In this document: one piece after another, positions 1 through 37,583 of the stretch
Position numbering within the stretch: position 1 is the stretch's first letter
Layout of the letters: every line of letters begins with the position of its first letter
Source of the DNA: Escherichia phage 520873
Direction: 5' to 3' (one strand)
Length of the DNA stretch: 37,583 nucleotides
Sequence record: NC_049344.1
Made by a program: the position numbers and the translations under genes
The notes under the pieces: model-generated
The model's input: only the letters and a program-made list of their open reading frames with translations
What the model was told of the DNA's origin: nothing
Databases searched by the model: none

Positions 1-20
1 CTGACACCCAATTTGACCTC

Positions 21-685
21 TTAATGCAGGCAGCACTGCTTAAATTTCTTACCACTACCGCACGGCAAGGATCGTTACGCCCCGGTTTCTCTTCTGCTTT
101 GATCGGTTGCTGAACAGCTTTTTCCTGCGGATGCGCCATCCAGTACGCATGTAGATCAAGCGCCGCCAGTCGAATGGCATCTACGCTCTCTTCAAACGCT
201 TCTGGCGACATCTTCTCTACCCGCTCGAAGTTTTCCTCAGTACCGTGCAGCGCTATCGCCTCCAGCGCTGGTTTTAACGAATCGGGCAATGTTGACCAGT
301 CAGAAAGTGCCACGCCCCGCATATAGCCAAAGCACCACTCCTCAACAATCGTCAGCTCGCTGCCATCAACTTCTCGCAAACCGAATAACGGCTCAAACTG
401 CTCCGGGAATTCATTCAGACGCTCTGCGGTATCGGCCATATGTTGAAAAGCCAGGTTCATAAAGCGCGTCATCTCTTTCTCTGACGCCCAGCGCGGCACA
501 TAGTCAGCCCCACCCCACACGGCAACCAGCCACTGTGCCGGTTCAATCTCTTGCGGAGAACTCAACACCGCCGTCAATAAACCGTCCAGCTCCGCCACAT
601 CAAGGATGGCGTGGTCAGTGTTGTATTTGGTCAGAATATCGTCCAGCCATTCCAACTCACTTTCGTTTAACGGTCCCGTTTTCAT
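21..685 (-). CDS. yecA: YecA (UPF0149 family, C-terminal SEC-C zinc motif); host chromosomal gene; apparent 1-bp deletion near 61-66
   Basis: Minus-strand translation from ATG (rc of 683-685) reads MKTGPLNESELEWLDDILTKYNTDHAILDV... continuously to ...KPGRNDPC, then loses frame; the expected CPCGSGKKFKQCCLH* is recovered by restoring one C (CCC read as CC). Span is 665 nt, not a multiple of 3; no intact ORF in the supplied track. Confidence 0.8.
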
Positions 686-811
686 ACGCTTTTCCTGTGG
701 ATCTCAACTCGCCAGCATCTATCTTACATGCCGGTCCGTATCAGAGATACTTTTTGAGTGGCTTTGCCGGTGATTAAAAATCAAGGAGGGTGTAACGACA
801 AGTTGCAGCAC

Positions 812-836
812 AAAAAAACCACCCGAAGGTGGTTTC
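812..836 (-). terminator. Rho-independent terminator downstream of the tRNA-Leu remnant
   Basis: On the minus strand GAAACCACC-ttcg-GGTGGTTT followed by a T7 run (plus strand A7 at 813-819). Confidence 0.5.
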
Positions 837-878
837 ACGACACTGCTTATTGCTTTGATTTTATTCTTATCTTTCCCA

Positions 879-929
879 TGGTACCCGGAGCGGACTTGAA
901 CCCGCACAGCGCGAACGCCGAGGGATTTT
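879..929 (-). other. attL core: 3' ~50 nt of a leuZ-type tRNA-Leu (anticodon loop 3' side, T-arm, acceptor CCA); 5' half absent
   Basis: rc reads TTTAAAATCCCTCGGCGTTCGCGCTGTGCGGGTTCAAGTCCGCTCCGGGTACCA, matching the 3' half of E. coli tRNA-Leu(TAA); upstream sequence is unrelated AT-rich phage DNA. One C short in the T-stem relative to the canonical gene. Confidence 0.6.
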
Positions 930-1038
930 AAAAACTATCAACCACAATTTATAAATCATAACCTTATGATTTTATTAACTTTGCAAATAGCTCTATACGA
1001 TGCCATTTGAATCTATTGTCACTTTTTATCGCCACTTT

Positions 1039-2039
1039 TTACCCTCTATTGTCAAAAGGGTTCAATTCAACTGCAGCCTCTAAATGACCTGGAGCAAAAT
1101 GCGCATAACGCATAGTCATTTTTATATCGCTATGCCCCAGTATTTTTTGCAACACAAGAATATTTCCTCCCCGCATCATAAAATGACTGGCAAACGTGTG
1201 ACGTAGCACATGAGTTAATTGCCCATCAGGAAGCTCGATCTTCGCTCTCTTAATTGCAGCGTCAAAAGCCTCATAACATGGTGAAAATAACGCTCCTCGT
1301 TTTTTAGGAAGCATAGCCTGCAATTGAGGTGAAATCGGTACAGTTCGGTTCTTCTTTCCTTTAGTTTTAACAAATGTGATTCGACCGGGCAGTACTTGAG
1401 ATTGCTTTAATCCTTCAGCTTCACTCCACCGAGCACCAGTCGCAAGCCCAATACGGACAACAACCCCCAAATCTTTATTCCGTGACTCATCACACGCAAT
1501 CAGAAGGCGTTCAATCTCATCTACATACAGAAACGCCAATTCCTTTTCTTCCTCACGAAACTTGCGAATACCAGTCAGGGGGTTTTCACCAGACCACTCC
1601 CCAAGGCGCTTCAGTTCGGCAAAAACAGCATGTAGATATGACTGCTCGCGATTAACGGTTGCTTCACTAAGTTTTTTCTTCCCCTTGGGATTCCATTCTC
1701 CTGATAACCTCCTTTCCGATAAGTAGCAAACATATTTTTGTCAAACTGAGAAGCAAATGGATCTCCCAGCCTGGAACAAATAGACTCAAGTTTGACTTTG
1801 CGCTCTGCACCAGAGGACAAGGTTTTACCGTACATCTCAAACCAACGAGCAACCAACTCAGAAAGACGAGGACCAGAACCATCTTGAAACTCGTCTCCAA
1901 CTCTACTATTCATTAAACGGCGCTCATAAGAGAGCGCCTCACTTTTTGTCGCAAACTGTTTACGAATGCGTTTTCCCGATGCCCCGTAAGGATAACATTC
2001 GCAAAGCCATTTACCTGATGGAATCTTACGAACCGACAT
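1039..2039 (-). CDS. int: P2-family tyrosine integrase; apparent frameshift near 1671-1690
   Basis: N-terminal ORF (1611..2039) and C-terminal catalytic ORF (1039..1539) align to remembered P2 Int (GKRIRKQF...; ...THVLRHTFASHFMMRGGNILVLQKILGH...MRYAHF). The frames join at a T6/C4 run; restoring one base gives a continuous ~330-aa protein. Confidence 0.85.
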
Positions 2040-2452
2040 TTTAGTTACTTATCACATAAATCAAATGCAGCCTTAGTGACATCTCCCAGATTCTTTTTTA
2101 ACCCTGGGCGGCATCATTATCTAGCCAAAAAGGATTATTGTTATCTAACGGTAACGCACCAAATGTTTTACCTTTTATTCGAGCCAAACCTGTAAGCGCA
2201 TATAACTTATTATCGTCAAAATTCATCACATAAGGATTACCATCTAGACACTGAACTGAACCTCATCAGTATTAAATGGCCATACCCCATTGAAACTCTC
2301 ACGTTCAATAGTTTTAAAAGGCATTGCGACGGCAGAAAAAGAAAACATAGATAAAAAAGTAACTAATAGTTGAACCTTTTTACTTTCATATCATTACCTC
2401 AATTTAGCTCAAGTAAGATTACAAATTAAAAAACATCCTAGAAATGGCACAC

Positions 2453-2800
2453 CTACCAAACCCCTACGCAGATAAAGAATATTATTTCTTTTGGATAAAG
2501 TCGGATTAATTCTGAAGCACGAAGTCGGACTTCTGGTAAGGTCGAATTCTCTGTGTTGCTTGATACCGATTGTTGCTCTAACCACGACAATGCAGACTGC
2601 AACTGAGAACGAGTAAGATCGTTTAAACGTCCTGTACCGAAATTGATATGGCAATACCGCAGAAGTTTTTGTCGAAGTCCACAGTCTTCACTGTTACGTA
2701 GTAATAAACTTACAAGAGTCTTACAGGCATCATGATCTTTACATCGCTCAAGCATTGCATGCAGAAAACTCTCCGCTGTTTTATATTGATTTACTGTCAT
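2453..2800 (-). CDS. Hypothetical protein in AT-rich cargo island (115 aa as called; may be a fragment of a longer frameshifted gene)
   Basis: ORF in track; AT-rich relative to prophage backbone; adjacent upstream frames (2800..3065) are open in shifted frames. Confidence 0.35.
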   Translation of the reverse strand: MTVNQYKTAESFLHAMLERCKDHDACKTLVSLLLRNSEDCGLRQKLLRYCHINFGTGRLNDLTRSQLQSALSWLEQQSVSSNTENSTLPEVRLRASELIRLYPKEIIFFICVGVW

Positions 2801-2897
2801 ATCATCAATACCAGCTACACCAATCTCCGCATGTACTTTTTGCCAAATAATAACGCTTCAGTATTGCTAGCTTCTGCAATAGCAGCAACCAAGCTAT

Positions 2898-3065
2898 TTA
2901 GCTCCTTGCGCTGAGCCTTAAGCAAAGGGCGATCGTCATCATCATTATTCGAAGGATTGCGATATTGACGGTATGAGAACCATCATATCGCCCTATCTGA
3001 ATATTCTTTTCGTGAAAATCACGCCCAGCAACGCGATTGTTTGAACCGTTTGAGTTGACGGCCAT
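2898..3065 (-). CDS. Small ORF (55 aa) with strong RBS; N-terminus repeats a motif from the repressor C-terminus
   Basis: GGGAGGTG-N3-ATG on minus strand; product MAVNSNGSNNRVAGRDFHEKNIQ...; motif NNR[IV]AGRD[YF] also ends the upstream repressor. Confidence 0.3.
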   Translation of the reverse strand: MAVNSNGSNNRVAGRDFHEKNIQIGRYDGSHTVNIAILRIMMMTIALCLRLSARS

Positions 3066-3080
3066 GTCACCTCCCTACTA

Positions 3081-3485
3081 TCACCTACCCTTAGTTTCGT
3101 TATAGTCACGCCCAGCGATACGGTTATTACCGCCAGAAATATTTAACTCACGTCCTGATGGCTGAGTTTCCTTTTCACTGGCCGCACCTTTTAAAGCCCC
3201 GATCACCGCGTTTTTCACATCTAACGAAGCTGCTCGAAAGCGAGTAATCAACTCCTGCTCATCATCGTTATAAGTTTCAGGTGAGTGAATTCCCAACACA
3301 ACATACTGAACATCAAGGCCAAAACGAGACAGCGCTGCCAAATACGCAGCATCAGGAAAGCTATCTCCTTTCTCATATCTAAGCTGAGTTAGCTTTTTGA
3401 CTCCACCAATGTCGCTCATAGCAACTTGACTAAGTCCCAATCTTTCCCTTTCCTCACGCAACCGCTGACCAATATCATTTTTCAT
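3081..3485 (-). CDS. XRE-family helix-turn-helix repressor (candidate immunity repressor)
   Basis: MKNDIGQRLREERERLGLSQVAMSDIGGVKKLTQLRYEKG... is a typical Cro/C1-type HTH; divergent from the early operon with a 74-bp intergenic region carrying palindrome GGTATC-N6-GATACC. The track ORF extends to 3530 with a GTG start. Confidence 0.6.
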   Translation of the reverse strand: MKNDIGQRLREERERLGLSQVAMSDIGGVKKLTQLRYEKGDSFPDAAYLAALSRFGLDVQYVVLGIHSPETYNDDEQELITRFRAASLDVKNAVIGALKGAASEKETQPSGRELNISGGNNRIAGRDYNETKGR

Positions 3486-3559
3486 ACAAAACCTTGACAG
3501 GTATCTTTTTTGATACCAGAATGATTTCACGAGCTATTAGATGATCACAATATATCACT

Positions 3560-3766
3560 ATGAAACAAGTTCTTCACGATACCAGATCACGCATTCCGCG
3601 TAACACCGCCACAGGTCCAAGACTGGCACTCCGGCTGTCCCTCGAGGAGCGAGCCGTCATTGATGAAATGGCAGCTAAAGAACAACGCTCATCCTCTAAC
3701 ATGGCGCGCATGATCTTCCTTCGCGGCCTAGAGCTAACCCAGAAAGAACAAAACAAATCTTCCTGA
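3560..3766 (+). CDS. Small DNA-binding regulator, ribbon-helix-helix-like (Cro/Apl-like position)
   Basis: First gene of the rightward early operon; RLSLEERAVIDEMAAKEQRSSSNMARMIFLRGLE resembles RHH/CopG-type motifs. Confidence 0.45.
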   Translation: MKQVLHDTRSRIPRNTATGPRLALRLSLEERAVIDEMAAKEQRSSSNMARMIFLRGLELTQKEQNKSS

Positions 3767-3782
3767 TCAGGAGGCTAATGGG

Positions 3783-3986
3783 ATGTCAGGTATAACCATC
3801 AATATCAATGTGAATGCCCCCTATGTATCCCTGCAGAAATATGCAGAGATAACAGGTATCCCTCTTAATACATGCAAAAAGATGTTGGCTGACGGTCGAA
3901 TTATTATCCGACCCAAACGCGCCAAAATGGAAAAGCCTGAAGTAAACCTTGTGGCGATGTTAAAAGACGCTTTGGCTAACAGCTAA
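3783..3986 (+). CDS. Cox-like excisionase/early regulator
   Basis: APYVSLQKYAEITGIPLNTCKKMLADGRIIIRP resembles remembered P2 Cox (IPYQEFAKLIGKSTGAVRRMIDKGKLPVI). Confidence 0.5.
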   Translation: MSGITININVNAPYVSLQKYAEITGIPLNTCKKMLADGRIIIRPKRAKMEKPEVNLVAMLKDALANS

Positions 3987-4007
3987 AACAATGAACAGAG
4001 CATCATC

Positions 4008-4357
4008 ATGAAAAAAACACTAATATTCCACACTCCAAATTTCGTAATGGCGTAGAACGCCACGCTAACCGTTTCGCTATCAGTACATCACGTAGCAACA
4101 CTCGCTACAGCCTGAGCGAGACGCACGCAACACCGGATGGTCACCCCGTAAAACAAATTGGCGAACACACCTGGCTGATTGAGAAAGCTGGAATCGTGGT
4201 TCACAGATGCCCACGCAATCCGTTTACCGGAAACCGCATTTTTGCCCTGAGCAGCGGCGACAATCAGTTCGGGCAAGATTTCACGTTGTACGAAGCACTA
4301 CGCACTGTTGATCGTCTACTGCGCGGACAGAATTTCATTAAACAGGCTGATTTATAA
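4008..4357 (+). CDS. Hypothetical early protein, recovered only if the A7 run at 4011-4017 is one base short
   Basis: ATG at 4008 yields a 15-aa peptide as written; adding one A gives a continuous ~116-aa ORF ending TAA at 4355-4357 (MKKNTNIPHSKFRNG...LRGQNFIKQADL). Confidence 0.3.
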
Positions 4358-4367
4358 CAGGTGCTTT

Positions 4368-4646
4368 ATGACCAAAGACCATGCTCAGGGTGTATTTATC
4401 CGCTTTATTGATTTCCGCGGTGAGCTGTTGTTGCGCGCATCAGCTATTGATGGAGTGGTTCCGGTAGATAAAAGCACGGCCACTTACATTTATCTGAACG
4501 GCACACGCCTGACCGTAGAGATTCCATATCAACCCGTATGCGAAATTATTAGCGAAGCTGAAAAAGCACGTCAGGTTAATGGCGATAAACCCTACCTCGA
4601 AATTATCTGCATGGATTCAGAAGCTGAAATTCAGAAGGCAGATTAA
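4368..4646 (+). CDS. Hypothetical early protein
   Basis: ATG at 4368 preceded by AGGTG; same frame as track ORF 4308..4646. Confidence 0.35.
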   Translation: MTKDHAQGVFIRFIDFRGELLLRASAIDGVVPVDKSTATYIYLNGTRLTVEIPYQPVCEIISEAEKARQVNGDKPYLEIICMDSEAEIQKAD

Positions 4647-4657
4647 AGGGCGTTGCG

Positions 4658-4900
4658 ATGGATAAAGAATATAAAACTCTCGTCAATAAAGCACTTGAGC
4701 GCTTTCATTTTCGCTTAAACGCATCAGGCGCTCATGCTGAACGCGCAGCCCGAGAGTCATTGACCAGAGCCATCAAGAGTCTGTACGACACGGCTTTTTA
4801 CGTTGATGACCCGGACGCGCTCGACGAGCTTTCCGTACTCGTCTGCGCCGCAGAAAACGGGGACCATATTGAGCCATATAAACTGGGGAATATTGCATGA
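4658..4900 (+). CDS. Hypothetical early protein (80 aa)
   Basis: ORF in track, tightly packed in the early operon. Confidence 0.4.
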   Translation: MDKEYKTLVNKALERFHFRLNASGAHAERAARESLTRAIKSLYDTAFYVDDPDALDELSVLVCAAENGDHIEPYKLGNIA

Positions 4901-5010
4901 GTATATTTATCTCATGGCTTGTTCTGATTATTTCGGTGGCCTGCGCTATTGGGATTATGCGAATTATTAATTCTGTAAAAAAGATTGAACGCTTTTTCAC
5001 TGAAGAATAA
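4897..5010 (+). CDS. Small hydrophobic peptide (37 aa), translationally coupled
   Basis: ATGA overlap with the previous stop; MSIFISWLVLIISVACAIGIMRII... is one predicted TM helix. Confidence 0.25.
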   Translation: MSIFISWLVLIISVACAIGIMRIINSVKKIERFFTEE

Positions 5011-5096
5011 CCGCGCAAATAAGACTCCAGGTTAAATAAGAAAATGTGAAAACAATCCGCATTCGCGGAGGTATTCGCACACGCCAAGGAGGCGTA

Positions 5097-5300
5097 ATGG
5101 CAATTAAGCATTTTCCTGTCGTTCGTTTCACCTCCAGAGGACGTGAATACGAAGTTGACGAACGCCTGATTACCACAATCGACAAACACCGTTCAGAAAA
5201 GGATGCACATCACATCTATCTCACTGACGGCACTTACTTCTGCGCCACCAACGTGGTGCAGGTGAATCTTATCAGACAGGTACAGGAGTCACGCAGATGA
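5097..5300 (+). CDS. Hypothetical early protein
   Basis: ATG at 5097 with RBS AAGGAGG (5086-5092); in frame with track ORF 5046..5300. Confidence 0.4.
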   Translation: MAIKHFPVVRFTSRGREYEVDERLITTIDKHRSEKDAHHIYLTDGTYFCATNVVQVNLIRQVQESRR

Positions 5301-5542
5301 CCATTCTGGACTACATCGCTGCCAATCCGGGTTGTAGTGGTGGAGAAATCGCCGCAGCACTGATTACCCCAACCACAACCATTAATGCGGAGTTACGCCG
5401 TCTCTGGCGCAGCGGTTCAGTCATAAGAAAAGAACGCAAAACAGGCGGTCGCTTTTCTTATCAGGTAAACCCGATGCCGTTTGGGTGTAGCAACCCACTA
5501 ACCCAGATGTTCAACCAGCTACTGAGGGAAATCAGAGCATGA
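5297..5542 (+). CDS. Hypothetical early protein, possible winged-helix DNA-binding fold
   Basis: ORF in track with ATGA overlap to the upstream gene. Confidence 0.4.
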   Translation: MTILDYIAANPGCSGGEIAAALITPTTTINAELRRLWRSGSVIRKERKTGGRFSYQVNPMPFGCSNPLTQMFNQLLREIRA

Positions 5543-5683
5543 GCACCTCCTACTGCCGGAAACCACGTCGGGCTTCAGCAGCTCATCCGGCAGCAAAACA
5601 AACTCCGTTAATTCCTGTTCCGGGCCTTTCCTGCACCTTGCGGCGGGAGGCCTTCGCACATCTGCAACAAGAGGATTGCCGCA

Positions 5684-6049
5684 ATGATTCTCGCCGAAAA
5701 CTTTTTTGATTACCTGCTGAAAACCGAGCGCGATTTTGGTATTCGCGTTCTCGACCGCTATGCAATGTATCTGAAATCACAGCCGGAACAGCAGCTCCCG
5801 GACGGACAGATTGTTATTGACGGGCGCTACATGGTTGGTAGCTGCCAGGAGGATTACACACTTTCCCGCATCGAAAGCGGCACGCCTTCCGTACTGGGTA
5901 TTTACCAGCGAACTTCATCTCTGATTGCTGATGTAATTGCTGACAGCATTCGCATAACACACCGTTATGCCAGCACAGAGAGCACCATGCAGGAAATCCA
6001 GCGGCTGGCTACCGTCTGCCACAATGCACTGAGCGGCAAGGCGGAGTAG
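5684..6049 (+). CDS. Hypothetical early protein (121 aa)
   Basis: ORF in track. Confidence 0.4.
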   Translation: MILAENFFDYLLKTERDFGIRVLDRYAMYLKSQPEQQLPDGQIVIDGRYMVGSCQEDYTLSRIESGTPSVLGIYQRTSSLIADVIADSIRITHRYASTESTMQEIQRLATVCHNALSGKAE

Positions 6050-6054
6050 TCGGC

Positions 6055-6516
6055 GTGGCAACGGAGTACATCAGAGACTGGCAACAACCACGCCATGCAG
6101 TCGGTCGCGAGGGGACGGGGGAGTCTGTCCGTCCCTCCCTTCTTTCTTCCTGGCTGGATGCCTACCGGGCAGAGAACGAGCGCCGCCAGGAAATGGCTGA
6201 TGCGGCGTTCTCCGCCGCACCGCTGGGCAATCTGATTAATAAAAGCCTGGACGCACAGGAAAAACAGGACAAAGCCATCACACTGGCAAGAGAAGCCAGA
6301 AAGCAGGCACGCGGTGCGGTGGATGAAGCAATTGCCGCACTGCGTCTGCTGCCGTCCTATCTGCGTGATCCGCTTATCCGCCATCTCTCTTTCCTGCGCA
6401 AAAACAGGAATCTGACCGCCAGAAAGGCAAAAAGAACCAGCAGGCAGAACGCTATGCGAGCGGAACCCTGCGCAAAATATTCGAACGTCTGGCCCGCACC
6501 GACCGTCGCTGGCTGA
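6055..6516 (+). CDS. Hypothetical early protein (153 aa); could instead be the 5' part of gene A if another indel is present
   Basis: ORF in track; the gene A frame is also open upstream of 6561 back to 6369. Confidence 0.3.
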   Translation: MATEYIRDWQQPRHAVGREGTGESVRPSLLSSWLDAYRAENERRQEMADAAFSAAPLGNLINKSLDAQEKQDKAITLAREARKQARGAVDEAIAALRLLPSYLRDPLIRHLSFLRKNRNLTARKAKRTSRQNAMRAEPCAKYSNVWPAPTVAG

Positions 6517-6560
6517 CTCCGGGTTATCGCTCCCTTGCCGGACGTGAACGTCTGGACGAT

Positions 6561-8875
6561 TTGCTGTACCTGCCACAGCTCAACAAGCACCAGATACAGA
6601 CGCTGGCCGTCATGACAGCGGCGATGTTCAGCAGCACCTTCGAAAAACTCTGCGATGACTTTGGCGCGATCGACGGCGAGCTGACCATGGATATAACGCT
6701 GAAGGCGTATCAGATGCTGGCCCGCATGGCGTTACATCTGCAGACAGTGCCGCCGCATTATGACGCACTGACAACAGACAAAGACCGGAAGAACGAACCG
6801 GACACGGAACTGCTGCCGGGTGCAATCCTCCGCCTGACCTGTGCGGACTGGTGGAAACGCAAATTGTGGCTTTTACGTTGCGAATGGAGAGAGGAACAAC
6901 TCCGCGCTGCCTGTCTGGTTTCCAGAAAAACATCCCCCTATCTGAGTCAGGACGCATTAAGTGAATTTCGCGCACAGCGCGAGAAAACACGCGATTTCCT
7001 GAAAAGTTTCATGCTGGAAAATGAAGACGGGTTCACGATTGATCTCGAGACGGTGTATTACGCGGGAGTAAGTAACCCGGTCCACCGTAAGGCAGAAATG
7101 ATGGCCACCATGAAGGGGCTGGAACTTCTGGCCGAAGCCCGTGGCGACAAAGCGGTATTTCTGACCGTTACCTGCCCGTCAAAATATCACGCAACAACGG
7201 AGAGCGGTCATCCGAATCCCAAATGGAACAGCACCACCATGCGCGATTCCAGCGATTACCTGGTTAACACTTTTTTAAGGCAGTCCGCAAAAAACTGAAC
7301 CGCGACGGCCTGCGCTGGTATGGCATCCGCACGGTGGAGCCACACCATGACGGCACCGTGCACTGGCACATGATGGTCTTTGCACATCCTGAAGAAATCG
7401 ACAGCATCGTGGACATCACCCGTGATATTGCCATTCGCGAAGACCGCCACGAGCTGGGCAATGACATAACTCCGCGCTTTAAGGCAGAGTACGTCGACGG
7501 TTCGAAAGGTACGCCGACCAGCTACATCGCCACCTACATCGGAAAGAACCTGGACAGCCGCGCCGTGGATGGCATTGACCCGAAAACAGGCAAGCCACGC
7601 GTTGATCACGAAACCGGAAAATCAATGGCCGAGAGCGTGGAACGCGCCATCGGCTGGGCGCGCCTTCACCGCGTCCGCCAGTTCCAGTTCTTTGGTATCC
7701 CCTCCCGTCAGGTATGGCGTGAACTCCGCCGCCTTGCCAGTCAGATGGCCCGCAGCCCGGAAGGTCCACAACGTCTGGAAAATGACGCAATGGATGCGGT
7801 ACTCGCTGCCGCTGATGCCGGGTGTTTTGCCACCTACATTGAGAAACAGGGTGGCGTACTTGTTCCACGCAAGGATTACCTGATTCGCACCGCCTACGAC
7901 CTCGCAGAAGAGCTGAACGATTACGGCGAGCAAAGCGTACAGATTTACGGGATCTGGTCGCCACAAATCGGGGAATCTTCCCGCGTGTGCACGCACCCGG
8001 ATAACTGGAAGCTGGTAAGACGTAAACCGGAAGCGGAAGACAGCGCCCGCGAAAATGGTTTTGACCTTCAGGGCGGCCCTGCCGCCCCTTGGACTCGTGG
8101 CAATAACTGTCCCCGTGTACAGGAAACGGACAACAACGGGACAGAACAGCCGGAAGAACGGCCAGCACCGTGGCCGCAGCTTCCTGACGGCGTTGACGTG
8201 AACGAATGGATGCGCTCACTGAAACGGCACGAACGCCGGGCGCTGATGCGTTCGCTTCGTGACAAACAGGCAAAAAACAGCAGCGATGAAATGCAGAACT
8301 GGACACAGAGCCGCAAACAGCCACAGCCTTTGCCTGATAACCACGAGTTACTCGCTAAAGAATGGCGGGAGTCTGCTGAATCTCTCGGCCTGCATATTGG
8401 TGAACAGCAGATGCAGCACCTGTTACGGGGCGGCAGTCTGTACGTTGACGGCAGCATCATTGCACCGCAGGGATTTGAAATTGTACGCAAACCGGATACC
8501 CGCCCGGACAGCCGAATCACGCAGCTCTGGCAACGCCTGAGCCGTAATCACGGCGTAAGCAGCACGGAGATCCGCCATAACCCGGTCGCCAGCTATCTGG
8601 AACAGCTGGGGGCATCAGACCCTGAAGCCGCCGCACGCCTGGCATCCACACTTCAGCAAGACCAGAACACCATGAAAACCCCCGTTACCGTGCTTTCTGA
8701 CATGCTGCGCGCCATCCGTGACGCAGAGCACGCACAGAGAATCAGTGAAACCACTGAACGCGCCCACCGCAAAGCAGACCTGCTGCGGGGTAGCCTGACC
8801 AGTGGAAACAAAAAACAGACAGAAACGGGACTCACAAATCCCGTAAATGAGCAAAAAACGTGCCGCGATATATGA
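6561..8875 (+). CDS. A: Replication initiation endonuclease gpA (HUH rolling-circle initiator); apparent frameshift at the T6 run 7271-7276
   Basis: Two ORFs (6561..7298, 7334..8875) totalling ~760 aa, similar to P2 gpA (761 aa); HUH motif EPHHDGTVHWHMMVF; the second frame is open back to 7268 and joins the first at aacacTTTTTTaagg. Confidence 0.8.
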
Positions 8876-8951
8876 AGCACGCACAAAACAGGCAAAAGAG
8901 GGATTTCAGAATCCCGTAAACGGTTAATTAATCAACATAAGGAAAATCGAC

Positions 8952-9911
8952 ATGAAAATTTGTATCGACGACGGCTCCACCAACATCAAGCTGGCATGGA
9001 CTGAGAACGGCGAACGCCGCAACGCCATCAGCCCGAACAGCTTCAAGTCGGAATGGTCTGCGCCGTTCGGTGGCACGCAGCCCGCGAACTACATGCTTGA
9101 TGGCGTGCGCTATGGTTTTGATCCGGTCAGCGATCGCTTTATCCAGACGACCGACACGCAATACCAGTACAGCGATGTGAATGTCATTGCCATTCATCAC
9201 GCGCTGGTCAAATCAGGCATCACGCCACAGGAGGTGGATGTGGTTGTCACCCTGCCACTGAGCGAGTATTTCGACACAAACGCACAGCCGGACATGGCCA
9301 ACATCAACCGCAAAAAAGCAAACGTTATGCGCCCGGTGGAATACCAGAACGGCGAAGCATTCACTATCCGTAATGTACGGGTTATGCCTGAATCCATTCC
9401 GGCTGGCTTTAAAGCACTGGCTGACATGAGTCCGTTTGAATCCCTGCTGATTGTGGATTTAGGTGGAACCACGCTGGATGTGGCAAAGGTTCAGGGACAA
9501 CTGGCAGGTATCAGCCAGGTGTTTTGCGATCCACACGTAGGCGTTTCCCTGATGGCTGATGCAGTACTGTCGGTGATGGCCACTAACGGTATGCGTACCA
9601 GTCACCACATCGCCAATACCATTATCGAACATCGCCATGATGAAGCCTGGCTGCGCCAGCACATCCACAATGACGCGCATTACGCCAGCCTGATGGCGGT
9701 TATTCGTGAAAAGGAAGAAACACTGAAACAACGCGTGATCCGCGCGCTGGCGGGTTTTTCGGGTTACGGGCGGGTGATGGTTGTCGGTGGCGGGGCGGAG
9801 ATTGTGGCACCCGCTATCCGCGAAGCCTGCGGAGTTAATGCGACTTTCATCGCGGACGGGGTGCCACAGTTTGCTCTGGTTAATGGGCTGTACGCAATGG
9901 ACAAGGAGTAA
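8952..9911 (+). CDS. parM: ParM/StbA-family actin-like segregation ATPase
   Basis: IDDGSTNIKLAW, ISPNSFKSEW, YSDVNVIAIHHALVKSG, MPESIPAGFKAL, LLIVDLGGTTLDVAKVQGQLAGISQVF, VMVVGGGAEIV, ALVNGLYAM align block-for-block with remembered plasmid R1 ParM; RBS AAGGA upstream. Confidence 0.85.
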   Translation: MKICIDDGSTNIKLAWTENGERRNAISPNSFKSEWSAPFGGTQPANYMLDGVRYGFDPVSDRFIQTTDTQYQYSDVNVIAIHHALVKSGITPQEVDVVVTLPLSEYFDTNAQPDMANINRKKANVMRPVEYQNGEAFTIRNVRVMPESIPAGFKALADMSPFESLLIVDLGGTTLDVAKVQGQLAGISQVFCDPHVGVSLMADAVLSVMATNGMRTSHHIANTIIEHRHDEAWLRQHIHNDAHYASLMAVIREKEETLKQRVIRALAGFSGYGRVMVVGGGAEIVAPAIREACGVNATFIADGVPQFALVNGLYAMDKE

Positions 9912-9915
9912 ACCA

Positions 9916-10227
9916 ATGACGACACCAACCAGGCGGATAAGTTTCTATCTGAAGCCTGCGGCCGTCAAGAACGAAAGCGAAGCATGCGCCTGGCTGGACA
10001 GCCTTACACCGGAAGCCCGCAAAAGCGGCCAACGCGTGGCTTTTCTGGCCGGGCTGGCACTTCTGAAAATGAATCCGGCAGAGGCTTACCGACTGGCCGC
10101 ATGGGCTGATGATGAGATGTTACCTGTGACACAAATCAGCTCAAAAAAGTTTGAAGCACAGTCTGCACCAGTGGCTAAGATAACCAGCCAGATGGCTGGG
10201 AATATCCGGGCGTTATTTCCTGAGTAA
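9916..10227 (+). CDS. parR: ParR-like centromere-binding adaptor
   Basis: RRISFYLKP...LDSLTPEARKSGQRVAFLAGLALL...RALFPE parallels remembered R1 ParR (RRTIAFKLNP...LDSIPQGERSRLNRAALTAGLAL...RSLFPKE); RBS AAGGAG, starts 5 nt after the parM stop. Confidence 0.75.
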   Translation: MTTPTRRISFYLKPAAVKNESEACAWLDSLTPEARKSGQRVAFLAGLALLKMNPAEAYRLAAWADDEMLPVTQISSKKFEAQSAPVAKITSQMAGNIRALFPE

Positions 10228-10355
10228 AAGCATCTGCGCGAAAAATGCTCACGTTTATAGAAACAGTATCATTCCATTTGGCACACTTACTTCAATAATC
10301 GATCTGTTAAACAAATAGATTGTCTATTATCTATCGATTAAAACGATCAATTATC

Positions 10356-10383
10356 TTGACAGTAATGTGCCTTTTTGTAAGAT
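10356..10383 (+). promoter_or_regulatory. Sigma-70-like promoter (TTGACA-N16-TGnTAAGAT) in an AT-rich GATC/ATCGAT-rich region
   Basis: TTGACA at 10356-10361, extended -10 TGTAAGAT at 10376-10383. Confidence 0.4.
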
Positions 10384-10389
10384 CGTTCG

Positions 10390-10576
10390 CATTGTGAGCG
10401 ACAAGATAATTGCGCAGCATTGTCCATGCAAAACGCCCCAATAGCAGCAACTATTGGGGCGTAAAACTCGGTCGGACTCACTTAACCTGATATGCGTGCC
10501 TTCCGAAGTAGTTCAAAATGTGCGTCGTATATTTTATTGCTTACACGCACCTCTGTAAAGGCACGCATATTTTTCC
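10390..10576 (+). promoter_or_regulatory. Structured ~185-nt leader or small RNA ending in a terminator-like hairpin
   Basis: Perfect 11-bp hairpin CGCCCCAATAG/CTATTGGGGCG (10434-10461); nested hairpin with perfect 13-bp outer stem ATATGCGTGCCTT/AAGGCACGCATAT (10490-10570) followed by T5 (10571-10575), 16 nt upstream of the next start codon. Confidence 0.3.
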
Positions 10577-10591
10577 TATGAGGTAAATAAA

Positions 10592-10861
10592 GTGCGGGCT
10601 AAAACAGGTATTTGCAAGAACCCTCATCGTTATAACCCAACATTTCTGTCTCTCCCTGAATATCAAGGACAAGAAGGTCGGCACAAATGCGCTGCCTGTG
10701 CTTTTGAGCTAGGCATAAAAGATGCGCTTGAAGGACGCGCTATGGCTCAGAATGATTTAGTTTTAGCTAACATTCCGTTTAGCCAGGCTGGAACTGTAAG
10801 GCACAGAGATGCCTATGAAGCATATGTTCGTGGTTGGCGATTAATACACAGCAACAATTGA
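10592..10861 (+). CDS. Hypothetical small Cys/His-containing protein (89 aa), function unknown
   Basis: GTG start with GAGG RBS; product contains CKNPH...HKCAAC; own promoter and terminator. Confidence 0.5.
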   Translation: MRAKTGICKNPHRYNPTFLSLPEYQGQEGRHKCAACAFELGIKDALEGRAMAQNDLVLANIPFSQAGTVRHRDAYEAYVRGWRLIHSNN

Positions 10862-10870
10862 TACTTTTGA

Positions 10871-10894
10871 AGCGCCGATAAGGCGCTTTTTTTG
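10871..10894 (+). terminator. Rho-independent terminator
   Basis: AGCGCC-gataa-GGCGCT followed by T7. Confidence 0.55.
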
Positions 10895-11347
10895 TTTGCA
10901 CGATAGTGCACAAGTTTGCACAATTTTTTTGAACGACTTTTTGTACTTCCGGCCCGCATGGCGGCTGGATCCGTCAAGGATCCGTGCGTGCACAAAAAAA
11001 CGCGTTTTTTCTGCGCGCAGGTGACGGGGGAACAGCCCGCGTTTCAGGGGGTAAATAGCGCTCCCTTAACGATGTCGCAGCGACACGACAGAATGGCCGT
11101 ATTTCTCACGCTGAGCGTGAAAAATACGTGAGGGATTCTGATTTGATGGGGTGAAAGGTAAGGCCGTCAAAATCGCACTGAGGCGGCGAGAACATGCAGT
11201 CAACGCGGTGGGATTGCGTAAGAGTCTGACCGTCGATGGTGGCGATAAACTGGAAGGCGTCGTGAAATTATCTGACTGATACAGGAGCTGGAGAGTCGGG
11301 GCATAAATTTTTTATGCCCCGGCGAAGCAGCAGACAAGCGAAGCGCG

Positions 11348-12388
11348 TCAGGATGTGGGCTGGATGTCTAACAGTGCGTAAGGGTTAAAGCGGATCACCT
11401 CTTCGCCAAGCCAGTCATTGATGTGCTTCATGGCCTCCATGACGGGCATCAGCTCGTTAATTGCGTAAACCCGCGCGGCCTTCTCCACATCACCAAACGC
11501 ACTTTTTTCACCCGGCATCGCCCCCATCAGTTGCGGCGGAACGCGGTGCGCAGCCAGCACATCATCACGGGATGCCGCCTTAACATTCATGAACTCATCC
11601 TTTGCGGTGATCTGCTGGAACGGCAAAATTTGCACCCCCTCTTTGCCCCCGTTGGGCGCATGAATGAGCACGTTTTTAAACGCACCACCACCACGCGCAC
11701 CCTGTAGCGTTTCTTTCAGGGAGTCCATGCTTTCGCGGTTTACCTGCGCTGCACCGATGTAGATGATGCACCCGGCGTGGGATCCGTTGTCGTAATACAG
11801 TTTTCTGAACATGTCCGCCGAATGAGACAGGCTGGCCGAGAGTAATGCGCCGAGATATTCCGGCATGCCGTAGATTTCCTGGTTAATGTCAGGATTCATC
11901 AGGTGACACACTTTGCCAGGGCGAAACTGAAACGCGTCCTTGCCATCCTGCACATACCACCATGATTCAAGATCGCTTCCGCGTCGCATGTATTTCGCCA
12001 GGGCGTGCCGTAATTTAAGCGGTTCGCCGAGCATATTGCTTCGAAGCTCAAGAAATGCGTTACCGAACACAAACCAGTCCAGCGCCGAGAAATCCTGCCG
12101 GGAAAGCAGCGGGTGCGGGATGTAGCAACCGAGTAATACATTGCGCTTAAAGTAAAGCGCAGACTGATGCCAGGACGTTTGCCGGGCAGCTCTTGCCAGA
12201 CCGTACCAGTCCACCGGGGTTTCATACCACCGACCGTTATCAGCACAGTACATATTGTCCAGCAGGTCATGCCCGGTCAGGCGGTAAGGACCATCAAATG
12301 TGAATGCACTGAGCGACGATTCTTTCCTGAGCGCATCAGCGAGATCAATGCGTGAACTCATGCGCAATTTTTTATTTTTTCTGCTCAT
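11348..12388 (-). CDS. Q: Portal protein gpQ
   Basis: 346-aa ORF matching P2 gpQ in size and position, immediately downstream of the terminase gene. Confidence 0.9.
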   Translation of the reverse strand: MSRKNKKLRMSSRIDLADALRKESSLSAFTFDGPYRLTGHDLLDNMYCADNGRWYETPVDWYGLARAARQTSWHQSALYFKRNVLLGCYIPHPLLSRQDFSALDWFVFGNAFLELRSNMLGEPLKLRHALAKYMRRGSDLESWWYVQDGKDAFQFRPGKVCHLMNPDINQEIYGMPEYLGALLSASLSHSADMFRKLYYDNGSHAGCIIYIGAAQVNRESMDSLKETLQGARGGGAFKNVLIHAPNGGKEGVQILPFQQITAKDEFMNVKAASRDDVLAAHRVPPQLMGAMPGEKSAFGDVEKAARVYAINELMPVMEAMKHINDWLGEEVIRFNPYALLDIQPTS

Positions 12389-14139
12389 CAGAACTCCATA
12401 ACCGTGAAACGCTCGTTTTCTCCTTCGCCGCCAATCGGTTCGTTAATGACAGCAAGCATGGTTGCCCACGCAAGGTCGCCGTGGCTGATCCCCCTCGCAC
12501 GGTCCGTTTCGTAAGTGATAAAGCCGCCCGGTGTTTTCACCTTACGCACGGCGTTAAAGGCCGCGACCAGCTCGCGTTCGGCGCGATCGTATTCCCACCG
12601 CCCGGCACGCATTATTTGCAGCATTTTCAGTACCAGCGACCGTTTTGATGACAGCGTGAAGGTGTACGGAATAGCGGCAGGGAAAAACCGTTTCACTATC
12701 TGATAAACAGCCTCCCCGTTCCCGCCCGTCACATCAATGCCGATGTGTTCCACGTTGTAGCGACACGTGAACTCTTCAATGACTCTGGCCTGTTCTTCAA
12801 ACTCCAGCCCCTGAACGCGTCGCGTCTCCACCGTTCGAAAACGGCCACCAGGAACAGACGGAGGAACCACCACGGACACAGCGCCGCTGTCGCCGTTGCC
12901 ACTGCTGCCGTTTGCGTCATACCCAATCCATACCGGACGATTCCCCATCGGGCGGGGAGCAAAAGGTTTCCAGTCTTTCCAGTCGTCGTATCCGTCAACG
13001 CCGCAGCCAATCAGGATATTCAGGTTAAATGCCGATTCCCCTTCGCGGACAAACTCACACATATAGAGATTGAGGAACTCGTCTTCGGTGTTTTCATCAC
13101 GAATTTCGTCGATATCGGTGTGTTTCCAGCCGTGATTAACCACATCTTCCAGCGTGACAATTTGCCGCCACGTCCGGTCAGGGCAGATAAGCCCGTTATG
13201 CAGCGTTTTCCAGTCCACAGAAAAACGCTGGCGTTTATGCGAGGCCTTTTTCTCGTTCCAGCGGTCGCCGTTCCAGTAGGCGTATGCCTCGTGCGTTTCG
13301 GTGGATGGCGTGGAGAAGTAGGTGCGCCGCAGTCCGCTGAGGGTTGCCATAGCGCCAGCCACCTTGCGCAGTTCAGCAAAGCGACTGACCCAGAAAAATT
13401 CATCAAAATAAAAATTGCCCGTATAGGACTGTGCCGACGCAGCAGAAGTGCCGAGAAAATGCAGCTCTGCGCCGTTGGAGAGGATGATTTTATCGCCCCC
13501 TTTCAGCTCCACATCAACTTCAGCCGCGGCCTTCTGAATAATGCTTTTAAACTGGAACGCCTGACGACGCGACGCAGACAAAAAAATCTGGTTACGCTGG
13601 TAAGGTTGCGCCACATCGTCACGCAGCGCCATCAGCAGTGCTTCCTGTGCAAAATACCAGGTCGCCCCAATCTGTCGGGATTTCAGGATCATCCTGTTAC
13701 GTATCCCGGCTTCCCTGCAAAGGGTCAGGGAGTCAAACCAGCCCCGCTGATGCCACTCCAGCCTGCTGATGATTTTTTCCCGCAGTGCGGCAATCTGTTC
13801 CGGCGTGAAATGATTTTTGAGTTTTTTCGCCCGGCCTTTCTTTCCTGCGGCCATCACATCCGGCTGGCCATCATGCAGCTTTTTAAGCTGCCGGGTCAGC
13901 AGGTCTATTTCCTTAAAGTCACCGCCTGTTTTATTCTGTTTTTCAGTAAGCTGGATGAGGCGCGCATCAATGGACTGCGTGACACGCTGCACGGGTGGCG
14001 TTTCATCCCACTGGTCGCGTTTTTTCCACGCATAAATCGTGTTCGGGTTTATTCCCATCAGACGTGATATTTCTGCGGGCGGATAACCCTGCCAGTAAAG
14101 TTGCCGCGCACGCTGGCGCACAAAAGCGTCCTGAATCAT
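12388..14139 (-). CDS. P: Terminase large subunit gpP
   Basis: 583-aa ORF, P2 gpP-like size and position, divergent from the capsid operon. Confidence 0.9.
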   Translation of the reverse strand: MIQDAFVRQRARQLYWQGYPPAEISRLMGINPNTIYAWKKRDQWDETPPVQRVTQSIDARLIQLTEKQNKTGGDFKEIDLLTRQLKKLHDGQPDVMAAGKKGRAKKLKNHFTPEQIAALREKIISRLEWHQRGWFDSLTLCREAGIRNRMILKSRQIGATWYFAQEALLMALRDDVAQPYQRNQIFLSASRRQAFQFKSIIQKAAAEVDVELKGGDKIILSNGAELHFLGTSAASAQSYTGNFYFDEFFWVSRFAELRKVAGAMATLSGLRRTYFSTPSTETHEAYAYWNGDRWNEKKASHKRQRFSVDWKTLHNGLICPDRTWRQIVTLEDVVNHGWKHTDIDEIRDENTEDEFLNLYMCEFVREGESAFNLNILIGCGVDGYDDWKDWKPFAPRPMGNRPVWIGYDANGSSGNGDSGAVSVVVPPSVPGGRFRTVETRRVQGLEFEEQARVIEEFTCRYNVEHIGIDVTGGNGEAVYQIVKRFFPAAIPYTFTLSSKRSLVLKMLQIMRAGRWEYDRAERELVAAFNAVRKVKTPGGFITYETDRARGISHGDLAWATMLAVINEPIGGEGENERFTVMEF

Positions 14140-14293
14140 TGCTCCCCCTGAGTAATTACAGGAAGATTACCCGCGCGCGAAACCGTTCTCCTTAACCCCC
14201 GGTTCTGGCCGTTTTCTTACAACAAAAGCCCTTTGTATCAGCCTGTTACGCTTTGCCATCATGACTGAAGAACCAGTCAGAGGGGCAAAAACT

Positions 14294-15130
14294 ATGGCTA
14301 ATGAAAAAAAGACATCCCGCAAAAAGTTTCGCGTGGCTGTCTCCGGATCAACTGTTGATGGCCGCGAAATCAGTCCGGTACATCTGCGTGAAGCCGCCGA
14401 GAACTTCAACCCGGATGTTTACGCTGCCCGCGTGAACGTTGAGCACTATCTCTCGCCATGCCCGTCAAGCGAATTTTCCGCAATGGGCGATGTCACCGCG
14501 CTGAGTACGGAAGATATTACGGAAGGCCCGCTGGCCGGACGTACTGCGCTGTATGCAGAAATCGAACCGACCGAGCGCATGAAGCAGCTTGTCGCGGACG
14601 GCAAGAAAATCTATTCCAGTATCGAACTGCACCCGCAGTTCTCCGTTAACGGGCGCGCCTATCTGGTCGGGCTGGCGATGACCGACACCCCGGCAAGCCT
14701 GGGCACTGAGCGCCTGAAATTCACGGCACAGCAACGTCAGGCGGTGATGACGTTCAACGGTGTCCAGGGTGAAGCACCGCTTATCTCCGAAACCATCGAG
14801 TCTGAAATCATCGAAATGGCAGAACAACGCCAGGAAGAAGGCACCCAGTGGTTTAACCGCGTAATGGGGATTATTGGCCGTGGCCGCAAAGCGGATGACG
14901 CCAGTTTCTCCCGCATTCAGGAAGCGGTGGAAGGCGTCGCAACGTCACAGGCCGACATTATCGACCGTTTTAATGCACTGGAAACCCGCCATCAGCAGGA
15001 CAGCCAGAAAATCACTTCACTGACCACAGAGCTGGCAGCACTGAAGGAAAAACTGCGCACGCAGGACGGCGATCCGCAGAACCGGTTCACCGCAACGGGC
15101 GCAGCCTCCGACCAGCTGGCTGACTTCTGA
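14294..15130 (+). CDS. O: Capsid scaffolding protein gpO
   Basis: ATG at 14294; N-terminus MANEKKTSRKKFRVAVSGSTVDGREIS parallels remembered P2 gpO. Confidence 0.85.
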   Translation: MANEKKTSRKKFRVAVSGSTVDGREISPVHLREAAENFNPDVYAARVNVEHYLSPCPSSEFSAMGDVTALSTEDITEGPLAGRTALYAEIEPTERMKQLVADGKKIYSSIELHPQFSVNGRAYLVGLAMTDTPASLGTERLKFTAQQRQAVMTFNGVQGEAPLISETIESEIIEMAEQRQEEGTQWFNRVMGIIGRGRKADDASFSRIQEAVEGVATSQADIIDRFNALETRHQQDSQKITSLTTELAALKEKLRTQDGDPQNRFTATGAASDQLADF

Positions 15131-15153
15131 TAAGACAAAGGAGCAAATTTTTT

Positions 15154-16206
15154 ATGAATCTGGTGATGTCAGATATTACCCGCAACAAGCTGGGTTGCTA
15201 TATGGCGCAGCAGGCGTCGCTTAACAATATCCCGATTTCCGCACTGGTATCGCGATTTACCGTGGAACCCTCGGTACAGCAGCGTTTTGAAAACGCCTCA
15301 AAGGAAAGCACCGAATTTACAAAAAGAATTAACGTGATCGGCGTGACCGACCAGAAAGGTGAAAAAATCCTCCTGGATACCACCGGGCCGATTGCGCGCA
15401 CGAATACCAGTTATGACGGCACAAAACGCCGTAACCCGAATAACGTGGTTGATCTGAAAAACCGCAAATACCAGTGCGAACAGGTGAACTACGACACGTT
15501 TATTTCATATCCGCAGCTTGATGCCTGGGCGGCACACCCTGATTTTCAGTCCCGCATCAGCGCACAGATTGCCCGACAGGTGGCGCTTGACCGCATCATG
15601 ATCGGTTTCAACGGCACGTCTCACGCGGATGAGTCCAACTTCAGCACCAACAAGCTGCTTCAGGACGTTAACGTGGGATGGCTGGAGCACATCAGAACCG
15701 ACGCCAGCGAGCGCGTTATGAATGACGTGACGCTGACCTCCCGTAACATGGACAACACCGTGGCGCACGCGGGTAAGTATGCGAATGCTGATGCACTGGT
15801 ACAGGACGCGCGCTCATCCCTGCTGGATGAATGGCACAAGGAAGCTGACGACCTCGTGGTGATTATGGGGCGCAACCTGTTTAACTCGCTGCGTCTGCCC
15901 GTGCTGAACAGCATCAGCGGCCAGAATCCCAATGCGGAATTACTCGCCGGGCAGCTCATCCTGTCATCGCGCACCATTGGCGGGCTGGGCGTGTTCCTTG
16001 CGCCGTTCTTCCCGGATGCAACGATGCTGATCACCTCGTTCAACAACCTGTCGATTTACTGGCAGAAAGGTTCAATGCGTCGCCTGATGAAAGACGAGCC
16101 GGAATACAACCGCATCGCCACCTACCAGTCCATCAATGACGCTTATGTCGTTGAAGACTATGGCAAGTGCGCGATGGTCACTGGCCTGAAGTTCGCCGAC
16201 AGCTAA
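15154..16206 (+). CDS. N: Major capsid protein gpN
   Basis: FTVEPSV, IMIGFNGT, NLSIYWQ, VVEDYG blocks match remembered P2 gpN. Confidence 0.9.
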   Translation: MNLVMSDITRNKLGCYMAQQASLNNIPISALVSRFTVEPSVQQRFENASKESTEFTKRINVIGVTDQKGEKILLDTTGPIARTNTSYDGTKRRNPNNVVDLKNRKYQCEQVNYDTFISYPQLDAWAAHPDFQSRISAQIARQVALDRIMIGFNGTSHADESNFSTNKLLQDVNVGWLEHIRTDASERVMNDVTLTSRNMDNTVAHAGKYANADALVQDARSSLLDEWHKEADDLVVIMGRNLFNSLRLPVLNSISGQNPNAELLAGQLILSSRTIGGLGVFLAPFFPDATMLITSFNNLSIYWQKGSMRRLMKDEPEYNRIATYQSINDAYVVEDYGKCAMVTGLKFADS

Positions 16207-16251
16207 TCAACTCACGGCGGGCATCATGCCCGCCTGTAACGGAGAGAAAAA

Positions 16252-17052
16252 ATGATTACTCCTGCACAGCAACACTGGCAGAACGTGATGGCACAGCGCG
16301 CAGGCCGGGCGAATGAAGGCGTGGACCACGCCGCGCGTACCGCGCATGAAGAGGTGCTGTATCGTCTGCGTCTGGCACAGGCCCGGCTTAAGGGCGTACA
16401 GGCCAGAAGCGCGAAAGCCGCCATCAAAAAAGAGTTGTTGCCGGATTTTTCCGGCTGGATTGAGGGAACGCTGGAGGCTGACGGCGGGCAGCAGGATGAA
16501 GTGATTGCCACGCTGATGGTGTGGGCGATTGACTGCGGCGATCTTCCGCTGGCGCTGCGTATTGGTGCGTATGTGGTCTGTCACAACCTCATCATGCCGG
16601 ATAACTTTGGCCGTACTGCTGCCACGGTACTGACCGAAGAAATCTGCAACCCGGTACTGACGCAGGCCGGAGCGGATGCCGACGCAGATTTGTCCGCCTT
16701 TATCGAACCACTGGACACCCTCCGGAAGATTGTCACCGACCAGGACATGCCGGACGAAGTACGCGCCAAATTATGCAAGGCGTGCGCCTTTGCCCGTCGT
16801 GGTCTGACCGATGCAGACAACATGGCCCTGTCACTGAAGCTGCTGCGCGAAGCGATGCACCTGAACCCGAACGCAGGTGTGAAACGCGAGATTGCAACCC
16901 TTTCCCGCGCCCTGAAAAAAGCCGATTCCGCAGCCGAACCAGAAGACGCCAGCGCACAGCAGGCGCAGGACGAAAGCAGCAAAAGTAAAAAGACAACGCG
17001 GAAGCCTGCAACACGAAAAACCACCGCGACGCAGAAGGCGAAGCGCGGTTAA
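16252..17052 (+). CDS. M: Terminase small subunit gpM
   Basis: Position after N, size 266 aa, basic C-terminal tail. Confidence 0.8.
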   Translation: MITPAQQHWQNVMAQRAGRANEGVDHAARTAHEEVLYRLRLAQARLKGVQARSAKAAIKKELLPDFSGWIEGTLEADGGQQDEVIATLMVWAIDCGDLPLALRIGAYVVCHNLIMPDNFGRTAATVLTEEICNPVLTQAGADADADLSAFIEPLDTLRKIVTDQDMPDEVRAKLCKACAFARRGLTDADNMALSLKLLREAMHLNPNAGVKREIATLSRALKKADSAAEPEDASAQQAQDESSKSKKTTRKPATRKTTATQKAKRG

Positions 17053-17145
17053 CGACTGACCCCGTCAGCGGGCGGCGTGCGCAGTGTTCCGGTTTGACTC
17101 CGTGACCGTTTACACCGTGCACCCACCGCCCGATTTTTTTCAGGA

Positions 17146-17649
17146 GTGAACCCCATGAGTATGGTTGCCAGAACTGAACCCAGACCCGCAGAGGACGACA
17201 TCACCGATACCGATGATGGCGATACCCGCATTTCAGCGGGTGCATTCTGGCCGGATATTGTGCTGCGCGAGCTGCGTCTGGCGGTACGACTGCCGGGCCG
17301 TGTGACCACCTCCCGCCTGCTGCATACTGCCACCGGGGCTGTGGCACACGTTACCCGCGAGCTGGAAGCATGGCAGCAGGAACAGCAGGCAGCTGGCCAT
17401 CAGACGCTGGCCGATGTTCCGGCACCCGTAATTAACGGAGAAAGCGTCAATCTCTGGCACTGGCGCAATGCTGTTTATACCGCCACGCGCGCCCTGATTC
17501 TGGAGCGTTATCGTGATGCAGACACAACGGACAAGGGCGACCGCCGGGCGGACGCTCTGGATATACAGACATCGGATTTGTGGCGTGATGTGAGCTGGGC
17601 CATCTCTGACATTCTGTGCCGCCCGCGAATCTTTGCGGAGTTGTGCTGA
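17146..17649 (+). CDS. L: Head completion protein gpL
   Basis: 167-aa ORF in the gpL position. Confidence 0.8.
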   Translation: MNPMSMVARTEPRPAEDDITDTDDGDTRISAGAFWPDIVLRELRLAVRLPGRVTTSRLLHTATGAVAHVTRELEAWQQEQQAAGHQTLADVPAPVINGESVNLWHWRNAVYTATRALILERYRDADTTDKGDRRADALDIQTSDLWRDVSWAISDILCRPRIFAELC

Positions 17650-17849
17650 TGAAAGTGAAGGCACTGGAAGGCGACACCGTGGATTCGCTCTGTTTCCGGT
17701 ACTACGGCACGACGCAGGGCGTCACCGAAAAGGTGCTGGATGCCAACCCCGGACTCTGTCAGCAGGTATTTCTGGACGCCGGGCAGGAAGTTGAGATGCC
17801 GGAGCCGGAGAAGAAGAAACGAGAAATGATTCAGTTGTGGGGGGAGTAG
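17649..17849 (+). CDS. X: Tail protein gpX
   Basis: MKVKALEGDTVDSLCFRYYGTTQGVTEKVLDANPGL matches remembered P2 gpX; ATG overlaps the L stop. Confidence 0.75.
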   Translation: MKVKALEGDTVDSLCFRYYGTTQGVTEKVLDANPGLCQQVFLDAGQEVEMPEPEKKKREMIQLWGE

Positions 17850-17851
17850 CA

Positions 17852-18175
17852 GTGAGCACCATTCAAACAGGGATCACAGAGCAGGTTATTGCGTGGCTCT
17901 TTGACCACCTGCCAACGGTGTATGCAGTAGGCGCGGCGGTCAGCATTTCCGCGCTGATGAGTCTTTATGACGGACGAACACTGGTTCAGACCGTAACGGG
18001 ATCGCTGGCGTGCGGCGTTCTTGCCATGGCCGTGGCCGGGTCGTTGCGCTTCTTCGGGTTTCCTGAAGATGCCGTGACGTTTATCGGCGCATCAATCGGT
18101 TTTATGGGTGCAGAGAAAGCACGCGACAAGGTTATTGCGGCCTTTAATCGCAGGGTGAAGGAGAAGGACGAATGA
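17852..18175 (+). CDS. Holin (gpY position)
   Basis: GTG start after GGGGAG RBS; hydrophobic segments; precedes the endolysin. Confidence 0.6.
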   Translation: MSTIQTGITEQVIAWLFDHLPTVYAVGAAVSISALMSLYDGRTLVQTVTGSLACGVLAMAVAGSLRFFGFPEDAVTFIGASIGFMGAEKARDKVIAAFNRRVKEKDE

Positions 18176-18564
18176 GCAACACATTTAAATTCAGCAGCCG
18201 GAGCGAAAAGAATTTGCAGGGCGTAAATCCTGATCTGGTGAAAGTGACCCGACGGGCACTGGAAATCTCGGAAGTGGATTTTGGTATCACCGAAGGGTTG
18301 CGCAGCCGTTACCGCCAGAAGCAACTGGTGGCCACGGGTAAGAGCCAGACCATGAACAGCCGCCACCTTACGGGGCATGCCGTGGATGTTGTGGCTTATA
18401 TCGGCAGCCAGGTGTCATGGGAATGGCCGCTGTACGAAAAAATCGCAGCAGCATTCAGACAGGCCAGCCGGGAACTGAATATTCCGGTGGAATGGGGCGG
18501 CGACTGGAAGACCCTGAAAGACGGACCGCATTTTCAGTTACCACACGGAGCCTATCCGGCATGA
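18172..18564 (+). CDS. Endolysin, L-alanyl-D-glutamate peptidase (M15-type)
   Basis: 130-aa protein with the HxxxD...H pattern of zinc peptidase endolysins (SRHLTGHAVDV...GPHFQL); in the P2 gene K position but not a lysozyme fold. Confidence 0.75.
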   Translation: MSNTFKFSSRSEKNLQGVNPDLVKVTRRALEISEVDFGITEGLRSRYRQKQLVATGKSQTMNSRHLTGHAVDVVAYIGSQVSWEWPLYEKIAAAFRQASRELNIPVEWGGDWKTLKDGPHFQLPHGAYPA

Positions 18565-18968
18565 AGCTCTGGCCCACGCTTGGCGTCGCTTTCCTTCTGA
18601 TTGCCGGATGGGGAGCATCCATGCGTCTGTCGTGGTCACTGGGCCGGGAGAACGCCAGAAACGAAGCGCAGGCCAGCACCCTGAAAAGTACCGTCGACAC
18701 CCTGAATATCATCAGCGCCGGGGTACAGGATATGCAGCAGGTGCTGGCACAGCTCCGCGCGGAAAATCAGCAACGCAATCAGGACGGAGAGGCCAGACGT
18801 GAACAGCTACGCAACGATATTGCAAAAGATGAATGCGCCCACGCTTTGCCTGACGCTCGTTTTACTGACAGGTTGCGCAGGCACGCAGAACGCGCCACGG
18901 CCAGCGCCGTCAGTCCGGCTTATACCGCAGACGCTGACCATACCGGTAACGCCTCCCCCCTTCCCTGA
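18561..18968 (+). CDS. Spanin inner-membrane subunit (LysB/Rz-like)
   Basis: N-terminal TM helix MKLWPTLGVAFLLIAGW then coiled-coil-like region; ATGA overlap with the endolysin stop. Confidence 0.65.
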   Translation: MKLWPTLGVAFLLIAGWGASMRLSWSLGRENARNEAQASTLKSTVDTLNIISAGVQDMQQVLAQLRAENQQRNQDGEARREQLRNDIAKDECAHALPDARFTDRLRRHAERATASAVSPAYTADADHTGNASPLP

Positions 18969-19119
18969 TACTCCCACATGGGGAAATCTCGGTATATGGG
19001 GCGACCGCCTTCTGGATGCACTGGAAACCTGTAACGCGGATAAACGGGCCATTGAATTACTGGAACAGCGCAGGCTGCAACGACTGAACAACGAGGATAA
19101 CAACCATGCTGAAAACTGA
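18799..19119 (+). CDS. Spanin outer-membrane lipoprotein subunit (LysC/Rz1-like), embedded out of frame in lysB
   Basis: Signal peptide with lipobox LLTGC, proline-rich; overlapped-spanin architecture. Confidence 0.55.
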   Translation: MNSYATILQKMNAPTLCLTLVLLTGCAGTQNAPRPAPSVRLIPQTLTIPVTPPPFPDTPTWGNLGIWGDRLLDALETCNADKRAIELLEQRRLQRLNNEDNNHAEN

Positions 19120-19573
19120 TTCCCTGCGTGAAGCCATGACCCGTTCATGCCGATGGTGTCAGGCCAACCCGGAAAAATTCACCATTTTCGTGGAGAGCGG
19201 CAACATTGAAACGACCGGAGAAACCCCATCGTTTGTTTACCGCTATCAGATGGTGATGTTTGTCATGGATTACACCGGGGAGCTGGACGACCTCACGCTG
19301 CCGCTACTGGCGTGGTTATCCGAAAATCAGCCGCAGTTGTTGCTCAATCCGGAGCGTAATCAGGACATCAAATTCTCCGCCGTTATCAATGACGATGACA
19401 GCGCCGATCTCCTGTTTACGCTCCCCCTGCGGGAACGCGTTCGCATCACGCGCAGCAGTCAGGGCGCGCCGCAGGCAGAACACCTGCCGGAGCCAAAACC
19501 CCGCCTGCCCTCTTCCGAAGGCGACTGGTCGCATGTATTCCAGGATGTGACGTGGGGTGAAAGCGATGGATAA
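19106..19573 (+). CDS. R: Tail completion protein gpR
   Basis: 155-aa ORF in the gpR position. Confidence 0.75.
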   Translation: MLKTDSLREAMTRSCRWCQANPEKFTIFVESGNIETTGETPSFVYRYQMVMFVMDYTGELDDLTLPLLAWLSENQPQLLLNPERNQDIKFSAVINDDDSADLLFTLPLRERVRITRSSQGAPQAEHLPEPKPRLPSSEGDWSHVFQDVTWGESDG

Positions 19574-20201
19574 GGCATTCACCCGCGTGGATGAAACCTT
19601 TGAGGCCATCCGCGACGGCCTGAATCAGCAGGCCATCAATAACATCGCCAGAAAGCTGGCACAGGATTTACGCCGCGCCCAGCAGGCACGTATCCGGTCA
19701 CAGAAAGCGCCGGACGGGACCGCGTGGACACCTCGCAGACGCCGCGTAACCCGGATACAGGAGCGCATTCGCTTTATCTGGAATAACGAAGCACGCACGC
19801 TGAAAAACTGGCATCACGACACGGGGAAATACGGGCGAACCATTACCGGGTGGGATGAGGATAAAAACAATATCCGCACGTTTTACCGGGATGACATCGA
19901 CCGTTTTCTGGAAATACGCACCCGGCGCATCAACCAGGACAGCACAAAGCGCGTCCCCATGTTCGTAAAACTGCGCACCGCCCGCTACCTGAAAGCCCGT
20001 GCAGATGCTTCCGGTGTGACGGTGGGTTACAGCGGCGTGGCCGCACGTATTGCACGCGTTCATCAGTTCGGTGAGCGCGATCAGGTTGCGCCGGGCATTT
20101 TCACCGATTACCCGGTACGTGAGCTGCTGGGTATCAGCCAGGCAGATGAGCGCCTGATTTATAACACGGTGCTGGGCCGGATTGCGGAGGCTGTACGGTG
20201 A
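19557..20201 (+). CDS. S: Tail completion / virion morphogenesis protein gpS
   Basis: ORF in the gpS position; start may be GTG 19557 or ATG 19566. Confidence 0.7.
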   Translation: MKAMDKAFTRVDETFEAIRDGLNQQAINNIARKLAQDLRRAQQARIRSQKAPDGTAWTPRRRRVTRIQERIRFIWNNEARTLKNWHHDTGKYGRTITGWDEDKNNIRTFYRDDIDRFLEIRTRRINQDSTKRVPMFVKLRTARYLKARADASGVTVGYSGVAARIARVHQFGERDQVAPGIFTDYPVRELLGISQADERLIYNTVLGRIAEAVR

Positions 20202-20779
20202 GCGCAGAACTCATGCGACTGCTGAGCAATATCATCCGCACCGGGATCATCTCTGAAGTTGATGAGAAGTCCTGGCGCGTGCGCGTTCGCAGCGGCGAAC
20301 TGGAAACAGGCTGGTTGCGCTGGAACACCACGCGCGCGGGAGCCTTCAATGTGTGGCTGCCGCCATCACCAGGCGAACAGGTGGTAATTGCCTGCATTGG
20401 CGGCAACCCGGAAACCGCCATGATAATTGGCAGTCTGTGGAGTGATGCCATTCCGGCACCCGGCAAAAGCCTGAAAGAAATCGTGGTCAGCGCGCCGGAT
20501 GGCGCGGTGTTCCGCTACGACGCGGACGCAGGCGCACTGAGCGCCAGCGGCATGAAAACGGCCACCCTGCAGGCATCCGTCAGTGTGACACTGGACACAC
20601 CTGTCGTGGAATGCACAGACCTTCTGAGAACAGCGACGCTTGACGTCACAAAAGGGGGAAAGATGAGCGGCAATATCACGCACAGCGGCGGCAATTTCAC
20701 CTCAAACGGCATTACCGTGCATACGCATAAACACGGTGGCGTGAAAGGTGGCAGCGATTCGACAGGAGGCCCGCAGTGA
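20198..20779 (+). CDS. V: Baseplate spike protein gpV
   Basis: 193-aa ORF in the gpV position. Confidence 0.8.
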   Translation: MSAELMRLLSNIIRTGIISEVDEKSWRVRVRSGELETGWLRWNTTRAGAFNVWLPPSPGEQVVIACIGGNPETAMIIGSLWSDAIPAPGKSLKEIVVSAPDGAVFRYDADAGALSASGMKTATLQASVSVTLDTPVVECTDLLRTATLDVTKGGKMSGNITHSGGNFTSNGITVHTHKHGGVKGGSDSTGGPQ

Positions 20780-21126
20780 CAACCCGCTACACAGGAATGA
20801 ACCCGGACGGAACGGGAAACCTGAACGATATGGAGCACCTGAAACAGTCAGTCAGGGACATCCTGACCACCCCGCTGGCAAGCCGGGTTATGCGACGGGA
20901 ATATGGCAGCCTTGTGCCTGATTTGATTGACGAACCCATGAATAACACCACGCGTCTGCAATGCATGAGTGCTGCCGTGATTGCACTGACACGATGGGAA
21001 CCCCGCATTGCCCTGGACGCCATCGACGTTGTCTGGAAAGCGGGAGGCCGCGCCGGGGTGACGCTGTCGGGCACTGTCATGCAGACCATGCAGAATGTTG
21101 AATTAACCATCACGCTGAGGGAGTAA
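20776..21126 (+). CDS. W: Baseplate wedge protein gpW
   Basis: 116-aa ORF in the gpW position. Confidence 0.8.
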   Translation: MTTRYTGMNPDGTGNLNDMEHLKQSVRDILTTPLASRVMRREYGSLVPDLIDEPMNNTTRLQCMSAAVIALTRWEPRIALDAIDVVWKAGGRAGVTLSGTVMQTMQNVELTITLRE

Positions 21127-21129
21127 ATC

Positions 21130-22026
21130 ATGCCCGCCGTTGACCTTTCACAGTTACCGGAACCCGCCATCATCGCGGAGCCTGACTTTGAGGCAATTCT
21201 GGCTGACACAAAGGCCATGATGATTGCGTCCTATCCTGCCGAACAGCGTGAAGCCGTCTCCGCCGCGCTGGAGCTGGAATCAGAACCCCTGAACGTTATC
21301 GCTCAAACCATGTCGTTTCGTGAAATGCTGTTACGCCAGCGGGTTAACGAGGGCGCACGCGCCTGCATGTTAAGCCACGGTTCAGGGACAAACCTAGACA
21401 ACCTCGCGGGCAATATGAACACAAAGCGCCTGGTTATCACTCCGGCAACGGATACCACCGACGCGGTGATGGAGAGCGACACCTCGCTGAGACTGCGGGC
21501 GCAGCGGGCGTACGACGGCCTGAGTGTTGCTGGCCCGTCAGGTGCATACGAGTATTTTGCCCGCAGCGCCAGCGGTCTGGTGCGTGATGCGCGGGCCATC
21601 AGTCCGTCTCCGGCAAATGTGACGGTTTCCATCCTGTCCACTGAAGGCGACGGCACGGCAACGGAGGCGTTGCTTAATACCGTTCGCGCCGTTCTGAATG
21701 CAGAGGATACCCGCCCGGTGGCCGACCGCCTGACCGTACAGAGCGCCAGCATCGTGACATGGCGGCTGAATGCAAAACTGTACTTTTACCCCGGTCCGGA
21801 ATCCGAACCTATTCTGGCCGCGGCGGAATCGTCATTCAGGAAGTGGCTGGCTGAACAGGGGCTTATCGGTCAGGACTTGGCGTTGTCCGCCATTGCTGCC
21901 GCACTGCATGTGCACGGTGTGCAACGCGTGGAGATAATCGAACCCACACAGAATATGGCCATCAGCGACATACAGGCGGCGCGCTGTGAGTCATTCACCA
22001 TCAGCGAAGGTGGGCGTAATGAGTAA
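21130..22026 (+). CDS. J: Baseplate protein gpJ
   Basis: 298-aa ORF in the gpJ position. Confidence 0.85.
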   Translation: MPAVDLSQLPEPAIIAEPDFEAILADTKAMMIASYPAEQREAVSAALELESEPLNVIAQTMSFREMLLRQRVNEGARACMLSHGSGTNLDNLAGNMNTKRLVITPATDTTDAVMESDTSLRLRAQRAYDGLSVAGPSGAYEYFARSASGLVRDARAISPSPANVTVSILSTEGDGTATEALLNTVRAVLNAEDTRPVADRLTVQSASIVTWRLNAKLYFYPGPESEPILAAAESSFRKWLAEQGLIGQDLALSAIAAALHVHGVQRVEIIEPTQNMAISDIQAARCESFTISEGGRNE

Positions 22027-22549
22027 TTCACTGTTACCACCATCAGCCAGCAATTTCATGCGTTGTGCCGAAGTTGTCGGAACGCGCATTACAGACATCC
22101 CGGTAGACCTCAACACGCTGTGGTCGCCGGACACCTGCCCGGTGCACCTGCTGCCTTATCTCGCCTGGGCATTTTCCGTTGACCGCTGGGATCGCAACTG
22201 GCCGGAAGAGACAAAACGACAGGCGATTCGTGATGCATGGCTGATACACCGACACAAGGGAACCATCAGCGCACTGCGCCGGGCCATTGAGCCGCTGGGA
22301 TACCTCATTCGTGTGTCTGAGTGGTGGGAGTTCGGCGGAGAACCGGGAACATTTACCGTTGAAGTGGGCACGCTGGACAGTGGCGTGACGGAGGAAATGT
22401 ATCTGGAAATGGAGCGGCTGATTGCCGATGCCCGCCCGGTCAGCCGCCACATGACAGGGCTGAATATCATTCAGGAAATTCCGGGGGATATTTTCGCAGC
22501 GGCGGCAACTTATGACGGTGAAGTTATTACCATTTATCCAGGCGATTAA
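22019..22549 (+). CDS. I: Baseplate/tail protein gpI
   Basis: ATG at 22019 gives 176 aa, the P2 gpI length. Confidence 0.8.
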   Translation: MSNSLLPPSASNFMRCAEVVGTRITDIPVDLNTLWSPDTCPVHLLPYLAWAFSVDRWDRNWPEETKRQAIRDAWLIHRHKGTISALRRAIEPLGYLIRVSEWWEFGGEPGTFTVEVGTLDSGVTEEMYLEMERLIADARPVSRHMTGLNIIQEIPGDIFAAAATYDGEVITIYPGD

Positions 22550-22551
22550 GC

Positions 22552-24537
22552 ATGAGTACCACAACACGAAAATTTAAAACCGTTATCACCGATACGGGTG
22601 CAAAAAAATTAGCTCAGGCAGCCGCGCCAGATGGTAAGCCTGTCCGCCTGACTCATATGGCCGTGGGCGACGGTGGCGGCACGTTGCCCACACCAGACAG
22701 TAAGCAGACCCGTCTGGTGCATGAGGTGTGGCGACATACTGTTAATCGCGTCATCCTGGACGCAACACATCAGAACCGCATTATTGCGGAGCTGGTTATT
22801 CCTCCTGAAACGGGCGGATTCTGGATCCGGGAAATTGGTGTATTTGATGAGCACGGCGATTTAATCGCGGTGGGAAATACTGCCGAAAGTTACAAGCCAG
22901 CCGTTGCCGAAGGGTCCGGTCGTGCACAAACATTTCGCACCATTCTGACCGTATCCAGCACTGCCACCGTGGCGCTTACCGTGGATAACACCATGGTGAT
23001 GGCCACAGTGGATTACGTGGATGACAAACTGAAAGAGCATGAACAGTCACGACGTCACCCGGACGCCTCGCTGACCGCAAAAGGCTTTGTTCAACTCAGT
23101 AGCGCCACTAACAGCGTGTCTGAAACGCAGGCTGCAACGCCGAAAGCAGTAAAGGCCGCGTATGATCTTGCTAACGGTAAATATACTGCGCAGGATGCCA
23201 GCACGACGCGAAAAGGCCTTGTCCAGCTCAGTAGCGCCACCAACAGCACGTCTGAAACGCAGGCTGCAACGCCGAAAGCAGTAAAGGCCGCGTATGACCT
23301 TGCTAACGCAAAATATACCGCTCAGGACGCCACGACGGCACAAAAAGGGATAGTCCAGCTCAGTAGTGCCACCAACAGCACGTCTGAAACACTGGCCGCG
23401 ACATCAAAAGCGGTTAAGGCGGTAATGGATGAAACGAACAAGAAAGCGCCCTTAAACAGTCCTGCGCTGACCGGAACGCCAACAACGCCAACTGCGCGAC
23501 AGGGAACGAATAATACCCAAATCGCAAGCACGGCTTTCGTTATGGCTGCGATTGCCGCCCTTGTAGATTCGTCACCTGACGCACTGAATACGCTGAACGA
23601 GTTAGCGGCGGCGCTGGGAAACGACCCGAATTTTGCGACCACCATGACTAACGCGCTTGCGGGTAAGCAACCGAAAGATGCCACCCTGACGGCGCTGGCC
23701 GGGCTTGCTACTGCGGCAGACAGGTTTCCGTATTTTACGGGGAATGATGTTGCCAGCCTGGCAACCCTGACAAAAGTCGGACGGGATATTCTGGCTAAAG
23801 CGACCGTTACTGCCGTTATCGAATACCTCGGTTTACGAGAACTCGGCACAAGCGGGGAGAAAATACCGTTACTCAGTACAGCGAATACCTGGACCAATCG
23901 ACAAACATTCAGCGGTGGCCTTTCTGGGGAACTGTCCGGCAATGCCGCTACTGCAACAAAGCTGAAAACAGCACGAAAAATTGCTGGAGTTGGTTTTGAT
24001 GGTTCTAGCGATATTTCAATTAGTGCCAAAAATGTCAATGCATTTGCACTCCGACAAACAGGTAATACTGTTAATGGTGATACATCCGTTGGATGGAATT
24101 GGGATAGTGGTGCATATAACGCCCTGATTGGTGGTGCATCTGCATTAATTCTTCACTTTAATATAAATGCTGGTAGCTGTCCTGCCGTACAATTCCGTGT
24201 GAATTATAAAAATGGTGGCATTTCCTACAGGTCGGCTCGTGATGGTTATGGGTTTGAATTAGGTTGGTCAGATTTCTATACCACGACACGAAAACCTTCA
24301 GCGGGAGATGTTGGTGCATATACGCGGGCAGAATGTAACTCAAGGTTTATTACAGGTATTCGCCTTGGCGGTCTGTCATCTGTTCAGACATGGAATGGTC
24401 CCGGCTGGTCTGACAGGTCAGGTTATGTCGTTACGGGTTCAGTTAACGGAAACCGTGATGAATTAATTGATACAACACAGGCAAGGCCAATTCAGTATTG
24501 CATTAATGGGACGTGGTATAACGCGGGGAGTATTTAA
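22552..24537 (+). CDS. H: Tail fibre protein gpH (constant N-terminal part plus currently expressed variable C-terminal part)
   Basis: 661-aa ORF; three 44-aa collar repeats; C-terminal portion lies inside the invertible segment. Confidence 0.85.
   Translation: MSTTTRKFKTVITDTGAKKLAQAAAPDGKPVRLTHMAVGDGGGTLPTPDSKQTRLVHEVWRHTVNRVILDATHQNRIIAELVIPPETGGFWIREIGVFDEHGDLIAVGNTAESYKPAVAEGSGRAQTFRTILTVSSTATVALTVDNTMVMATVDYVDDKLKEHEQSRRHPDASLTAKGFVQLSSATNSVSETQAATPKAVKAAYDLANGKYTAQDASTTRKGLVQLSSATNSTSETQAATPKAVKAAYDLANAKYTAQDATTAQKGIVQLSSATNSTSETLAATSKAVKAVMDETNKKAPLNSPALTGTPTTPTARQGTNNTQIASTAFVMAAIAALVDSSPDALNTLNELAAALGNDPNFATTMTNALAGKQPKDATLTALAGLATAADRFPYFTGNDVASLATLTKVGRDILAKATVTAVIEYLGLRELGTSGEKIPLLSTANTWTNRQTFSGGLSGELSGNAATATKLKTARKIAGVGFDGSSDISISAKNVNAFALRQTGNTVNGDTSVGWNWDSGAYNALIGGASALILHFNINAGSCPAVQFRVNYKNGGISYRSARDGYGFELGWSDFYTTTRKPSAGDVGAYTRAECNSRFITGIRLGGLSSVQTWNGPGWSDRSGYVVTGSVNGNRDELIDTTQARPIQYCINGTWYNAGSI
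23062..23457 (+). repeat. Three tandem ~132-bp coding repeats within H
   Basis: Near-identical DNA units encoding KG[FLI]VQLSSATNSxSETQAATPKAVKAAYDLAN. Confidence 0.6.
23816..23841. other. Invertase crossover site, left (gix/cix-like), inside H
   Basis: TTATCGAATACCTCGGTTTACGAGAA; matches the reverse complement of the right site at 19 of 26 positions. Confidence 0.5.
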
Positions 24538-24539
24538 CG

Positions 24540-25073
24540 ATGATGCACTTAAAAAACATTACTACTGGCAACCCTAAAACAAAAGAGCAATACCAGCTAA
24601 CAAAGCAATTTAACATCAAATGGCTTTATTCAGATGATGGAAAAAACTGGTATGAGGAACAAAAGAATTTCCAGCCAGACACTTTGAAAATGGTCTATGA
24701 CCATAACGGCGTTATTATTTGTATTGAAAAGGATGTTTCAGCAATTAATCCGGAAGGCGCAAGCGTCGTTGAATTACCTGATATTACAGCAAATCGCCGG
24801 GCTGATATTTCGGGTAAATGGATGTTCAAAGATGGCGTAGTGATAAAGCGAACTTATACCGGGGAAGAGCAGAGGCAGCAGGCAGAGAATGAAAAGCAAA
24901 GCCTGTTGCAACTTGTCAGGGATAAAACCCAGTTATGGGACTCACAGCTACGGCTGGGCATCATTTCCGACGAGAGTAAACAAAAATTAACAGAGTGGAT
25001 ACTCTTTGCGCAGAAAGTCGAATCTACAGACACTTCCAGCCTGCCAGTAACGTTTCCCGAACAACCTGAATGA
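24540..25073 (+). CDS. G: Tail fibre assembly chaperone gpG
   Basis: 177-aa ORF after H; N-terminus MMHLKNITTGNPKTKEQYQLTK is homologous to the inverted copy. Confidence 0.8.
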   Translation: MMHLKNITTGNPKTKEQYQLTKQFNIKWLYSDDGKNWYEEQKNFQPDTLKMVYDHNGVIICIEKDVSAINPEGASVVELPDITANRRADISGKWMFKDGVVIKRTYTGEEQRQQAENEKQSLLQLVRDKTQLWDSQLRLGIISDESKQKLTEWILFAQKVESTDTSSLPVTFPEQPE

Positions 25074-25078
25074 GACAA

Positions 25079-25100
25079 GGCCCGATAGCGGGCCTTAATT
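25079..25100. terminator. Hairpin between convergent G and G'
   Basis: GGCCCG-atag-CGGGCC followed by a T-rich run on the plus strand. Confidence 0.4.
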
Positions 25101-25101
25101 T

Positions 25102-25629
25102 TTATTCAGGCTTTTGTGGCCATTCAGGATTTGCCGTATCCACACGGCTGACCAGAACACTGTAGCGTTCCCATGACTCCAGTCGTGTGCGCTCCTCGTC
25201 TGTTGCCATATTCAGCCTGGCAGCGCGTTCCAGTGGCTGGATGACTGATTCAGCTTCGGAAAGCAATGCGGCCTTTTGTGATTCGGCCTGTTGTTGCTGT
25301 TCGTCTGCTGTATAAATCCGCTTAACCACAGTTCCGTCCTTAAACATCCACTTCCCTGAATCATCGGCACGACGATTGACTGTTATATCTGGAATCTCAA
25401 CGACACTAAAGCCTTCGGGATTAAGCGTTGAGGCATCTTTGGTTATGGCAACAATAATATTATTTTCGTCGTAAACAATCTTTATGGTGTCTTCCTGAAA
25501 GCTATTTACTTCCTCATACCAGTTTTTACCGTCTTCTGTATATAACCAGATAACATCAAAATTTTTTGTCAGTTGATATTGGGCAACAGTTTTTGGATTA
25601 CCCGCAGTAATATTTTTTAAATGCTGCAT
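25102..25629 (-). CDS. Alternative tail fibre assembly chaperone G'
   Basis: N-terminus [22 protein letters not shown] homologous to G, diverged C-terminus. Confidence 0.75.
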
Positions 25630-25632
25630 AAA

Positions 25633-26538
25633 TTACACCTGTGCGACGTTATACCATGTGCCATTGATGTATTTTTGTATTGGCCTGAATACTGCGGGGT
25701 CATCACCATCGACTTCACCGACAATACCAAGCCTGGTAATTACGTGCCCTACTTTCTCATACATCACCCCTTTCTGCATGGTCTGGACAACACGTGTGCC
25801 AAGTCTGATATCTCTCACATAGCGGGAATCAAAGTTACCGTAATCCGAGGGATTAACACGCCCCGTAATATTTATAGTCTTATTACTTTGAATGCTTCCG
25901 GAAACAAAGCGCATAACATGGACGTTATTAGCATAAACATCCAGATTACCATCGCCATTTTGTTTAAATCCGGTGTCGTTATCACCAAGAACAATAGAGT
26001 TCCCACCCAACGCGTTATTCGTGCCAAGTGCCAGCCCGCCATCAATCCTGGCACCATTACCAACAAACACAATTCCTGTTCTTAAGTTGATGCCGAATGG
26101 CCTTAATGGCCCAATATCTCCATTTTCACCCTCATTTTCTCGTGTAGGAATGATATACAGGTTTTCTTCAGAACGGCGAAAAATAGCCCCAAAAGATGAA
26201 TTAAATATCCTCAGTGCATTGACTGTAGATATTTTTACTTCACTGCTGAAAAGGGCTTTAACAAGAACATACAGAGCATCCCATTTAAGATTCATCAGGT
26301 CTTTTGTTGTGGTGCTCTGGCGACTTCTCCATTTGAAATATTCATTGCCGTTGTCACCTGTTTCAAACCACATATATGAATCAGTATCGCTGTCGGCATC
26401 ATTTTTAAATCCAATCTTTGCCCAGTCAGTATTTCGAATCCAGGCAAGGATTGAGTCGTTTTCAAAAGTAAGCCCACCGGACAAGGTATCACCATTCTTT
26501 TGCACCGCGTTCCTGGCCCTGTTTACCGTTTCCTGCAA
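25633..26538 (-). CDS. Alternative tail-fibre C-terminal cassette H'v (promoterless)
   Basis: 301-aa open frame ending ...IQKYINGTWYNVAQV, parallel to the H C-terminus ...IQYCINGTWYNAGSI; 5' end lies in the right crossover site. Confidence 0.7.
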   Translation of the reverse strand: MQETVNRARNAVQKNGDTLSGGLTFENDSILAWIRNTDWAKIGFKNDADSDTDSYMWFETGDNGNEYFKWRSRQSTTTKDLMNLKWDALYVLVKALFSSEVKISTVNALRIFNSSFGAIFRRSEENLYIIPTRENEGENGDIGPLRPFGINLRTGIVFVGNGARIDGGLALGTNNALGGNSIVLGDNDTGFKQNGDGNLDVYANNVHVMRFVSGSIQSNKTINITGRVNPSDYGNFDSRYVRDIRLGTRVVQTMQKGVMYEKVGHVITRLGIVGEVDGDDPAVFRPIQKYINGTWYNVAQV

Positions 26539-26555
26539 ACCGAGGTTTTAAATAA
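26530..26555. other. Invertase crossover site, right (gix/cix-like)
   Basis: TTCCTGCAAACCGAGGTTTTAAATAA resembles the Gin gix sequence and is inverted relative to the left site. Confidence 0.55.
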
Positions 26556-26609
26556 TGGCCGTTTCTGGCCTGCATGGCATGATTTGCGCTTTTGGACGGG
26601 AGATTCAGT

Positions 26610-27209
26610 GTGCTGATTGGCTATGTAAGGGTATCAACAAATGACCAGAATACAGACCTGCAACGAAACGCTCTTGTTTGTGCAGGATGTGAACAAATAT
26701 TTGAAGATAAATTAAGCGGGACAAAGACAGACCGACCGGGATTAAAACGCGCTTTAAAGCGCCTTCAAAAAGGTGACACGCTGGTTGTCTGGAAACTGGA
26801 TCGCCTCGGGCGAAGCATGAAACATCTGATTTCTCTTGTCGGGGAACTACGGGAGCTAGGGATTAATTTTCGCAGTCTGACCGACAGCATAGACACATCT
26901 TCTCCAATGGGGCGTTTTTTCTTCCACGTGATGGGTGCCCTGGCTGAAATGGAACGTGAATTAATTGTTGAACGTACACTGGCCGGGCTGGCGGCAGCGC
27001 GCGCAAGGGGGCGCACAGGCGGACGTCGACCGAAGCTGACAAAAGAACAGCATGAGCAAATAGCAAGGCTAATCAAAAACGGGCACGACAGAAAACAACT
27101 GGCAATAATTTACGGCATTGGCACATCGACGATTTATCGTTATCACCCTGTAGGCGATATACAGACTGAAGAAACAACCGGGCAGACTCAGGAAAATGAA
27201 AACCGCTAA
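26610..27209 (+). CDS. Serine DNA invertase, Gin/Hin/Cin/Pin family
   Basis: GTG start gives MLIGYVRVSTNDQNTDLQRNAL...; C-terminal HTH (GTSTIYRY); sits directly beside the crossover site. Confidence 0.85.
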   Translation: MLIGYVRVSTNDQNTDLQRNALVCAGCEQIFEDKLSGTKTDRPGLKRALKRLQKGDTLVVWKLDRLGRSMKHLISLVGELRELGINFRSLTDSIDTSSPMGRFFFHVMGALAEMERELIVERTLAGLAAARARGRTGGRRPKLTKEQHEQIARLIKNGHDRKQLAIIYGIGTSTIYRYHPVGDIQTEETTGQTQENENR

Positions 27210-27232
27210 TCTGACCATTAGCGGTTTTTGTG
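27196..27232. terminator. Bidirectional hairpin between convergent invertase and gpU genes
   Basis: AAACCGCTAAT-ctgacc-ATTAGCGGTTT with flanking A and T runs; includes the invertase stop codon. Confidence 0.5.
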
Positions 27233-27237
27233 TTAAA

Positions 27238-27732
27238 TCAGAACAGCCCTTTAACTGAACTGGCCGCGCTGTTAAGAGATGATGTCACCTTATCTTTGAA
27301 GCCGGACAGCATATCACTGAACGATGAGGATTGCAGGCGCTCCCGCAAATCCTCATCACAGCGTTCAAGAGTCAGTGAAAATTCTATCTTTTTCGCCTTA
27401 CCGTAGCGATCAAACTCGGAGCGGGTCGTATTCGTTTCAGTCAGGACATACATGCCGTAAATCTGCCCGACGCCATCAATCAAAGGCCAGGGTCGTCCTG
27501 TATACGCCTGCGTGGTCAGCAGCGACAGCGACACTTCGCCACCTGTAATTTCAGGATAAAGCACACCAGAAAGAACGATGCGATCATCACCTGCACCGAT
27601 ATACTGCCAGCTTGCTGAACGGTTAACGCGTTCATTTTTCACATGCCGCCAGCTTTTGTTTTGCTGTAACTGCTGATGCGGCAGCGTGCGCAGCTCAAAA
27701 ACAAACATGCCGTAGATCATCATCATGGCCAT
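27238..27732 (-). CDS. U: Tail protein gpU
   Basis: MIYGMFVFELRTLPHQQLQ...VLYPEITGG...PLIDGVGQIYGMYVL parallels remembered P2 gpU. Confidence 0.8.
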   Translation of the reverse strand: MAMMMIYGMFVFELRTLPHQQLQQNKSWRHVKNERVNRSASWQYIGAGDDRIVLSGVLYPEITGGEVSLSLLTTQAYTGRPWPLIDGVGQIYGMYVLTETNTTRSEFDRYGKAKKIEFSLTLERCDEDLRERLQSSSFSDMLSGFKDKVTSSLNSAASSVKGLF

Positions 27733-27738
27733 GACTCC

Positions 27739-30581
27739 TCAATCTTTATCGTAAAAACTGCCACGCCCGGCACGGGCGCGCCGTTCCATTTCTGCCCTGA
27801 CCATTTCACCGACCAGTTTCGCCAGTTCGCGGGGATTCTGCGTAACAACGTTATGCAGATGAACATGAATTTCACCACCAAATCCGGAGGCAACAGGCTC
27901 CCGGTTACGGGAAGTTACAGGAACTGATACCACTGGAGATCGTATAGCCTCCGCCACCGGGCGGGAGCTGGCCGCAACAACAGGGACCAGCGCCGGAGGC
28001 AGCGGAGCCGGGACCACGGGTGTGATATTAATTGCGGGGGCAGGCTTACTGACCTGCGCAATCTTCCGCTCCTGCCACTCCCCACGAACAGCAAGTGCTC
28101 GGGGCAGGTTTTTAAAGACAATATCGCCGGGGCCAATGCGTTTTTTCGTCTCCTCAACCAGCTTACCTGTGTTATCAGCAATTTTGCTGAGTCTGCGCAG
28201 CGTACCGGTATTGCTGTCTGTGAGCGGTTTATTGTCTTTGGGGTTATCACCTCCGGTGCCATTGCCATTTTCCACAGGCTTCGGCGGATTGATTTTCGCC
28301 AGGTCCCCCTGAAGCAAGGCAACCTTGTCCTGAAGAATGGCCGCACGCTGTGCGTCTTCGATTTTCTTGCGCGCCCTTTCCGCTTCATCCGGAAGCACAC
28401 CAAGCTTTTCAAGTATCCACGCCAGCGTATCCAGCAACATTTTTGCAGGTGTCAGAACAAGTTGTAACGCACCGCCAAGAACGTTACCGAATATCTCGCC
28501 AGCACTGGTACATTTATCCAGAGTTTCCTTGCTGGACTCCATCGGTGACAGCAGCGATTTAAACCAGTTAAACACCTGGCTGATCCCACTCCCGATTGCG
28601 TCAAAAACAGGACCAAACCGTTCAAAGGTTTCGCGCAACGGGGTCAGCCTTTCCATAATCCCGCTGAACACCCCGGCAAAAAATGCCCTGATGGGATCCC
28701 AGTATTTCCAGATAAGAACGGCAGCTCCGGCAAGCGCAGCCACGATAAGACCAACCGGACTGAACAACGCCCCGATAGCGCCTCCCAGTAAAGAAACGGA
28801 ACCCGTCACCATTCCCCATAGTGCTGGCAGACCCCTGACAGCATTCATTGATCCGGTCAGGAGGGAAAAACCAAGACGCAGTTTTGCCAGCGGGCCAGCA
28901 AGCACACCAATAGCCAGCGACAACGAGCCAACCGTTGCAGTCATTGCCAGCAGTGCACCGCCTGCAATCAGTAGCTGGCGCGTCAGTGCGGGATGGGCCT
29001 GCGCCAGCGCCGTCACCTTTGATACCACACGCGTGAGCCACTGCGTGACAGAACGCAGCGGACCGTCAATCAGATCTGCAATGCGGATGCGCAACCCTTC
29101 CCATGCACTGCTGAGTGATTTCAGATCGCCGTCAAGGTTGTTGGCCATAACCTTTGCCGTGCGTTCAGCCTCACCGCGCGCGCCTTCAAGTTCTTTTCTC
29201 AGTTTGGGTAAGGAGCCGTCACCTGCCGCATCAACGAGGGCCATAAATGATGTGAAAGCCTCTTCTCCGGCAATGTCCTTAAAGAACGATACCCGGTCAA
29301 CTTCCCCGTATTTGCGGGTAGCTTTATAAAGGTCAGCCAGCACATCCTCCATCGGGCGCATTTTGCCCCCGGCATCCGAGACAGACACGCCAAGCTCTTT
29401 CAGCGCCTCTGCTGCCGCCTTTGGCGGTGATGCCAGACGAGCCAGGCTGGCACGCATTGCCGTACCAGCATCACTCCCCTGATACCCATATTCGCCAGCA
29501 CGCCCGCCATCGCTGCGGCCTGCTCCAGCGATATTCCCAGCTTACCCGCCACCGGACCTGCATATTTCATGGTTTCACCCAGTGCGCGAAGGTCAGTGTT
29601 GGTACGGGTAAACGCTGCGGTGAGTGTGTCGCCGACCCGGTCCATCTGGTCAGCAGAAAGACCGAACTGCGTCAGAATATTTGAGCCAATATCCGCCGTC
29701 TCACCGAGGTCCATACCGCCAGCCGTTGCCATGCTCAGTACGCCAGGGAGCGCAGCCTGAATGGCCTGTGGTGTAAAGCCAGCCATTGCAAGAAATGCCT
29801 GTCCACTGGCGGCATCGCCTGCGGTGAACTGCGTTTCAGAGCCAAGTTTTAACGCCTGCTCACGCAGCGCCTTAAACTGCGGGCTGTTCTGGTCGATTCG
29901 CGTCAGTGCCTGAACGCGGGACATCTCTTTGCCGAACCCGATCGCAGGCTGCAAAAAACGCCCGGCAGCATAGCCGCCCGCCGCTGCCGCACCAATTGCC
30001 AGCGCACCACCTGTTTTCAGTTTTCCCGCTGTTTCCTGCGCGCGCGAATACCGCTCACGCGCCCGTGTTACACGCGCAAGCGCCTGCCGTTCGCGTTCAA
30101 GCTGGTTGTTGTACTGTTCGGTGCGTCTGATGGCCTGCTGGATGGTGTTATCGCTGCCTGTCAGGGAAATGCCGTGGCGTTTCAGCTCTCCGCCAAGCTC
30201 CCGCATTTTCTGAATTTCCCGTGTGCGCGATTCATTCAGGCGTTCAAGCCGGGTGCTTAACTGCTGCATCAGCTTTTGTTGTTTTTCGCTGAGCACTGTA
30301 CCCGTGCGTTGTAACTGATTAAGGGCGTTAAGCTGGCGTCGTGCTTTCACGATGCCCGCATCCGCTTTACTGACAGCGTCACGGGCGCGCTCAAATGATC
30401 GCGCCTGACGCTCGAGATTTTTGATCGCCCCCTGCGTTCGCTGGATGGAGTCACCAAACTGCCCCATCAGGCGGCGGGCGTTTTCGGCAGGCCGGGTCAG
30501 CCTGTCAACGGCGCTGAAAGCGACCCGGATATCAAGAGTCTTCATTGTCTGCATTCCCGCTACGAAGTGCCGCCCGCTCAC
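27739..30581 (-). CDS. T: Tail tape measure protein gpT; apparent frameshift at the G4 run near 29476-29479
   Basis: Two overlapping ORFs (29400..30581, 27739..29457); restoring one G gives continuous ...ANMGIRGSDAGTAMRASLARL... Confidence 0.8.
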
Positions 30582-31070
30582 GCCAGCTAACCACTTCGCC
30601 GGGCGTCATCATGAAGATTTCGGCGGGCGACCAGTTAAAAATGGCGGCAATATCCGCCACCAGATCTTCGATGTGCTCAAAGCACACCAGGGTGATTACG
30701 CTGCCGTCTCCTGCACGCTCTTCGCGCCAGAGTCTGGCTCGCTCATAAAATTTACAGCCACAGCGCACAACTGAATAAAATCGCGTGACGACATTTTTTT
30801 AATCATCACTTCATCCAGTCGTGGCGAGGTCACGCGAGGCAACAGCGTGAACATGGTATCCGCTTTCAGATTCAGCACATCAGACAGCGACAGACCACGC
30901 AGGGATCCAGCCTGCTCAATAGCCCCGGTGATCTCCACATACGTGATTTTTTCGCCACCACGCTCAATTGGTCGGGTCAGTTTTACGCCACGTTCGACAG
31001 CCATATCCTCAACTGCCGTCACATTATCCGCCACGGTGTTATTCCGGGTTTCAGTATCGATGTCTTTCAT
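30532..31070 (-). CDS. Tail assembly chaperone E+E' (-1 frameshift product)
   Basis: A second ORF in the -1 frame overlaps the 3' part of E; on the mRNA an A7 run (plus-strand T7 at 30794-30800) sits at the frame junction and the -1 frame opens immediately after it. Confidence 0.5.
30696..31070 (-). CDS. E: Tail assembly chaperone gpE
   Basis: ORF in the gpE position upstream of T. Confidence 0.7.
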   Translation of the reverse strand: MKDIDTETRNNTVADNVTAVEDMAVERGVKLTRPIERGGEKITYVEITGAIEQAGSLRGLSLSDVLNLKADTMFTLLPRVTSPRLDEVMIKKMSSRDFIQLCAVAVNFMSEPDSGAKSVQETAA

Positions 31071-31125
31071 CTGTTGTCTCCTTTTCAGTCAGAGGCGACG
31101 CACTGCGCCGCCAGCATATTACTTA

Positions 31126-31638
31126 TCAGCCAAGCCCAAGCGCGGAACGGATGCGATCGGGCACAATGTCCTTGCCGTCCTTCCGGTAAATGAAGTTCAG
31201 CAGGTCAATCTCCCACAACGGGCGATCGTTAACACTCAGCTTGTAGTAGGTGTTTTTAATGGCGTAAGTGTGTGATGTGGCTTCGCCCTGTTTGGCTTCC
31301 CCCATATCAATTTCCGTCACACGTCCGCGCATTTCGACTTCATACAGGTCGCTTTCTGCATCGGTGTAGTATTCACCCGCAAAACGCAGCAGCGTGCCGT
31401 CAATCGTGCCGCCATACTTAAGGAACAGCTCACGAACTGCGCCCCCCATGACAAAGCTCGCATCAAGCGCGGAGTCGTCCAGACCGAGATCAATACTTAC
31501 CGCACCCATCATGCCACCACCCCGGTAGCTGTCGGTTTTGCGCGTCAGCTTAGGCAGAGTGACGGACGTCACCTTACCCACTTCGTTTTCACCATCCACA
31601 AACAGCGTAAAAAAGCGAAGATGTTTTGGTACAGCCAT
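31126..31638 (-). CDS. FII: Tail tube protein gpFII
   Basis: 170-aa ORF, P2 gpFII size and position. Confidence 0.85.
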   Translation of the reverse strand: MAVPKHLRFFTLFVDGENEVGKVTSVTLPKLTRKTDSYRGGGMMGAVSIDLGLDDSALDASFVMGGAVRELFLKYGGTIDGTLLRFAGEYYTDAESDLYEVEMRGRVTEIDMGEAKQGEATSHTYAIKNTYYKLSVNDRPLWEIDLLNFIYRKDGKDIVPDRIRSALGLG

Positions 31639-31858
31639 CAGACACCTCCCAGCACCGCAAATGCGGGACCAAAGAATTCATCAGTAAACGACTGGTAAAG
31701 CTCCATGTCTTCCAGTGGCGGAACGGGCGTATATTTGTAGCGAATACGCACGCGCCCCTGACGTAAATTCGTGGTGCCGTTATCCACCACGTCATACCAG
31801 CACGACGCCCCAATCAGTTTCCCGGCAGTAACCAGTGAATCCAGTTTTGCCCTGATGG

Positions 31859-33812
<1,954 letters not shown>

Positions 33813-34938
33813 TGATGGCACTGATAACATCTTTCACGTTCGCAGGCGTCAGTGGACTGTCGATGGTTTCAAACTGCGCTTCCGCAATTGAATCAGCCAG
33901 CACCTGTGCGGTTCGGGTATACACCTCAAAGATGTAGGCGTTCGTTTCCGGTGTGCGGTTGCCCCAGAAGCGGAACCCGTTGCGACGAATAATGGTCGTG
34001 ATTTCTTTGTTGTTGAGGCTGTTGGCATCACTGTCTTCGGCCTGCAACGACCAGAACACATGCCTGGACATCCCCAGCACATTTTTAACCGGAACGTTGG
34101 ACAGCGATTTGTGCCAGCCCTGCTCATGGTCAATGTACGCACGAAGGCCGCACGCATAGGCAGGCGCGGGGAACGTTTCGTTTTTGCCACTTTTCGGGTT
34201 GTAGGCGATGAAGTCCGGCCATAAGAGCATCACCTCACGTTCGTTGAATTTCTGGCGGTAGGTAATCGCCTCAGCCATCGTGTTACAGCCGTGACATGAG
34301 GCATACACAAACGCGCGCAGTTTACCCGCAATCACGCACAGGGATTTTGTTACCGCCTCCGTATCCAGCTCCGGCGCGGCCAGAATACGCGGACGGTATC
34401 CGATGCTTTCATCCTGCTCTGCAACAAGCAGCGCATACATCCCCGTATAGCTGCCGTCAGATTCAGAACCACCGATAACCAGTTGATCCTGCGTTTTTCC
34501 GTCTTCTTCTTTGTGTTCAGCCACGCGAACGACGATCACCTTTGTGCTCACCTGGTCTGCGATGGCCTTAAGCGCACGATAAAGCGTCCCCGTTGTTCCG
34601 CATTTTCCCAGCACGTCATTGACGCGGGTCAGCAGTGTGGGCTTGTTCAGCGGGAACAGCTCCGCATCCGCATCATCCGCCGTTGCCACGATACCGATAA
34701 CACTGGAATCAACATCATTAATCGCTGTTACCAGGTCGGTACTTTCCGTAACACGGGCACCATGAAAACGAGTTTCACTCATAGCTTCAGCCCCTTGTAT
34801 CCGTTAAATGATTCGGCAACAATCATCACCCACCACGCGCGTAATCTCACCCCTGCGCCGTTCTCCCGCCACGGCGACAACAAAAAGCAGTAACCCCCTC
34901 CGCACGCACATGCGACCATGCCGCACAGGGAGGGAAAG

Positions 34939-36036
34939 ATGACCGACACCACCATGCAATTGCTCAGTCAGAGCACAGACCCCGTGAAAATGCCGGATTT
35001 TGATATTCTCGCGGAGGGGAAAACGCTGTCCGGCGTGGCAGAGCGCCTGATGAGTCTGTCACTGACCGACAACCGGGGATTTGAAGCGGACCAGCTCACC
35101 ATCACGCTGGATGATGCGGATGGTCAGTTGCAGCTACCGCCACGGGGCGCGCGCCTGACGGTTCTCATTGGCTGGAAAGGAGAACCGCTGACAGAAAAAG
35201 GCACTTACATTGTTGATGAAATCGCTCACGAAGGTCCGCCGGACAGGCTGACTGTTTCAGCCAGAAGCGCAGATTTTCGGGATGAATTTAACGTTAAACG
35301 TGAAGTGTCCTGGCATGATGTGACCGTTGAGCGCGTGGTATCTGCTATCGCTCACCGGTACGGCCTGAAACCGCAAATCAGCGAAATGCTGATGGATATC
35401 GAAATCGACCACGCCGACCAGACCGAAGAAAGCGACATGTCCTTCCTTACGCGCATGGCGGAAATGCTGGCGCAATCACCACGGTAAAAAGCGGTAATCT
35501 GTTATTCATCATGCCAGGCGGTGGCGTGAACGCACAGGGAAAACCATTGCCATCGTTTGCCATCACACGCAGCAGCGGCGATCGCCATCAGTTTCGCATT
35601 GCTGACCGCGAGGCGTATACGGGTGTACGCGCCTACTGGCTTGATCTTAATTACGGGAAAAAGAAAAAGTCAGCGTGAAACGCCGCAAACCGAAAAAGGA
35701 GAAAAGCAGCAGCCGGGAAGGCGACTATATGGAAGGCGCGGAAGCAACGTGTTTGTGTTACGCAAGACTTATCAGAACGAGCAGGCAGCAAGACGTGCAG
35801 CGGCGGCAAAGTGGCAGCAGCTACAACGCGGAGCCGCAGCGTTCTCCATCACGCTGGCGCGTGGACGTGCAGAACTCTATCCCGAAATGCATGGCACGGT
35901 GACAGGCTTCAAAAGTGACATCGACAATCAGGACTGGATTATTGCAAAAGCCGAGCACACCATTGACAACAGCGGCTTTACCACTCAGCTTGAGCTTGAA
36001 GCAAAAATCCCGGAATGGATAGCAGAAACAGAGTAA
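34939..36036 (+). CDS. D: Tail protein gpD (late control gene D); three apparent single-base frameshifts
   Basis: Segments in three frames align in order to remembered P2 gpD (PDFDILAEG...TDNRGFEADQL...SARSADFR...; ...AITRSSGDRHQFRIADREAYTGV...; ...REGDYMEGAEA...; ...AKWQQLQRGAAAFSITLARGRAELYPE...). Breaks fall near 35465, 35670 and 35745, in short A runs where visible. Confidence 0.8.
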
Positions 36037-36230
36037 ACAACTTAGATGCATTAGCCCTGACATTTGTTAACGCGCCTACAGCAAGAATCATAACCAATCT
36101 GACAGCCTACCAAGTGTCAAAATCAGAAGTACCTTACATTAGAATATGTTAATTTGTAGCAAACAAATTTACACACAAATGATTACTGCTGAAATAGCGC
36201 CCATAAATGCCATGTCAGAGGATCCATGTT

Positions 36231-36605
36231 ATGAATATGCAACCAGCAGCCACAGTTGCTGCAGTCTGCCTTGCTGCATATTTTGCTTTACGAAATGAAC
36301 GTAAAAAGAAAGCACTTGAGATTAGAACAACTCAACTAGATCGAATATCTGAGCTAGTAAACCGAGCATCTACCAATTTGATGCAATATACAGGTAGCCT
36401 TGCCTCTATACTGGAAGCGCGCCAAAGAAGATTATCGACCGAACAAAAATTTGACATTAATGTAATTAGCAAATGGAAAGATTGCCTCGATGAGAGTGAG
36501 GTCTGGGCGATTGATATACAGCACTCAGAGCATGTCAGCACAGCCTGGAGTTTCATCGTGAAAAAGAATGGGCTGAATGGAAACAAATATTCCACCATTA
36601 CTTGA
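36231..36605 (+). CDS. Hypothetical membrane-anchored protein in the AT-rich D-ogr cargo region
   Basis: MNMQPAATVAAVCLAAYFALR... N-terminal TM helix; downstream frames stay open in shifted frames (36576..36711 and beyond). Confidence 0.4.
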   Translation: MNMQPAATVAAVCLAAYFALRNERKKKALEIRTTQLDRISELVNRASTNLMQYTGSLASILEARQRRLSTEQKFDINVISKWKDCLDESEVWAIDIQHSEHVSTAWSFIVKKNGLNGNKYSTIT

Positions 36606-37025
36606 TAAAATTGATCAATTCTTTCTCATATCTAAGCCAGGGCAACCTGTTACGTTTATAAATAGCCAAAACAAACAGCTGATGAACTACTTGATTTCTC
36701 AAGATATTTGAGAGCTCAAACAGCAGAAATTGAATCAGTACGTCGGCAGTTACTTCCCAAATGAGAAAGAATTCAGCGAGTTGACTAGCTTTAGACCTAT
36801 CACAATATTTAGCCTATTTAAATCAATAAAGAAAAATGTCATGCAATTTTTCTGTATCGGCGCTCTTAAAAATTGACGCTCTGTTGCAAGCAACCCCAGT
36901 GTTAAACTGGGGTTATTCTTGCTAAGAGACCTTTCTACGGCATCAGTAAACAAAGCGAACTATCAGTTGGAGTCTGAGTAAGTTCAGCCTAAACTAGCGA
37001 CAGTACTACGTTAAGGGAGGTCGCT

Positions 37026-37286
37026 ATGTTTCGTTGTCCGCTTTGTGGCGCATCTGCCCGTATCCGCACCAGTCGTTCGGAAAATGATTCAGATACCGTG
37101 CGGAAAAAATATTACCAGTGTAACAACCTGGAATGCGGCGTATGCTTCTCAACACTGGAGGCTTTCCATAAATTCACATCGAAACACGCCCCCGGCGTTC
37201 ACTCTTCAGAGGGCATCCCGTGGAATGAGCTGCCAGCTTCGCACAGGGGAAACAACCAAATGAGTTTGCCCTTACCTCAGAATTAA
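37026..37286 (+). CDS. ogr: Ogr/Delta-family zinc-finger late transcription activator
   Basis: MFRCPLCGASARIRTSR...YYQCNNLECGVCF matches the remembered P2 Ogr Cys pattern (MFHCPLC...ARTSR...HQCQNVNCSATF); RBS AAGGGAGG. Confidence 0.75.
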   Translation: MFRCPLCGASARIRTSRSENDSDTVRKKYYQCNNLECGVCFSTLEAFHKFTSKHAPGVHSSEGIPWNELPASHRGNNQMSLPLPQN

Positions 37287-37375
37287 CAGGCTGAATTGCC
37301 GGAGTAACAAAAAAGCGATAGATTACGCGCGGGTGCCTTTCGGCTGATGGCTGGAGGAATACCCGAAGGCCAGAT

Positions 37376-37558
37376 GTGGAAAGGCCCCGGAAAACATTTC
37401 TGTTTAACCGAGGCCCTGACCATCTAACCTTAGCAAGTGATAGGTTAGCGCCTCCCCAAAAAAGGAGCAAGCGCTATGTCGCAAAAATCGCTTATGGCCA
37501 TCACGTTCTGCGTGACGGTAATCCTCATCATCTGGATGCTGCACGGTTCGCTGTGTGA
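37376..37558 (+). CDS. Possible mok-like overlapping reading frame of a hok locus
   Basis: ORF overlapping the hok-like ORF in another frame, as in hok/mok/sok loci. Confidence 0.3.
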   Translation: MERPRKTFLFNRGPDHLTLASDRLAPPQKRSKRYVAKIAYGHHVLRDGNPHHLDAARFAV

Positions 37559-37583
37559 AATACGGATGAGCTTCTGGGGAGCG
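37476..37583 (+). CDS. Hok/Gef-family type I toxin (partial, runs off window)
   Basis: RBS AAGGAG; MSQKSLMAITFCVTVILIIWMLHGSLCEIR has the Hok TM helix and conserved SLCEIR motif. Confidence 0.5.
   Translation, partial: MSQKSLMAITFCVTVILIIWMLHGSLCEIRMSFWGA

Follow-up and report, generated by a model that had tools for sequence, protein, structure and literature searches.

The kilobase of AT-rich DNA between the integrase and repressor genes of this P2-like prophage (positions 2040-3080 of the window, by which we mean the whole stretch of 37,583 nucleotides that was analysed) is best explained as two operon genes that are broken by errors in the sequence. In this explanation, which we hold with moderate confidence, one gene encodes a Flk_N protein that would serve as a dedicated partner of the repressor through a terminal motif, and the other encodes a DUF2511 protein carried as cargo. 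The last 20 residues of the repressor are mirrored by the first 20 of the predicted membrane protein in all related phages examined, and these matched termini point to an undescribed mode of prophage repressor control. The features on which the argument draws are as follows.

1039..2039, minus strand: tyrosine integrase of 333 aa, the last gene of the operon (Int_N and Phage_integrase Pfam domains)
2045..2389, minus strand: YebY/DUF2511 gene of 115 aa (PF10709), with a predicted secreted product, in a variable cargo slot
2419..3065, minus strand: gene for the Flk_N protein of 216 aa, predicted to be tail-anchored in the inner membrane (phrog_5825, Flk_N homologues, AF2)
2425..2494, minus strand: predicted C-terminal transmembrane anchor of the Flk_N protein, residues 192-215, IIFFICVGGLVGGAISRMFFNL (AF2 helix 192-215)
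2543..2931, minus strand: Flk_N core, residues 46-175, two tandem small helical bundles
3009..3059, minus strand: N-terminal motif of the Flk_N protein, VNSNGSNNRVAGRDFHE, residues 3-19, mirroring the repressor tail
3081..3485, minus strand: prophage repressor of 134 aa, the first gene of the lysogenic operon (HTH, PHROG repressor families)
3096..3146, minus strand: repressor tail motif, LNISGGNNRIAGRDYNE, residues 114-130, followed by the basic end TKGR
3783..3986, rightward: Cox-like gene (phrog_575)

The AT-richness that an earlier note had remarked on is borne out, as the GC content is 0.387 in 2040-3080 and 0.520 over the window as a whole, and just 0.4% of 1041-bp windows fall below the value of the kilobase. 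The minimum, 0.352, lies over the DUF2511 gene. The integrase gene (0.443), the repressor gene (0.449) and the early region to ~5200 (0.462) are all below the structural genes (0.532), so that the contrast is softer than the earlier term "island" implies. The location given for the kilobase, between the integrase and the HTH repressor, is also correct, as is the comparison with P2: int adjoins C in P2, and the P2-like phage of the window has added low-GC DNA between int and the repressor gene. The prophage is inserted at leuZ, beside yecA. Its lysogeny module is that of a P2-like phage, with the integrase and repressor leftward, the Cox-like gene rightward, and structural and replication genes of the P2 type; the matching reference prophage encodes a portal, a terminase, a GPO scaffold, a P2-family capsid, a GpA-type replication endonuclease and ogr. 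An IS100 element is inserted in the tail sheath gene, and the prophage is probably defective. No nucleotide match was found in the phage collection. A non-coding RNA or tRNA in the region was ruled out, since Rfam gave no match at the gathering threshold over positions 1-6000 and no tRNA is present in the window.

Comparison of the window with E. coli 510016 (NZ_CP025851.1) identifies single bases missing after 2105, 2253, 2376, 2449, 2460, 2851 and 2953. The suggestion that one gene of ~200 aa had been fragmented by indels is thus right about the breaks, all seven of which are confirmed, and wrong about the number of genes and the nature of the damage. The references show two genes in place of a single split one: the first three deletions interrupt the DUF2511 gene (2045..2389, 115 aa), which is intact as WP_001739427.1, and the other four interrupt the Flk_N gene (2419..3065, 216 aa), which is intact as WP_001592636.1 in NZ_CP025851.1. 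The stretch noted as open, 2453..3065, is the larger gene minus its final 34 bases. By alignment of the whole 37.6 kb with NZ_CP025851.1, the frame breaks are sequencing or assembly errors and not gene decay, because the 29 one-base deletions are of the homopolymer type, are accompanied by only 1 substitution, and affect host genes as well. Nearly all of the deletions fall within homopolymer runs and they cluster at both ends of the window; they are also found in yecA, in the leuZ remnant, in intergenic DNA and in the integrase gene, which is broken by a deletion after 1715 and intact in the references. The deletions are shared by none of the E. coli records in the collection, of which the best match is 99.7% identical and 9 bases longer than the query. 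At least 80% of a 2.6-kb query is covered by 506 E. coli records, and both genes are intact in the annotated records examined. That the frameshifts are genuine, and both genes functionless pseudogenes in decaying prophage DNA of the source strain, is highly improbable. Seven frameshifts within 1 kb, and a probably defective prophage with IS100 in its tail sheath gene, would suit such decay; however, natural decay yields substitutions far in excess of indels, and insertions alongside deletions, and it is the ratio of 29 deletions to 1 substitution, together with their distribution, on which real pseudogenes were rejected. The practical lesson is that frameshifts clustered in AT-rich DNA can be artefacts of sequencing.

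With the frames restored, the four genes are, by their arrangement, one leftward operon that runs from the repressor gene through the Flk_N gene and the DUF2511 gene to the integrase. The gaps between them are short (15, 29 and 5 nt, the last separating the DUF2511 stop from the integrase start) and accompanied by Shine-Dalgarno sequences, of which GGAGGTG lies upstream of the Flk_N gene, 15 nt from the repressor stop. No terminator-like site is present on the minus strand from the repressor gene to int, and the one promoter-like match in that interval is weak (9/12) and lies inside the DUF2511 gene. A classical moron with its own promoter and terminator was rejected on the same two observations.

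The minus-strand ORFs had been described as of unknown function, which applies fully to neither, one belonging to YebY/DUF2511, a family with a solved structure, and the other having the Pfam domain Flk_N. The smaller product matches PF10709 with 25.9 bits (cut-off 21), its residues 28-113 aligning with positions 2-87 of the 87-position profile, and belongs to phrog_2950 (E 1e-39). It shares with YebY of the E. coli AZY operon this Pfam match, a putative signal peptide (a hydrophobic N-terminal leader ending in AVA) and residues Trp37, Cys48 and Cys113; in YebY, Trp37 is conserved, and Cys48 and Cys113 are conserved and disulfide-bonded (PMC8689200). The similarity to YebY is otherwise distant (E 0.007 against structure 7N0J) and the setting is different, as the copC and copD neighbours of the AZY-type context are absent and the gene is flanked instead by the Flk_N gene and the prophage integrase. 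About half of the YebY/DUF2511 family is found without the AZY context, and Hadley et al. had already recorded that Enterobacteriaceae carry homologues of yebY flanked by a XerD-type recombinase and a phage CI repressor (PMC8689200).

Among 87 related loci, the stop of the Flk_N gene and the start of int are 323 to 1875 nt apart. At least eight unrelated gene families occupy this slot in related prophages, including DUF2511, a BRCT-WYL protein, an acidic 108-aa protein, secreted or membrane proteins, and a TerB/BRCT protein resembling the defence candidate PDC-S48. The earlier label "cargo island" therefore fits the promoter-distal part of the kilobase, which is an exchangeable slot, and does not extend to the Flk_N gene; judged by these loci, only the DUF2511 gene is cargo, accounting for ~380 bp of the "island". 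PADLOC-DB 2.0 gave no match for the DUF2511 or the Flk_N protein at E up to 1, and a known defence system was ruled out on this basis. As exchangeable cargo expressed in the lysogen, the DUF2511 protein would reach the periplasm by export and may, to judge by its relative MlbQ from Microbispora, protect the envelope.

The larger product is a member of phrog_5825 (E 1e-100), and its homologues at 55-98% identity carry the precomputed domain PF27202 (Flk_N). Its AF2 model has a mean pLDDT of 85.6 and consists of a low-confidence or disordered segment (residues 1-45), the core of two small helical bundles, and the C-terminal helix. The hydrophobic C-terminus is conserved in the Flk_N family and there is no signal peptide, and we infer from the model that the protein faces the cytoplasm, held in the inner membrane by its C-terminal anchor. 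The N-terminal motif is likewise conserved across the short Flk_N family, although an alignment of all the diverse Flk_N proteins contained no stretch sufficiently conserved for retrieving loci. No solved structure was found for the protein by sequence, and its fold matches only small helical bundles; the resemblance of the modelled fold to Red-beta, NinB and ORF6C is a lead and not homology. A tblastn search of isolated phages gave no close homologue, only weak matches in Ralstonia, and a profile scan places gp12 of Burkholderia phage KS10 in the same PHROG family. The protein family is especially abundant in Klebsiella pneumoniae, where one cluster is found on 754 contigs.

The closest named relative is Flk (Fluke, RflH) of Salmonella and E. 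coli, which restrains the specificity switch of flagellar type III secretion. Both proteins contain the helical Flk_N domain, and the phage protein is predicted to match Flk in facing the cytoplasm and in being anchored to the membrane by its C-terminus. A two-hybrid assay showed an interaction of Flk with the cytoplasmic domain of FlhA (PMC13344023). The phage protein could by likeness act on the flagellar type III export gate (FlhA) and alter the flagella or motility of the lysogen, which we consider very unlikely. Flk has ~333 residues in two tandem modules, whereas the phage protein has 216 residues and one module. The match to the NCBIfam Flk family (positions 19-152, E 4e-16) is far under the equivalog cut-off of NF007987, with 59.3 bits against 353 and only model positions 19-152 of 339 aligned. 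The phage gene, unlike that of Flk, lies in a prophage immunity operon, and its family is very common in K. pneumoniae, a non-flagellate species. Moreover, an action on FlhA would leave unexplained the N-terminal motif that the phage protein has in common with the repressor and that Flk lacks.

The repressor gene is intact in the window, with its true start at the ATG at 3485. The protein consists of an XRE-type HTH (residues 5-64, with HTH_31/HTH_3 Pfam matches under the curated cut-offs), two more helices (residues 74-105) and a disordered C-terminal tail (residues 105-134), and in the AF2 model pLDDT exceeds 80 over residues 11-100 and drops under 50 in the tail. By tblastn, the tail is kept in repressors that are only 33-55% identical overall to that of the window. 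Residues 114-130 of the repressor align with residues 3-19 of the Flk_N protein, with 10 of 17 positions identical and a BLOSUM62 score of 62.

This pairing is general. The Flk_N gene lies directly downstream of the repressor gene in 84 of 84 P2-like loci where both are readable, with repressors that are 33 to 100% identical overall to that of the window; the repressor ends in ...SG.GNR[IV]AGRD[YF]NE.KK and the Flk_N protein starts with M.VNS.G..NR.AGRDF.EN. Across 13 diverse P2-like and Mu-like phages, the Flk_N or motif-bearing gene adjoins the repressor gene or is one gene further away; in one locus, L098, an 88-aa gene lies between the two. In the distant P2-like and Mu-like phages both ends switch class together, examples being FNG..GQFA..I[IV]N, [FV].G.VGQ.V.G.V, SG.GI.QV and QIAG..IY. 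All 13 pairs have a matched motif, although the match of L099 is weak (score 21, near background). The scores of the 13 cognate pairs sum to 601, compared to 350 ± 44 for shuffled pairs, and none of 200,000 permutations reaches 601; the repressor segment just upstream of the tail, used as a control, gives no signal. The co-variation is confined to the level of classes, since within class I single positions, such as the Y/F after GRD, are not tracked between the partners. In its annotated form, gp12 of KS10 lacks an obvious membrane anchor.

Because the Flk_N gene is a constant neighbour of the repressor gene and the two have a co-varying motif in common, it belongs, on this comparison of loci, to the immunity module and is not cargo, contrary to what was first proposed for a gene of ~200 aa. 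ORF20 of phage B3 retains the motif and membrane segments without Flk_N, which argues that the link is the motif and not the globular domain. The one tail-less repressor homologue, a single locus, has neither a Flk_N nor a motif-bearing neighbour. About half of the identical motif residues use different codons in the two genes, which suggests that the match is maintained at the protein level; gene conversion as its source was judged unlikely from these synonymous differences. Old gene-conversion events followed by synonymous drift are a possible source of matching. No natural fusion of the repressor and Flk_N proteins occurs among the representatives.

The Flk_N protein could instead be an exclusion or conversion protein unrelated to repressor control, in the manner of lambda rexAB or sie, with the motif likeness a relic of duplication at the junction. 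The gene lies in the repressor operon, in the classic rex-type position, its product is membrane-anchored in the AF2 prediction, the DNA is low in GC, and the adjoining slot holds varied candidate defence or conversion genes. We nevertheless find this improbable, because a relic would decay or stay ancestral, whereas the motif copies diverge between lineages and remain alike within pairs, with synonymous differences between them. The Flk_N gene is also conserved while the adjacent cargo turns over, and it has no PADLOC match.

Another possibility, which we regard as unlikely though worth weighing, is that the tail and the N-terminus do not contact each other and that both are read by a third party, such as a protease (ClpXP, Lon or FtsH), a chaperone or a phage protein, the membrane protein being a decoy or adaptor that tunes repressor turnover. 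The motifs are at extreme disordered termini, as degrons are, and most lineages have basic residues (KK, KGR, KKK) at the very end of the repressor tail. These endings recall Mu, in which MuA has a basic C-terminal ClpX tag and the C-terminus of the Mu repressor acts in ClpXP-dependent derepression. The occurrence of the class I motif in both Pseudomonas phage B3 and enterobacterial prophages also fits a conserved host receptor. However, different motif classes are found within a single host genus, Pectobacterium, which a single conserved host receptor does not predict; as the partners always match, several receptors would be needed. N- and C-terminal degrons of one protease are not normally identical sequences, and no candidate receptor gene is conserved beside the pair.

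We favour a physical link between the repressor and the membrane protein, inferred from the shared motif and possibly similar to that of amyloid signalling pairs. The disordered N-terminal motif of the Flk_N protein would pair directly, strand against strand, with the disordered C-terminal tail of the repressor and keep a fraction of the repressor at the membrane. The Flk_N protein could then set or switch the amount of free repressor, acting as a built-in anti-repressor or co-factor that is anchored in the membrane and translated from the transcript of the repressor itself, and matching motif classes would keep co-resident prophages from cross-talk. Two features sit poorly with this model: charged residues abound in the class I motif, as they do not usually in the core of a beta-zipper, and production of both proteins from one transcript would seem to make a simple stoichiometric anti-repressor wasteful unless it is regulated post-translationally.

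The module matches in 599 of 5426 complete E. coli genomes (~1 in 10), including O26, O103 and other EHEC strains, and has frequent relatives in Klebsiella, Enterobacter, Serratia and Salmonella. Exit from lysogeny is poorly understood in P2-like and many Mu-like prophages, and P2 is classically non-inducible. A membrane-anchored protein tied to the repressor by terminal motifs that co-evolve offers a concrete candidate for such a control input, open to testing, and, if the link is real, matched terminal motifs in neighbouring genes are used beyond immune cell-death systems. No description of the pair was found in the literature on Flk-like prophage proteins, repressor-linked amyloid or membrane anti-repressors.

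The nearest parallel to the motif arrangement is found in amyloid signalling, where motif pairs are known from fungal HET-s/NWD2, from bacterial BASS1-10 and, as BASS11, from Bab/Agp of E. coli, a pair that also occurs in prophages, at hotspots (bioRxiv 10.1101/2024.11.07.622273; 10.1101/2020.01.06.895854). As here, a motif of ~20 residues at the C-terminus of one protein matches the N-terminus of the neighbouring gene product, diverging between lineages and matched within pairs. The motifs are also alike in being disordered as monomers and rich in G/N/Q with alternating hydrophobics, especially in the FHG.VGQ.V.G.V and FNG..GQFAG..IIN classes; the class I motif is highly charged, unlike amyloid signalling motifs. 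The known pairs join a pore-forming Bell/HeLo effector to an NLR or other immune sensor, whereas an XRE HTH repressor is paired here with a tail-anchored Flk_N protein. The amyloid-motif papers searched mention no HTH or repressor partners, and the Pfam matches at E up to 1 include no amyloid-motif family. That the repressor tail and the Flk_N N-terminus form a prion-like pair (amyloid or beta-arch) is a speculative proposal, and probably not the correct one. It would work through a membrane-proximal signal that clusters the Flk_N protein, so that its N-terminal motifs fold and template the repressor tails into an aggregate, removing the repressor from its operators. If true, it would provide a RecA-independent, self-propagating switch for prophage induction or its prevention, with the motif classes as private channels that insulate co-resident prophages, and would extend amyloid signalling from cell-death effectors to viral transcriptional control.

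Two phage systems are comparable in function. Lambda cI-rexA-rexB resembles the present operon in having accessory genes, one with a membrane product, co-transcribed with the repressor gene in the lysogen, and RexA is reported to influence the lysogenic-lytic switch. There is, however, no relation in sequence or fold, the Rex system has two proteins where the present one has a single protein, and Rex has no terminal motif in common with CI. The anti-repressors P22 Ant, 186 Tum, Gifsy GfoA/GfhA and VP882 Qtip bind a repressor and remove it from DNA, as is proposed here, and there is a weak resemblance between the subdomains of Flk_N and the ORF6C-like modules at the C-terminus of Ant and Bro-N proteins. 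Those anti-repressors are soluble and made only on induction, under LexA or quorum control; the Flk_N protein, in contrast, is predicted to be membrane-anchored, is encoded on the repressor's own transcript, and would recognise its target through a duplicated terminal motif.

The region under study (window 2040–3080) separates the integrase from the XRE-type HTH repressor of a P2-like prophage, which the window contains together with its left host flank. Over its full length, the window aligns to E. coli 510016 (NZ_CP025851.1) with 99.92% identity. In that strain, the prophage site has yecA on one side and the leuZ-cysT-glyW tRNA genes on the other, and the gene set consists of P2-type portal, terminase, scaffold, capsid and tail genes, GpA-type replication and ogr. 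The earlier note suspected a single ~200-aa gene between integrase and repressor; intact references have two genes there instead, arranged as follows.

1039..2039, minus strand: integrase (int)
2045..2389, minus strand: promoter-distal DUF2511 gene, 115 aa with a hydrophobic leader
2419..3065, minus strand: Flk_N gene, 216 aa
3081..3485, minus strand: XRE-type HTH repressor

The minus-strand ORFs of the region are broken in the window, and the indels proposed to fragment them are present, but we read them as sequencing or assembly errors. Base-by-base comparison with E. coli 510016 over 37.6 kb gave 29 single-base deletions, nearly all in same-base runs, one substitution and no insertions, whereas natural decay would be expected to leave far more substitutions than indels. 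Seven of the deletions fall in 2040–3080 (after window positions 2105, 2253, 2376, 2449, 2460, 2851 and 2953), and yecA, the leuZ remnant and int are also hit. None of the complete E. coli genomes in the collection has these deletions; the best match (99.7% identity) is to a record that exceeds the query by 9 bases. Their distribution, with 16 in window 1–7300, 12 in the last 2.1 kb (35400–37400) and one in the 28 kb between, where the single substitution also lies, looks like uneven assembly polishing. ORF calls close to the window ends are unreliable.

Several other features of the prophage were observed. A copy of the 3′ part of leuZ (tRNA-Leu) occupies window 810–932. Given its 99% match to the intact leuZ region at the opposite prophage end, this copy is one of the two attachment sites that flank the prophage; ARAGORN found no tRNA in the window. 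In the matching reference prophage (L003), IS100 (istA/istB) splits the tail sheath gene (L003 32018–33819, window ~31960–33760), and the window alignment runs gap-free across it. With this gene interrupted, the prophage can probably not form particles. Directly after the replication endonuclease gene come genes for a ParM-like segregation ATPase and for partition/stability (L003 9024–10299, window ~8970–10240), and close to the right end there is a Hok/Gef toxin gene; such maintenance functions, here in an integrated phage, are of the plasmid type. On the plus strand, a 68-aa ORF (window 3560..3766) has a match to phrog_3431, a family of Arc-like repressors (E 1e-28), and a Cox-like gene (phrog_575, 3783..3986) comes next. 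RefSeq records leave this ORF unannotated and call an opposite-strand 46-aa ORF (WP_001673482.1) in its place; the lytic-side switch gene has probably been mis-annotated here.

The low-GC insert that the earlier note described is real, with a GC content of 0.387 compared to 0.520 for the whole window and lower values in only 0.4% of equally long windows. The minimum (0.352) lies over the DUF2511 gene. As int, the repressor and the early genes (0.44–0.46) are also below the structural genes (0.53), the region marks the lowest point of a wider early region of low GC.

The 115-aa protein matches Pfam DUF2511 over the gathering score, and its Trp37, Cys48 and Cys113 coincide exactly with the conserved and disulfide-bonded positions of periplasmic YebY (PMC8689200). 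This gene is an ordinary moron from a known family. Its location was noted previously, as yebY homologues with a XerD-type recombinase on one side and a phage CI repressor on the other have already been remarked on in Enterobacteriaceae (PMC8689200). The main interest lies in the Flk_N gene rather than the DUF2511 gene, and the Flk_N/repressor pair is directly testable. The 216-aa protein belongs to phrog_5825, a family without assigned function. It aligns to positions 19–152 of the NCBIfam model of the flagellar regulator Flk, far under the equivalog cut-off, and its homologues bear Pfam PF27202 (Flk_N). The AlphaFold2 model (mean pLDDT 85.6) consists of a disordered segment (residues 1–45), a very confident helical core (residues 46–175) and a C-terminal hydrophobic helix (residues 192–215).

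The Flk_N gene encodes a conserved, predicted membrane-anchored protein that mirrors the repressor tail, is the proposed partner of the repressor and is, as far as we could find, undescribed; literature searches returned no description of a repressor paired with a membrane protein. The end of the repressor (…ELNISGGNNRIAGRDYNETKGR) resembles the start of the Flk_N protein (MAVNSNGSNNRVAGRDFHEKN…), with 10 of 17 residues identical. In all 84 related loci with both genes readable, the repressor ends in …SG.GNR[IV]AGRD[YF]NE.KK and the next protein starts with M.VNS.G..NR.AGRDF.EN. This pairing is kept despite identities of 33–100% to the window's repressor and repressor ORFs of 127–203 aa as called. 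For the monomers, disorder is predicted at repressor residues 105–134 and Flk_N residues 1–45.

Among 1.84 billion representative proteins searched, relatives of the Flk_N protein made up only 88 clusters, namely short tail-anchored forms and the true Flk proteins, which are longer. The N-terminal motif, or some variant of it, occurs in most of the short forms and is absent from the Flk proteins. We examined the contexts of ten distant short forms and of two isolated phages reached via the repressor. An HTH repressor lies just upstream in all ten short-form contexts, and the upstream repressor tail carries the same motif variant as the partner N-terminus.

Repressor tail and partner N-terminus of motif pairs
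QIFNGDISGQFAGNQIIN and QEFNGTAQGQFSSRDIIN
QVFHGKVGQSIAGNV and QVFREDVGQAVAGDL
VVHGDVGQTVKGNV and IIHGDVGIVAEGDV
SGSGITQVGS and SGFGIIQVAG (Burkholderia phage KS10 gp13 and gp12)
GEGQIAGGNIY and TAEQIAGRDIY (Gilliamella)

Several of the carriers of such pairs are transposable phages of the Mu-like type. In Pseudomonas phage B3 (locus L100, 2444–3447), repressor ORF18 ends in …ISVTGDGNRTAGRDFHERKE and the next protein, ORF20, which has membrane segments and no Flk_N domain, starts with NIEVTGSNNIVAGRDFIEN. The KS10 pair is located at 2498–3556 of locus L101; no membrane anchor is obvious in the annotated form of gp12. Both B3 and KS10 are isolated, cultivable Mu-like phages with the motif pairing and are possible experimental models.

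Summed over 13 diverse pairs, the local-alignment scores of tail and N-terminus came to 601 for cognate partners compared to 350 ± 44 for shuffled ones, and none of 200,000 permutations reached 601; the repressor segment directly upstream of the tail, as a control, scored at background. At six loci, about half of the identical motif residues are encoded by different codons, which argues that the likeness is held at the protein level and does not stem from recent gene conversion. The majority of repressor homologues have a tail of one of these motif classes. In the single case of a tail-less homologue, from another E. coli P2-like prophage, other genes follow and none encodes a motif-bearing protein.

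Two further arrangements of the motif were seen. A Salmonella enterica contig (L104, 767–2801) has three tandem HTH repressor paralogues followed by one Flk_N gene; of these paralogues, two end in complete class I tails (SG.GNR[IV]AGRD type) and the third in a degenerate one, with AVGRDYH encoded in another frame of the spacer after it, as if the tail had been frameshifted. A 283-aa Flk_N-family protein (P0175) has, besides the N-terminal motif, motif-like repeats further along, in the C-terminal half (…SSTAAGRDVIDQ…, …NSIAVGGDLFIG…), a hint that a single protein can contain the motif repeatedly.

Since the termini differ between lineages and are alike within pairs, the simplest explanation is that they have been selected to recognise each other. 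B3 retains the motif and the membrane segments with the globular domain replaced, which points to the motif, not a groove in the Flk_N core, as the link. One conserved host receptor is harder to reconcile with the differing motif classes within Pectobacterium than is pairing between partners. By such pairing of both motifs, the tail-anchored Flk_N protein would bind the repressor and thereby could control the amount of free repressor. Each step from matching motifs to protein binding to changed repressor activity is an inference, and so are the direction of the effect and its signal.

Comparison with seven loci from other genera (Rosenbergiella, Mixta, Izhakiella, Enterobacter, Erwinia and Symbiopectobacterium) and 80 viral contigs gave a constant gene order of repressor, Flk_N gene, variable stretch and int, with 323 to 1875 nt from the Flk_N stop to the int start. 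The variable stretch holds at least 8 unrelated families, among them DUF2511 (45 loci, mostly of the E. coli lineage), a BRCT and WYL-like protein, a TerB/BRCT protein resembling the defence candidate PDC-S48, an acidic 108-aa protein, a zinc-finger-like protein, and secreted or membrane proteins. Thus, the proposal of a cargo island holds for the DUF2511 gene, whose slot is variously occupied, but not for the Flk_N gene, which is a fixed member of the immunity region. Varied cargo directly 3′ of the Flk_N gene is also present in Mu-like phages: one contig (L097, 3490–4362) has a TIR-domain protein (PF13676) two genes 3′ of it and another (L094) a D12 methyltransferase in the equivalent downstream place.

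The gaps between the genes are short (15 nt from the repressor stop to Flk_N, 29 nt from Flk_N to DUF2511 and 5 nt from DUF2511 to int), Shine-Dalgarno sequences are present, and between these genes we found no minus-strand terminator-like site and only one weak promoter-like match. From these features, we infer co-transcription of the Flk_N and DUF2511 genes with the repressor in the lysogen. At window 3066–3083, the repressor and Flk_N genes of this lineage are in frame, with three consecutive stops (TGA TAG TAG) followed by GGA GGT GAC ATG; this common frame is not conserved, the spacing at one comparison locus (L004) being out of frame.

Flk shares a domain and topology with the 216-aa protein, which nevertheless fails the equivalog test, and a flagellar role is unlikely as the protein is common in Klebsiella. 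The likeness to lambda rexAB and known anti-repressors is one of functional analogy only. Amyloid signalling pairs, described for bacterial Bell-domain/NLR proteins (10.1101/2020.01.06.895854) and experimentally characterised for the Bab/Agp abortive-infection pair in prophage hotspots of E. coli (10.1101/2024.11.07.622273), are similar in that a disordered, G/N/Q-rich C-terminal motif of one product equals the N-terminal motif of the next. Neither of these papers mentions repressor partners, and the repressor/Flk_N motif matched no known amyloid-motif profile in Pfam. In contrast to the amyloid pairs, the repressor and the Flk_N protein are very unlike partners, and the class I motif is highly charged. 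The repressor/Flk_N pair may perhaps work like the amyloid signalling pairs, by analogy, without being a member of that group.

Follow-up and report, generated by a model that had tools for sequence, protein, structure and literature searches.

What a plasmid-type partition system does in a phage that integrates into the host chromosome is the question raised by this locus. The window, by which we mean the whole 37,583-nucleotide stretch analysed here (NC_049344.1), comes from E. coli 510016 and carries a P88-like (Xuanwuvirus) prophage integrated at tRNA-Leu, in which sequence and profile similarity reveal a type II ParM/ParR module. The leading hypothesis is that this cassette serves an extrachromosomal form of the phage. 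The module itself is already known, being common, annotated (as ParM by PGAP and as 'partition protein' by PHROGs) and discussed in two papers, which also suggested an episomal state (Pfeifer 2021; Rousset 2022), so that the possibility allowed for in an earlier note on this DNA, that such cargo is common in P2-like phages, has largely come true. In the literature we found no experiments on the P88-type cassette. What sequence comparison adds here is the selection acting on parM, the layout of ParR, a candidate parC at conserved positions, and cassettes in the same slot whose ParM is only 54–63% identical.

According to the region annotation, the prophage has the P2 gene order (int-C-cox...A / Q-P / O-N-M-L... 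tail genes, ogr) and falls within Xuanwuvirus, with a nucleotide identity to P88 of 95–96% in the cassette and 92% in gene A. The integrase expected by the earlier note is annotated at positions 1039–2039 (minus strand), and the expected insertion into a tRNA was also found: the window itself contains no tRNA that we could find, and a 124-bp att duplication (window 810–932, equivalent to L001 40573–40696) takes in the 3′-terminal 55 nt of tRNA-Leu(taa), which lies just beyond the window edge. Gene A (6055..8875, plus strand) encodes the HUH rolling-circle replication endonuclease of the P88 type (Pfam Phage_GPA; RefSeq CDS WP_126125615.1, 940 aa in RefSeq), and its frameshifted appearance in the window, with two gap openings relative to RefSeq, is due to assembly indels. 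Inside gene A, positions 8073..8110 (plus strand) align with the annotated nick site of the P2 origin and are probably the gpA nick region and replication origin; the ~60 nt around them are the only part of gene A that reaches 85–90% identity in P2-like phages of Klebsiella, Salmonella and Yersinia. This P2-type gpA is the only replication initiator found, and searches of the prophage genes by Pfam and annotation returned no theta-type, copy-controlled replicon of the plasmid kind.

Both cassette genes, parM (8952..9911) and parR (9916..10227), are on the plus strand at the coordinates first proposed for them, between the end of gene A at 8875 and the portal gene Q (11348–12388, minus strand), next to which lies the terminase gene (12388–14139, minus strand). 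The annotation bears out that this is the place held by orf91-tin-old in P2 (A-orf91-tin-old-cos). However, the likeness to the dispensable old/tin cargo did not hold, as the cassette has a fixed place beside gene A, whose orientation it shares, and only past the parR stop codon does the variable slot start. Similarity to P88 and other phages ends at position 10227, the segment 10228..10896 is common to only two of 80 related loci, and shared sequence picks up again at ~10897; this segment, whose boundary alone is marked and which lies outside the partition module, is the actual hotspot.

Judged by its sequence, the 319-aa product of parM is a full-length actin-like segregation ATPase with intact nucleotide-binding motifs and under strong purifying selection. 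Residues 1–157 match Pfam StbA_N (2.4e-82) and residues 159–316 the ParM C-terminal domain of Pfam (1.1e-68), which means that both halves of the actin fold are present, and the protein aligns end to end with the solved structure of R1 ParM (1mwk; E=1.2e-92, 46% identity). The blocks IDDGSTNIKL, MPESIPAG, DLGGTTLD and GGGAE are kept in this alignment, and the motifs for nucleotide binding and hydrolysis are the same as in R1 ParM, namely DDGSTN (phosphate 1), DLGGTT (phosphate 2), GGGA (adenosine) and PES (catalytic region). Over 69 distinct alleles the dN/dS of parM is 0.05, the protein is 99–100% identical across 80 viral contigs, and nearly all of the 80 related loci inspected, by a large majority, have intact ORFs.

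The parR start codon lies 4 nt past the parM stop and opens a frame for a predicted centromere-binding adaptor (ParR/StbB) of 103 aa, which matches PF10784 Plasmid_stab_B (1.3e-23) and PHROG 2515 'partition protein' (3e-59). The best solved-structure match of its profile is ParR (StbB) of pB171 par2 (2JD3, E=0.0048), a protein of low sequence similarity which matches over residues 9–74 and so supports an RHH-type N-terminal domain. These Pfam and structure-profile matches uphold the identification of both products as ParM and ParR. The ParR sequence can be divided into the predicted RHH-type N-terminal domain (~6–71), a variable linker (66–92) and a conserved C-terminal tail ending in NIRALFPE, with dN/dS values of 0.12, 0.64 and 0.04, respectively. 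The linker is hypervariable across alleles, and alleles are 54–99% identical apart from an invariant N-terminus, MTTPTRRISFYLKP, and a conserved NIxALFPE tail, a motif shared with the closest plasmid ParR (IncFIA/FIC). An AlphaFold model of the monomer is of low confidence (pLDDT 57), as is the C-terminal helix predicted at residues 86–100, at the end of which NIxALFPE stands. In sequence terms, ParR is thus an adaptor of the StbB/ParR family with a conserved, predicted DNA-binding N-terminus and a conserved C-terminal tail.

Upstream of parM we found two 20-bp palindromes of the GGG-N10-CCC type. Site 1 (8825..8844; ACGGGAC-TCACAA-ATCCCGT, CGGG-N10-CCCG) lies within the last codons of gene A, at about −126/−127 from the parM ATG and ~740 bp downstream of the probable origin, and belongs both to a direct repeat of 39 nt and to an inverted repeat. 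Site 2 (8898..8917; GAGGGAT-TTCAGA-ATCCCGT) is intergenic, at −54 and 73 bp from site 1, and departs in its first arm (GAGGGAT) from the family consensus ACGGGAT-N6-ATCCCGT. Allowing up to two mismatches, the palindrome has only these two matches in the 37.6 kb window, and across 79 related loci its arms are conserved while the spacer varies. The positions are kept in prophages of Plesiomonas (−132 and −60) and Hafnia (−129 and −56), even though their ParM is only 62–63% identical, whereas in prophages of Serratia and Enterobacter the palindromes are absent, another inverted repeat stands instead and the ParR N-terminus is of another type. Neither the ParR N-terminus nor the palindromes diversify along with the ParR allele, and the R1-type and IncFIA plasmid loci compared lack the palindromes. 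The palindromes go with the type of ParR N-terminus and form a candidate ParR-binding parC. The earlier note had pointed to two regions for ParR binding, of which 8805–8950 does contain a significant repeat pair, whereas 10290–10390 belongs to the rare variable cargo.

A conserved ATTAATCAA motif is followed by the parM ribosome-binding site AAGGAA (8927..8944, plus strand, as read from the sequence), recurs in the Plesiomonas and Hafnia loci at a similar distance from the start codon, and may be a weak −10-like element. In four relatives the interval from gene A to parM showed neither a sigma-70 consensus promoter nor a plus-strand terminator, and no consensus promoter is embedded in the candidate parC; the palindromes of the P88 family also score as minus-strand terminator-like hairpins. 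Given this lack of a consensus promoter or forward terminator, the cassette is most likely expressed along with the early replication operon. A weak promoter, non-consensus and autoregulated, may also lie between the palindromes or beyond them, in which case the cassette could be expressed in the lysogen.

The system that most resembles this one is parMR of P88 and of Citrobacter phage phiSM (Xuanwuvirus), which is the same cassette at the same position, with ParM 99.4–99.7% identical and DNA 95–96% identical from the end of gene A to the parR stop. The window copy differs from it in its own rare downstream cargo (10228–10896) and in a deviant base-pair pattern of the second palindrome, and in nothing essential. 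The parMRC system (parA locus) of R1/R100 has the same gene order (parC, parM, parR), cis repeats directly upstream of parM, and a ParR in the same Pfam family, and differs in that the host replicon here is an integrative phage. The earlier note had described a block for block match to R1, which is fair for ParM (46% from end to end, every nucleotide-binding block included) but loose for ParR, which is 26% identical to an R1-type ParR, has 103 aa compared with 116 aa, and ends in NIRALFPE and not in ...KKNAMKLIN. In addition, R1-type parC is an A/C-rich run of short direct repeats, and the two candidate sites found here are far below the ten iterons of R1. A ParM in another tailed phage, StbA/ParM of the P1-like D6, is 47.8% identical, no closer than plasmid ParMs, and D6 is a true phage-plasmid of 91 kb.

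Closer parallels in lifestyle come from elements that are normally integrated. The srpMRC system of the SXT/R391 ICEs stabilises R391, as demonstrated experimentally, is expressed only upon activation of the element and has a toxin-antitoxin alongside (Carraro et al. 2015, PMC4489591). As here, an actin-type partition system stands in an element that normally resides in the chromosome and whose circular form is replicated by a rolling-circle enzyme of the HUH type, and its centromere, which resembles our candidate parC, is made up of a small number of direct and inverted repeats ahead of the M gene. In contrast, SrpM and SrpR are distant from R1 ParM and ParR, of which the window cassette is a close relative, the host element is an ICE and not a phage, and the role of the phage cassette is a prediction. 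A prophage actin-like protein with a DNA-binding adaptor is also found in the AlpC/AlpA/alpS system of Corynebacterium glutamicum prophage CGP3 (Donovan 2015; Forde 2017), which acts on excised, replicating phage DNA but belongs to another actin-like family, with another adaptor, in a Gram-positive host and away from any gpA-Q locus.

A module of this kind had been thought unexpected on an integrative prophage, a view which the survey contradicts. The cassette is present in 1304 of 5426 complete E. coli genomes (24%), and all sequenced P88-type phages have it (12 of 12 phage records with P88-type gene A); gene A and parMR are contiguous in 1223 E. coli genomes, and up to 3–4 copies of the module occur in one genome. 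The same slot is occupied in distant P2-like prophages, and four with a cassette between gpA and the portal gene have portal and terminase proteins only 30–46% identical.

Slightly on the side of belief, we favour the reading that this is an intact type II ParMRC cassette, fixed in the replication region of P88-like phages, which segregates or positions the extrachromosomal circles made by gpA. The prophage is normally integrated, and the cassette, expressed together with the early replication genes, would act on circles from gpA rolling-circle replication, either in newly infected cells where the phage has yet to integrate, or once it has excised, or in the course of lytic growth. ParR dimers would bind the palindromes, the ParR tail would capture growing ParM-ATP filaments, and these filaments would drive apart DNA molecules that carry parC, as happens in plasmid R1, so that phage copies would reach both daughter cells or be distributed within the cell; the nearest parallel would be srpMRC, in which rolling-circle replication and a partition system likewise meet in an integrative element. 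A bolder form of this proposal, which we regard as tentative and rather doubtful, is that ParMRC is an old integral part of the replication module in several P2-family lineages and gives them a segregating extrachromosomal phase between integration and lysis, a regulated, ICE-like or carrier state in which gpA rolling-circle circles would be the segregated unit. The gpA-Q slot does hold at least two ParMR/parC types, in phages that share only 30–46% identity in their structural genes.

An alternative is a dual lifestyle in which stable low-copy plasmid lysogeny can replace integration, ParMRC and hok being the stability apparatus. A Hok/Gef gene does stand at the opposite end of the window prophage, the ParMRC cassette is complete and conserved, this hypothesis is the one printed by Pfeifer 2021 and Rousset 2022, and Pfeifer et al. 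scored P88 with plasmid-like replication genes. Moreover, NZ_CP148288.1 is a circular complete phage genome of 34,461 bp, deposited as a plasmid and likewise bearing the Hok/Gef gene, and the identical phage is found integrated in another strain. Nevertheless, this is the only complete phage-sized circular record found, and it could equally be explained by spontaneous induction in part of the culture. As many as 1450 of 1452 cassette places in complete E. coli genomes are chromosomal, which disfavours routine plasmid lysogeny, and of the seven PLSDB matches five belong to replicons between 228 kb and 1.4 Mb in size, another is partial, on a 26.8-kb record, and only the remaining one is a complete circle of phage size. 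The RefSeq record of 'phage 503458', considered as an extrachromosomal copy, proved to be a linear, frameshifted, IS100-bearing fragment. Integrase and att site are kept and gpA is the only replication protein seen, and with the window copy integrated and no plasmid-type copy-controlled replicon found, we rejected assignment to the phage-plasmid class (P1, N15, SSU5 type) and consider a plasmid lifestyle unlikely. Segregation or positioning of circular, gpA-replicated phage DNA appears the most likely role.

The cassette could also be a cytoskeleton for the lytic cycle only, with ParM filaments positioning or dispersing replicating circles for replication and packaging and no part in inheritance. 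P2-type replication yields monomeric circles, which are the substrate of P2 packaging, and the cassette adjoins gene A and its origin in the same orientation, without promoter or terminator signals between. AlpAC, which is needed for efficient replication of CGP3 (PMC4446434), offers a precedent (PMC4446434, PMC5539076). However, P2 and about three quarters of P2-like phages lack the cassette, which is therefore not essential for lytic growth, and the co-carried hok suggests inheritance and not lysis; we give this reading a low probability. Lower still is that of a conflict function, in which prophage ParR, with or without ParM, would disturb incoming related phages, satellites or plasmids in their partition or replication and so join the defence cargo. 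The gpA-Q locus is a demonstrated defence hotspot (PMC9122126), ParR alleles are markedly diverse with a fast-evolving linker, and up to three or four modules can coexist per genome. Yet PADLOC gave no match for ParM, ParR or the two downstream ORFs, and the cassette sits on the conserved side of the hotspot boundary, fixed in its lineage unlike the swappable cargo, for which reasons we rejected it as an anti-phage system of the hotspot; the predicted DNA-contacting ParR N-terminus and the palindromes are constant across ParR alleles, and interference by ParR alone would leave the extreme conservation of ParM and its catalytic motifs unexplained. That the cassette is a passively carried plasmid remnant is hardly credible. 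The window copy may be idle, as IS100 sits in the tail sheath gene of this prophage, but the purifying selection on parM, the intact ORFs and the retention of the same-slot cassette in phages from five genera effectively refute a passive hitch-hiker.

About a quarter of complete E. coli genomes thus carry this cassette in an integrating phage, and the candidate centromere, together with the two ParR/parC types, makes its role directly testable. If the cassette stabilises or distributes circles that have excised or have yet to integrate, this would bear on how efficiently very common prophages establish themselves and persist, on the classification of prophages as 'integrative' or 'plasmid', and on how circular phage contigs in assemblies are read. 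Should ParMRC indeed be an old component of the replication module, integrative prophages and phage-plasmids would no longer be sharply separable in about one in four P2-like phages of E. coli.

The ORF at 8952–9911 (plus strand, 319 aa) matches both halves of ParM in Pfam, StbA_N (2.4e-82) and the ParM C-terminal domain (1.1e-68), and aligns end to end with R1 plasmid ParM, for which a crystal structure exists (1mwk, E=1.2e-92), with which it shares identical IDDGSTNIKL, MPESIPAG, DLGGTTLD and GGGAE blocks. An NCBIfam search with this protein gave only sub-threshold matches and was uninformative. The second ORF (9916–10227, plus strand, 103 aa) starts 4 nt past the parM stop codon and matches PF10784 Plasmid_stab_B (1.3e-23) and PHROG 2515, annotated as 'partition protein' (3e-59). 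As a single sequence, this ParR had no match in the PDB; the top match of a 25-member ParR family profile was pB171 ParR/StbB (2JD3, E=0.0048, residues 9–74). The AlphaFold model of the monomer, based on a 25-sequence alignment, is of low confidence (pLDDT 57), too poor for a fold search, and shows only what was expected: a core of two helices, then a linker without order and a helix at the C-terminus. Both ORFs are present at the coordinates where the earlier note had placed parM and parR, and their family assignment is backed by Pfam, PHROG, 1mwk and 2JD3.

The cassette resides in a P88-type prophage of the P2 family (genus Xuanwuvirus). Enterotoxigenic E. coli strain 510016 has the window sequence in its chromosome (NZ_CP025851.1), apart from 28 gap openings and one mismatch relative to this RefSeq sequence. 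The gaps are probably assembly indels, that is, long-read errors in the version given, and explain the apparent frameshift of gene A (6055–8875), which is split into two ORFs in the window (6561–7298 and 7334–8875) and is a single 940-aa CDS in RefSeq. The two ends of the prophage (att) are marked by a 124-bp direct repeat. Its left copy is at 810–932, and the integrase gene is at 1039–2039; its right copy is outside the window (40573–40696 of L001, the sequence extending past the right end) and covers the 3′-terminal 55 nt of tRNA-Leu(taa), which belongs to the leuZ-cysT-glyW cluster. No tRNA was found inside the window, and Rfam returned no family at gathering threshold over its whole length. 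The portal Q and terminase P genes occupy 11348–14139 on the minus strand, and the P2 interval equivalent to the gap between gene A, which ends at 8875, and the portal gene holds orf91, tin and old; the comparison with P2 therefore bears out the proposal that the module sits where P2 carries old and tin. The P2 cos sequence was not found between parR and Q, allowing up to four mismatches.

An IS100 element (istA/istB, 31945–33746) lies within the tail sheath gene, of which fragments remain at 31638–31868 and 33799–34782, and this copy of the prophage is probably defective for virion production. Two adjacent stretches of the tail-fibre region, 23076–23288 and 23207–23420, are approximately 85% identical to each other, and close by is a DNA invertase gene (the segments concerned being 23076–23420 and 26610–27209); switches of host range by inversion typically have this arrangement. 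Beside ogr (37026–37286), at the right prophage end, there is a Hok/Gef family toxin gene (37476–37583, cut by the window end; 39489–39629 in L001), which is also present in NZ_CP148288.1, a complete circular phage genome. Homologues of parMRC and of hok/sok, the two classical stability loci of R1, thus occur together in this phage.

Selection and allele diversity were compared in 80 related viral contigs, with parM dN/dS calculated from 69 alleles. The ParM protein is 99–100% identical despite DNA differing by several per cent, and its mean dN/dS is 0.05. ParR is far more variable than ParM, with at least three allele classes. Its residues 1–14 (MTTPTRRISFYLKP), which we take to be the segment that makes the DNA-contacting strand in RHH ParR proteins, are invariant across alleles, the helical core is under moderate constraint (dN/dS 0.12), residues 66–92 are nearly free (0.64) and the C-terminal end, NI(R/Q)A(L/F)FPE, is conserved (0.04). 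The ParR of the closest plasmid relative (IncFIA/FIC, ...NNIKNLFPDDE) ends in the same motif, whereas the end of R1-type ParR differs. This layout, with a putative DNA-binding domain, flexible linker and motor-binding tail, is as would be expected of a working adaptor and, by analogy with R1, the tail would bind ParM.

Upstream of parM, a 39-nt direct repeat (8809–8847 and 8882–8920) contains two 20-bp palindromes (8825–8844 and 8898–8917, 73 bp apart), which constitute a candidate parC. This repeat pair falls in the first of two regions that the earlier note had suggested for ParR binding assays (8805–8950), providing candidate sites there. The family consensus is ACGGGAT-N6-ATCCCGT at both sites, from which the left arm of the second site in the window deviates (GAGGGAT), and the motif, allowing up to two mismatches, has no further occurrence in the 37.6-kb window. 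Comparison of 79 related loci shows conserved arms around six central bases that vary, as would be expected of a site bound by a dimer. A tandem-repeat search found no R1-like iterons near parM, and the upstream region did not match R1-type parC. We also looked for homology of this region to plasmid parC. The sole similarity, on which we do not rely, was local, weak and rich in A, and involved the reverse strand of an IncFIA/FIC plasmid (score 31; shuffled sequences reached at most 28).

Stronger support for the candidate parC than that offered by the P88 family, within which ParR allele class and palindrome sequence were not associated, comes from distant relatives. In the P2-like prophages of Plesiomonas and Hafnia, ParM is only 62–63% identical and the ParR N-terminus is of the same type (TRRISFYL / TRRVSFYL); GGG-N10-CCC palindromes lie at −132/−60 (Plesiomonas) and −129/−56 (Hafnia) from the parM ATG, compared with −127/−54 in the window. 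In Hafnia an additional ORF is found between gene A and parM, and the palindromes remain beside parM. The prophages of Serratia and Enterobacter have another ParR N-terminus (NRKISFYLKPAHSRAD) and lack the palindromes, in place of which there is a long inverted repeat with GAAATAGAAAAAT-type arms approximately 30–36 bp apart (5800–6000 in the Serratia locus L089; 4800–5000 in the Enterobacter locus L092). This covariation of palindromes with ParR type, seen over five lineages only, argues in favour of candidate ParR sites. Alternatively, the palindromes could be minus-strand terminators, as which the P88-family hairpins also score; however, the Plesiomonas sites gave no terminator score.

Homology to P88 ends at the parR stop codon. 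The sequence that follows (10228–10896) is common to only 2 of the 80 relatives, shared sequence returning at approximately 10897, and it includes the second region proposed for ParR binding (10290–10390), which is therefore outside the module. Promoter-like sites facing each other (10356–10383, plus strand; 10559–10531, minus strand), a GC-rich hairpin (10433–10462) and an unannotated 89-aa ORF (10592–10861, PHROG 3941) give this cargo a layout that suggests an antisense-RNA-regulated gene; it had no Rfam or PADLOC match. In the Serratia and Enterobacter prophages, HicAB and a KAP NTPase are found as additional cargo downstream of parMR.

The 1586-bp region is present in 1304 of 5426 complete E. 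coli genomes, and gene A and parMR are contiguous in 1223 E. coli genomes. Twelve phage records carry it, including P88, Citrobacter phage phiSM, P884B11, Chuche and PhiR44_2, and exactly the same 12 have a P88-type gene A. The cassette is discussed by both Pfeifer et al. and Rousset et al., and the PGAP gene names are already ParM and 'plasmid partitioning/stability family protein', so that both the observation and the main hypothesis of the earlier note, episomal persistence, were already in print. The phiSM paper merely lists the cassette as a 'fitness' gene, the P88 paper does not mention it, and we found no experimental studies of it in the literature. The observation is confirmed. Its interpretation is a reasonable hypothesis that had been put forward before, and the cassette is the parMR already known from P88-like phages.

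One rival explanation for the presence of parMR is that P88-like phages routinely lysogenise as plasmids, as one complete circular copy of 34,461 bp is filed as a plasmid (NZ_CP148288.1), with the identical phage integrated in another strain. However, the region occurs in 1450 chromosomal and only 2 plasmid locations, the integrase and att site are retained, and no theta-type replicon was found. 'Escherichia phage 503458' (CP025874) was considered as a further episome and rejected, being a linear, frameshifted, IS100-bearing fragment without integrase. Its RefSeq record (NC_049341.1), the exemplar of Xuanwuvirus xv503458, is a linear 31-kb prophage piece with heavily frameshifted genes, neither a complete nor a viable phage genome, and has the same IS100 insertion as the window prophage. 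A function in defence or incompatibility is hinted at by the location in a hotspot and the diversity of ParR, yet PADLOC returned nothing for ParM, ParR and the two downstream ORFs, and such a function would leave the strong constraint on ParM unexplained. That the cassette is a functionless remnant is excluded by the selection data.

The best plasmid ParMs are only 40–52% identical to the window ParM, the ParM of the P1-like phage-plasmid D6 is 47.8% identical, and homologues at approximately 50% identity are hosted by an ICE and an integrated plasmid. Homologues at 54–63% identity, in all four cases with readable context, are flanked by a Phage_GPA gene on one side and a portal gene on the other, within P2-like prophages (of Plesiomonas, Serratia, Hafnia and Enterobacter), the portal and terminase of which are only 30–46% identical to those of the window. 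An unbootstrapped NJ tree of ParM gave two phage-borne groups, leaving one monophyletic 'phage ParM' clade unsupported, and the Serratia/Enterobacter ParM is equally near to IncFIA plasmid ParM (60%) and to the E. coli group. Judging from slot occupancy and this tree, what we claim is repeated or ancient residence of ParMRC in the slot between gene A and Q, and not a single phage clade.

The prophage encodes an intact ParM and an intact ParR, adjacent to repeats that track the ParR type. If the module works as in R1, ParM-ATP filaments would be captured by ParR dimers seated on the palindromes and would then drive apart two DNA molecules that carry parC. Within gene A, conservation at 85–90% identity in P2-like phages of Klebsiella, Salmonella (Fels-2, SEN8) and Yersinia is limited to 8073–8146, and 8073–8110, approximately 740 bp upstream of the candidate parC, aligns to the P2 nick site; this segment is therefore the probable replication origin. 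As neither a consensus sigma-70 promoter nor a forward terminator lies between gene A and parM in the window, P88, Plesiomonas or Hafnia, and the probable origin is nearby, we favour a model in which parMR would be co-expressed with the early replication operon and would act on circular genomes produced by gpA, whether after infection and before integration, after excision or in lytic growth. In function, the nearest precedent is the srpMRC system found in SXT/R391 ICEs, where actin-type partition and a toxin-antitoxin stabilise the excised form, which replicates by rolling circle (PMC4489591). Both systems are found in integrative elements with rolling-circle replication, and just as srpMRC is partnered with a toxin-antitoxin, the window prophage also has a Hok/Gef gene, at its other end. 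AlpAC of prophage CGP3 is a precedent for a purely lytic role.

The finding itself will not surprise a specialist. What is added is a concrete candidate parC, the domain-wise pattern of selection on ParR, the boundary between a fixed cassette and a variable slot, and two types of diverged ParMRC cassette in the same position of distant P2-like phages. The functional question on parMR of the P88 family is worthwhile and is now easy to test.

Follow-up and report, generated by a model that had tools for sequence, protein, structure and literature searches.

In an E. coli P2-like prophage, ~670 bp of the cargo hotspot make up a self-contained accessory cassette. We regard it as a good candidate for a new phage gene under antisense control and linked to DNA methylation, because its leader carries a conserved promoter of opposite orientation and remote homologues of its protein are found in GATC restriction-modification operons. 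The window analyzed here is the 37,583-nt sequence of Escherichia phage 520873 (NC_049344.1). The explanation that we favor, with somewhat more confidence than doubt, is that the cassette acts as an independent moron: the structure of the 5'UTR and a cis-antisense RNA of ~100 nt would together gate its mRNA, Dam methylation would probably contribute, and the product would most likely be a nucleic-acid-binding protein.

The insert covers ~10228/10243–10896 and is flanked by parR and the cos-proximal backbone of the prophage, which is recognizable as P2-like from gpA, ParM/ParR, portal, and terminase (Table 1). Of the 661 E. coli genomes with parR homologues, 495 lose the match at 10227 or 10242, and in only 166 does it run on past these positions. 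The backbone 3' of the cassette was found in 1,142 genomes, with 10897 as its usual first position. In a search of 5,426 E. coli genomes, the cassette was present in 166, including well-studied pathogens (ETEC H10407, O157:H7, and O111), and leader and ORF proved inseparable, both occurring in the same 166 genomes. Gene order places the cassette between replication gene A and portal gene Q, adjoining cos, which corresponds to the P2 gpA-gpQ defense hotspot as defined by Rousset et al. 2022 (PMC9122126). Its right end is an intrinsic terminator with an 8-bp GC-rich stem (10869–10889) followed by a T-run. The first-pass annotation had described a self-contained promoter, leader, ORF, and terminator in a cargo hotspot; all of these parts were found, the edges are sharp, and leader and ORF travel together, so that the cassette is best read as an autonomous accessory-gene unit (“moron”) lying between parR and the cos-proximal backbone.

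Table 1. Features of the cassette (positions in the window; promoter matches are to the 12 hexamer positions).
Feature	Position	Strand	Basis or remark
Cassette-specific AT-rich upstream region	10228..10355	+	Left boundary from parR matches
Imperfect 26-nt inverted repeat	10295-10320 / 10329-10354		Within the AT-rich upstream region
GATC sites	10301 and 10345		Within the AT-rich upstream region
Perfect 11-bp inverted repeat CAATTATCTTG / CAAGATAATTG bracketing the plus promoter	10348..10412	.	Sequence only
Sigma70-type promoter TTGACA-16-TAAGAT	10356..10383	+	10/12 positions match
Predicted 5'UTR of the 89-aa ORF, ~200 nt	10390..10591	+	Fold z = -5.1; same layout in relatives
Predicted cis-antisense RNA, ~100 nt	10428..10524	-	Inferred from promoter and hairpin
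Hairpin H1, perfect 12-bp stem, 6-nt loop CAGCAA	10433..10462	.	Fold and relatives
Hairpin H2, perfect 13-bp outer stem 10490-10502 / 10558-10570	10490..10570	+	Motif CTGTAAAG in 3' arm
Inner hairpin of H2	10520-10549		Nested within the 13-bp outer stem
Minus-strand promoter TTTACA-17-TAAAAT	10531..10559	-	Inside H2, -10 in its inner loop; 10/12 match
Shine-Dalgarno (SD) GAGG	10582..10585	+	Paired with ACCU just 5' of H2 in the minimum-free-energy fold
89-aa protein, GTG start, pI 9.2	10592..10861	+	PHROG 3941, E = 6e-49
Intrinsic terminator, right end of cassette	10869..10896	+	Backbone of 1,142 genomes from 10897

The ORF belongs to a genuine protein family. The 89-aa GTG-initiated frame containing CKNPH...HKCAAC, noted previously, was located behind the SD sequence GAGG and gives a full-length profile match to PHROG 3941, a group of unknown function (E = 6.3e-49; residues 4–89 against positions 1–86 of 86). 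Pfam, NCBIfam, and PADLOC made no assignment, in line with the earlier statement that the protein has no named family. A word-index protein search returned only near-identical E. coli copies, and an exhaustive HMMER search was needed to reach its relatives, which number 172 cluster representatives. Across the family alignment, C8, H12, R30, G41, Q65, and R70 are invariant and H31, C33, C36, and H71 nearly so. The protein, with its conserved CHCC motif (C8, H12, C33, and C36), is probably zinc-binding, and two Q-x-G-x-x-RH repeats mark an internal duplication. Structure prediction, one of the checks proposed in the first-pass annotation, yielded a confident AlphaFold model (pLDDT 91.7) of a soluble helical fold with a repeated secondary-structure pattern, for which Foldseek found no fold match in the PDB; the top hit was ribosome modulation factor RMF (2jrm, E = 1.4).

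Some likeness to RMF (PF04957) is visible in the sequence, as both repeats carry an R-x-x-x-A-x-x-x-G-[YW] helix motif like that of the first RMF helix, and 11 of 46 family members gave weak RMF hits (best E = 2e-4). These hits cover ~18 residues and score at most 18.9 bits against a Pfam cut-off of 27.9, the window's own protein has no PF04957 match in Pfam, the hhalign probability is 8%, and RMF lacks the CHCC site. With all scores below the cut-off and with the Foldseek and hhalign values given above, we rejected RMF membership.

In other temperate phages, family members occur as single genes at moron positions (the interval between Q and the lysis genes, after cI, or beside gtrA or a umuD-like gene), and the neighborhoods of some relatives are defense or toxin-antitoxin (TA) regions. 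Distant members lie within D12-MTase / DpnII / N6_N4-MTase operons (loci L008, L010, and L114), further members adjoin D12 MTases (L115/L116 and L118), and fusions join the domain to HNH_2, NOV_C, DGQHR/DndB, and BrxR-type WYL modules, so that in most settings it plays an accessory part beside a nuclease, methylase, or regulator. Operon membership and fusions suggest a reader of DNA (perhaps of GATC/m6A), a proposal drawn from gene neighborhood only, and the protein most likely binds nucleic acid as a module connected with methylation systems of the N6-adenine (GATC) type. A Dam-like methylase encoded by the prophage itself did not turn up in the early-region ORFs scanned, among which there was no D12 methyltransferase. 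Literature searches with the accession numbers, the PHROG identifier, or DpnII together with DGQHR returned nothing relevant.

Upstream of the ORF, the E. coli leader is strongly folded: region 10385–10600 has a predicted energy of −76.9 kcal/mol compared with −54.8 ± 4.3 for shuffled sequences (z = −5.1), and none of 200 shuffles was as stable. H1 had been reported as a perfect 11-bp hairpin at 10434–10461; the hairpin exists, with a stem of 12 bp that extends over 10433–10462. It is flanked 3' by AAAAC on the plus strand and by TTTTG on the minus strand, and with an A-run instead of a U-run after the stem it was ruled out as a plus-strand terminator. For H2, the 13-bp outer stem stands as described, and the T5 said to end it is a free run of TTTT (10571–10574) unless the paired T10570 is counted; 17 nt separate this run from the GTG start. 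Occlusion of the SD in this leader is a predicted pairing in the minimum-free-energy fold. Among 166 genomes and 33 viral contigs, E. coli leaders differ by 2–6 substitutions, none of them in a stem, which makes a covariation test inside E. coli impossible.

Evidence for conservation comes from lambdoid and P22-like phages whose protein is 54–76% identical and whose leaders are arranged alike, comprising a GATC-bearing plus promoter, H1, H2, and an SD-sequestering hairpin, plus a minus-strand promoter. RNAalifold recovered H1, H2, and H3 from these related leaders; 95.9% of cells were paired compared with 89.6% after shuffling, a value reached by 0/500 shuffles, and the covariation score was 0.261 compared with 0.139 (0/500), with slid controls reaching at most 0.093. 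At the place equivalent to H1, relatives carry 25 distinct hairpins with 239 Watson-Crick, 10 G-U, and 10 mismatched pairs, i.e. heavy compensatory change. H2 of relatives includes G-U pairs that only the plus strand can form, and a covarying hairpin directly after H2 sequesters the SD. The helices of relatives are thus kept through compensatory changes and plus-strand-only G-U pairs, which supports the earlier view of the leader as a regulatory element, and here as a conserved one.

Iterated covariance models unite leaders of Salmonella-type, Arsenophonus, Providencia, and Gilliamella loci, with every hit lying on the plus strand and reaching to the start codon. Three rounds of these models did not reach significance on the E. 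coli leader (E = 0.43, 1.1, and 1.5), although the best match in the window fell at the correct place (10425–10494, H1 only), and an nhmmer profile did not match it. Its tie to the family is therefore one of layout and position, not of sequence: the E. coli leader has the relatives' order and spacing of plus promoter with GATC, H1 with an A-run, H2 with TGTAAAG and the minus promoter, and occluded SD. The leader is absent from more distant homologues (40–48% identity, on plasmids).

Opposing the leader transcript is a promoter inside H2 that the first-pass annotation had overlooked. The minus-strand promoter (TTTACA-17-TAnnnT) is oriented toward H1 and conserved in position, 28–41 nt 5' of the start codon, in ~36 of 42 leaders from five sequence groups; in the E. 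coli window, TTTACW-N17-TANNNT matches only here when both strands of the 37.6 kb are scanned, against an expectation of 0.24. An RNA started here would leave its 5' 60 nt mostly unstructured, followed by the H1 hairpin and UUUUGC (predicted fold −35.6 kcal/mol, z = −3.9). We propose that H1, read on the minus strand, is the terminator of this antisense RNA; termination there is uncertain because few U residues follow the stem on the minus strand (UUUU in E. coli, UUUCC or UUCCC in relatives). The separate ~185-nt plus-strand small RNA suggested earlier found no support as a distinct product, and the small RNA of the cassette is likely to come from the opposite strand. Two further candidates were rejected. 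A 44-aa small hydrophobic minus-strand ORF through H1 (10347–10481) was considered as a type I toxin, and no minus-strand ORF is conserved in relatives. A single-stranded-DNA (Frpo-like) promoter at H2 was dismissed because the promoter there does not face the ORF and because the DNA injected by these phages is double-stranded.

The plus-strand promoter, present as claimed before, has a predicted start near 10390, and in nearly all related leaders the best-scoring site is a plus promoter 200–236 nt 5' of the start codon. GATC at 10381–10384 overlaps its -10, and this TAnGAT+C arrangement is common to E. coli and Salmonella-type leaders. Three GATC sites fall inside 84 nt around the E. coli promoter, and the E. 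coli H2 is without one. In 17 related leaders, 63 GATC sites were observed compared with 15.4 expected, with conserved positions beside both promoters. Methylation of these sites probably tunes expression of the cassette. The inverted repeat CAATTATCTTG / CAAGATAATTG around the plus promoter is a possible operator.

Taken together, these features outline how the cassette may work. The sigma70 promoter with its Dam (GATC) sites would give an mRNA comprising a ~200-nt folded 5'UTR (H1, H2, and an occluded SD), the ORF, and the intrinsic terminator, and this mRNA would be translated into the basic, internally duplicated, and probably zinc-binding 89-aa protein. The convergent promoter in H2 would direct a ~100-nt non-coding RNA toward H1, complementary along its whole length to the central part of the 5'UTR. 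Gating of the protein's expression would then act once transcription has begun, through antisense pairing, transcriptional interference, or both, with the ribosome-binding site occluded as well, and the methylation state of the GATC sites would probably tune expression further, a logic akin to that of hok/sok-type type I TA loci and of IS10 pIN/pOUT. A more far-reaching version, which we consider possible and rather doubtful, treats the protein as a stand-alone, undescribed reader domain for GATC or N6-adenine methylation, the same domain that occurs inside DpnII-type operons and fused to HNH, PD-(D/E)xK, DGQHR, and BrxR-type modules; Dam-sensitive convergent promoters and the leader/antisense pair would then form a methylation-responsive switch.

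Adding a claim of toxicity to our explanation turns it into a specific version of itself, a type I TA or abortive-infection system in which the 89-aa protein inhibits growth, the minus-strand RNA serves as a labile antitoxin, and an infecting phage frees the toxin when it shuts off host transcription. This is unlikely in our judgment, even though the architecture matches (long structured 5'UTR, occluded SD, and antisense promoter within the UTR), the locus sits in a defense hotspot and has relatives in defense or TA neighborhoods, and non-membrane type I toxins such as SymE and RalR offer a precedent. The protein is neither small nor hydrophobic (89 aa, pI 9.2, and a predicted soluble fold, where the usual toxin is hydrophobic and <60 aa), PADLOC gave no hit, and a domain that mostly accompanies nucleases, methylases, or regulators would fit a binding module better than an effector. 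Alternatively, the leader would serve mRNA stability and insulation only, with the minus promoter-like site a by-product of the plus-strand motif UGUAAAG and no functional antisense RNA. The nearly invariant GTGTAAAGC could indeed be kept for RNA reasons because it lies in the 3' arm of H2, and minus-strand U-tracts are weak. We find this quite improbable given that a spacing of exactly 17 bp between the -35 and the -10 (TAnnnT) recurs in five different sequence contexts (TAAAAT, TAGACT, TAAACT, TAATCT/TAGTCT, and TACAAT/TAGAAT) and that GATC sites flank the minus promoter in relatives.

The main idea of the first-pass annotation, an attenuator or riboswitch in which H2 and its U-run form a conditional intrinsic terminator deciding transcription of the ORF, has in its favor the 13-bp GC-rich outer stem followed by UUUU close to the start codon in E. 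coli. The U-run belongs to the E. coli version only: no related leader has one after H2, and an SD-sequestering hairpin occupies that place instead. The 81-nt H2 has a large interior and drew no call in a terminator scan, neither an alternative antiterminator nor a conserved, ligand-pocket-like unpaired core was evident, and Rfam 15 gave no match at E < 0.1 for the window region or six related loci, all of which makes this reading very unlikely. Hardly credible to us is processing of the plus-strand leader into a small RNA whose target is the protein or its own mRNA, as in type III TA or c4/CI-like systems. The order of promoter, structured RNA, terminator-like hairpin, and ORF does resemble ToxIN and the P1 c4-icd-ant leader; the cassette's leader, however, lacks tandem repeats and contains inverted self-matches only, PADLOC and Pfam found no ToxN/AbiQ-type endoribonuclease, and neither C4 nor any other Rfam family matched.

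If the antisense-gated moron we favor is correct, the leaders define a new cis-regulatory and antisense RNA family common to cassettes that hop among P2-like, lambdoid, and P22-like cargo hotspots, and the protein a new small Cys/His domain without a solved structural relative, recurrent in adenine-methylation restriction systems and nuclease fusions. It would also point to a possible tie between Dam methylation and the control of prophage accessory genes. As a methylation reader, the protein could form part of a switch that temperate phages of Dam-positive Enterobacterales use for defense, anti-restriction, or epigenetic lysogen control. Should the regulatory reading be wrong, a cleanly bounded hotspot cargo gene remains.

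Among known systems, hok/sok and other type I TA loci whose antisense RNA targets the 5'UTR (zor-orz, tisB-istR, and symE-symR) share the long folded 5'UTR with an occluded ribosome-binding site and the compact, self-contained organization on prophages and plasmids. In them, as is proposed for the cassette, a convergent promoter in the UTR yields a short cis-antisense transcript with a strong hairpin at its end. Their toxin is a small membrane peptide, whereas the cassette encodes a soluble, basic Cys/His protein of 89 aa that is not known to be toxic; neither Rfam nor sequence comparison relates the two, and the cassette adds GATC enrichment at both promoters. The proposed arrangement also resembles IS10 pIN/pOUT (RNA-OUT), which has face-to-face promoters, an antisense RNA against the mRNA 5' end, and a GATC over the sense -10, so that Dam methylation can tune expression, but with a 36-nt overlap and a transposase, compared with a predicted overlap of ~100–135 nt, a long structured sense UTR, and no transposase in the cassette.

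P22 sar/ant and lambda OOP/cII also place a temperate-phage gene under a short antisense transcript, as is proposed for the cassette; they belong to the immunity region, whereas the cassette has a different regulated gene and sits in a cargo hotspot. When H1 is read on the minus strand, Rfam gives weak hits to sar and ctRNA; at 22 bits, far below the gathering thresholds of 43–45 bits, they reflect the terminator-like hairpin only. In location, the closest counterparts are the P2 gpA-gpQ cargo genes (old, tin, retrons, and others), variable accessory genes at the same cos-adjoining locus. The survey of this hotspot by Rousset et al. 2022 (PMC9122126) mentions the putative partition system adjoining the cassette and does not include the cassette itself, which also matches no PADLOC model.

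The features listed by the first-pass annotation all exist in the sequence, and the cassette (promoter, leader, 89-aa ORF and terminator) proved to be the discrete, self-contained unit proposed there. Among 661 complete E. coli genomes with parR-like DNA, only 166 extend past 10227/10242 into cassette DNA, and the right-hand backbone, found in 1,142 genomes, usually starts at 10897; the cassette-specific DNA is therefore ∼10228/10243 to 10896. Leader and ORF were inseparable in the collections searched, neither being found without the other, and neither had a DNA-level match among PLSDB plasmids. The leader folds more stably than its shuffles (z = -5.1; 0 of 200 equal it). The ORF (10592–10861) is annotated by PGAP in only some RefSeq genomes and is unannotated in ETEC H10407 and strain 503025, yet its reading frame is intact there.

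Features of the cassette and its surroundings in the window
Feature	Position	Details
Replication gene A	end at 8875	
ParM	8952–9911	Pfam and RefSeq annotation
ParR/StbB-type protein	end at 10227	Pfam and RefSeq annotation
Plus promoter	10356–10383	TTGACA-16-TAAGAT
Hairpin H1	10433–10462	perfect 12-bp stem
Nested hairpin H2	10490–10502 with 10558–10570	perfect 13-bp outer stem, then TTTT
89-aa ORF	GTG at 10592	preceded by GAGG
Intrinsic terminator	10869–10889	clear
Conserved backbone	between cassette and portal Q	∼450 bp
Portal Q	11348–12388	minus strand; terminase beyond

The host is an E. coli P2-like (Peduoviridae) prophage that shares, across the region studied, 100% identity with the chromosome of strain 510016 and 99% with Escherichia phage 503458 (genus Xuanwuvirus). 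The cassette occupies the gpA–gpQ, cos-proximal hotspot of Rousset et al. 2022 (PMC9122126), who note a putative partition system at this site in about one quarter of P2-like phages. The prophage has a partition locus of the ParM/ParR (StbA/StbB) type (8952–10227); just upstream of parM and overlapping the end of gene A, two 39-nt direct repeats (8809–8847 and 8882–8920), each with an ACGGGA...TCCCGT palindrome, form a candidate parC centromere/promoter. Gene A (6561–7298/7334–8875) and the integrase (1039–1539/1611–2039) are each broken into two ORFs in different frames, reflecting either a decaying prophage or assembly indels; gene A is a single CDS in strain 2014C-3011, and the related phage 503458 record, which belongs to the same study series, contains numerous single-base deletions. 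The backbone at 10897–11347, conserved in the 1,142 E. coli genomes, contains extra terminator-like hairpins (10906–10921, and GGGGCATAAATTTTTTATGCCCC near 11295–11320), a 42-aa ORF (11151–11279; hypothetical in RefSeq) and, presumably, cos as well.

The upstream regions of 107 loci yielded 68 unique sequences, 43 of which share a ∼230-nt leader. At its 5' end is a GATC-flanked plus promoter, 200–236 nt ahead of the start codon. Next come H1, whose base is GCCCC/GGGGC and whose upper stem covaries freely, then an A-run, then H2, whose 3' arm carries a nearly invariant GTGTAAAGC, and finally a further hairpin, H3, which sequesters the Shine-Dalgarno (SD) sequence just before the start codon. 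H1 occurs as 25 different hairpins of 9–14 bp, with 239 Watson-Crick, 10 G-U and 10 mismatched pairs. RNAalifold on 14 Salmonella-type leaders recovered H1, H2 (outer stem and two inner stems) and H3, with 95.9% paired cells vs 89.6% when shuffled (reached by 0/500 shuffles) and covariation of 0.261 vs 0.139 (0/500), slid structures giving ≤ 0.093. Fixed positions in the H2 outer stem (12/14 and 7/14 sequences) and in H3 (8/14 and 7/14) hold G-U pairs that the opposite strand would turn into A-C mismatches, which marks H2 and H3 as structures of the plus-strand RNA. H1 shows no strand preference, and its loop is even flipped between sister sequences: in loci L059 vs L061 and L084 vs L088 the stem is the same and the loops are exact reverse complements (CGGCAA vs TTGCCG; CGTCAA vs TTGACG), the hairpin tip apparently having been inverted at the DNA level. 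Three iterations of covariance models joined the Salmonella-type, Arsenophonus, two Providencia and Gilliamella groups, with 100% of matches on the plus strand and each ending at the start codon. No Rfam family matched the leader in the window region or in six related loci.

The relatives' leaders also carry an opposing promoter-like site. TTTACA-17-TAnnnT, 28–41 nt before the start codon, is the best minus-strand promoter-like site within the full 330 nt in ∼36 of 42 leaders; its -10 varies by group (TAAAAT in E. coli, TAGACT in Providencia, TAAACT in Arsenophonus, TAATCT, TAGTCT or TAACCT in the Salmonella type, and TACAAT or TAGAAT in Gilliamella) and its 17-bp spacing is constant. TTTACW-N17-TANNNT matches the whole window only once, counting both strands (0.24 expected), at 10531–10559 (-), oriented toward H1. 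The predicted E. coli antisense RNA would run from ∼10524 to 10428, with a largely open 5' half, a 12–13-bp H1 hairpin and UUUUGC; its 3' end is uncertain because minus-strand U-tracts are short (UUUU, UUUCC or UUCCC). No conserved minus-strand ORF was found. In E. coli CH4793 (NZ_CM166350.1; hits H19/H72), IS1X4 is inserted at ∼10521, between the minus promoter and H1, so that the proposed antisense unit is naturally disrupted in this strain.

The E. coli leader matches this layout and spacing (plus promoter, H1, H2, minus promoter and occluded SD), with H1 followed by AAAAC and CTGTAAAG within H2, 33 nt before the start. Although the layout fits, sequence statistics do not link it to the family: covariance models give 10425–10494 the top or second rank in the window, but with E = 0.43 to 1.5 and for H1 only, an nhmmer profile of the relatives' leaders has no match in the window, and variation among E. 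coli copies is too low for a stem test. Chance is an unlikely explanation given two positional coincidences, the H1-type match and the single minus-promoter match, and we treat the leader as a diverged or analogous version.

GATC sites are abundant in these leaders, with 63 in 17 representatives vs 15.4 expected. Their positions are conserved beside the plus-promoter -35 and -10 and, in most groups, also within the minus-promoter spacer and at its start site. In E. coli, the 84 nt surrounding the plus promoter contain three (10301, 10345 and 10381), where the window as a whole averages 2.4 per kb, and H2 contains none; one lies 8 nt upstream of the -35 and another overlaps the -10 as TAAGAT+C, the counterpart of the Salmonella-type TAGGAT+C and TATGAT+C. 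This pattern suggests Dam or SeqA input.

The 89-aa protein matches PHROG 3941, which has no known function, along its full length, and its lack of a named family, as first annotated, holds across Pfam, NCBIfam, PADLOC and PDB sequences, none of which gave a convincing match. Exhaustive HMMER searching of 1.84 billion representatives returned 172 relatives at E < 1e-3, mostly stand-alone proteins of 80–100 aa. A 46-member alignment has invariant C8, H12, R30, G41, Q65 and R70, near-invariant Q25, H31, C33, C36, S64 and H71, a C-x3-H ... C-x2-C set that is plausibly a zinc site, and two copies of a Q-x-G-x-x-R-H-[KR]-x-A-x-x-A-[YF]-x-x-G unit. Structure prediction gave a confident AlphaFold model (pLDDT 91.7), in which one strand/helix pattern occurs twice, but no significant Foldseek match. 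The top Foldseek match was ribosome modulation factor (RMF); family membership was rejected, since Pfam RMF matches are sub-threshold in 11 of 46 members and limited to one ∼18-residue helix, and hhalign gives a probability of 8%. We take the likeness to be a basic helix motif common to both.

The cassette is mobile between phage hotspots. Homologues at 54–76% identity each occur as one gene at sites typical of morons. A Providencia phage and an Arsenophonus plasmid-prophage have it on the opposite strand between the Q antiterminator and the lysis genes, Salmonella P22-like phage BIS08P22 has it immediately behind cI, at the rex/bstA position, and IMG/VR contigs have it next to gtrA-like or umuD-like genes (translations read by eye). 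In Gilliamella-type contigs L051/L052 (2723–4028), a family member and leader lie directly upstream of a 306–310-aa BstA_C protein, a domain of abortive-infection defence. In lambdoid contig L053, the homologous cassette is followed directly by a hok gene and a full-scoring sok RNA (3333–3661; Rfam RF01794, 98 bits); two antisense-controlled cassettes would therefore be neighbours.

Outside phages, the domain accompanies adenine-methylation systems. In two Bacteroidales genomes its gene, which codes for a stand-alone protein or for the N-terminal part of one of 279 aa, lies downstream of that for a D12 (Dam-class) methylase and is flanked by those for a DpnII endonuclease and an N6_N4 methylase; locus L114 has a DGQHR/DndB fusion in the equivalent slot of a D12-DpnII-...-N6_N4 operon, L115/L116 a stand-alone copy adjoining a D12 and N6_N4 pair, and L118 an 890-aa fusion after a D12 methylase and before a helicase. 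Other fusions involve HNH_2, NOV_C (PD-(D/E)xK) or BrxR-type WHD-WYL modules. Several adequately flanked contexts (plasmids L054–L058, L050 and L111) lack a methylase. A 181-aa ORF adjoining the L115 methylases (5057–5602), with no Pfam match, has a PD...(E)IK-like motif (PDKALVV...IIEIKNQ) and may be an unannotated restriction endonuclease. These neighbourhoods are most simply explained by a small nucleic-acid-binding module that reads DNA for nucleases and regulators, possibly at GATC or by m6A state, and that works alone when carried by prophages of Dam-positive hosts.

Taken at slightly better than even, our preferred explanation is an autonomous moron whose mRNA would be gated both by 5'UTR structure and by convergent antisense transcription, Dam probably having an input as well. 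Adding toxicity, as a type I toxin-antitoxin or abortive-infection version, would suit the architecture, but the protein is not toxin-like and we consider this unlikely. A leader working without antisense is more doubtful still, as the minus -10 and its spacing are preserved in five sequence backgrounds.

The attenuator or riboswitch of the first-pass annotation is also improbable, because conservation does not extend to the U-run after H2 and the relatives have an occluded SD in its place; control of the ORF is likely translational or antisense. Of that annotation, the regulatory leader stands and the small RNA probably does too, but on the other strand, whereas attenuation probably does not. 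ToxIN-like or c4-like processing, with neither repeats nor family matches, is highly improbable.

As a proposed antisense-controlled accessory cassette, the preferred moron is of a kind already known; no description of the RNA family, of the protein family or of the link with methylation systems appears to exist in the libraries searched. IS10 pIN provides a precedent for Dam/SeqA-type GATC input, and the cassette resembles it in having GATC sites at its plus promoter, where Dam or SeqA would act as the proposed input.

Follow-up and report, generated by a model that had tools for sequence, protein, structure and literature searches.

Background

Site-specific inversion of tail-fibre genes has been textbook knowledge since the work on the G segment of phage Mu in the 1980s. 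The G segment, with its recombinase Gin, the gix sites and the sis enhancer, combines a fibre N-terminus that stays constant with two alternative C-termini, and has two opposed chaperone genes and an invertase gene just outside the segment. All these features recur in the locus described here, from Escherichia phage 520873 (NC_049344.1; the whole 37,583-nucleotide stretch that was analysed is called the window below), along with 26-bp sites with a GA core and about 89% nucleotide identity to Mu over most of the length of the segment. The C segment of phages P1 and P7 (Cin, cix) is the same kind of switch, and its homologues of S, S', U and U' match parts of the window segment at about 90% nucleotide identity, but the C segment is 4.2 kb long, the cix cores are TT/AA, and, relative to S, cin is found on the other side. 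Invertible tail-fibre C-termini are also found inside E. coli prophages, namely, the P segment of e14 (PinE) and the P2-like prophage loci of EPEC E2348/69, where flipping of the latter and of the e14 type was seen by sequencing clonal cultures (Goldberg et al. 2014, PMC4272514). In these loci, the sites are of the pix type (AAACCTTGGTTT), the segments measure about 1.9 kb, and one locus is a three-site shufflon, whereas the window has two sites of the gix type; the pix-type sites and the shorter segments led us to reject the EPEC P2-like loci (Goldberg et al., PMC4272514) as the same module.

The closest relatives are P88, the type of the genus Xuanwuvirus, and the prophage of strains UTI89 and NU14, which contain the same module in the same genomic position, with the same outer half-sites of the crossover sites and an invertase that is 98-99.5% identical to that of the window. 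They differ from the window in the middle of the tip encoded by the silent H' cassette (window 25840-26253). Inversion goes entirely unmentioned in the paper on P88. In the genus Peduovirus, P2, pro147 and P2_AC1 have an H tip and a G gene collinear with the window H' and G' (92-95% nucleotide identity), but no invertase and no second cassette, and FI follows directly downstream in the same orientation; P2-type prophages have a single gix-like sequence where the constant and variable parts meet.

Architecture of the module

The module of NC_049344.1 is very probably an invertible tail-fibre switch of the Mu G-segment type in a P88-like E. coli prophage (Xuanwuvirus, Peduoviridae), an identification that draws on its parts, their continuity of frame, the Gin-family recombinase, the conserved sites and enhancer, and the natural inversion of homologous modules at these sites. 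The H C-terminus and G, followed by an inverted second set of G' and H', are all found where the original prediction had placed them (Table 1), in a segment that measures 2,714 bp between the crossover centres (23829-26542).

Table 1. Coordinates of the features of the tail-fibre module (position 1 is the first letter of the window)
Feature	Position	Strand	Size or evidence
H, whole gene	22552-24537	+	661 aa as-is, then G
H constant N-terminal part, aa 1-426, expressed in both orientations	22552..23828	+	Phage_tail_fib and Phage_fiber_2 domains
Left gix-like crossover site within H, TTATCGAATACC-TC-GGTTTACGAGAA	23816..23841	.	Inverted repeat; natural-inversion breakpoint in UTI89/NU14 and 32F4/33E
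H variable C-terminus, currently expressed, 235 aa, Mu S' (G(-)) type	23829..24537	+	Similarity to Mu S'
G, chaperone for tail-fibre assembly that goes with the expressed tip, Mu U' type	24540..25073	+	Caudo_TAP domain; 95% aa identity to Mu U'
G+C-rich hairpin and T-run between convergent G and G', mid-segment; likely terminator	25077..25096	+	8 pairs, 6 G-C; consensus match only
G', silent chaperone gene, Mu U / P2 G type	25102..25629	-	Caudo_TAP domain; 92% aa identity to Mu U
H', silent start-less cassette, alternative 302-aa fibre C-terminus, pro147/P2 type	25633..26542 (open frame 25633-26538)	-	Gp34_trimer domain
Right gix-like crossover site, TTCCTGCAAACC-GA-GGTTTTAAATAA	26530..26555	.	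3 mismatches to Mu gix; breakpoint in natural isomers
Gin-family serine DNA invertase, 199 aa, GTG start	26610..27209	+	Resolvase and HTH_7 domains; Gin structure matches
Stretch homologous to the Fis-dependent recombinational enhancer, in the 5' end of the invertase gene	26628..26699	.	72/72 identical to Mu gin and to P88
Hairpin between convergent invertase and U; likely terminator	27199..27228	.	12-pair stem; consensus match only

The constant part of the fibre is of the P2 H type rather than Mu S, in keeping with a host phage that, unlike Mu, is a P2-like myovirus, and it is 99% identical at the nucleotide level to its counterpart in P88. The tip that is currently expressed shares, over H residues 497-661, 88% identity with the C-terminus of Mu S' and 89% with the silent fragment of P88. 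The tip encoded by H', in contrast to that of Mu S, to which it is 51-52% identical, belongs to the pro147/P2 type and matches the pro147 fibre tip at 98.7% of its amino acids. Similarity between the two tips of the window is confined to the last 71 amino acids, which are 38% identical, and G and G', inverted relative to each other, are about 69% identical in nucleotide sequence.

The H' cassette is promoterless, as predicted, and lacks a start codon of its own, with a stop codon three codons upstream of the crossover. Flipping the segment in silico joins H' in frame to the constant part and yields an uninterrupted H::H' fibre of 728 amino acids, and the ATG of G' follows 3 nt past the H::H' stop. 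Thus, as in the Mu G and P1 C modules, a constant N-terminus joins either of two C-terminal cassettes in frame, each with its own chaperone.

The module had been assigned to the interval between G and FI, the location of the Z/fun cargo locus in P2, and this part of the original prediction does not hold. The Z/fun equivalent requires an insert between G and a co-directional FI, as in genuine P2-type prophages, which have G, a cargo gene and FI, and no invertase. Here, the invertase is followed by U on the minus strand and then by T, E', E, FII and FI. P88 and the UTI89 prophage have the same reversed FI-U tail block as the window, so that the neighbour of the module in Xuanwuvirus (P88-like) phages is U. 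Within this block, the tape-measure gene T appears split (27739-29457 and 29400-30581) by a one-base deletion in a C run at 29475, one of 20 bases that the window lacks in comparison with a deposited chromosome; the split is probably a sequencing error and not biology.

Crossover sites and natural inversion isomers

The inverted gix-like sites lie, to the base, where they had been predicted, and both fall in an inverted repeat with arms at 23809-23841 and 26530-26562. They have the organization typical of the Din/Gin family: two inverted 26-bp sites, each composed of two 12-bp half-sites, with a shared asymmetric 2-bp core. In the inverted alignment, 20 of the 26 positions match, and the central dinucleotide (GA/TC) is identical and in opposite orientation; the window sites are thus imperfect copies of each other, whereas the two sites of Mu are identical. 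A search with the gix sequence taken from the Mu record, allowing up to 3 mismatches, recovers the right site as the sole match (0.00 expected from 100 shuffles), and in a looser half-site scan of the whole window, the two sites alone exceed the chance level. Additional candidates for a third site, which could have made the locus a shufflon or accounted for the reversal of the FI-U block by an old Gin-mediated inversion, were rejected as chance-level matches (17 of 24 half-site positions), like those in shuffled sequence. A multiple-inversion shufflon of the p15B Min type, or of the kind of the three-site EPEC locus, has at least three sites; the window and an intact relative each have two above chance.

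Related elements have conserved sites, with the outer half of the left site kept in P88, UTI89 and P2-type H genes, and the orientation of the segment between them varies. We surveyed 5,426 complete E. coli genomes, counting those in which at least 80% of a 5,181-bp query was covered in one collinear place, and found the segment as in the window in 125 genomes and flipped in 124; the records of P88, NU14 and Mu, too, carry it in the opposite orientation to the window. Two near-clonal pairs, UTI89 versus NU14 (over 29,145 bp) and 32F4 versus 33E (over 21,145 bp), are 100% identical except for an exact 2,662-bp reverse complement, the ends of which fall within the 26-bp sites in both pairs. The inner half-sites are swapped between the members of each pair and the outer half-sites are kept, which places the crossover within site positions 10-21, a range that includes the centre. 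Homologous modules, therefore, invert at the centres of these sites in nature, and the window copy would be expected to do the same. The natural isomers and the conservation of the sites answer both grounds for refutation named with the original prediction, a single fixed orientation and crossover sites that related elements do not share.

The right site of the window has one peculiarity, a C at 26536 in its inner half; in UTI89, P88 and Mu, this position is occupied by T. This variant is also present in fixed P2-type H genes. The as-is junction with C at 26536 was found with 100% identity in strain 510016 only. Flipped-type junctions with this C yielded at least 15 exact matches, but the two inspected are both fixed P2-type fibres without an invertase, and hence provide no natural flipped sibling for the exact lineage of the window. 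In view of the variant base in its right site, the window copy is only predicted to flip.

Recombinase, enhancer and proposed mechanism

The gene predicted to encode a Gin-family invertase does so on comparison with characterized recombinases. The protein is 99.5% identical to the UTI89 invertase, 98% to that of P88, 84.5% to Mu Gin, 76.5% to PinE and 71% to Cin. It has the architecture of the small serine recombinases of the Din/Gin family, an N-terminal resolvase catalytic domain (PF00239, E 3.7e-50) followed by a C-terminal HTH (HTH_7, PF02796, E 8.8e-13), and matches the Gin crystal structures 4M6F (E 3e-99) and 3UJ3 (E 1.4e-98) over its full length. The N-terminus, (V/M)LIGYVRVSTNDQ, is the same as in Gin, with the catalytic Ser9 in the YVRVST motif, and Met114 is present as well; in Gin, S9 is the linking serine and M114V is a Fis-independent mutant (PMC3575834). 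Over its first ~230 nt, the gene matches Mu gin with 97% identity or more, whereas the C-terminal DNA-binding part has diverged from that of Mu Gin.

The conserved 5' end includes the stretch that corresponds to the recombinational enhancer, identical to that of Mu and, with the annotation in the P1 record as the reference, 55/72 identical to the enhancer at nt 19-90 of P1 cin, the same place in the recombinase gene. Sequence identity and gene position thus point to a cis-acting enhancer of the Din/Gin family with predicted Fis binding; the gin coding region holds three Fis sites (PMC3378877).

By analogy with these systems, transcription of the late operon V-W-J-I-H-G would enter the segment with the first 426 codons of H fixed, and the orientation of the 2,714-bp segment would determine the rest of H and the downstream chaperone. 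The recombinase, encoded just outside the segment, would bind the two inverted 26-bp sites as dimers and, with host Fis, on which inversion probably depends, bound to the enhancer within the invertase gene, would form a synaptic tetramer. Ser9 would then cut the central GA/TC dinucleotide, the subunits would rotate by 180 degrees, and religation would leave the segment inverted. In the window orientation, the phage would make a fibre with the Mu S'-type tip and the U'-type chaperone; the other orientation would provide the pro147/P2-type tip and the U-type chaperone. Because the tip would depend on the orientation, a lysogen population would release particles of two receptor specificities. That the two orientations confer different host ranges, as originally proposed, is suggested by the match of the tips to Mu S' and pro147 fibres and by the precedent of the P88 tip: residues 716-746 of the P88 fibre determine host range experimentally, and tip swaps between P88 and pro147 alter it (PMC5285337).

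Alternative explanations and the state of the window copy

The alternative that deserves most attention is that the window copy is a Gin-type cassette by descent that no longer inverts, owing to the variant right site, to lack of invertase expression, or to decay after the insertion of IS100. The prophage is indeed defective, with the sheath gene FI interrupted by IS100, such that a host-range switch would have no virion to act on, unless recombination rescues the fibre genes. In addition, the variant half-site has the form found in non-invertible P2-type H genes, the two independent records that are 100% identical to the window over 22552-27732 both show the as-is orientation, and a simple promoter scan detected no convincing sigma-70-like promoter upstream of the invertase. 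However, the invertase ORF is intact and nearly identical to that of UTI89, whose module has inversion isomers, the enhancer is the same as in Mu, and the right site retains the central dinucleotide and 11 of 12 half-site positions; half-sites of proven function accept A or T at the variant position and T at position 5. On balance, we consider loss of inversion in the window copy unlikely.

The differences in orientation could also, in principle, come from RecA-dependent homologous recombination between inverted homologies, for which G and G' or a 40-nt inverted repeat with 80% complementarity (24484-24523 and 25647-25686) might serve. The breakpoints in both clonal pairs, however, map within the 26-bp sites rather than to G/G' or to this repeat, the perfect core common to the sites is only ~12 bp, far below the length required for efficient RecA exchange, and the near 1:1 split, clones included, requires a high rate of flipping; this route is accordingly very improbable. 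Even less credible is mis-assembly of repeats as the source of the inverted second gene set or of the orientation. The sequence quality is imperfect, with 20 bases deleted in the window relative to the deposited chromosome, mostly in short runs of the same base, but none of the 20 deletions falls in 22552-27732, the stretch identical in two independent records, and the same architecture recurs in some 250 complete genomes as well as in P88, an isolated phage. Site-specific inversion by the Gin-family recombinase is the most probable reading of the module.

Implications

The module is an ordinary element of a well-known, already understood type and carries small weight for basic biology, because its mechanism is long established. 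Its implications concern the phages that harbour it. We tentatively suggest that P88-like prophages, present in about 250 of the 5,426 complete E. coli genomes, are two-state phages in which the segment flips in the lysogen fast enough for a 1:1 split even between clones, and the silent slot docks tips from fixed P2-type fibres via the shared gix-like junction, with the pro147-type tip as the case at hand. In the window lineage, this tip seems to have been acquired from a fixed P2-type fibre, an origin of the H' cassette to which the flipped junctions with C at 26536 in such fibres point. If this scenario is correct, the narrow published host range of P88 covers one of two states, and the module may stay active even in prophages unable to make tails.

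Annotation pipelines call the silent H' cassette a separate, truncated or hypothetical tail protein; with the sites known, both fibre isoforms can be predicted. Differences in the orientation of this segment between otherwise identical genomes should be taken neither for assembly errors nor for markers of relatedness. Host-range work on P88-like phages, including the engineering of P88 for therapy, should consider the second fibre state.

An invertible tail-fibre segment of a known kind

The prophage in the window, which is P2-like and of the genus Xuanwuvirus (P88-like, Peduoviridae), carries a fibre switch that belongs to a well-known kind of element and works like the G segment of phage Mu. 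The original prediction of a Gin-type switch is confirmed as an observation, and its interpretation is supported except for the remark on synteny. The fibre gene H, with its constant N-terminal part and variable C-terminus, and the chaperone gene G stand next to an inverted silent chaperone gene, G', and a silent alternative fibre C-terminal cassette, H'; the module belongs with the G/C-type fibre modules, and its enzyme with the Gin/Din invertase family, and the gene is already labelled 'DNA invertase' or 'recombinase family protein' in the deposited records.

Features of the fibre switch and of the surrounding prophage
Feature	Position	Strand	Content
Late tail operon		+	V, W, J, I, H, G
H	22552-24537	+	Pfam: tail-collar and fibre-repeat domains
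Left gix-like site	23816-23841		TTATCGAATACC-TC-GGTTTACGAGAA
G	24540-25073	+	Pfam: Caudo_TAP chaperone family
G'	25102-25629	-	Pfam: Caudo_TAP chaperone family
H' open frame	25633-26538	-	Pfam: fibre trimerisation domain
Right gix-like site	26530-26555		TTCCTGCAAACC-GA-GGTTTTAAATAA
Recombinase gene	26610-27209	+	199 codons; Pfam: Resolvase and HTH_7
U	27238-27732	-	first gene past the invertase
Tail block	27238-34782	-	beyond U: T, E', E, FII, FI, in that order
IS100 istA	31945-32967
IS100 istB	32964-33746
D and ogr	about 35000-36100	+	beyond FI

Both of the predicted crossover sites, which resemble the Gin crossover site gix, are present, enclosed by the arms of an inverted repeat recovered by a repeat finder (23809-23841 and 26530-26562). 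Taken as an inverted pair, the 26-bp sites coincide at 20 of 26 positions, and their asymmetric core is identical but oppositely oriented. The right site differs at three positions from Mu gix, TTCCTGTAAACCGAGGTTTTGGATAA, which the Mu record contains at each end of its G segment, and the window holds no further copy of Mu gix within three mismatches (expectation 0.00). In a scan of the window with all known half-sites, only these two sites exceeded the level of shuffled sequence, and there was no third; the module is not a multi-site shufflon. Classical P2-type H genes that lack an invertase contain one isolated gix-like sequence, TTATCGAATACCTCGGTTTGCAGGAA, precisely where the constant part meets the variable part (6014-6039 in both P2-type prophage loci compared), which fits an exchange of tips between fixed and invertible fibres at this point. 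Within the constant part of H, positions 23061-23420 consist of three tandem 132-bp repeats, 74-87% identical, that match three Phage_fiber_2 repeats.

When the 2,714 bp between the core centres (cuts between 23828 and 23829 and between 26542 and 26543) are inverted in silico, H runs on from codon 426 without interruption into H', across the junction ...ATCGAATACCTCGGTTTGCAGGAAACGG..., yielding a fibre of 728 amino acids, and G' starts 3 nt past the stop codon of this fibre. As it stands, H' lacks its own start, the minus strand having a stop codon three codons upstream of the crossover, and its description as a promoterless cassette was therefore correct.

Natural inversion isomers

Both orientations of homologous modules occur in public genomes. 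Among 5,426 complete E. coli genomes searched with a 5,181-bp region, 125 contain the arrangement of the window and 124 the arrangement flipped in silico, the criterion being that at least 80% of the query is covered in one collinear place; given that the segment accounts for 52% of the query, this coverage is attainable only in the matching orientation. In the P88 and Mu records, the homologous segment is opposite to that of the window; for isolated P88, this state is recorded at 8490-11590 of its locus.

Two near-clonal pairs, UTI89/NU14 and 32F4/33E (the latter with chromosomes 2 bp apart in length), are split between the two orientation lists. In the comparisons of UTI89 with NU14 (29,145 bp) and of 32F4 with 33E (21,145 bp), every base is equal outside a 2,662-bp block, which in both pairs is an exact reverse complement with ends that fall inside the 26-bp sites. 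The inner half-sites move with the segment while the outer half-sites stay fixed, and therefore the crossover lies within site positions 10-21, the central dinucleotide included. Isomers of this form bear the signature of site-specific inversion and not that of homologous recombination between G and G'.

The recombinase and its probable enhancer

The recombinase matches, over residues 1-183, the sequences of the Gin crystal structures 4M6F (E 3e-99) and 3UJ3 (E 1.4e-98), and the comparison with known invertases bears out the predicted assignment (84.5% identity to Mu Gin, 76.5% to e14 PinE, and 71% to P1 Cin, along with 98% to the P88 enzyme and 99.5% to the UTI89 enzyme). Both Ser9, which forms the covalent bond with DNA in Gin, and Met114, the replacement of which by Val renders Gin Fis-independent (PMC3575834), are present.

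At the nucleotide level, the gene is a mosaic with respect to Mu gin, with 78/78, 76/78, and 74/78 matches in the first three bins, down to 39/78 in the DNA-binding part. Over roughly the first 230 nt, identity is at least 95%, and over the last third, encoding the DNA-binding domain, it is about 50%. Three Fis sites sit inside the gin coding region (PMC3378877), and in the P1 record, nt 19-90 of cin are marked as the Cin enhancer. The corresponding stretch of the window, 26628-26699, agrees with both Mu gin and P88 at 72 of 72 positions, and with the P1 enhancer at 55 of 72.

Position of the module and state of this copy

The one claim that did not hold concerned location: the module is not in the interval between G and FI, and it does not occupy the Z/fun position of P2, the invertase being adjoined by minus-strand U and then T, E', E, FII, and FI. 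The FI-FII-E-E'-T-U tail block is reversed relative to P2, such that U is convergent with the invertase and FI divergent from D and ogr. Because the same layout recurs in P88, UTI89, NU14, 32F4, and 33E, the reversal is a feature of the genus; the ends of the reversed block gave no gix-like match in a half-site scan.

Over 22552-27732, the window matches the record 'Escherichia phage 503458' and the E. coli 510016 chromosome at 100% identity. IS100, at about 31859-33806, splits FI, the gene for the tail sheath (with the insertion point set against the intact 32F4 prophage), and, with FI broken, the prophage is probably defective and unable to make tails. In the inner half of the right site, position 26536 is C, in contrast to the T of UTI89, P88, and Mu. 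Fixed P2-type H genes have this form; the substitution leaves the amino acid in the H' frame unchanged (TTG for TTA) and falls at a position that already varies among half-sites proven functional. We consider continued flipping of this copy quite probable. Hits to UTI89-type modules fail to cover about 8% of the query in both orientations, the gap being the middle of H' (25840-26253). Given this gap, and given that, within an invertible module, C at 26536 is found only in strain 510016, the lineage seems to have taken up a pro147-type tip recently, and the database contains no flipped sibling of it.

Several other features of the prophage were observed. Compared with the 510016 chromosome, the window is short of 20 bases across 2851-37355 (18 single-base deletions and one of two bases), mostly in short runs of the same base and none within 22552-27732; one, in a run of C at 29475, breaks T, the tape-measure gene, into two ORFs, and the shortfall looks like sequencing error. 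The 123-bp stretch 810-932 is 99% identical to the 510016 sequence just past the other prophage end (36022-36145 of that locus), where the counterpart overlaps a tRNA-Leu gene, and is probably an attachment-site repeat. In the early region, 8952-9911 and the next ORF bear, in the record of the matching chromosome, the annotations plasmid segregation protein ParM and partitioning/stability protein.

Alternative fibre tips and host range

Identity to the Mu counterparts is 88% for the expressed tip (amino acids 497-661, against S') and 95% for G (against U'), so that the state of the window is the counterpart of Mu G(-). The silent G' resembles Mu U, at 92% identity. For the silent H' tip, identity to Mu S is only 51-52%, but it reaches 98.7% with the fibre of pro147, a P2-like phage, and 98.3% with the P2_AC1 fibre. 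In classical P2-type prophages, the H tip and G form a collinear counterpart of the whole H'+G' block, at 92-95% nucleotide identity; those compared lack an invertase and retain the P2 order of G, cargo gene, and FI. Over the last 71 residues, the window's two tips are only 38% identical.

That invertible fibre loci of P2-like prophages in E. coli do flip was demonstrated in clonal cultures by sequencing (PMC4272514), but those loci have pix-type sites and are modules different from the gix-type one described here. In a search at the level of mentions of the genus name, we found no paper describing a fibre switch in Xuanwuvirus. In P88, exchange of fibre residues 716-746 for those of pro147 confers the pro147 host range, in which K-12 and B strains are included (Chen et al., PMC5285337). 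These residues fall within the invertible segment, and we infer from this, on good grounds, that the two states differ in receptor specificity; phage with the window's fibre in its flipped form would be predicted to plate on K-12 and B strains, as pro147 does. The P88 study does not use the words invert or inversion and mentions neither an invertase nor a second fibre state; the narrow host range of P88 may, accordingly, describe one fibre state only.

Follow-up and report, generated by a model that had tools for sequence, protein, structure and literature searches.

The window analyzed here (the whole stretch of 37,583 nucleotides of the Escherichia phage 520873 record NC_049344.1) contains, close to its right-hand end, an AT-rich segment between gpD and ogr. 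The left neighbor, gpD (late control D/tail protein), occupies 34918..36036 on the plus strand, where it is represented by two ORFs, 34918-35487 and 35557-36036, and has its stop at 36036. The right neighbor, ogr (37026..37286, plus strand), begins at 37026 in the ORF list and was assigned as the Ogr/Delta zinc-finger late activator from its ORF, the annotation of its RefSeq orthologue and the PF04606 match at the related locus L007. From 36000 to 36999 the G + C content is 0.365-0.42 per 200-bp interval, versus 0.52-0.59 in gpD and approximately 0.50 in ogr. In phage P88 only about 43 bp separate the stop of gpD from the start of ogr, with similar spacing in most related Escherichia coli prophages, and in our alignment homology to P88 ends at 36046 and restarts at 36995, so that 948 bp (36047..36994, no strand assigned) are extra relative to the empty P88 junction. 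A first-pass annotation had proposed AT-rich cargo between D and ogr, and both the drop in G + C and the emptiness of this site in P88 and most relatives bear this out. The segment has the position of a moron, between genes that are adjacent in relatives, and the distinct composition of one. E. coli 510016 harbors a P88-like (Peduoviridae) prophage, and the segment is a cassette of one gene that this prophage has acquired horizontally at its gpD/ogr junction; we are highly confident of the anatomy of the cargo region as described here, a matter separate from its function. In E. coli 510016 this prophage is defective, with an IS100 in its sheath gene; an IS1 or IS3 element is present in the cargo region of some strains.

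The sole product called for the contig in the public collection is encoded by the ORF at 36231-36605 and is 124 aa long; the first-pass annotation had named this ORF, which does exist, and had suspected that it belonged to a longer gene broken by indels. Comparison with E. coli 510016 (NZ_CP025851.1) revealed zero substitutions in the cargo region and eight missing bases, all of them in short repeats: GC after 36416, A after each of 36444, 36522, 36588, 36672 and 36766, and T after 36753. When these bases are restored, 36231..36876 (plus strand) becomes a single ORF of 217 codons and a TGA stop, starting at the ATG at 36231, which is the conserved start, with a product identical to WP_096954265.1. 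The true frame path along the gene in the window is 0, 0, 2, 1, 0, 2, 1, and these switches explain both the open frames in shifted phases that had been noted and the 124-aa product on record. By the first-pass annotation's own test, a corrected sequence with no ORF longer than about 50 aa would have refuted its reading; the corrected ORF encodes 217. Two minus-strand ORFs, 36332-36598 and 36750-36953, overlap the conserved gene on the plus strand and were for that reason regarded as spurious.

An obvious question is whether these broken frames reflect decay of the gene or errors in the record. A case for a nonfunctional or decaying remnant, with the broken frames as those of a pseudogene in a defective prophage, might be made from the seven frame-breaking sites within it, from the disrupted sheath gene and from the IS1 and IS3 elements in the region in some strains. 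However, the polished chromosome of the same strain carries the gene intact. When the whole window is aligned to 520556-558167 of NZ_CP025851.1, it lacks 29 single bases, has none inserted and differs by one substitution; 25 of these 30 differences lie near its ends, in the first 4 kb or the last 3.6 kb, and nine are at position 36000 or beyond. The gpD frame is likewise broken by single-base deletions, with three deletions in the 34-36 kb bin, and its orthologue is intact in L007 (PF05954, Phage_GPD) and L002 (a 413-aa match). Since the differences are deletions, save for one substitution, and cluster at the window ends, they are best explained as a sequencing or assembly artefact and not by evolution. 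In addition, 54 of the 58 E. coli genomes that have the region hold at least 80% of it, the family is conserved across genera, and dN/dS among four alleles from E. coli versus Kluyvera is 0.25-0.53, values below 1 from which the gene is judged to be coding and under purifying selection. We consider the remnant explanation extremely improbable. The sequence comparisons point to a gene that is intact in reality, so that the suspicion of a longer gene interrupted by indels was correct, although the indels appear to be errors of sequencing or assembly rather than of decay.

Candidate signals of an independent transcription unit flank the gene. A block upstream of it (36089..36230, plus strand) is a candidate promoter/leader, conserved between the copy in the P2-like E. 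coli prophage and those in the Kluyvera lambdoid prophage and island; DNA homology to the Kluyvera copies begins 142 bp before the ATG in the lambdoid prophage and 118 bp before it in the island. In the upstream alignment of the copies GAATATGTTAATTTGT is invariant, and within the block TGTTAATTT (36147..36155, plus strand), a candidate extended -10, is invariant in all five aligned copies. The left arm of an 11-nt inverted repeat (36147-36157/36163-36173) includes this element. A scan of the upstream block with the strict sigma-70 consensus returned zero sites and did not call the element, and we infer a promoter element here only provisionally. A Shine-Dalgarno-like AGAGGA (36217..36222, plus strand) lies 8 nt before the ATG and is conserved in all copies. 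Downstream, 16 nt past the stop codon, is a terminator-like hairpin (36892..36914, plus strand) with a 9-bp stem, 5 G-C, followed by ATTCTTGCT; its local fold has a predicted energy of -26.7 kcal/mol (z = -5.4), and none of 200 shuffled sequences was as stable. In silico the hairpin provides the cassette with a terminator of its own, as a moron would have, although the U-tract is only moderate. On reading the sequence upstream we saw no LexA box or Tum-like SOS module, and an Rfam scan of the region identified no RNA families inside the cassette.

By sequence similarity, the 217-aa product is a member of an orphan Enterobacterales family of approximately 35 clusters. A word-indexed search retrieved seven clusters, a full HMMER search found 23 representatives among 1.84 billion proteins, and a search with the family profile found 29 clusters. 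The named members are all designated "hypothetical protein" and all come from the Enterobacterales (Escherichia, Kluyvera, Klebsiella, Citrobacter, Salmonella, Enterobacter, Pseudescherichia, Cedecea, Pantoea, Erwinia and Yersinia). Scans of two alleles against Pfam, NCBIfam, PHROGs and PADLOC gave noise only (E values of at least 0.003 and inconsistent families), and none of 24 aligned family members had a match in Pfam or PADLOC. The best match in PADLOC-DB v2.0.0 (dated 2023), REase_II with E = 0.012 over 33 residues, is noise, and the lowest E in a PDB sequence-profile search was 0.38. Across Pfam, NCBIfam, PHROGs, PADLOC and the PDB we found no similarity to known defense, exclusion or toxin proteins, and neither family, PDB-profile nor fold searches found similarity to TraS/Eex-type or division proteins. 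We found no enzymatic or nucleotide-binding motif in the protein; an HEPN-like Rx4-6H motif in its bundle was considered and rejected because the Arg 4-6 residues before the invariant His is not conserved. A literature search with the RefSeq accession of the protein returned no mention of it. A match to a characterized protein, which the first-pass annotation had treated as grounds for abandoning its reading, did not emerge from the Pfam, NCBIfam, PHROGs, PADLOC, PDB-profile or fold searches.

The protein is predicted to consist of a four-helix bundle between a hydrophobic helix at the N-terminus and a further helix at the C-terminus. An AlphaFold run with four close sequences gave a pLDDT of 45 and was discarded, and the model discussed here, from a 24-sequence alignment, is all-helical with a pLDDT of 83 and a pTM of 0.69. 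In this model a first helix of 63 residues (5-67) would be followed by an up-down bundle of helices 77-89/97-110, 112-132 and 152-188, whose distal loops are predicted to touch via a small bridge (74-76 with 149-151), and by a final helix at 195-215. Its fold matches were generic bundles only. Similarly, the structural resemblance of the predicted bundle to the four-helix-bundle sensors Tar/Tsr, NarQ, QseE and TorS appears generic: there was no Pfam match to 4HB_MCP or a sensor bundle, the PDB profile gave E of about 1 to chemoreceptors, and those bundles are periplasmic, between two TM helices, whereas the charge bias described below predicts a cytoplasmic bundle for the cargo protein.

The hydrophobic helix, PAATVAAVCLAAYFAL (codons 5-20; 36243..36290, plus strand), stands out by hydropathy, by flanking charge and by the lowest entropy in the family, and is followed by RNERKKK. 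It is the only hydrophobic segment, as the second-best Kyte-Doolittle 19-mer of the protein has a mean of 0.86. In the window allele the hydrophobic run is just 16 residues (P5-L20) and its best 19-mer mean is only 1.33, because an in-frame 12-nt deletion shared with strain 510016 has removed four hydrophobic residues (IFIA/IFIG); other alleles have means of 1.4-2.15. With a hydropathy this marginal, and with simple Hessa sums for the helix that are positive, it is not certain that the helix inserts into the membrane. Net charge ranges from -2 to +1 over the 12 residues that precede the helix and from 0 to +4 over the 12 that follow, being higher after than before in nearly every family member. 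According to the positive-inside rule, positive charge marks the cytoplasmic side, so that the charge bias predicts an N-out/C-in orientation with the bundle in the cytoplasm. From these sequence properties a membrane anchor of Nout-Cin topology is probable, if marginal by hydropathy in the window allele. The N-terminal TM helix of the first-pass annotation stands as a conserved hydrophobic helix, with the reservation that at 16 residues and a Kyte-Doolittle mean of 1.33 it is a borderline TM segment in the window allele. We also considered a lipoprotein or Sec signal peptide and rejected it: conservation does not extend to the Cys, which is W in most members, a basic n-region is lacking, and a strongly basic stretch comes after the helix.

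Conservation, computed over 27 non-redundant members, is greatest at this end of the protein. Entropy is 1.09 bits in the hydrophobic helix and 1.28 bits in the juxtamembrane region, with its basic stretch LRNExxKKxLE, and it rises to 2.3-2.5 bits in the distal parts, where the indels (after residues 67 and 139) are also located. Invariance or near-invariance is seen at P5, T8, A16, L20, N22, K26, K27, L107, H110 and W118 (P5, T8, A16 and L20 at 96-100%), with V12, L29, E30, R111, R173, L176 and F209 at 85-89%. As T8, V12, A16 and L20 are spaced i+4, they lie on a single helical face. The bundle has an invariant F-H-R turn (109-111) and an invariant Trp (W118), which, judging from the up-down topology, would lie at its membrane-proximal end near K26/K27. 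Because a mere anchor would not be expected to be the best-conserved segment of a protein, the membrane module is likely its working part.

Where else does this gene occur? A megablast search with the region found it in 58 of 5,426 complete E. coli genomes, approximately 1%, with 510016 as the best match and the EPEC reference strain E2348/69 among the carriers. A search of deposited phage records with the region produced no match, so the cassette is absent from the phage genomes in that collection. We read eleven independent contexts of family members. One is the P2-like gpD/ogr junction itself, and two others are lambdoid prophages, of which the one in Kluyvera has the gene adjoining a colicin-like gene. 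Chromosomal islands account for three: a Kluyvera integrase island with retron RT-VI, a TIR protein (PDC-S35) and an MkoC-like helicase; an ssrA island with PifA; and a cysH-side island with a CBASS cyclase, its 4TM effector and an nSTAND ATPase. Three more are Rep3 plasmids, one of them with KAP NTPase, TIR, CBASS and RES genes, and the remaining two are ICEs, in one of which the gene adjoins a HipA-like kinase and in the other lies in the transfer-gene cluster. No neighboring gene is shared across the contexts. The Kluyvera lambdoid prophage and integrase island have no DNA in common but a block of 966 bp, 99.4% identical, made up of the ORF with 119 bp upstream and 181 bp downstream of it; E. 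coli and Kluyvera copies can be aligned over the ORF, the 142 bp in front of the ATG and 7 bp past the stop; and in the other subfamily blocks of 0.9-1.0 kb are common to the ssrA island, the ICE transfer region and the lambdoid prophage. By these alignments the mobile unit is demonstrably a single gene with about 120-270 bp of upstream DNA, a cassette of 0.9-1.0 kb. Defense genes are its commonest recognizable neighbors, and PADLOC confirmed the CBASS cyclase and 4TM effector, the retron RT-VI with the TIR protein (PDC-S35), the MkoC-like helicase and PifA; six of the eleven contexts have no recognizable defense neighbor, and nine lack CBASS.

The junction itself accepts other genes. A gpD/ogr region of the P88-like type is present in about 1,330 of the 5,426 E. 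coli genomes, and in an evenly spaced sample of 60 records 31 of 41 junctions were empty, three had the cargo gene (one of them disrupted by IS3) and seven had other single genes. These genes encode five other cargos, namely DUF3800, DUF2971 (a match to the PADLOC candidate PDC-S31), PIN-domain and ParA-family proteins and a 340-aa hypothetical protein that phage 500465-2 also has. All of the occupied junctions examined share the right-hand flank of the insertion (36950..36994, no strand assigned), which is absent from the empty junction: homology of the five junctions with different cargo to the window restarts at 36950-36960, and that of P88 at 36995. The main P2 hotspots have been placed at gpA-portal and Z/fun, and they carry mixed cargo including partition systems and toxins (PMC9122126), so a cargo site at gpD/ogr is not new in kind; in the literature on P2 cargo sites we did not find the gpD/ogr junction of P88-like phages named. 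Like the P2-type morons old, tin and Z/fun, the cassette is a one-gene insert of lower G + C between adjacent genes, with a terminator hairpin, a candidate promoter of its own and alternative cargos at its site. It differs from them in that its product is unrelated to Old, Tin, Fun or any PADLOC model and in that gpD/ogr is mostly empty.

What does the protein do? The reading to which we give the most weight, with a probability of roughly 0.45, is a stand-alone anti-phage role at the inner membrane. It is favored by carriage of the gene on many kinds of mobile element, by its repeated defense neighbors, by its one-gene autonomy, and by a membrane part that is constant while the tip of the bundle is variable. 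Under this reading the cargo gene would be transcribed in the lysogen from its own promoter, and the protein would sit in the inner membrane, N-terminus out and bundle in the cytoplasm, and act alone against phage at the cytoplasmic membrane face. The conserved transmembrane/juxtamembrane module might work by self-assembly or by binding a membrane partner, while the variable distal tip of the bundle would recognize the invader. The outcome would be akin to abortive infection, with membrane perturbation or premature lysis upon sensing of a phage product; we favor this over a block to DNA entry because the family is not tied to a phage lineage and the bulk of the protein is predicted to be cytoplasmic. 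Several observations weigh against an anti-phage role: for a single gene in a hotspot of mixed cargo, guilt by association is a weak argument, more than half of the contexts (6/11) have no defense neighbor, the protein matches no known defense, exclusion or toxin protein and has no enzymatic or nucleotide-binding motif, the strict consensus scan finds no promoter upstream, the helix is marginal and the folds are generic.

Membrane-anchored abortive infection effectors include the TM effectors of CBASS and Pycsar, lambda RexB and Cam1 of type III CRISPR systems. The cargo protein is like them in having a conserved membrane segment joined to a cytoplasmic domain, in being found in defense islands, and in its constant membrane part and variable soluble tip. 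In those effectors a partner enzyme or sensor provides the trigger, and the proteins have several TM helices or recognized ligand-binding domains, whereas the cargo protein has no partner gene and no recognized sensor domain. It is tempting to propose a new stand-alone system in which the TM helix and its basic collar are the effector and the fast-evolving bundle tip a direct sensor, and which spreads as a 1-kb promoter-plus-gene cassette among the prophages, plasmids and ICEs of the Enterobacterales, but taken as a whole this combination is doubtful and we put it forward tentatively. As it stands, the cargo gene fits a familiar class, prophage or mobile-element cargo for a small membrane-associated protein, rather than a new kind of system.

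The first-pass annotation had suggested an exclusion factor, an idea that its genomic context makes plausible. In its strict form, this would be superinfection exclusion by a block to genome entry at an inner-membrane channel or host membrane protein used by incoming phages, with which the cargo protein would interfere from the cytoplasmic side or via its conserved transmembrane face, and with survival of the cell, as for P22 SieA and T4 Imm. SieA is likewise small, prophage-encoded, predicted to be in the inner membrane and able to act alone in the lysogen, and its conserved, important residues, including its best-conserved motif, are on the cytoplasmic side (PMC10883804), where those of the cargo protein are predicted to lie. 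The cargo gene is also prophage-borne and apparently a transcription unit of its own, encoding a single small membrane-associated protein, and the conserved face of its hydrophobic helix suggests a specific intramembrane partner. However, SieA proteins are always encoded between genes 16 and 9 of P22-like prophages and have three (type A) or four predicted TM segments in about 160-200 aa, together with the motif FxRYPxEAxxFNK (PMC10883804); P22 SieA, of 162-164 aa, has three predicted TM segments. The cargo protein has one marginal hydrophobic helix in front of a 190-aa helical bundle, its sequence lacks that motif, and it occurs in other genomic contexts, which places it outside the SieA family. 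The same cassette is found in P2-like and lambdoid prophages, Rep3 plasmids, ICEs and chromosomal islands, and a family that, unlike classical Sie proteins, is untied to one phage type argues against homotypic superinfection exclusion. An entry block of this kind we regard as distinctly unlikely.

Several of the same contexts raise the question of whether phages are the target at all. The gene could confer a benefit on mobile elements that has nothing to do with phage, such as control of conjugative entry or surface exclusion, or a role in envelope stress, division, gut fitness or virulence. One copy lies inside the mating-pair-formation cluster of an ICE, between traC- and traU-like genes, others adjoin plasmid Rep/Par genes and another is beside the HipA-like kinase of an ICE; moreover, P2 hotspots are known for mixed cargo (PMC9122126). 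On this view the protein would resemble other N-terminally anchored cytoplasmic helical proteins. Yet a role specific to conjugation would leave the prophage copies unexplained, no search detected TraS/Eex-type or division-protein similarity, and it is defense genes that are the commonest recognizable neighbors, so we think a non-phage benefit unlikely, if by no means far-fetched. Those neighbors could also mean that the protein is an accessory to, or regulator of, an adjacent system (an adaptor of type I CBASS, or hok/sok) and is carried alone elsewhere as a remnant. A SMODS cyclase and S_4TM effector do follow a family member on the same strand, at a distance of some 520-575 bp, both in a Pseudescherichia chromosome and in Klebsiella plasmids. 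Between these two loci, however, the family gene is 76% identical, the CBASS block 86% and the spacer non-homologous, which argues that gene and CBASS are separate modules; the other nine contexts are without CBASS, the mobile unit is a single gene, and hok/sok also adjoins empty junctions. The chance that the protein is such an accessory appears slight.

We conclude that the annotation of the contig, with its 124-aa product, is wrong, and that the apparent decay of the gene in the record results from assembly errors. In P88-like prophages the gpD/ogr junction is a low-occupancy cargo site with at least six alternative single genes. The combination of a constant membrane helix with a variable bundle tip leads to the hypothesis of an effector and a sensor in a single protein. 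If that protein is protective, it would constitute a very compact, one-gene, membrane-based defense or exclusion module unlike those known.

Escherichia coli 510016 (NZ_CP025851.1, 520556-558167) carries the same sequence as window positions 1-37583, save for 29 single bases that are deleted in the window and one substitution, and these differences are concentrated at 0-4 kb and 34-37.6 kb. Several further genes in NC_049344.1, namely gpD and early-region ORFs, are therefore falsely frameshifted. At two of the P2-like junctions that hold a family member (L001 and L002, 2209-3000 in each), RefSeq gives gpD as a 264-aa “VgrG/Pvc8 family” protein and a small antisense pseudogene. The gpD ORF of the EPEC reference strain E2348/69, however, is unbroken and has a 413-aa match to the full-length gpD of a third such junction, L007; the RefSeq start in L001 and L002 was probably mis-called.

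The tail sheath gene is split, into flanks at 31126-31638 and 33790-34782, by an IS21-family element, IS100/IS100kyp (istA and istB, 31945-33746), so no tails should be expected from this prophage; the cargo gene is whole in the polished genome despite this break. The tail genes for sheath, tube, E, T and U (27238-34782, minus strand) run in the opposite direction to gpD and ogr (34918-37286, plus strand), an inversion also present in P88 and phage 500465-2. Because of this inversion gpD stands alone on the plus strand, divergent from the sheath gene, an arrangement that differs from that of classical P2. Two sets of tail-fibre assembly and tail-fibre tip genes lie in opposite orientations at 24540-27209 beside a serine recombinase (about 26592-27209), and together they look like an invertible host-range switch. 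In the classical gpA-portal hotspot there is a ParM/ParR-like plasmid partition pair (8952-10227), consistent with the partition systems reported there in about a quarter of P2-like phages (PMC9122126).

A 124-bp direct repeat (99%) at window 810-932 recurs in the tRNA-Leu region, outside the window (L020 39645-39768), and probably represents attL/attR. If so, the prophage would run about 1 kb beyond the window end and include hok and one more small gene. The hok/gef-type toxin ORF starts at 37477 and continues beyond the window; the adjacent sok-like RNA match (37331-37464; Rfam RF01794, 46.9 bits, E = 6.5e-9) falls below the gathering score of 59. This module (37331-37583) lies downstream of ogr at both empty and occupied gpD/ogr junctions.

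Elsewhere, on a Pseudescherichia chromosome (L016 7001-10199) and Klebsiella plasmids (L029 7001-10233), a type I CBASS (SMODS cyclase and S_4TM) is directly downstream of a family member on the same strand. Between these two loci identity is 76% for the family member and 86% for CBASS, and the intervening spacer is non-homologous. In a Kluyvera lambdoid prophage (L003 6077-7652) the cassette adjoins the gene for a 408-aa protein that contains the pore-forming domain of colicins (PF01024), near which a 100-aa gene on the opposite strand possibly encodes the immunity protein of this colicin-like product.

At the gpD/ogr junction, six different cargo genes (those of the window, L021 and L023-L026) have in common a right flank of 45 bp (window 36950-36994), across which a weak -35/-10 pair, TTGGAG/TAAACT, might drive ogr, and likewise a left flank of 8-25 bp. 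Since neither shared flank is found at the empty junction, their distribution suggests that cargoes at this site have been exchanged by recombination inside a common frame.

Follow-up and report, generated by a model that had tools for sequence, protein, structure and literature searches.

A probable hok/sok-family toxin-antitoxin cassette at the right edge of the Escherichia phage 520873 sequence

The sequence record of Escherichia phage 520873 (NC_049344.1), whose whole stretch of 37,583 nucleotides was analysed here and is termed the window, breaks off within a short open reading frame that had been read, from the letters alone, as part of a hok-type type I toxin locus. The truncated frame raises the questions of whether a genuine toxin gene is present, whether it is accompanied by the RNA elements of a hok/sok system, and whether it belongs to the prophage or to the flanking chromosome. 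The best explanation, to which a probability of about 0.88 is assigned, is that three quarters of a hok/sok-family type I toxin-antitoxin cassette of approximately 420 nt, counted from its 5' end, lie at the right edge, the cassette being an accessory ("moron") gene located between ogr and attR of a P88-like prophage of the P2 family at leuZ. The partial hok-type locus is borne out by Pfam and PHROG matches and by a probable hok-mRNA leader. Moreover, the observation is more than a product of chance: of 5426 complete E. coli genomes, 1156 contain the same sequence together with ogr, the frame carrying a Hok/Gef annotation in each of the matches listed.

Bases beyond the window were taken from the genome of E. 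coli 510016 (NZ_CP025851.1), where the corresponding locus is designated L001 and whose identity to the final 684 nt of the window is 99.9%. The 3' quarter of hok, an fbi-like element and the terminator, the last expected about 220-255 nt beyond the window, lie outside the window and are deduced from NZ_CP025851.1. Over the last 6.7 kb (window 30900-37583 against L001 1-6685), the window displays 12 single-base deletions and 0 substitutions, a pattern which is that of homopolymer-type assembly errors. One of the 12 falls in the hok leader, where GGAGGG has become GGAGG at about 37355, while eight disrupt a low-GC gene of 217 aa (window 36231-36876) that the RefSeq genome carries intact. In view of this resemblance to assembly errors, the broken open reading frames of the window should not be taken as pseudogenes.

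Prophage carrier and distribution of the cassette

The features of the window that define the carrier are the left attachment site and the gene preceding the cassette.

810..932, no strand assigned: attL, a 123-nt copy comprising the 3' 55 nt of tRNA-Leu (leuZ) and 69 nt downstream of it
37026..37286, plus strand: ogr/Delta late-gene activator (Pfam Ogr_Delta, 53.4 bits), the last conserved P2-family gene before the cassette

The attL copy forms a direct repeat with L001 7662-7785, which extends over 124 columns at 99.2% identity with exact runs of 84 and 41 nt, and is flanked by yecA on its left and by the integrase on its right. An intact tRNA-Leu had been proposed as the marker of attR, and it was found where the attR repeat overlaps an intact leuZ (L001 7731-7817), about 1.1 kb beyond the window end; in the window itself, a complete tRNA was not detected by ARAGORN. 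At about 124 nt, the duplication at the att sites is of unusual length, and the leuZ terminator forms part of it. In RefSeq relatives, ogr is annotated as an ogr/Delta-like zinc finger family protein.

The same ogr-hok junction was encountered at ihfA in O55:H7 CB9615, at serS in E41-1, and at leuZ with a 79%-identical allele, and the cassette is also carried by the phages P88, P884B11, Chuche, 500465-2 and Shae_phiSM at 93-97% identity. The position of hok between the att repeats, the occurrence of the junction at three chromosomal sites and the presence of the cassette in deposited phage genomes together assign the locus to the prophage, a matter that the original prediction had considered not determinable and that data from outside the window settle in favour of an att-bounded element. 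The opposite assignment, to the flanking chromosome, has only the position of the locus at the window edge in its favour and is set against a locus that moves with ogr from site to site, which leaves it a practically negligible probability.

The cassette occurs in 1755 of 5426 complete E. coli genomes, in up to nine places per genome. Related copies were located after lom in Stx and lambdoid phages (the copy adjoining lom in an Stx2 lambdoid phage is 82% identical), on an IncI1 plasmid and in islands adjoining an L31 paralogue, and further ones in Salmonella, Citrobacter and E. albertii. The profile search with alignment comprised 7 genomic loci and 80 near-identical viral loci, and the diversity described below was drawn from BLAST hits. 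E. coli-type hok cassettes, 74-98% alike at the protein level, were also met in a Planococcaceae MAG (L005), Vagococcus sp. (L006) and Xanthomonas pisi (L009), where they most likely stem from enterobacterial DNA contaminating those assemblies.

Several further observations concern the right part of the prophage. Between the intact cassette and attR, a degenerate second hok was recognized at L001 7424-7560 (approximately 0.85-1.0 kb past the window end), which consists of a leader 76% identical to that of the intact cassette followed by an internally deleted hok, and which probably marks an older right end of a leuZ-integrating prophage. A small open reading frame of unannotated function lies between the two hok copies on the minus strand (L001 6910-7191). 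IS100 (istA of 340 codons and istB of 260 codons) interrupts the tail-sheath gene at 31945-33746, likewise in NZ_CP025851.1, so that the prophage is defective for tail synthesis. The low-GC segment 36000-36900 (0.36-0.40 against about 0.53 in its flanks), situated between a gpD-like gene and ogr and containing a hypothetical gene, is absent or different in relatives (L099 and the P88 region) and looks like a second moron. Upstream of ogr, a GC-rich inverted repeat at 36888-36930 (AACCCCAGT...ACTGGGGTT) has the appearance of a terminator of the preceding gene. Weak Rfam matches, namely rdlD at 36888-36930 (E 1.8) and Thr_leader and others on the L001 terminator, were dismissed as chance matches to terminator hairpins.

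The toxin gene and its messenger

The coding sequence and the elements proposed for its mRNA are arranged on the plus strand in the following order.

37296..37324, plus strand: predicted hok promoter, with -35 TTGCCG (37296-37301), a 17-nt spacer and -10 TAGATT (37319-37324)
37331..37475, plus strand: hok mRNA leader, with hairpins at 37331-37388, 37389-37409 and 37410-37454 and then the SD sequence AAGGAG
37331..37345, plus strand: tac-like 5' element GGGUGCCUUUCGGCU, predicted to pair with the fbi-like GGCCGAAGUGGCACCC beyond the window
37476..37583, plus strand: hok coding sequence up to the window end, 108 of its 141 nt and 36 of its 46 codons

Reading from ATG 37476 up to the window end yields the 36-aa peptide MSQKSLMAITFCVTVILIIWMLHGSLCEIRMSFWGA, which matches the Pfam family HOK_GEF (PF01848) with 21.3 bits and an E value of 2e-4, slightly below the 22-bit cutoff. 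The full 46-aa protein, completed from L001, scores 30.3 bits against the same cutoff of 22 and covers profile positions 5-42 of 42; PHROG 251 ("MokW-like host killing") matches it with 82.5 bits (E 3e-23), residues 1-46 aligning with profile positions 2-49 of 50. The Hok/Gef-like frame had been described as encoding a transmembrane helix and an SLCEIR motif, with a start implied at about 37477, and both traits hold from ATG 37476: residues 6-22 are hydrophobic with a mean Kyte-Doolittle value of 2.73, and SLCEIR occupies residues 25-30. The SD sequence AAGGAG lies at 37462-37467, 8 nt before the ATG. The original prediction had also staked its reading on a Hok C-terminal domain, and the extended frame possesses one, ending in ...AEFAAFLQCKQ and a stop after 46 aa in total.

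Compared with R1 Hok, the full protein shows 39% identity over 31 core residues, SLCEIR and AAF included. The residues C12, T14, L26, C27, E28 and E37 correspond to positions conserved in >80% of 1264 Hok peptides (10.1101/2025.08.07.668861), and all of the Hok-wide conserved residues given in that survey (M1, C-x-T, LCE and E) are found in the 46-aa protein. In the hok frame, dN/dS amounts to 0.22-0.39 against distant alleles, and the 46-aa Hok is under purifying selection. RefSeq/PGAP names the protein a Hok/Gef family protein (WP_000078911.1), a label borne by the frame in 20 of 20 among the matches listed from complete E. coli genomes, and a sequence search of the PDB gave no match. Assignment as a HokA orthologue was rejected, as the NCBIfam equivalog NF007290 scores 35.1 bits, far under its cutoff of 89 bits. 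Judged by its sequence, the edge frame represents a genuine and intact toxin gene, truncated where the window ends, and neither a fragment nor a pseudogene.

The transcript of this gene would start at about 37331, which is also the start of the match to the Rfam model RF01794 ("sok"). The hexamers of the predicted hok promoter are kept among relatives, and homology between cassettes of different carriers begins at about this point. A scan for promoters and terminators reported no promoter on either strand, both proposed promoters lying just under its thresholds (the hok promoter agrees with the consensus at 8/12, where the scan threshold is 9/12), so that both rest on conservation and on homology to R1.

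A structured region upstream of hok had been anticipated and was recovered: the leader 37331-37478 folds as three hairpins with z = -3.3 relative to shuffles. The Rfam search that had been suggested placed model positions 1-157 of RF01794 on 37331-37464 of the plus strand (E 3.9e-9) with 46.9 bits, under the gathering score of 59, and 10 of 12 scanned relatives match likewise at 37.5-53.5 bits, all below that score. A locus with a Hok identical to R1 Hok served as the control, and in it the model matched the sense strand of hok over the stretch between the mRNA 5' end and the hok AUG with 87.2 bits, which implies that RF01794 describes the hok leader and that a plus-strand match is what is expected of a hok/sok locus. 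By its leader, the cassette is best placed in a diverged subfamily not collected by the Rfam threshold.

The minimum free energy fold of the full 411-nt mRNA (from L001) has z = -8.3 and pairs the 5' nt 1-15 with nt 336-351, the latter belonging to the 3' UTR, where the fbi-like GGCCGAAGUGGCACCC lies at L001 6767-6782, some 82-97 nt beyond the window. A second long-range helix is predicted between leader nt 99-112 and 3' nt 320-333. When the structure, itself derived from one of these sequences, was tested across 43 distinct sequences, the tac/fbi-like helix was paired in 93.6% of cells, and the two long-range helices were jointly paired in 90.6%, versus at most 53% with a slid register. Five compensated pairs were counted across both helices, four of them in the second. 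The tac/fbi-like helix is nearly invariant (1 of 15 pairs changes on both sides and 3 never vary) and gains weak covariation support; as a predicted helix, it is backed by conservation rather than by covariation. The label ucb/dcb was considered for the second helix and abandoned, the R1 definitions (PMC9841398) not fitting, and it is retained as a predicted helix only.

The candidate antisense RNA and the mok-like frame

On the minus strand, the leader would be opposed by an antisense transcript with its own promoter.

37442..37470, minus strand: predicted Sok promoter, with -35 TTGCTC (37470-37465), a 17-nt spacer and -10 TAACCT (37447-37442)
37372..37435, minus strand: predicted Sok-like RNA of about 60-65 nt, with inferred ends

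An antisense sok-like RNA had been expected around 37376-37440 of this strand, and the conserved promoter and hairpin predict one at about 37435-37372, in agreement with that expectation. The hexamers TTGCTC and TAACCT are invariant or at least 90% conserved among 35 distinct sequences and occupy the same model positions as the R1-type TTGCGC-N17-TATCCT with an equal 17-nt spacing. The -10 hexamer agrees with TATAAT at only 3/6 and is absent from the scan output. The predicted RNA would begin with a single-stranded 5' tail, continue into a long hairpin with arms 37417-37408 and 37390-37381, and finish in a UUUCC tail that provides only UUU before CC, with a folding energy of -34.3 kcal/mol and z = -5.9. 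The hairpin is kept in all allele types, its basal stem being conserved and its apical stems differing yet staying paired; moreover, two conserved G·U pairs exist on the antisense strand only, the sense strand presenting C·A mismatches at these places. The cassette is accordingly predicted to carry an unannotated antisense RNA gene.

Variation in the leader is greatest at 37414-37436, the stretch complementary to the predicted single-stranded 5' tail of Sok, and in the apical stem of the Sok hairpin, and at least four allele types were distinguished at 37414-37436 and the homologous columns. Such variability is the pattern that would be expected if these segments set the specificity of Sok/hok pairing between coexisting copies.

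Two further frames of the leader deserve consideration in connection with mok.

37376..37558, plus strand: mok-like overlapping frame with a GTG start and 60 codons, open in this allele only
37374..37427, plus strand: short upstream ORF with a conserved ATG, 17 codons in the window

The mok-like frame that had been noted over hok does exist, open from GTG 37376 to 37558, and is not conserved. In 48 of 70 distinct related cassettes, no ORF starting with ATG, GTG or TTG runs from upstream of the hok SD across the hok start, and in P88, the closest phage, both alternative frames are closed by stops at -46 and -35. The substitution ratio of the mok-like frame is 0.96-2.4, that is, free of constraint, and its product has no Pfam or PHROG match. 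No start codon occupies the position homologous to the R1 mok start, after GAGG 37410-37413; CUG or AUC following this GAGG was discarded as a mok start on account of an immediate TAA. An ATG at -130 in L001-type alleles was likewise rejected, being out of frame via the 1-nt deletion of the window and devoid of an SD. The ATG at 37374 is present in 68 of the 70 distinct cassettes, where it opens ORFs of 1-79 codons. Taken by these comparisons, the mok-like frame is probably an allele-specific open frame and not a gene.

Related systems, competing readings and a proposed mechanism

Among the known systems, hok/sok (parB) of plasmid R1 shares with the present cassette a small Hok/Gef membrane toxin bearing SLCEIR, a leader that matches RF01794, here under the gathering score, with the same three-hairpin layout, an antisense promoter, predicted here, at the homologous position with 17-nt spacing, and an mRNA closed from 5' to 3', by tac/fbi in R1 and by prediction here. 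In contrast with R1, the toxin comprises 46 aa instead of 52 aa, the leader is about 28 nt shorter (2 nt take the place of 26 model positions before the hok SD), a conserved mok frame is missing, the carrier is a phage instead of a plasmid, and the system is known from sequence alone. Much closer is the Hok gene of P88 (gp52, YP_009113095.1) and of other Xuanwuvirus/P2-family prophages, which represents the same cassette, 95% identical in DNA in the case of P88, and likewise follows the tail genes close to the right end of the prophage; the differences are allelic only and concentrated in the Sok-target part of the leader, and the mok-like frame of P88 is closed.

[quoted passage not shown] Unlike the present toxin, HokW is a 51-aa, HokC/D-like protein with the N-terminus MKQQKAM... 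(from the primers in PMC8621323), and its carrier is a lambdoid phage; hokW-sokW and the Stx-phage copy resembling the present cassette (82%, beside lom) are different loci. Finally, hokA/sokA of E. coli K-12 supplies the best NCBIfam match, the HokA equivalog, and has the ...AAFL.CK C-terminus in common, whereas the score far under the equivalog cutoff excludes orthology. In a broader context, the presence of hok in prophages is amply documented: 14 Hok/Gef genes have been described in O157 Sakai (PMC2887945), and 6290 Hok homologues in IMG/VR, fourfold enriched in prophages (10.1101/2025.08.07.668861).

Three other readings of the cassette were weighed. If it worked as a canonical hok/mok/sok system, mok would be translated from GTG 37376 behind the SD-like GAAGG at 37365-37369, hok would be coupled to it, and Sok would block mok as in R1. 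This reading draws on the requirement for mok translation in R1 (PMC9841398), on the open frame overlapping the hok start and on a Sok-like RNA that would cover the GTG; it conflicts with the 48 of 70 distinct cassettes lacking an ORF across the hok start, the 95%-identical P88 among them, with the missing start codon at the R1-homologous position, and with an unconstrained frame whose product matches no family, and it is therefore considered quite unlikely. Still less probable, with only a slight chance, is a decayed and silent relic devoid of a working toxin or antitoxin, comparable to several chromosomal hok loci of E. coli K-12. Degeneration of some chromosomal hok loci is documented (PMC2887945), a second copy about 0.8 kb downstream (L001 7424-7560) is clearly degenerate, and the Rfam score is sub-threshold; against this stand an intact frame with all Hok-conserved residues under purifying selection, the joint conservation of promoters, leader, closing helix and terminator, which stay together as one unit across carriers and in 1755 of 5426 E. 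coli genomes, and a cassette free of any IS element or internal deletion.

The remaining reading accepts the same parts and assigns them a different role, in which Hok would build up after Sok loss at prophage induction and aid lysis and phage release, as for hokW-sokW of Sp5, instead of serving maintenance or exclusion. In Sp5, sokW is depleted by mitomycin C and HokW builds up in dependence on RecA, and loss of the locus halves the phage yield (PMC8621323). An 82%-identical copy of the cassette beside lom in Stx2 lambdoid phages adds to this case, and yet HokW is a different, 51-aa Hok, and the same cassette resides on an IncI1 plasmid and in islands, where a lysis aid makes no sense. P2-type prophages, moreover, are classically not SOS-inducible. 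A lysis role is hence regarded as unlikely, though with a real chance of about one in a handful.

For the preferred reading, a prophage-borne hok/sok-family cassette, a mechanism can be proposed by analogy with the R1 paradigm, established by the Gerdes laboratory and reviewed in PMC9841398. The full-length hok mRNA would be stable but closed and untranslatable, until slow 3' trimming takes off the fbi-like element and allows the leader to refold. As long as the prophage is present, the short-lived Sok-like RNA (about 37435 to 37372, minus strand) would pair with the leader and lead to RNase III decay. Once Sok synthesis stops, as might happen when the element is lost, when an infecting phage shuts off transcription or when the prophage is induced, Hok would be made and the inner membrane permeabilised. 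Given that the 46-aa subfamily has no conserved mok frame, translational coupling of hok to mok is probably not part of the control, and the block of Hok synthesis by Sok is likely to proceed via decay or refolding.

A more far-reaching proposal, advanced tentatively and at somewhat less than even odds, is that the 46-aa HokA-like, phage-spread subfamily represents a naturally mok-less form of hok/sok. Hok would be translated from its own strong SD after mRNA refolding, the Sok-like RNA would silence it solely through decay or refolding set off by duplex formation, no block of a leader ORF being involved, and the hypervariable segment 37414-37436 would prevent cross-talk between the up to nine copies that coexist in a genome. 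The newest survey of Hok left mok unanalysed, regarding its calling as ambiguous (10.1101/2025.08.07.668861).

The locus is an ordinary member of its family whose protein is already annotated, while annotation is missing for the predicted antisense RNA gene and the mRNA elements. Its importance is small beyond the correct annotation of an intact, prophage-owned toxin gene together with a predicted, hitherto unannotated gene for an antisense RNA. The single aspect of more general use is the apparent absence of mok from a widespread phage-borne Hok subfamily, whereas the paradigm holds mok essential, its translation being required for that of hok in R1 (PMC9841398), and this absence raises the question of whether Sok control can work without translational coupling.
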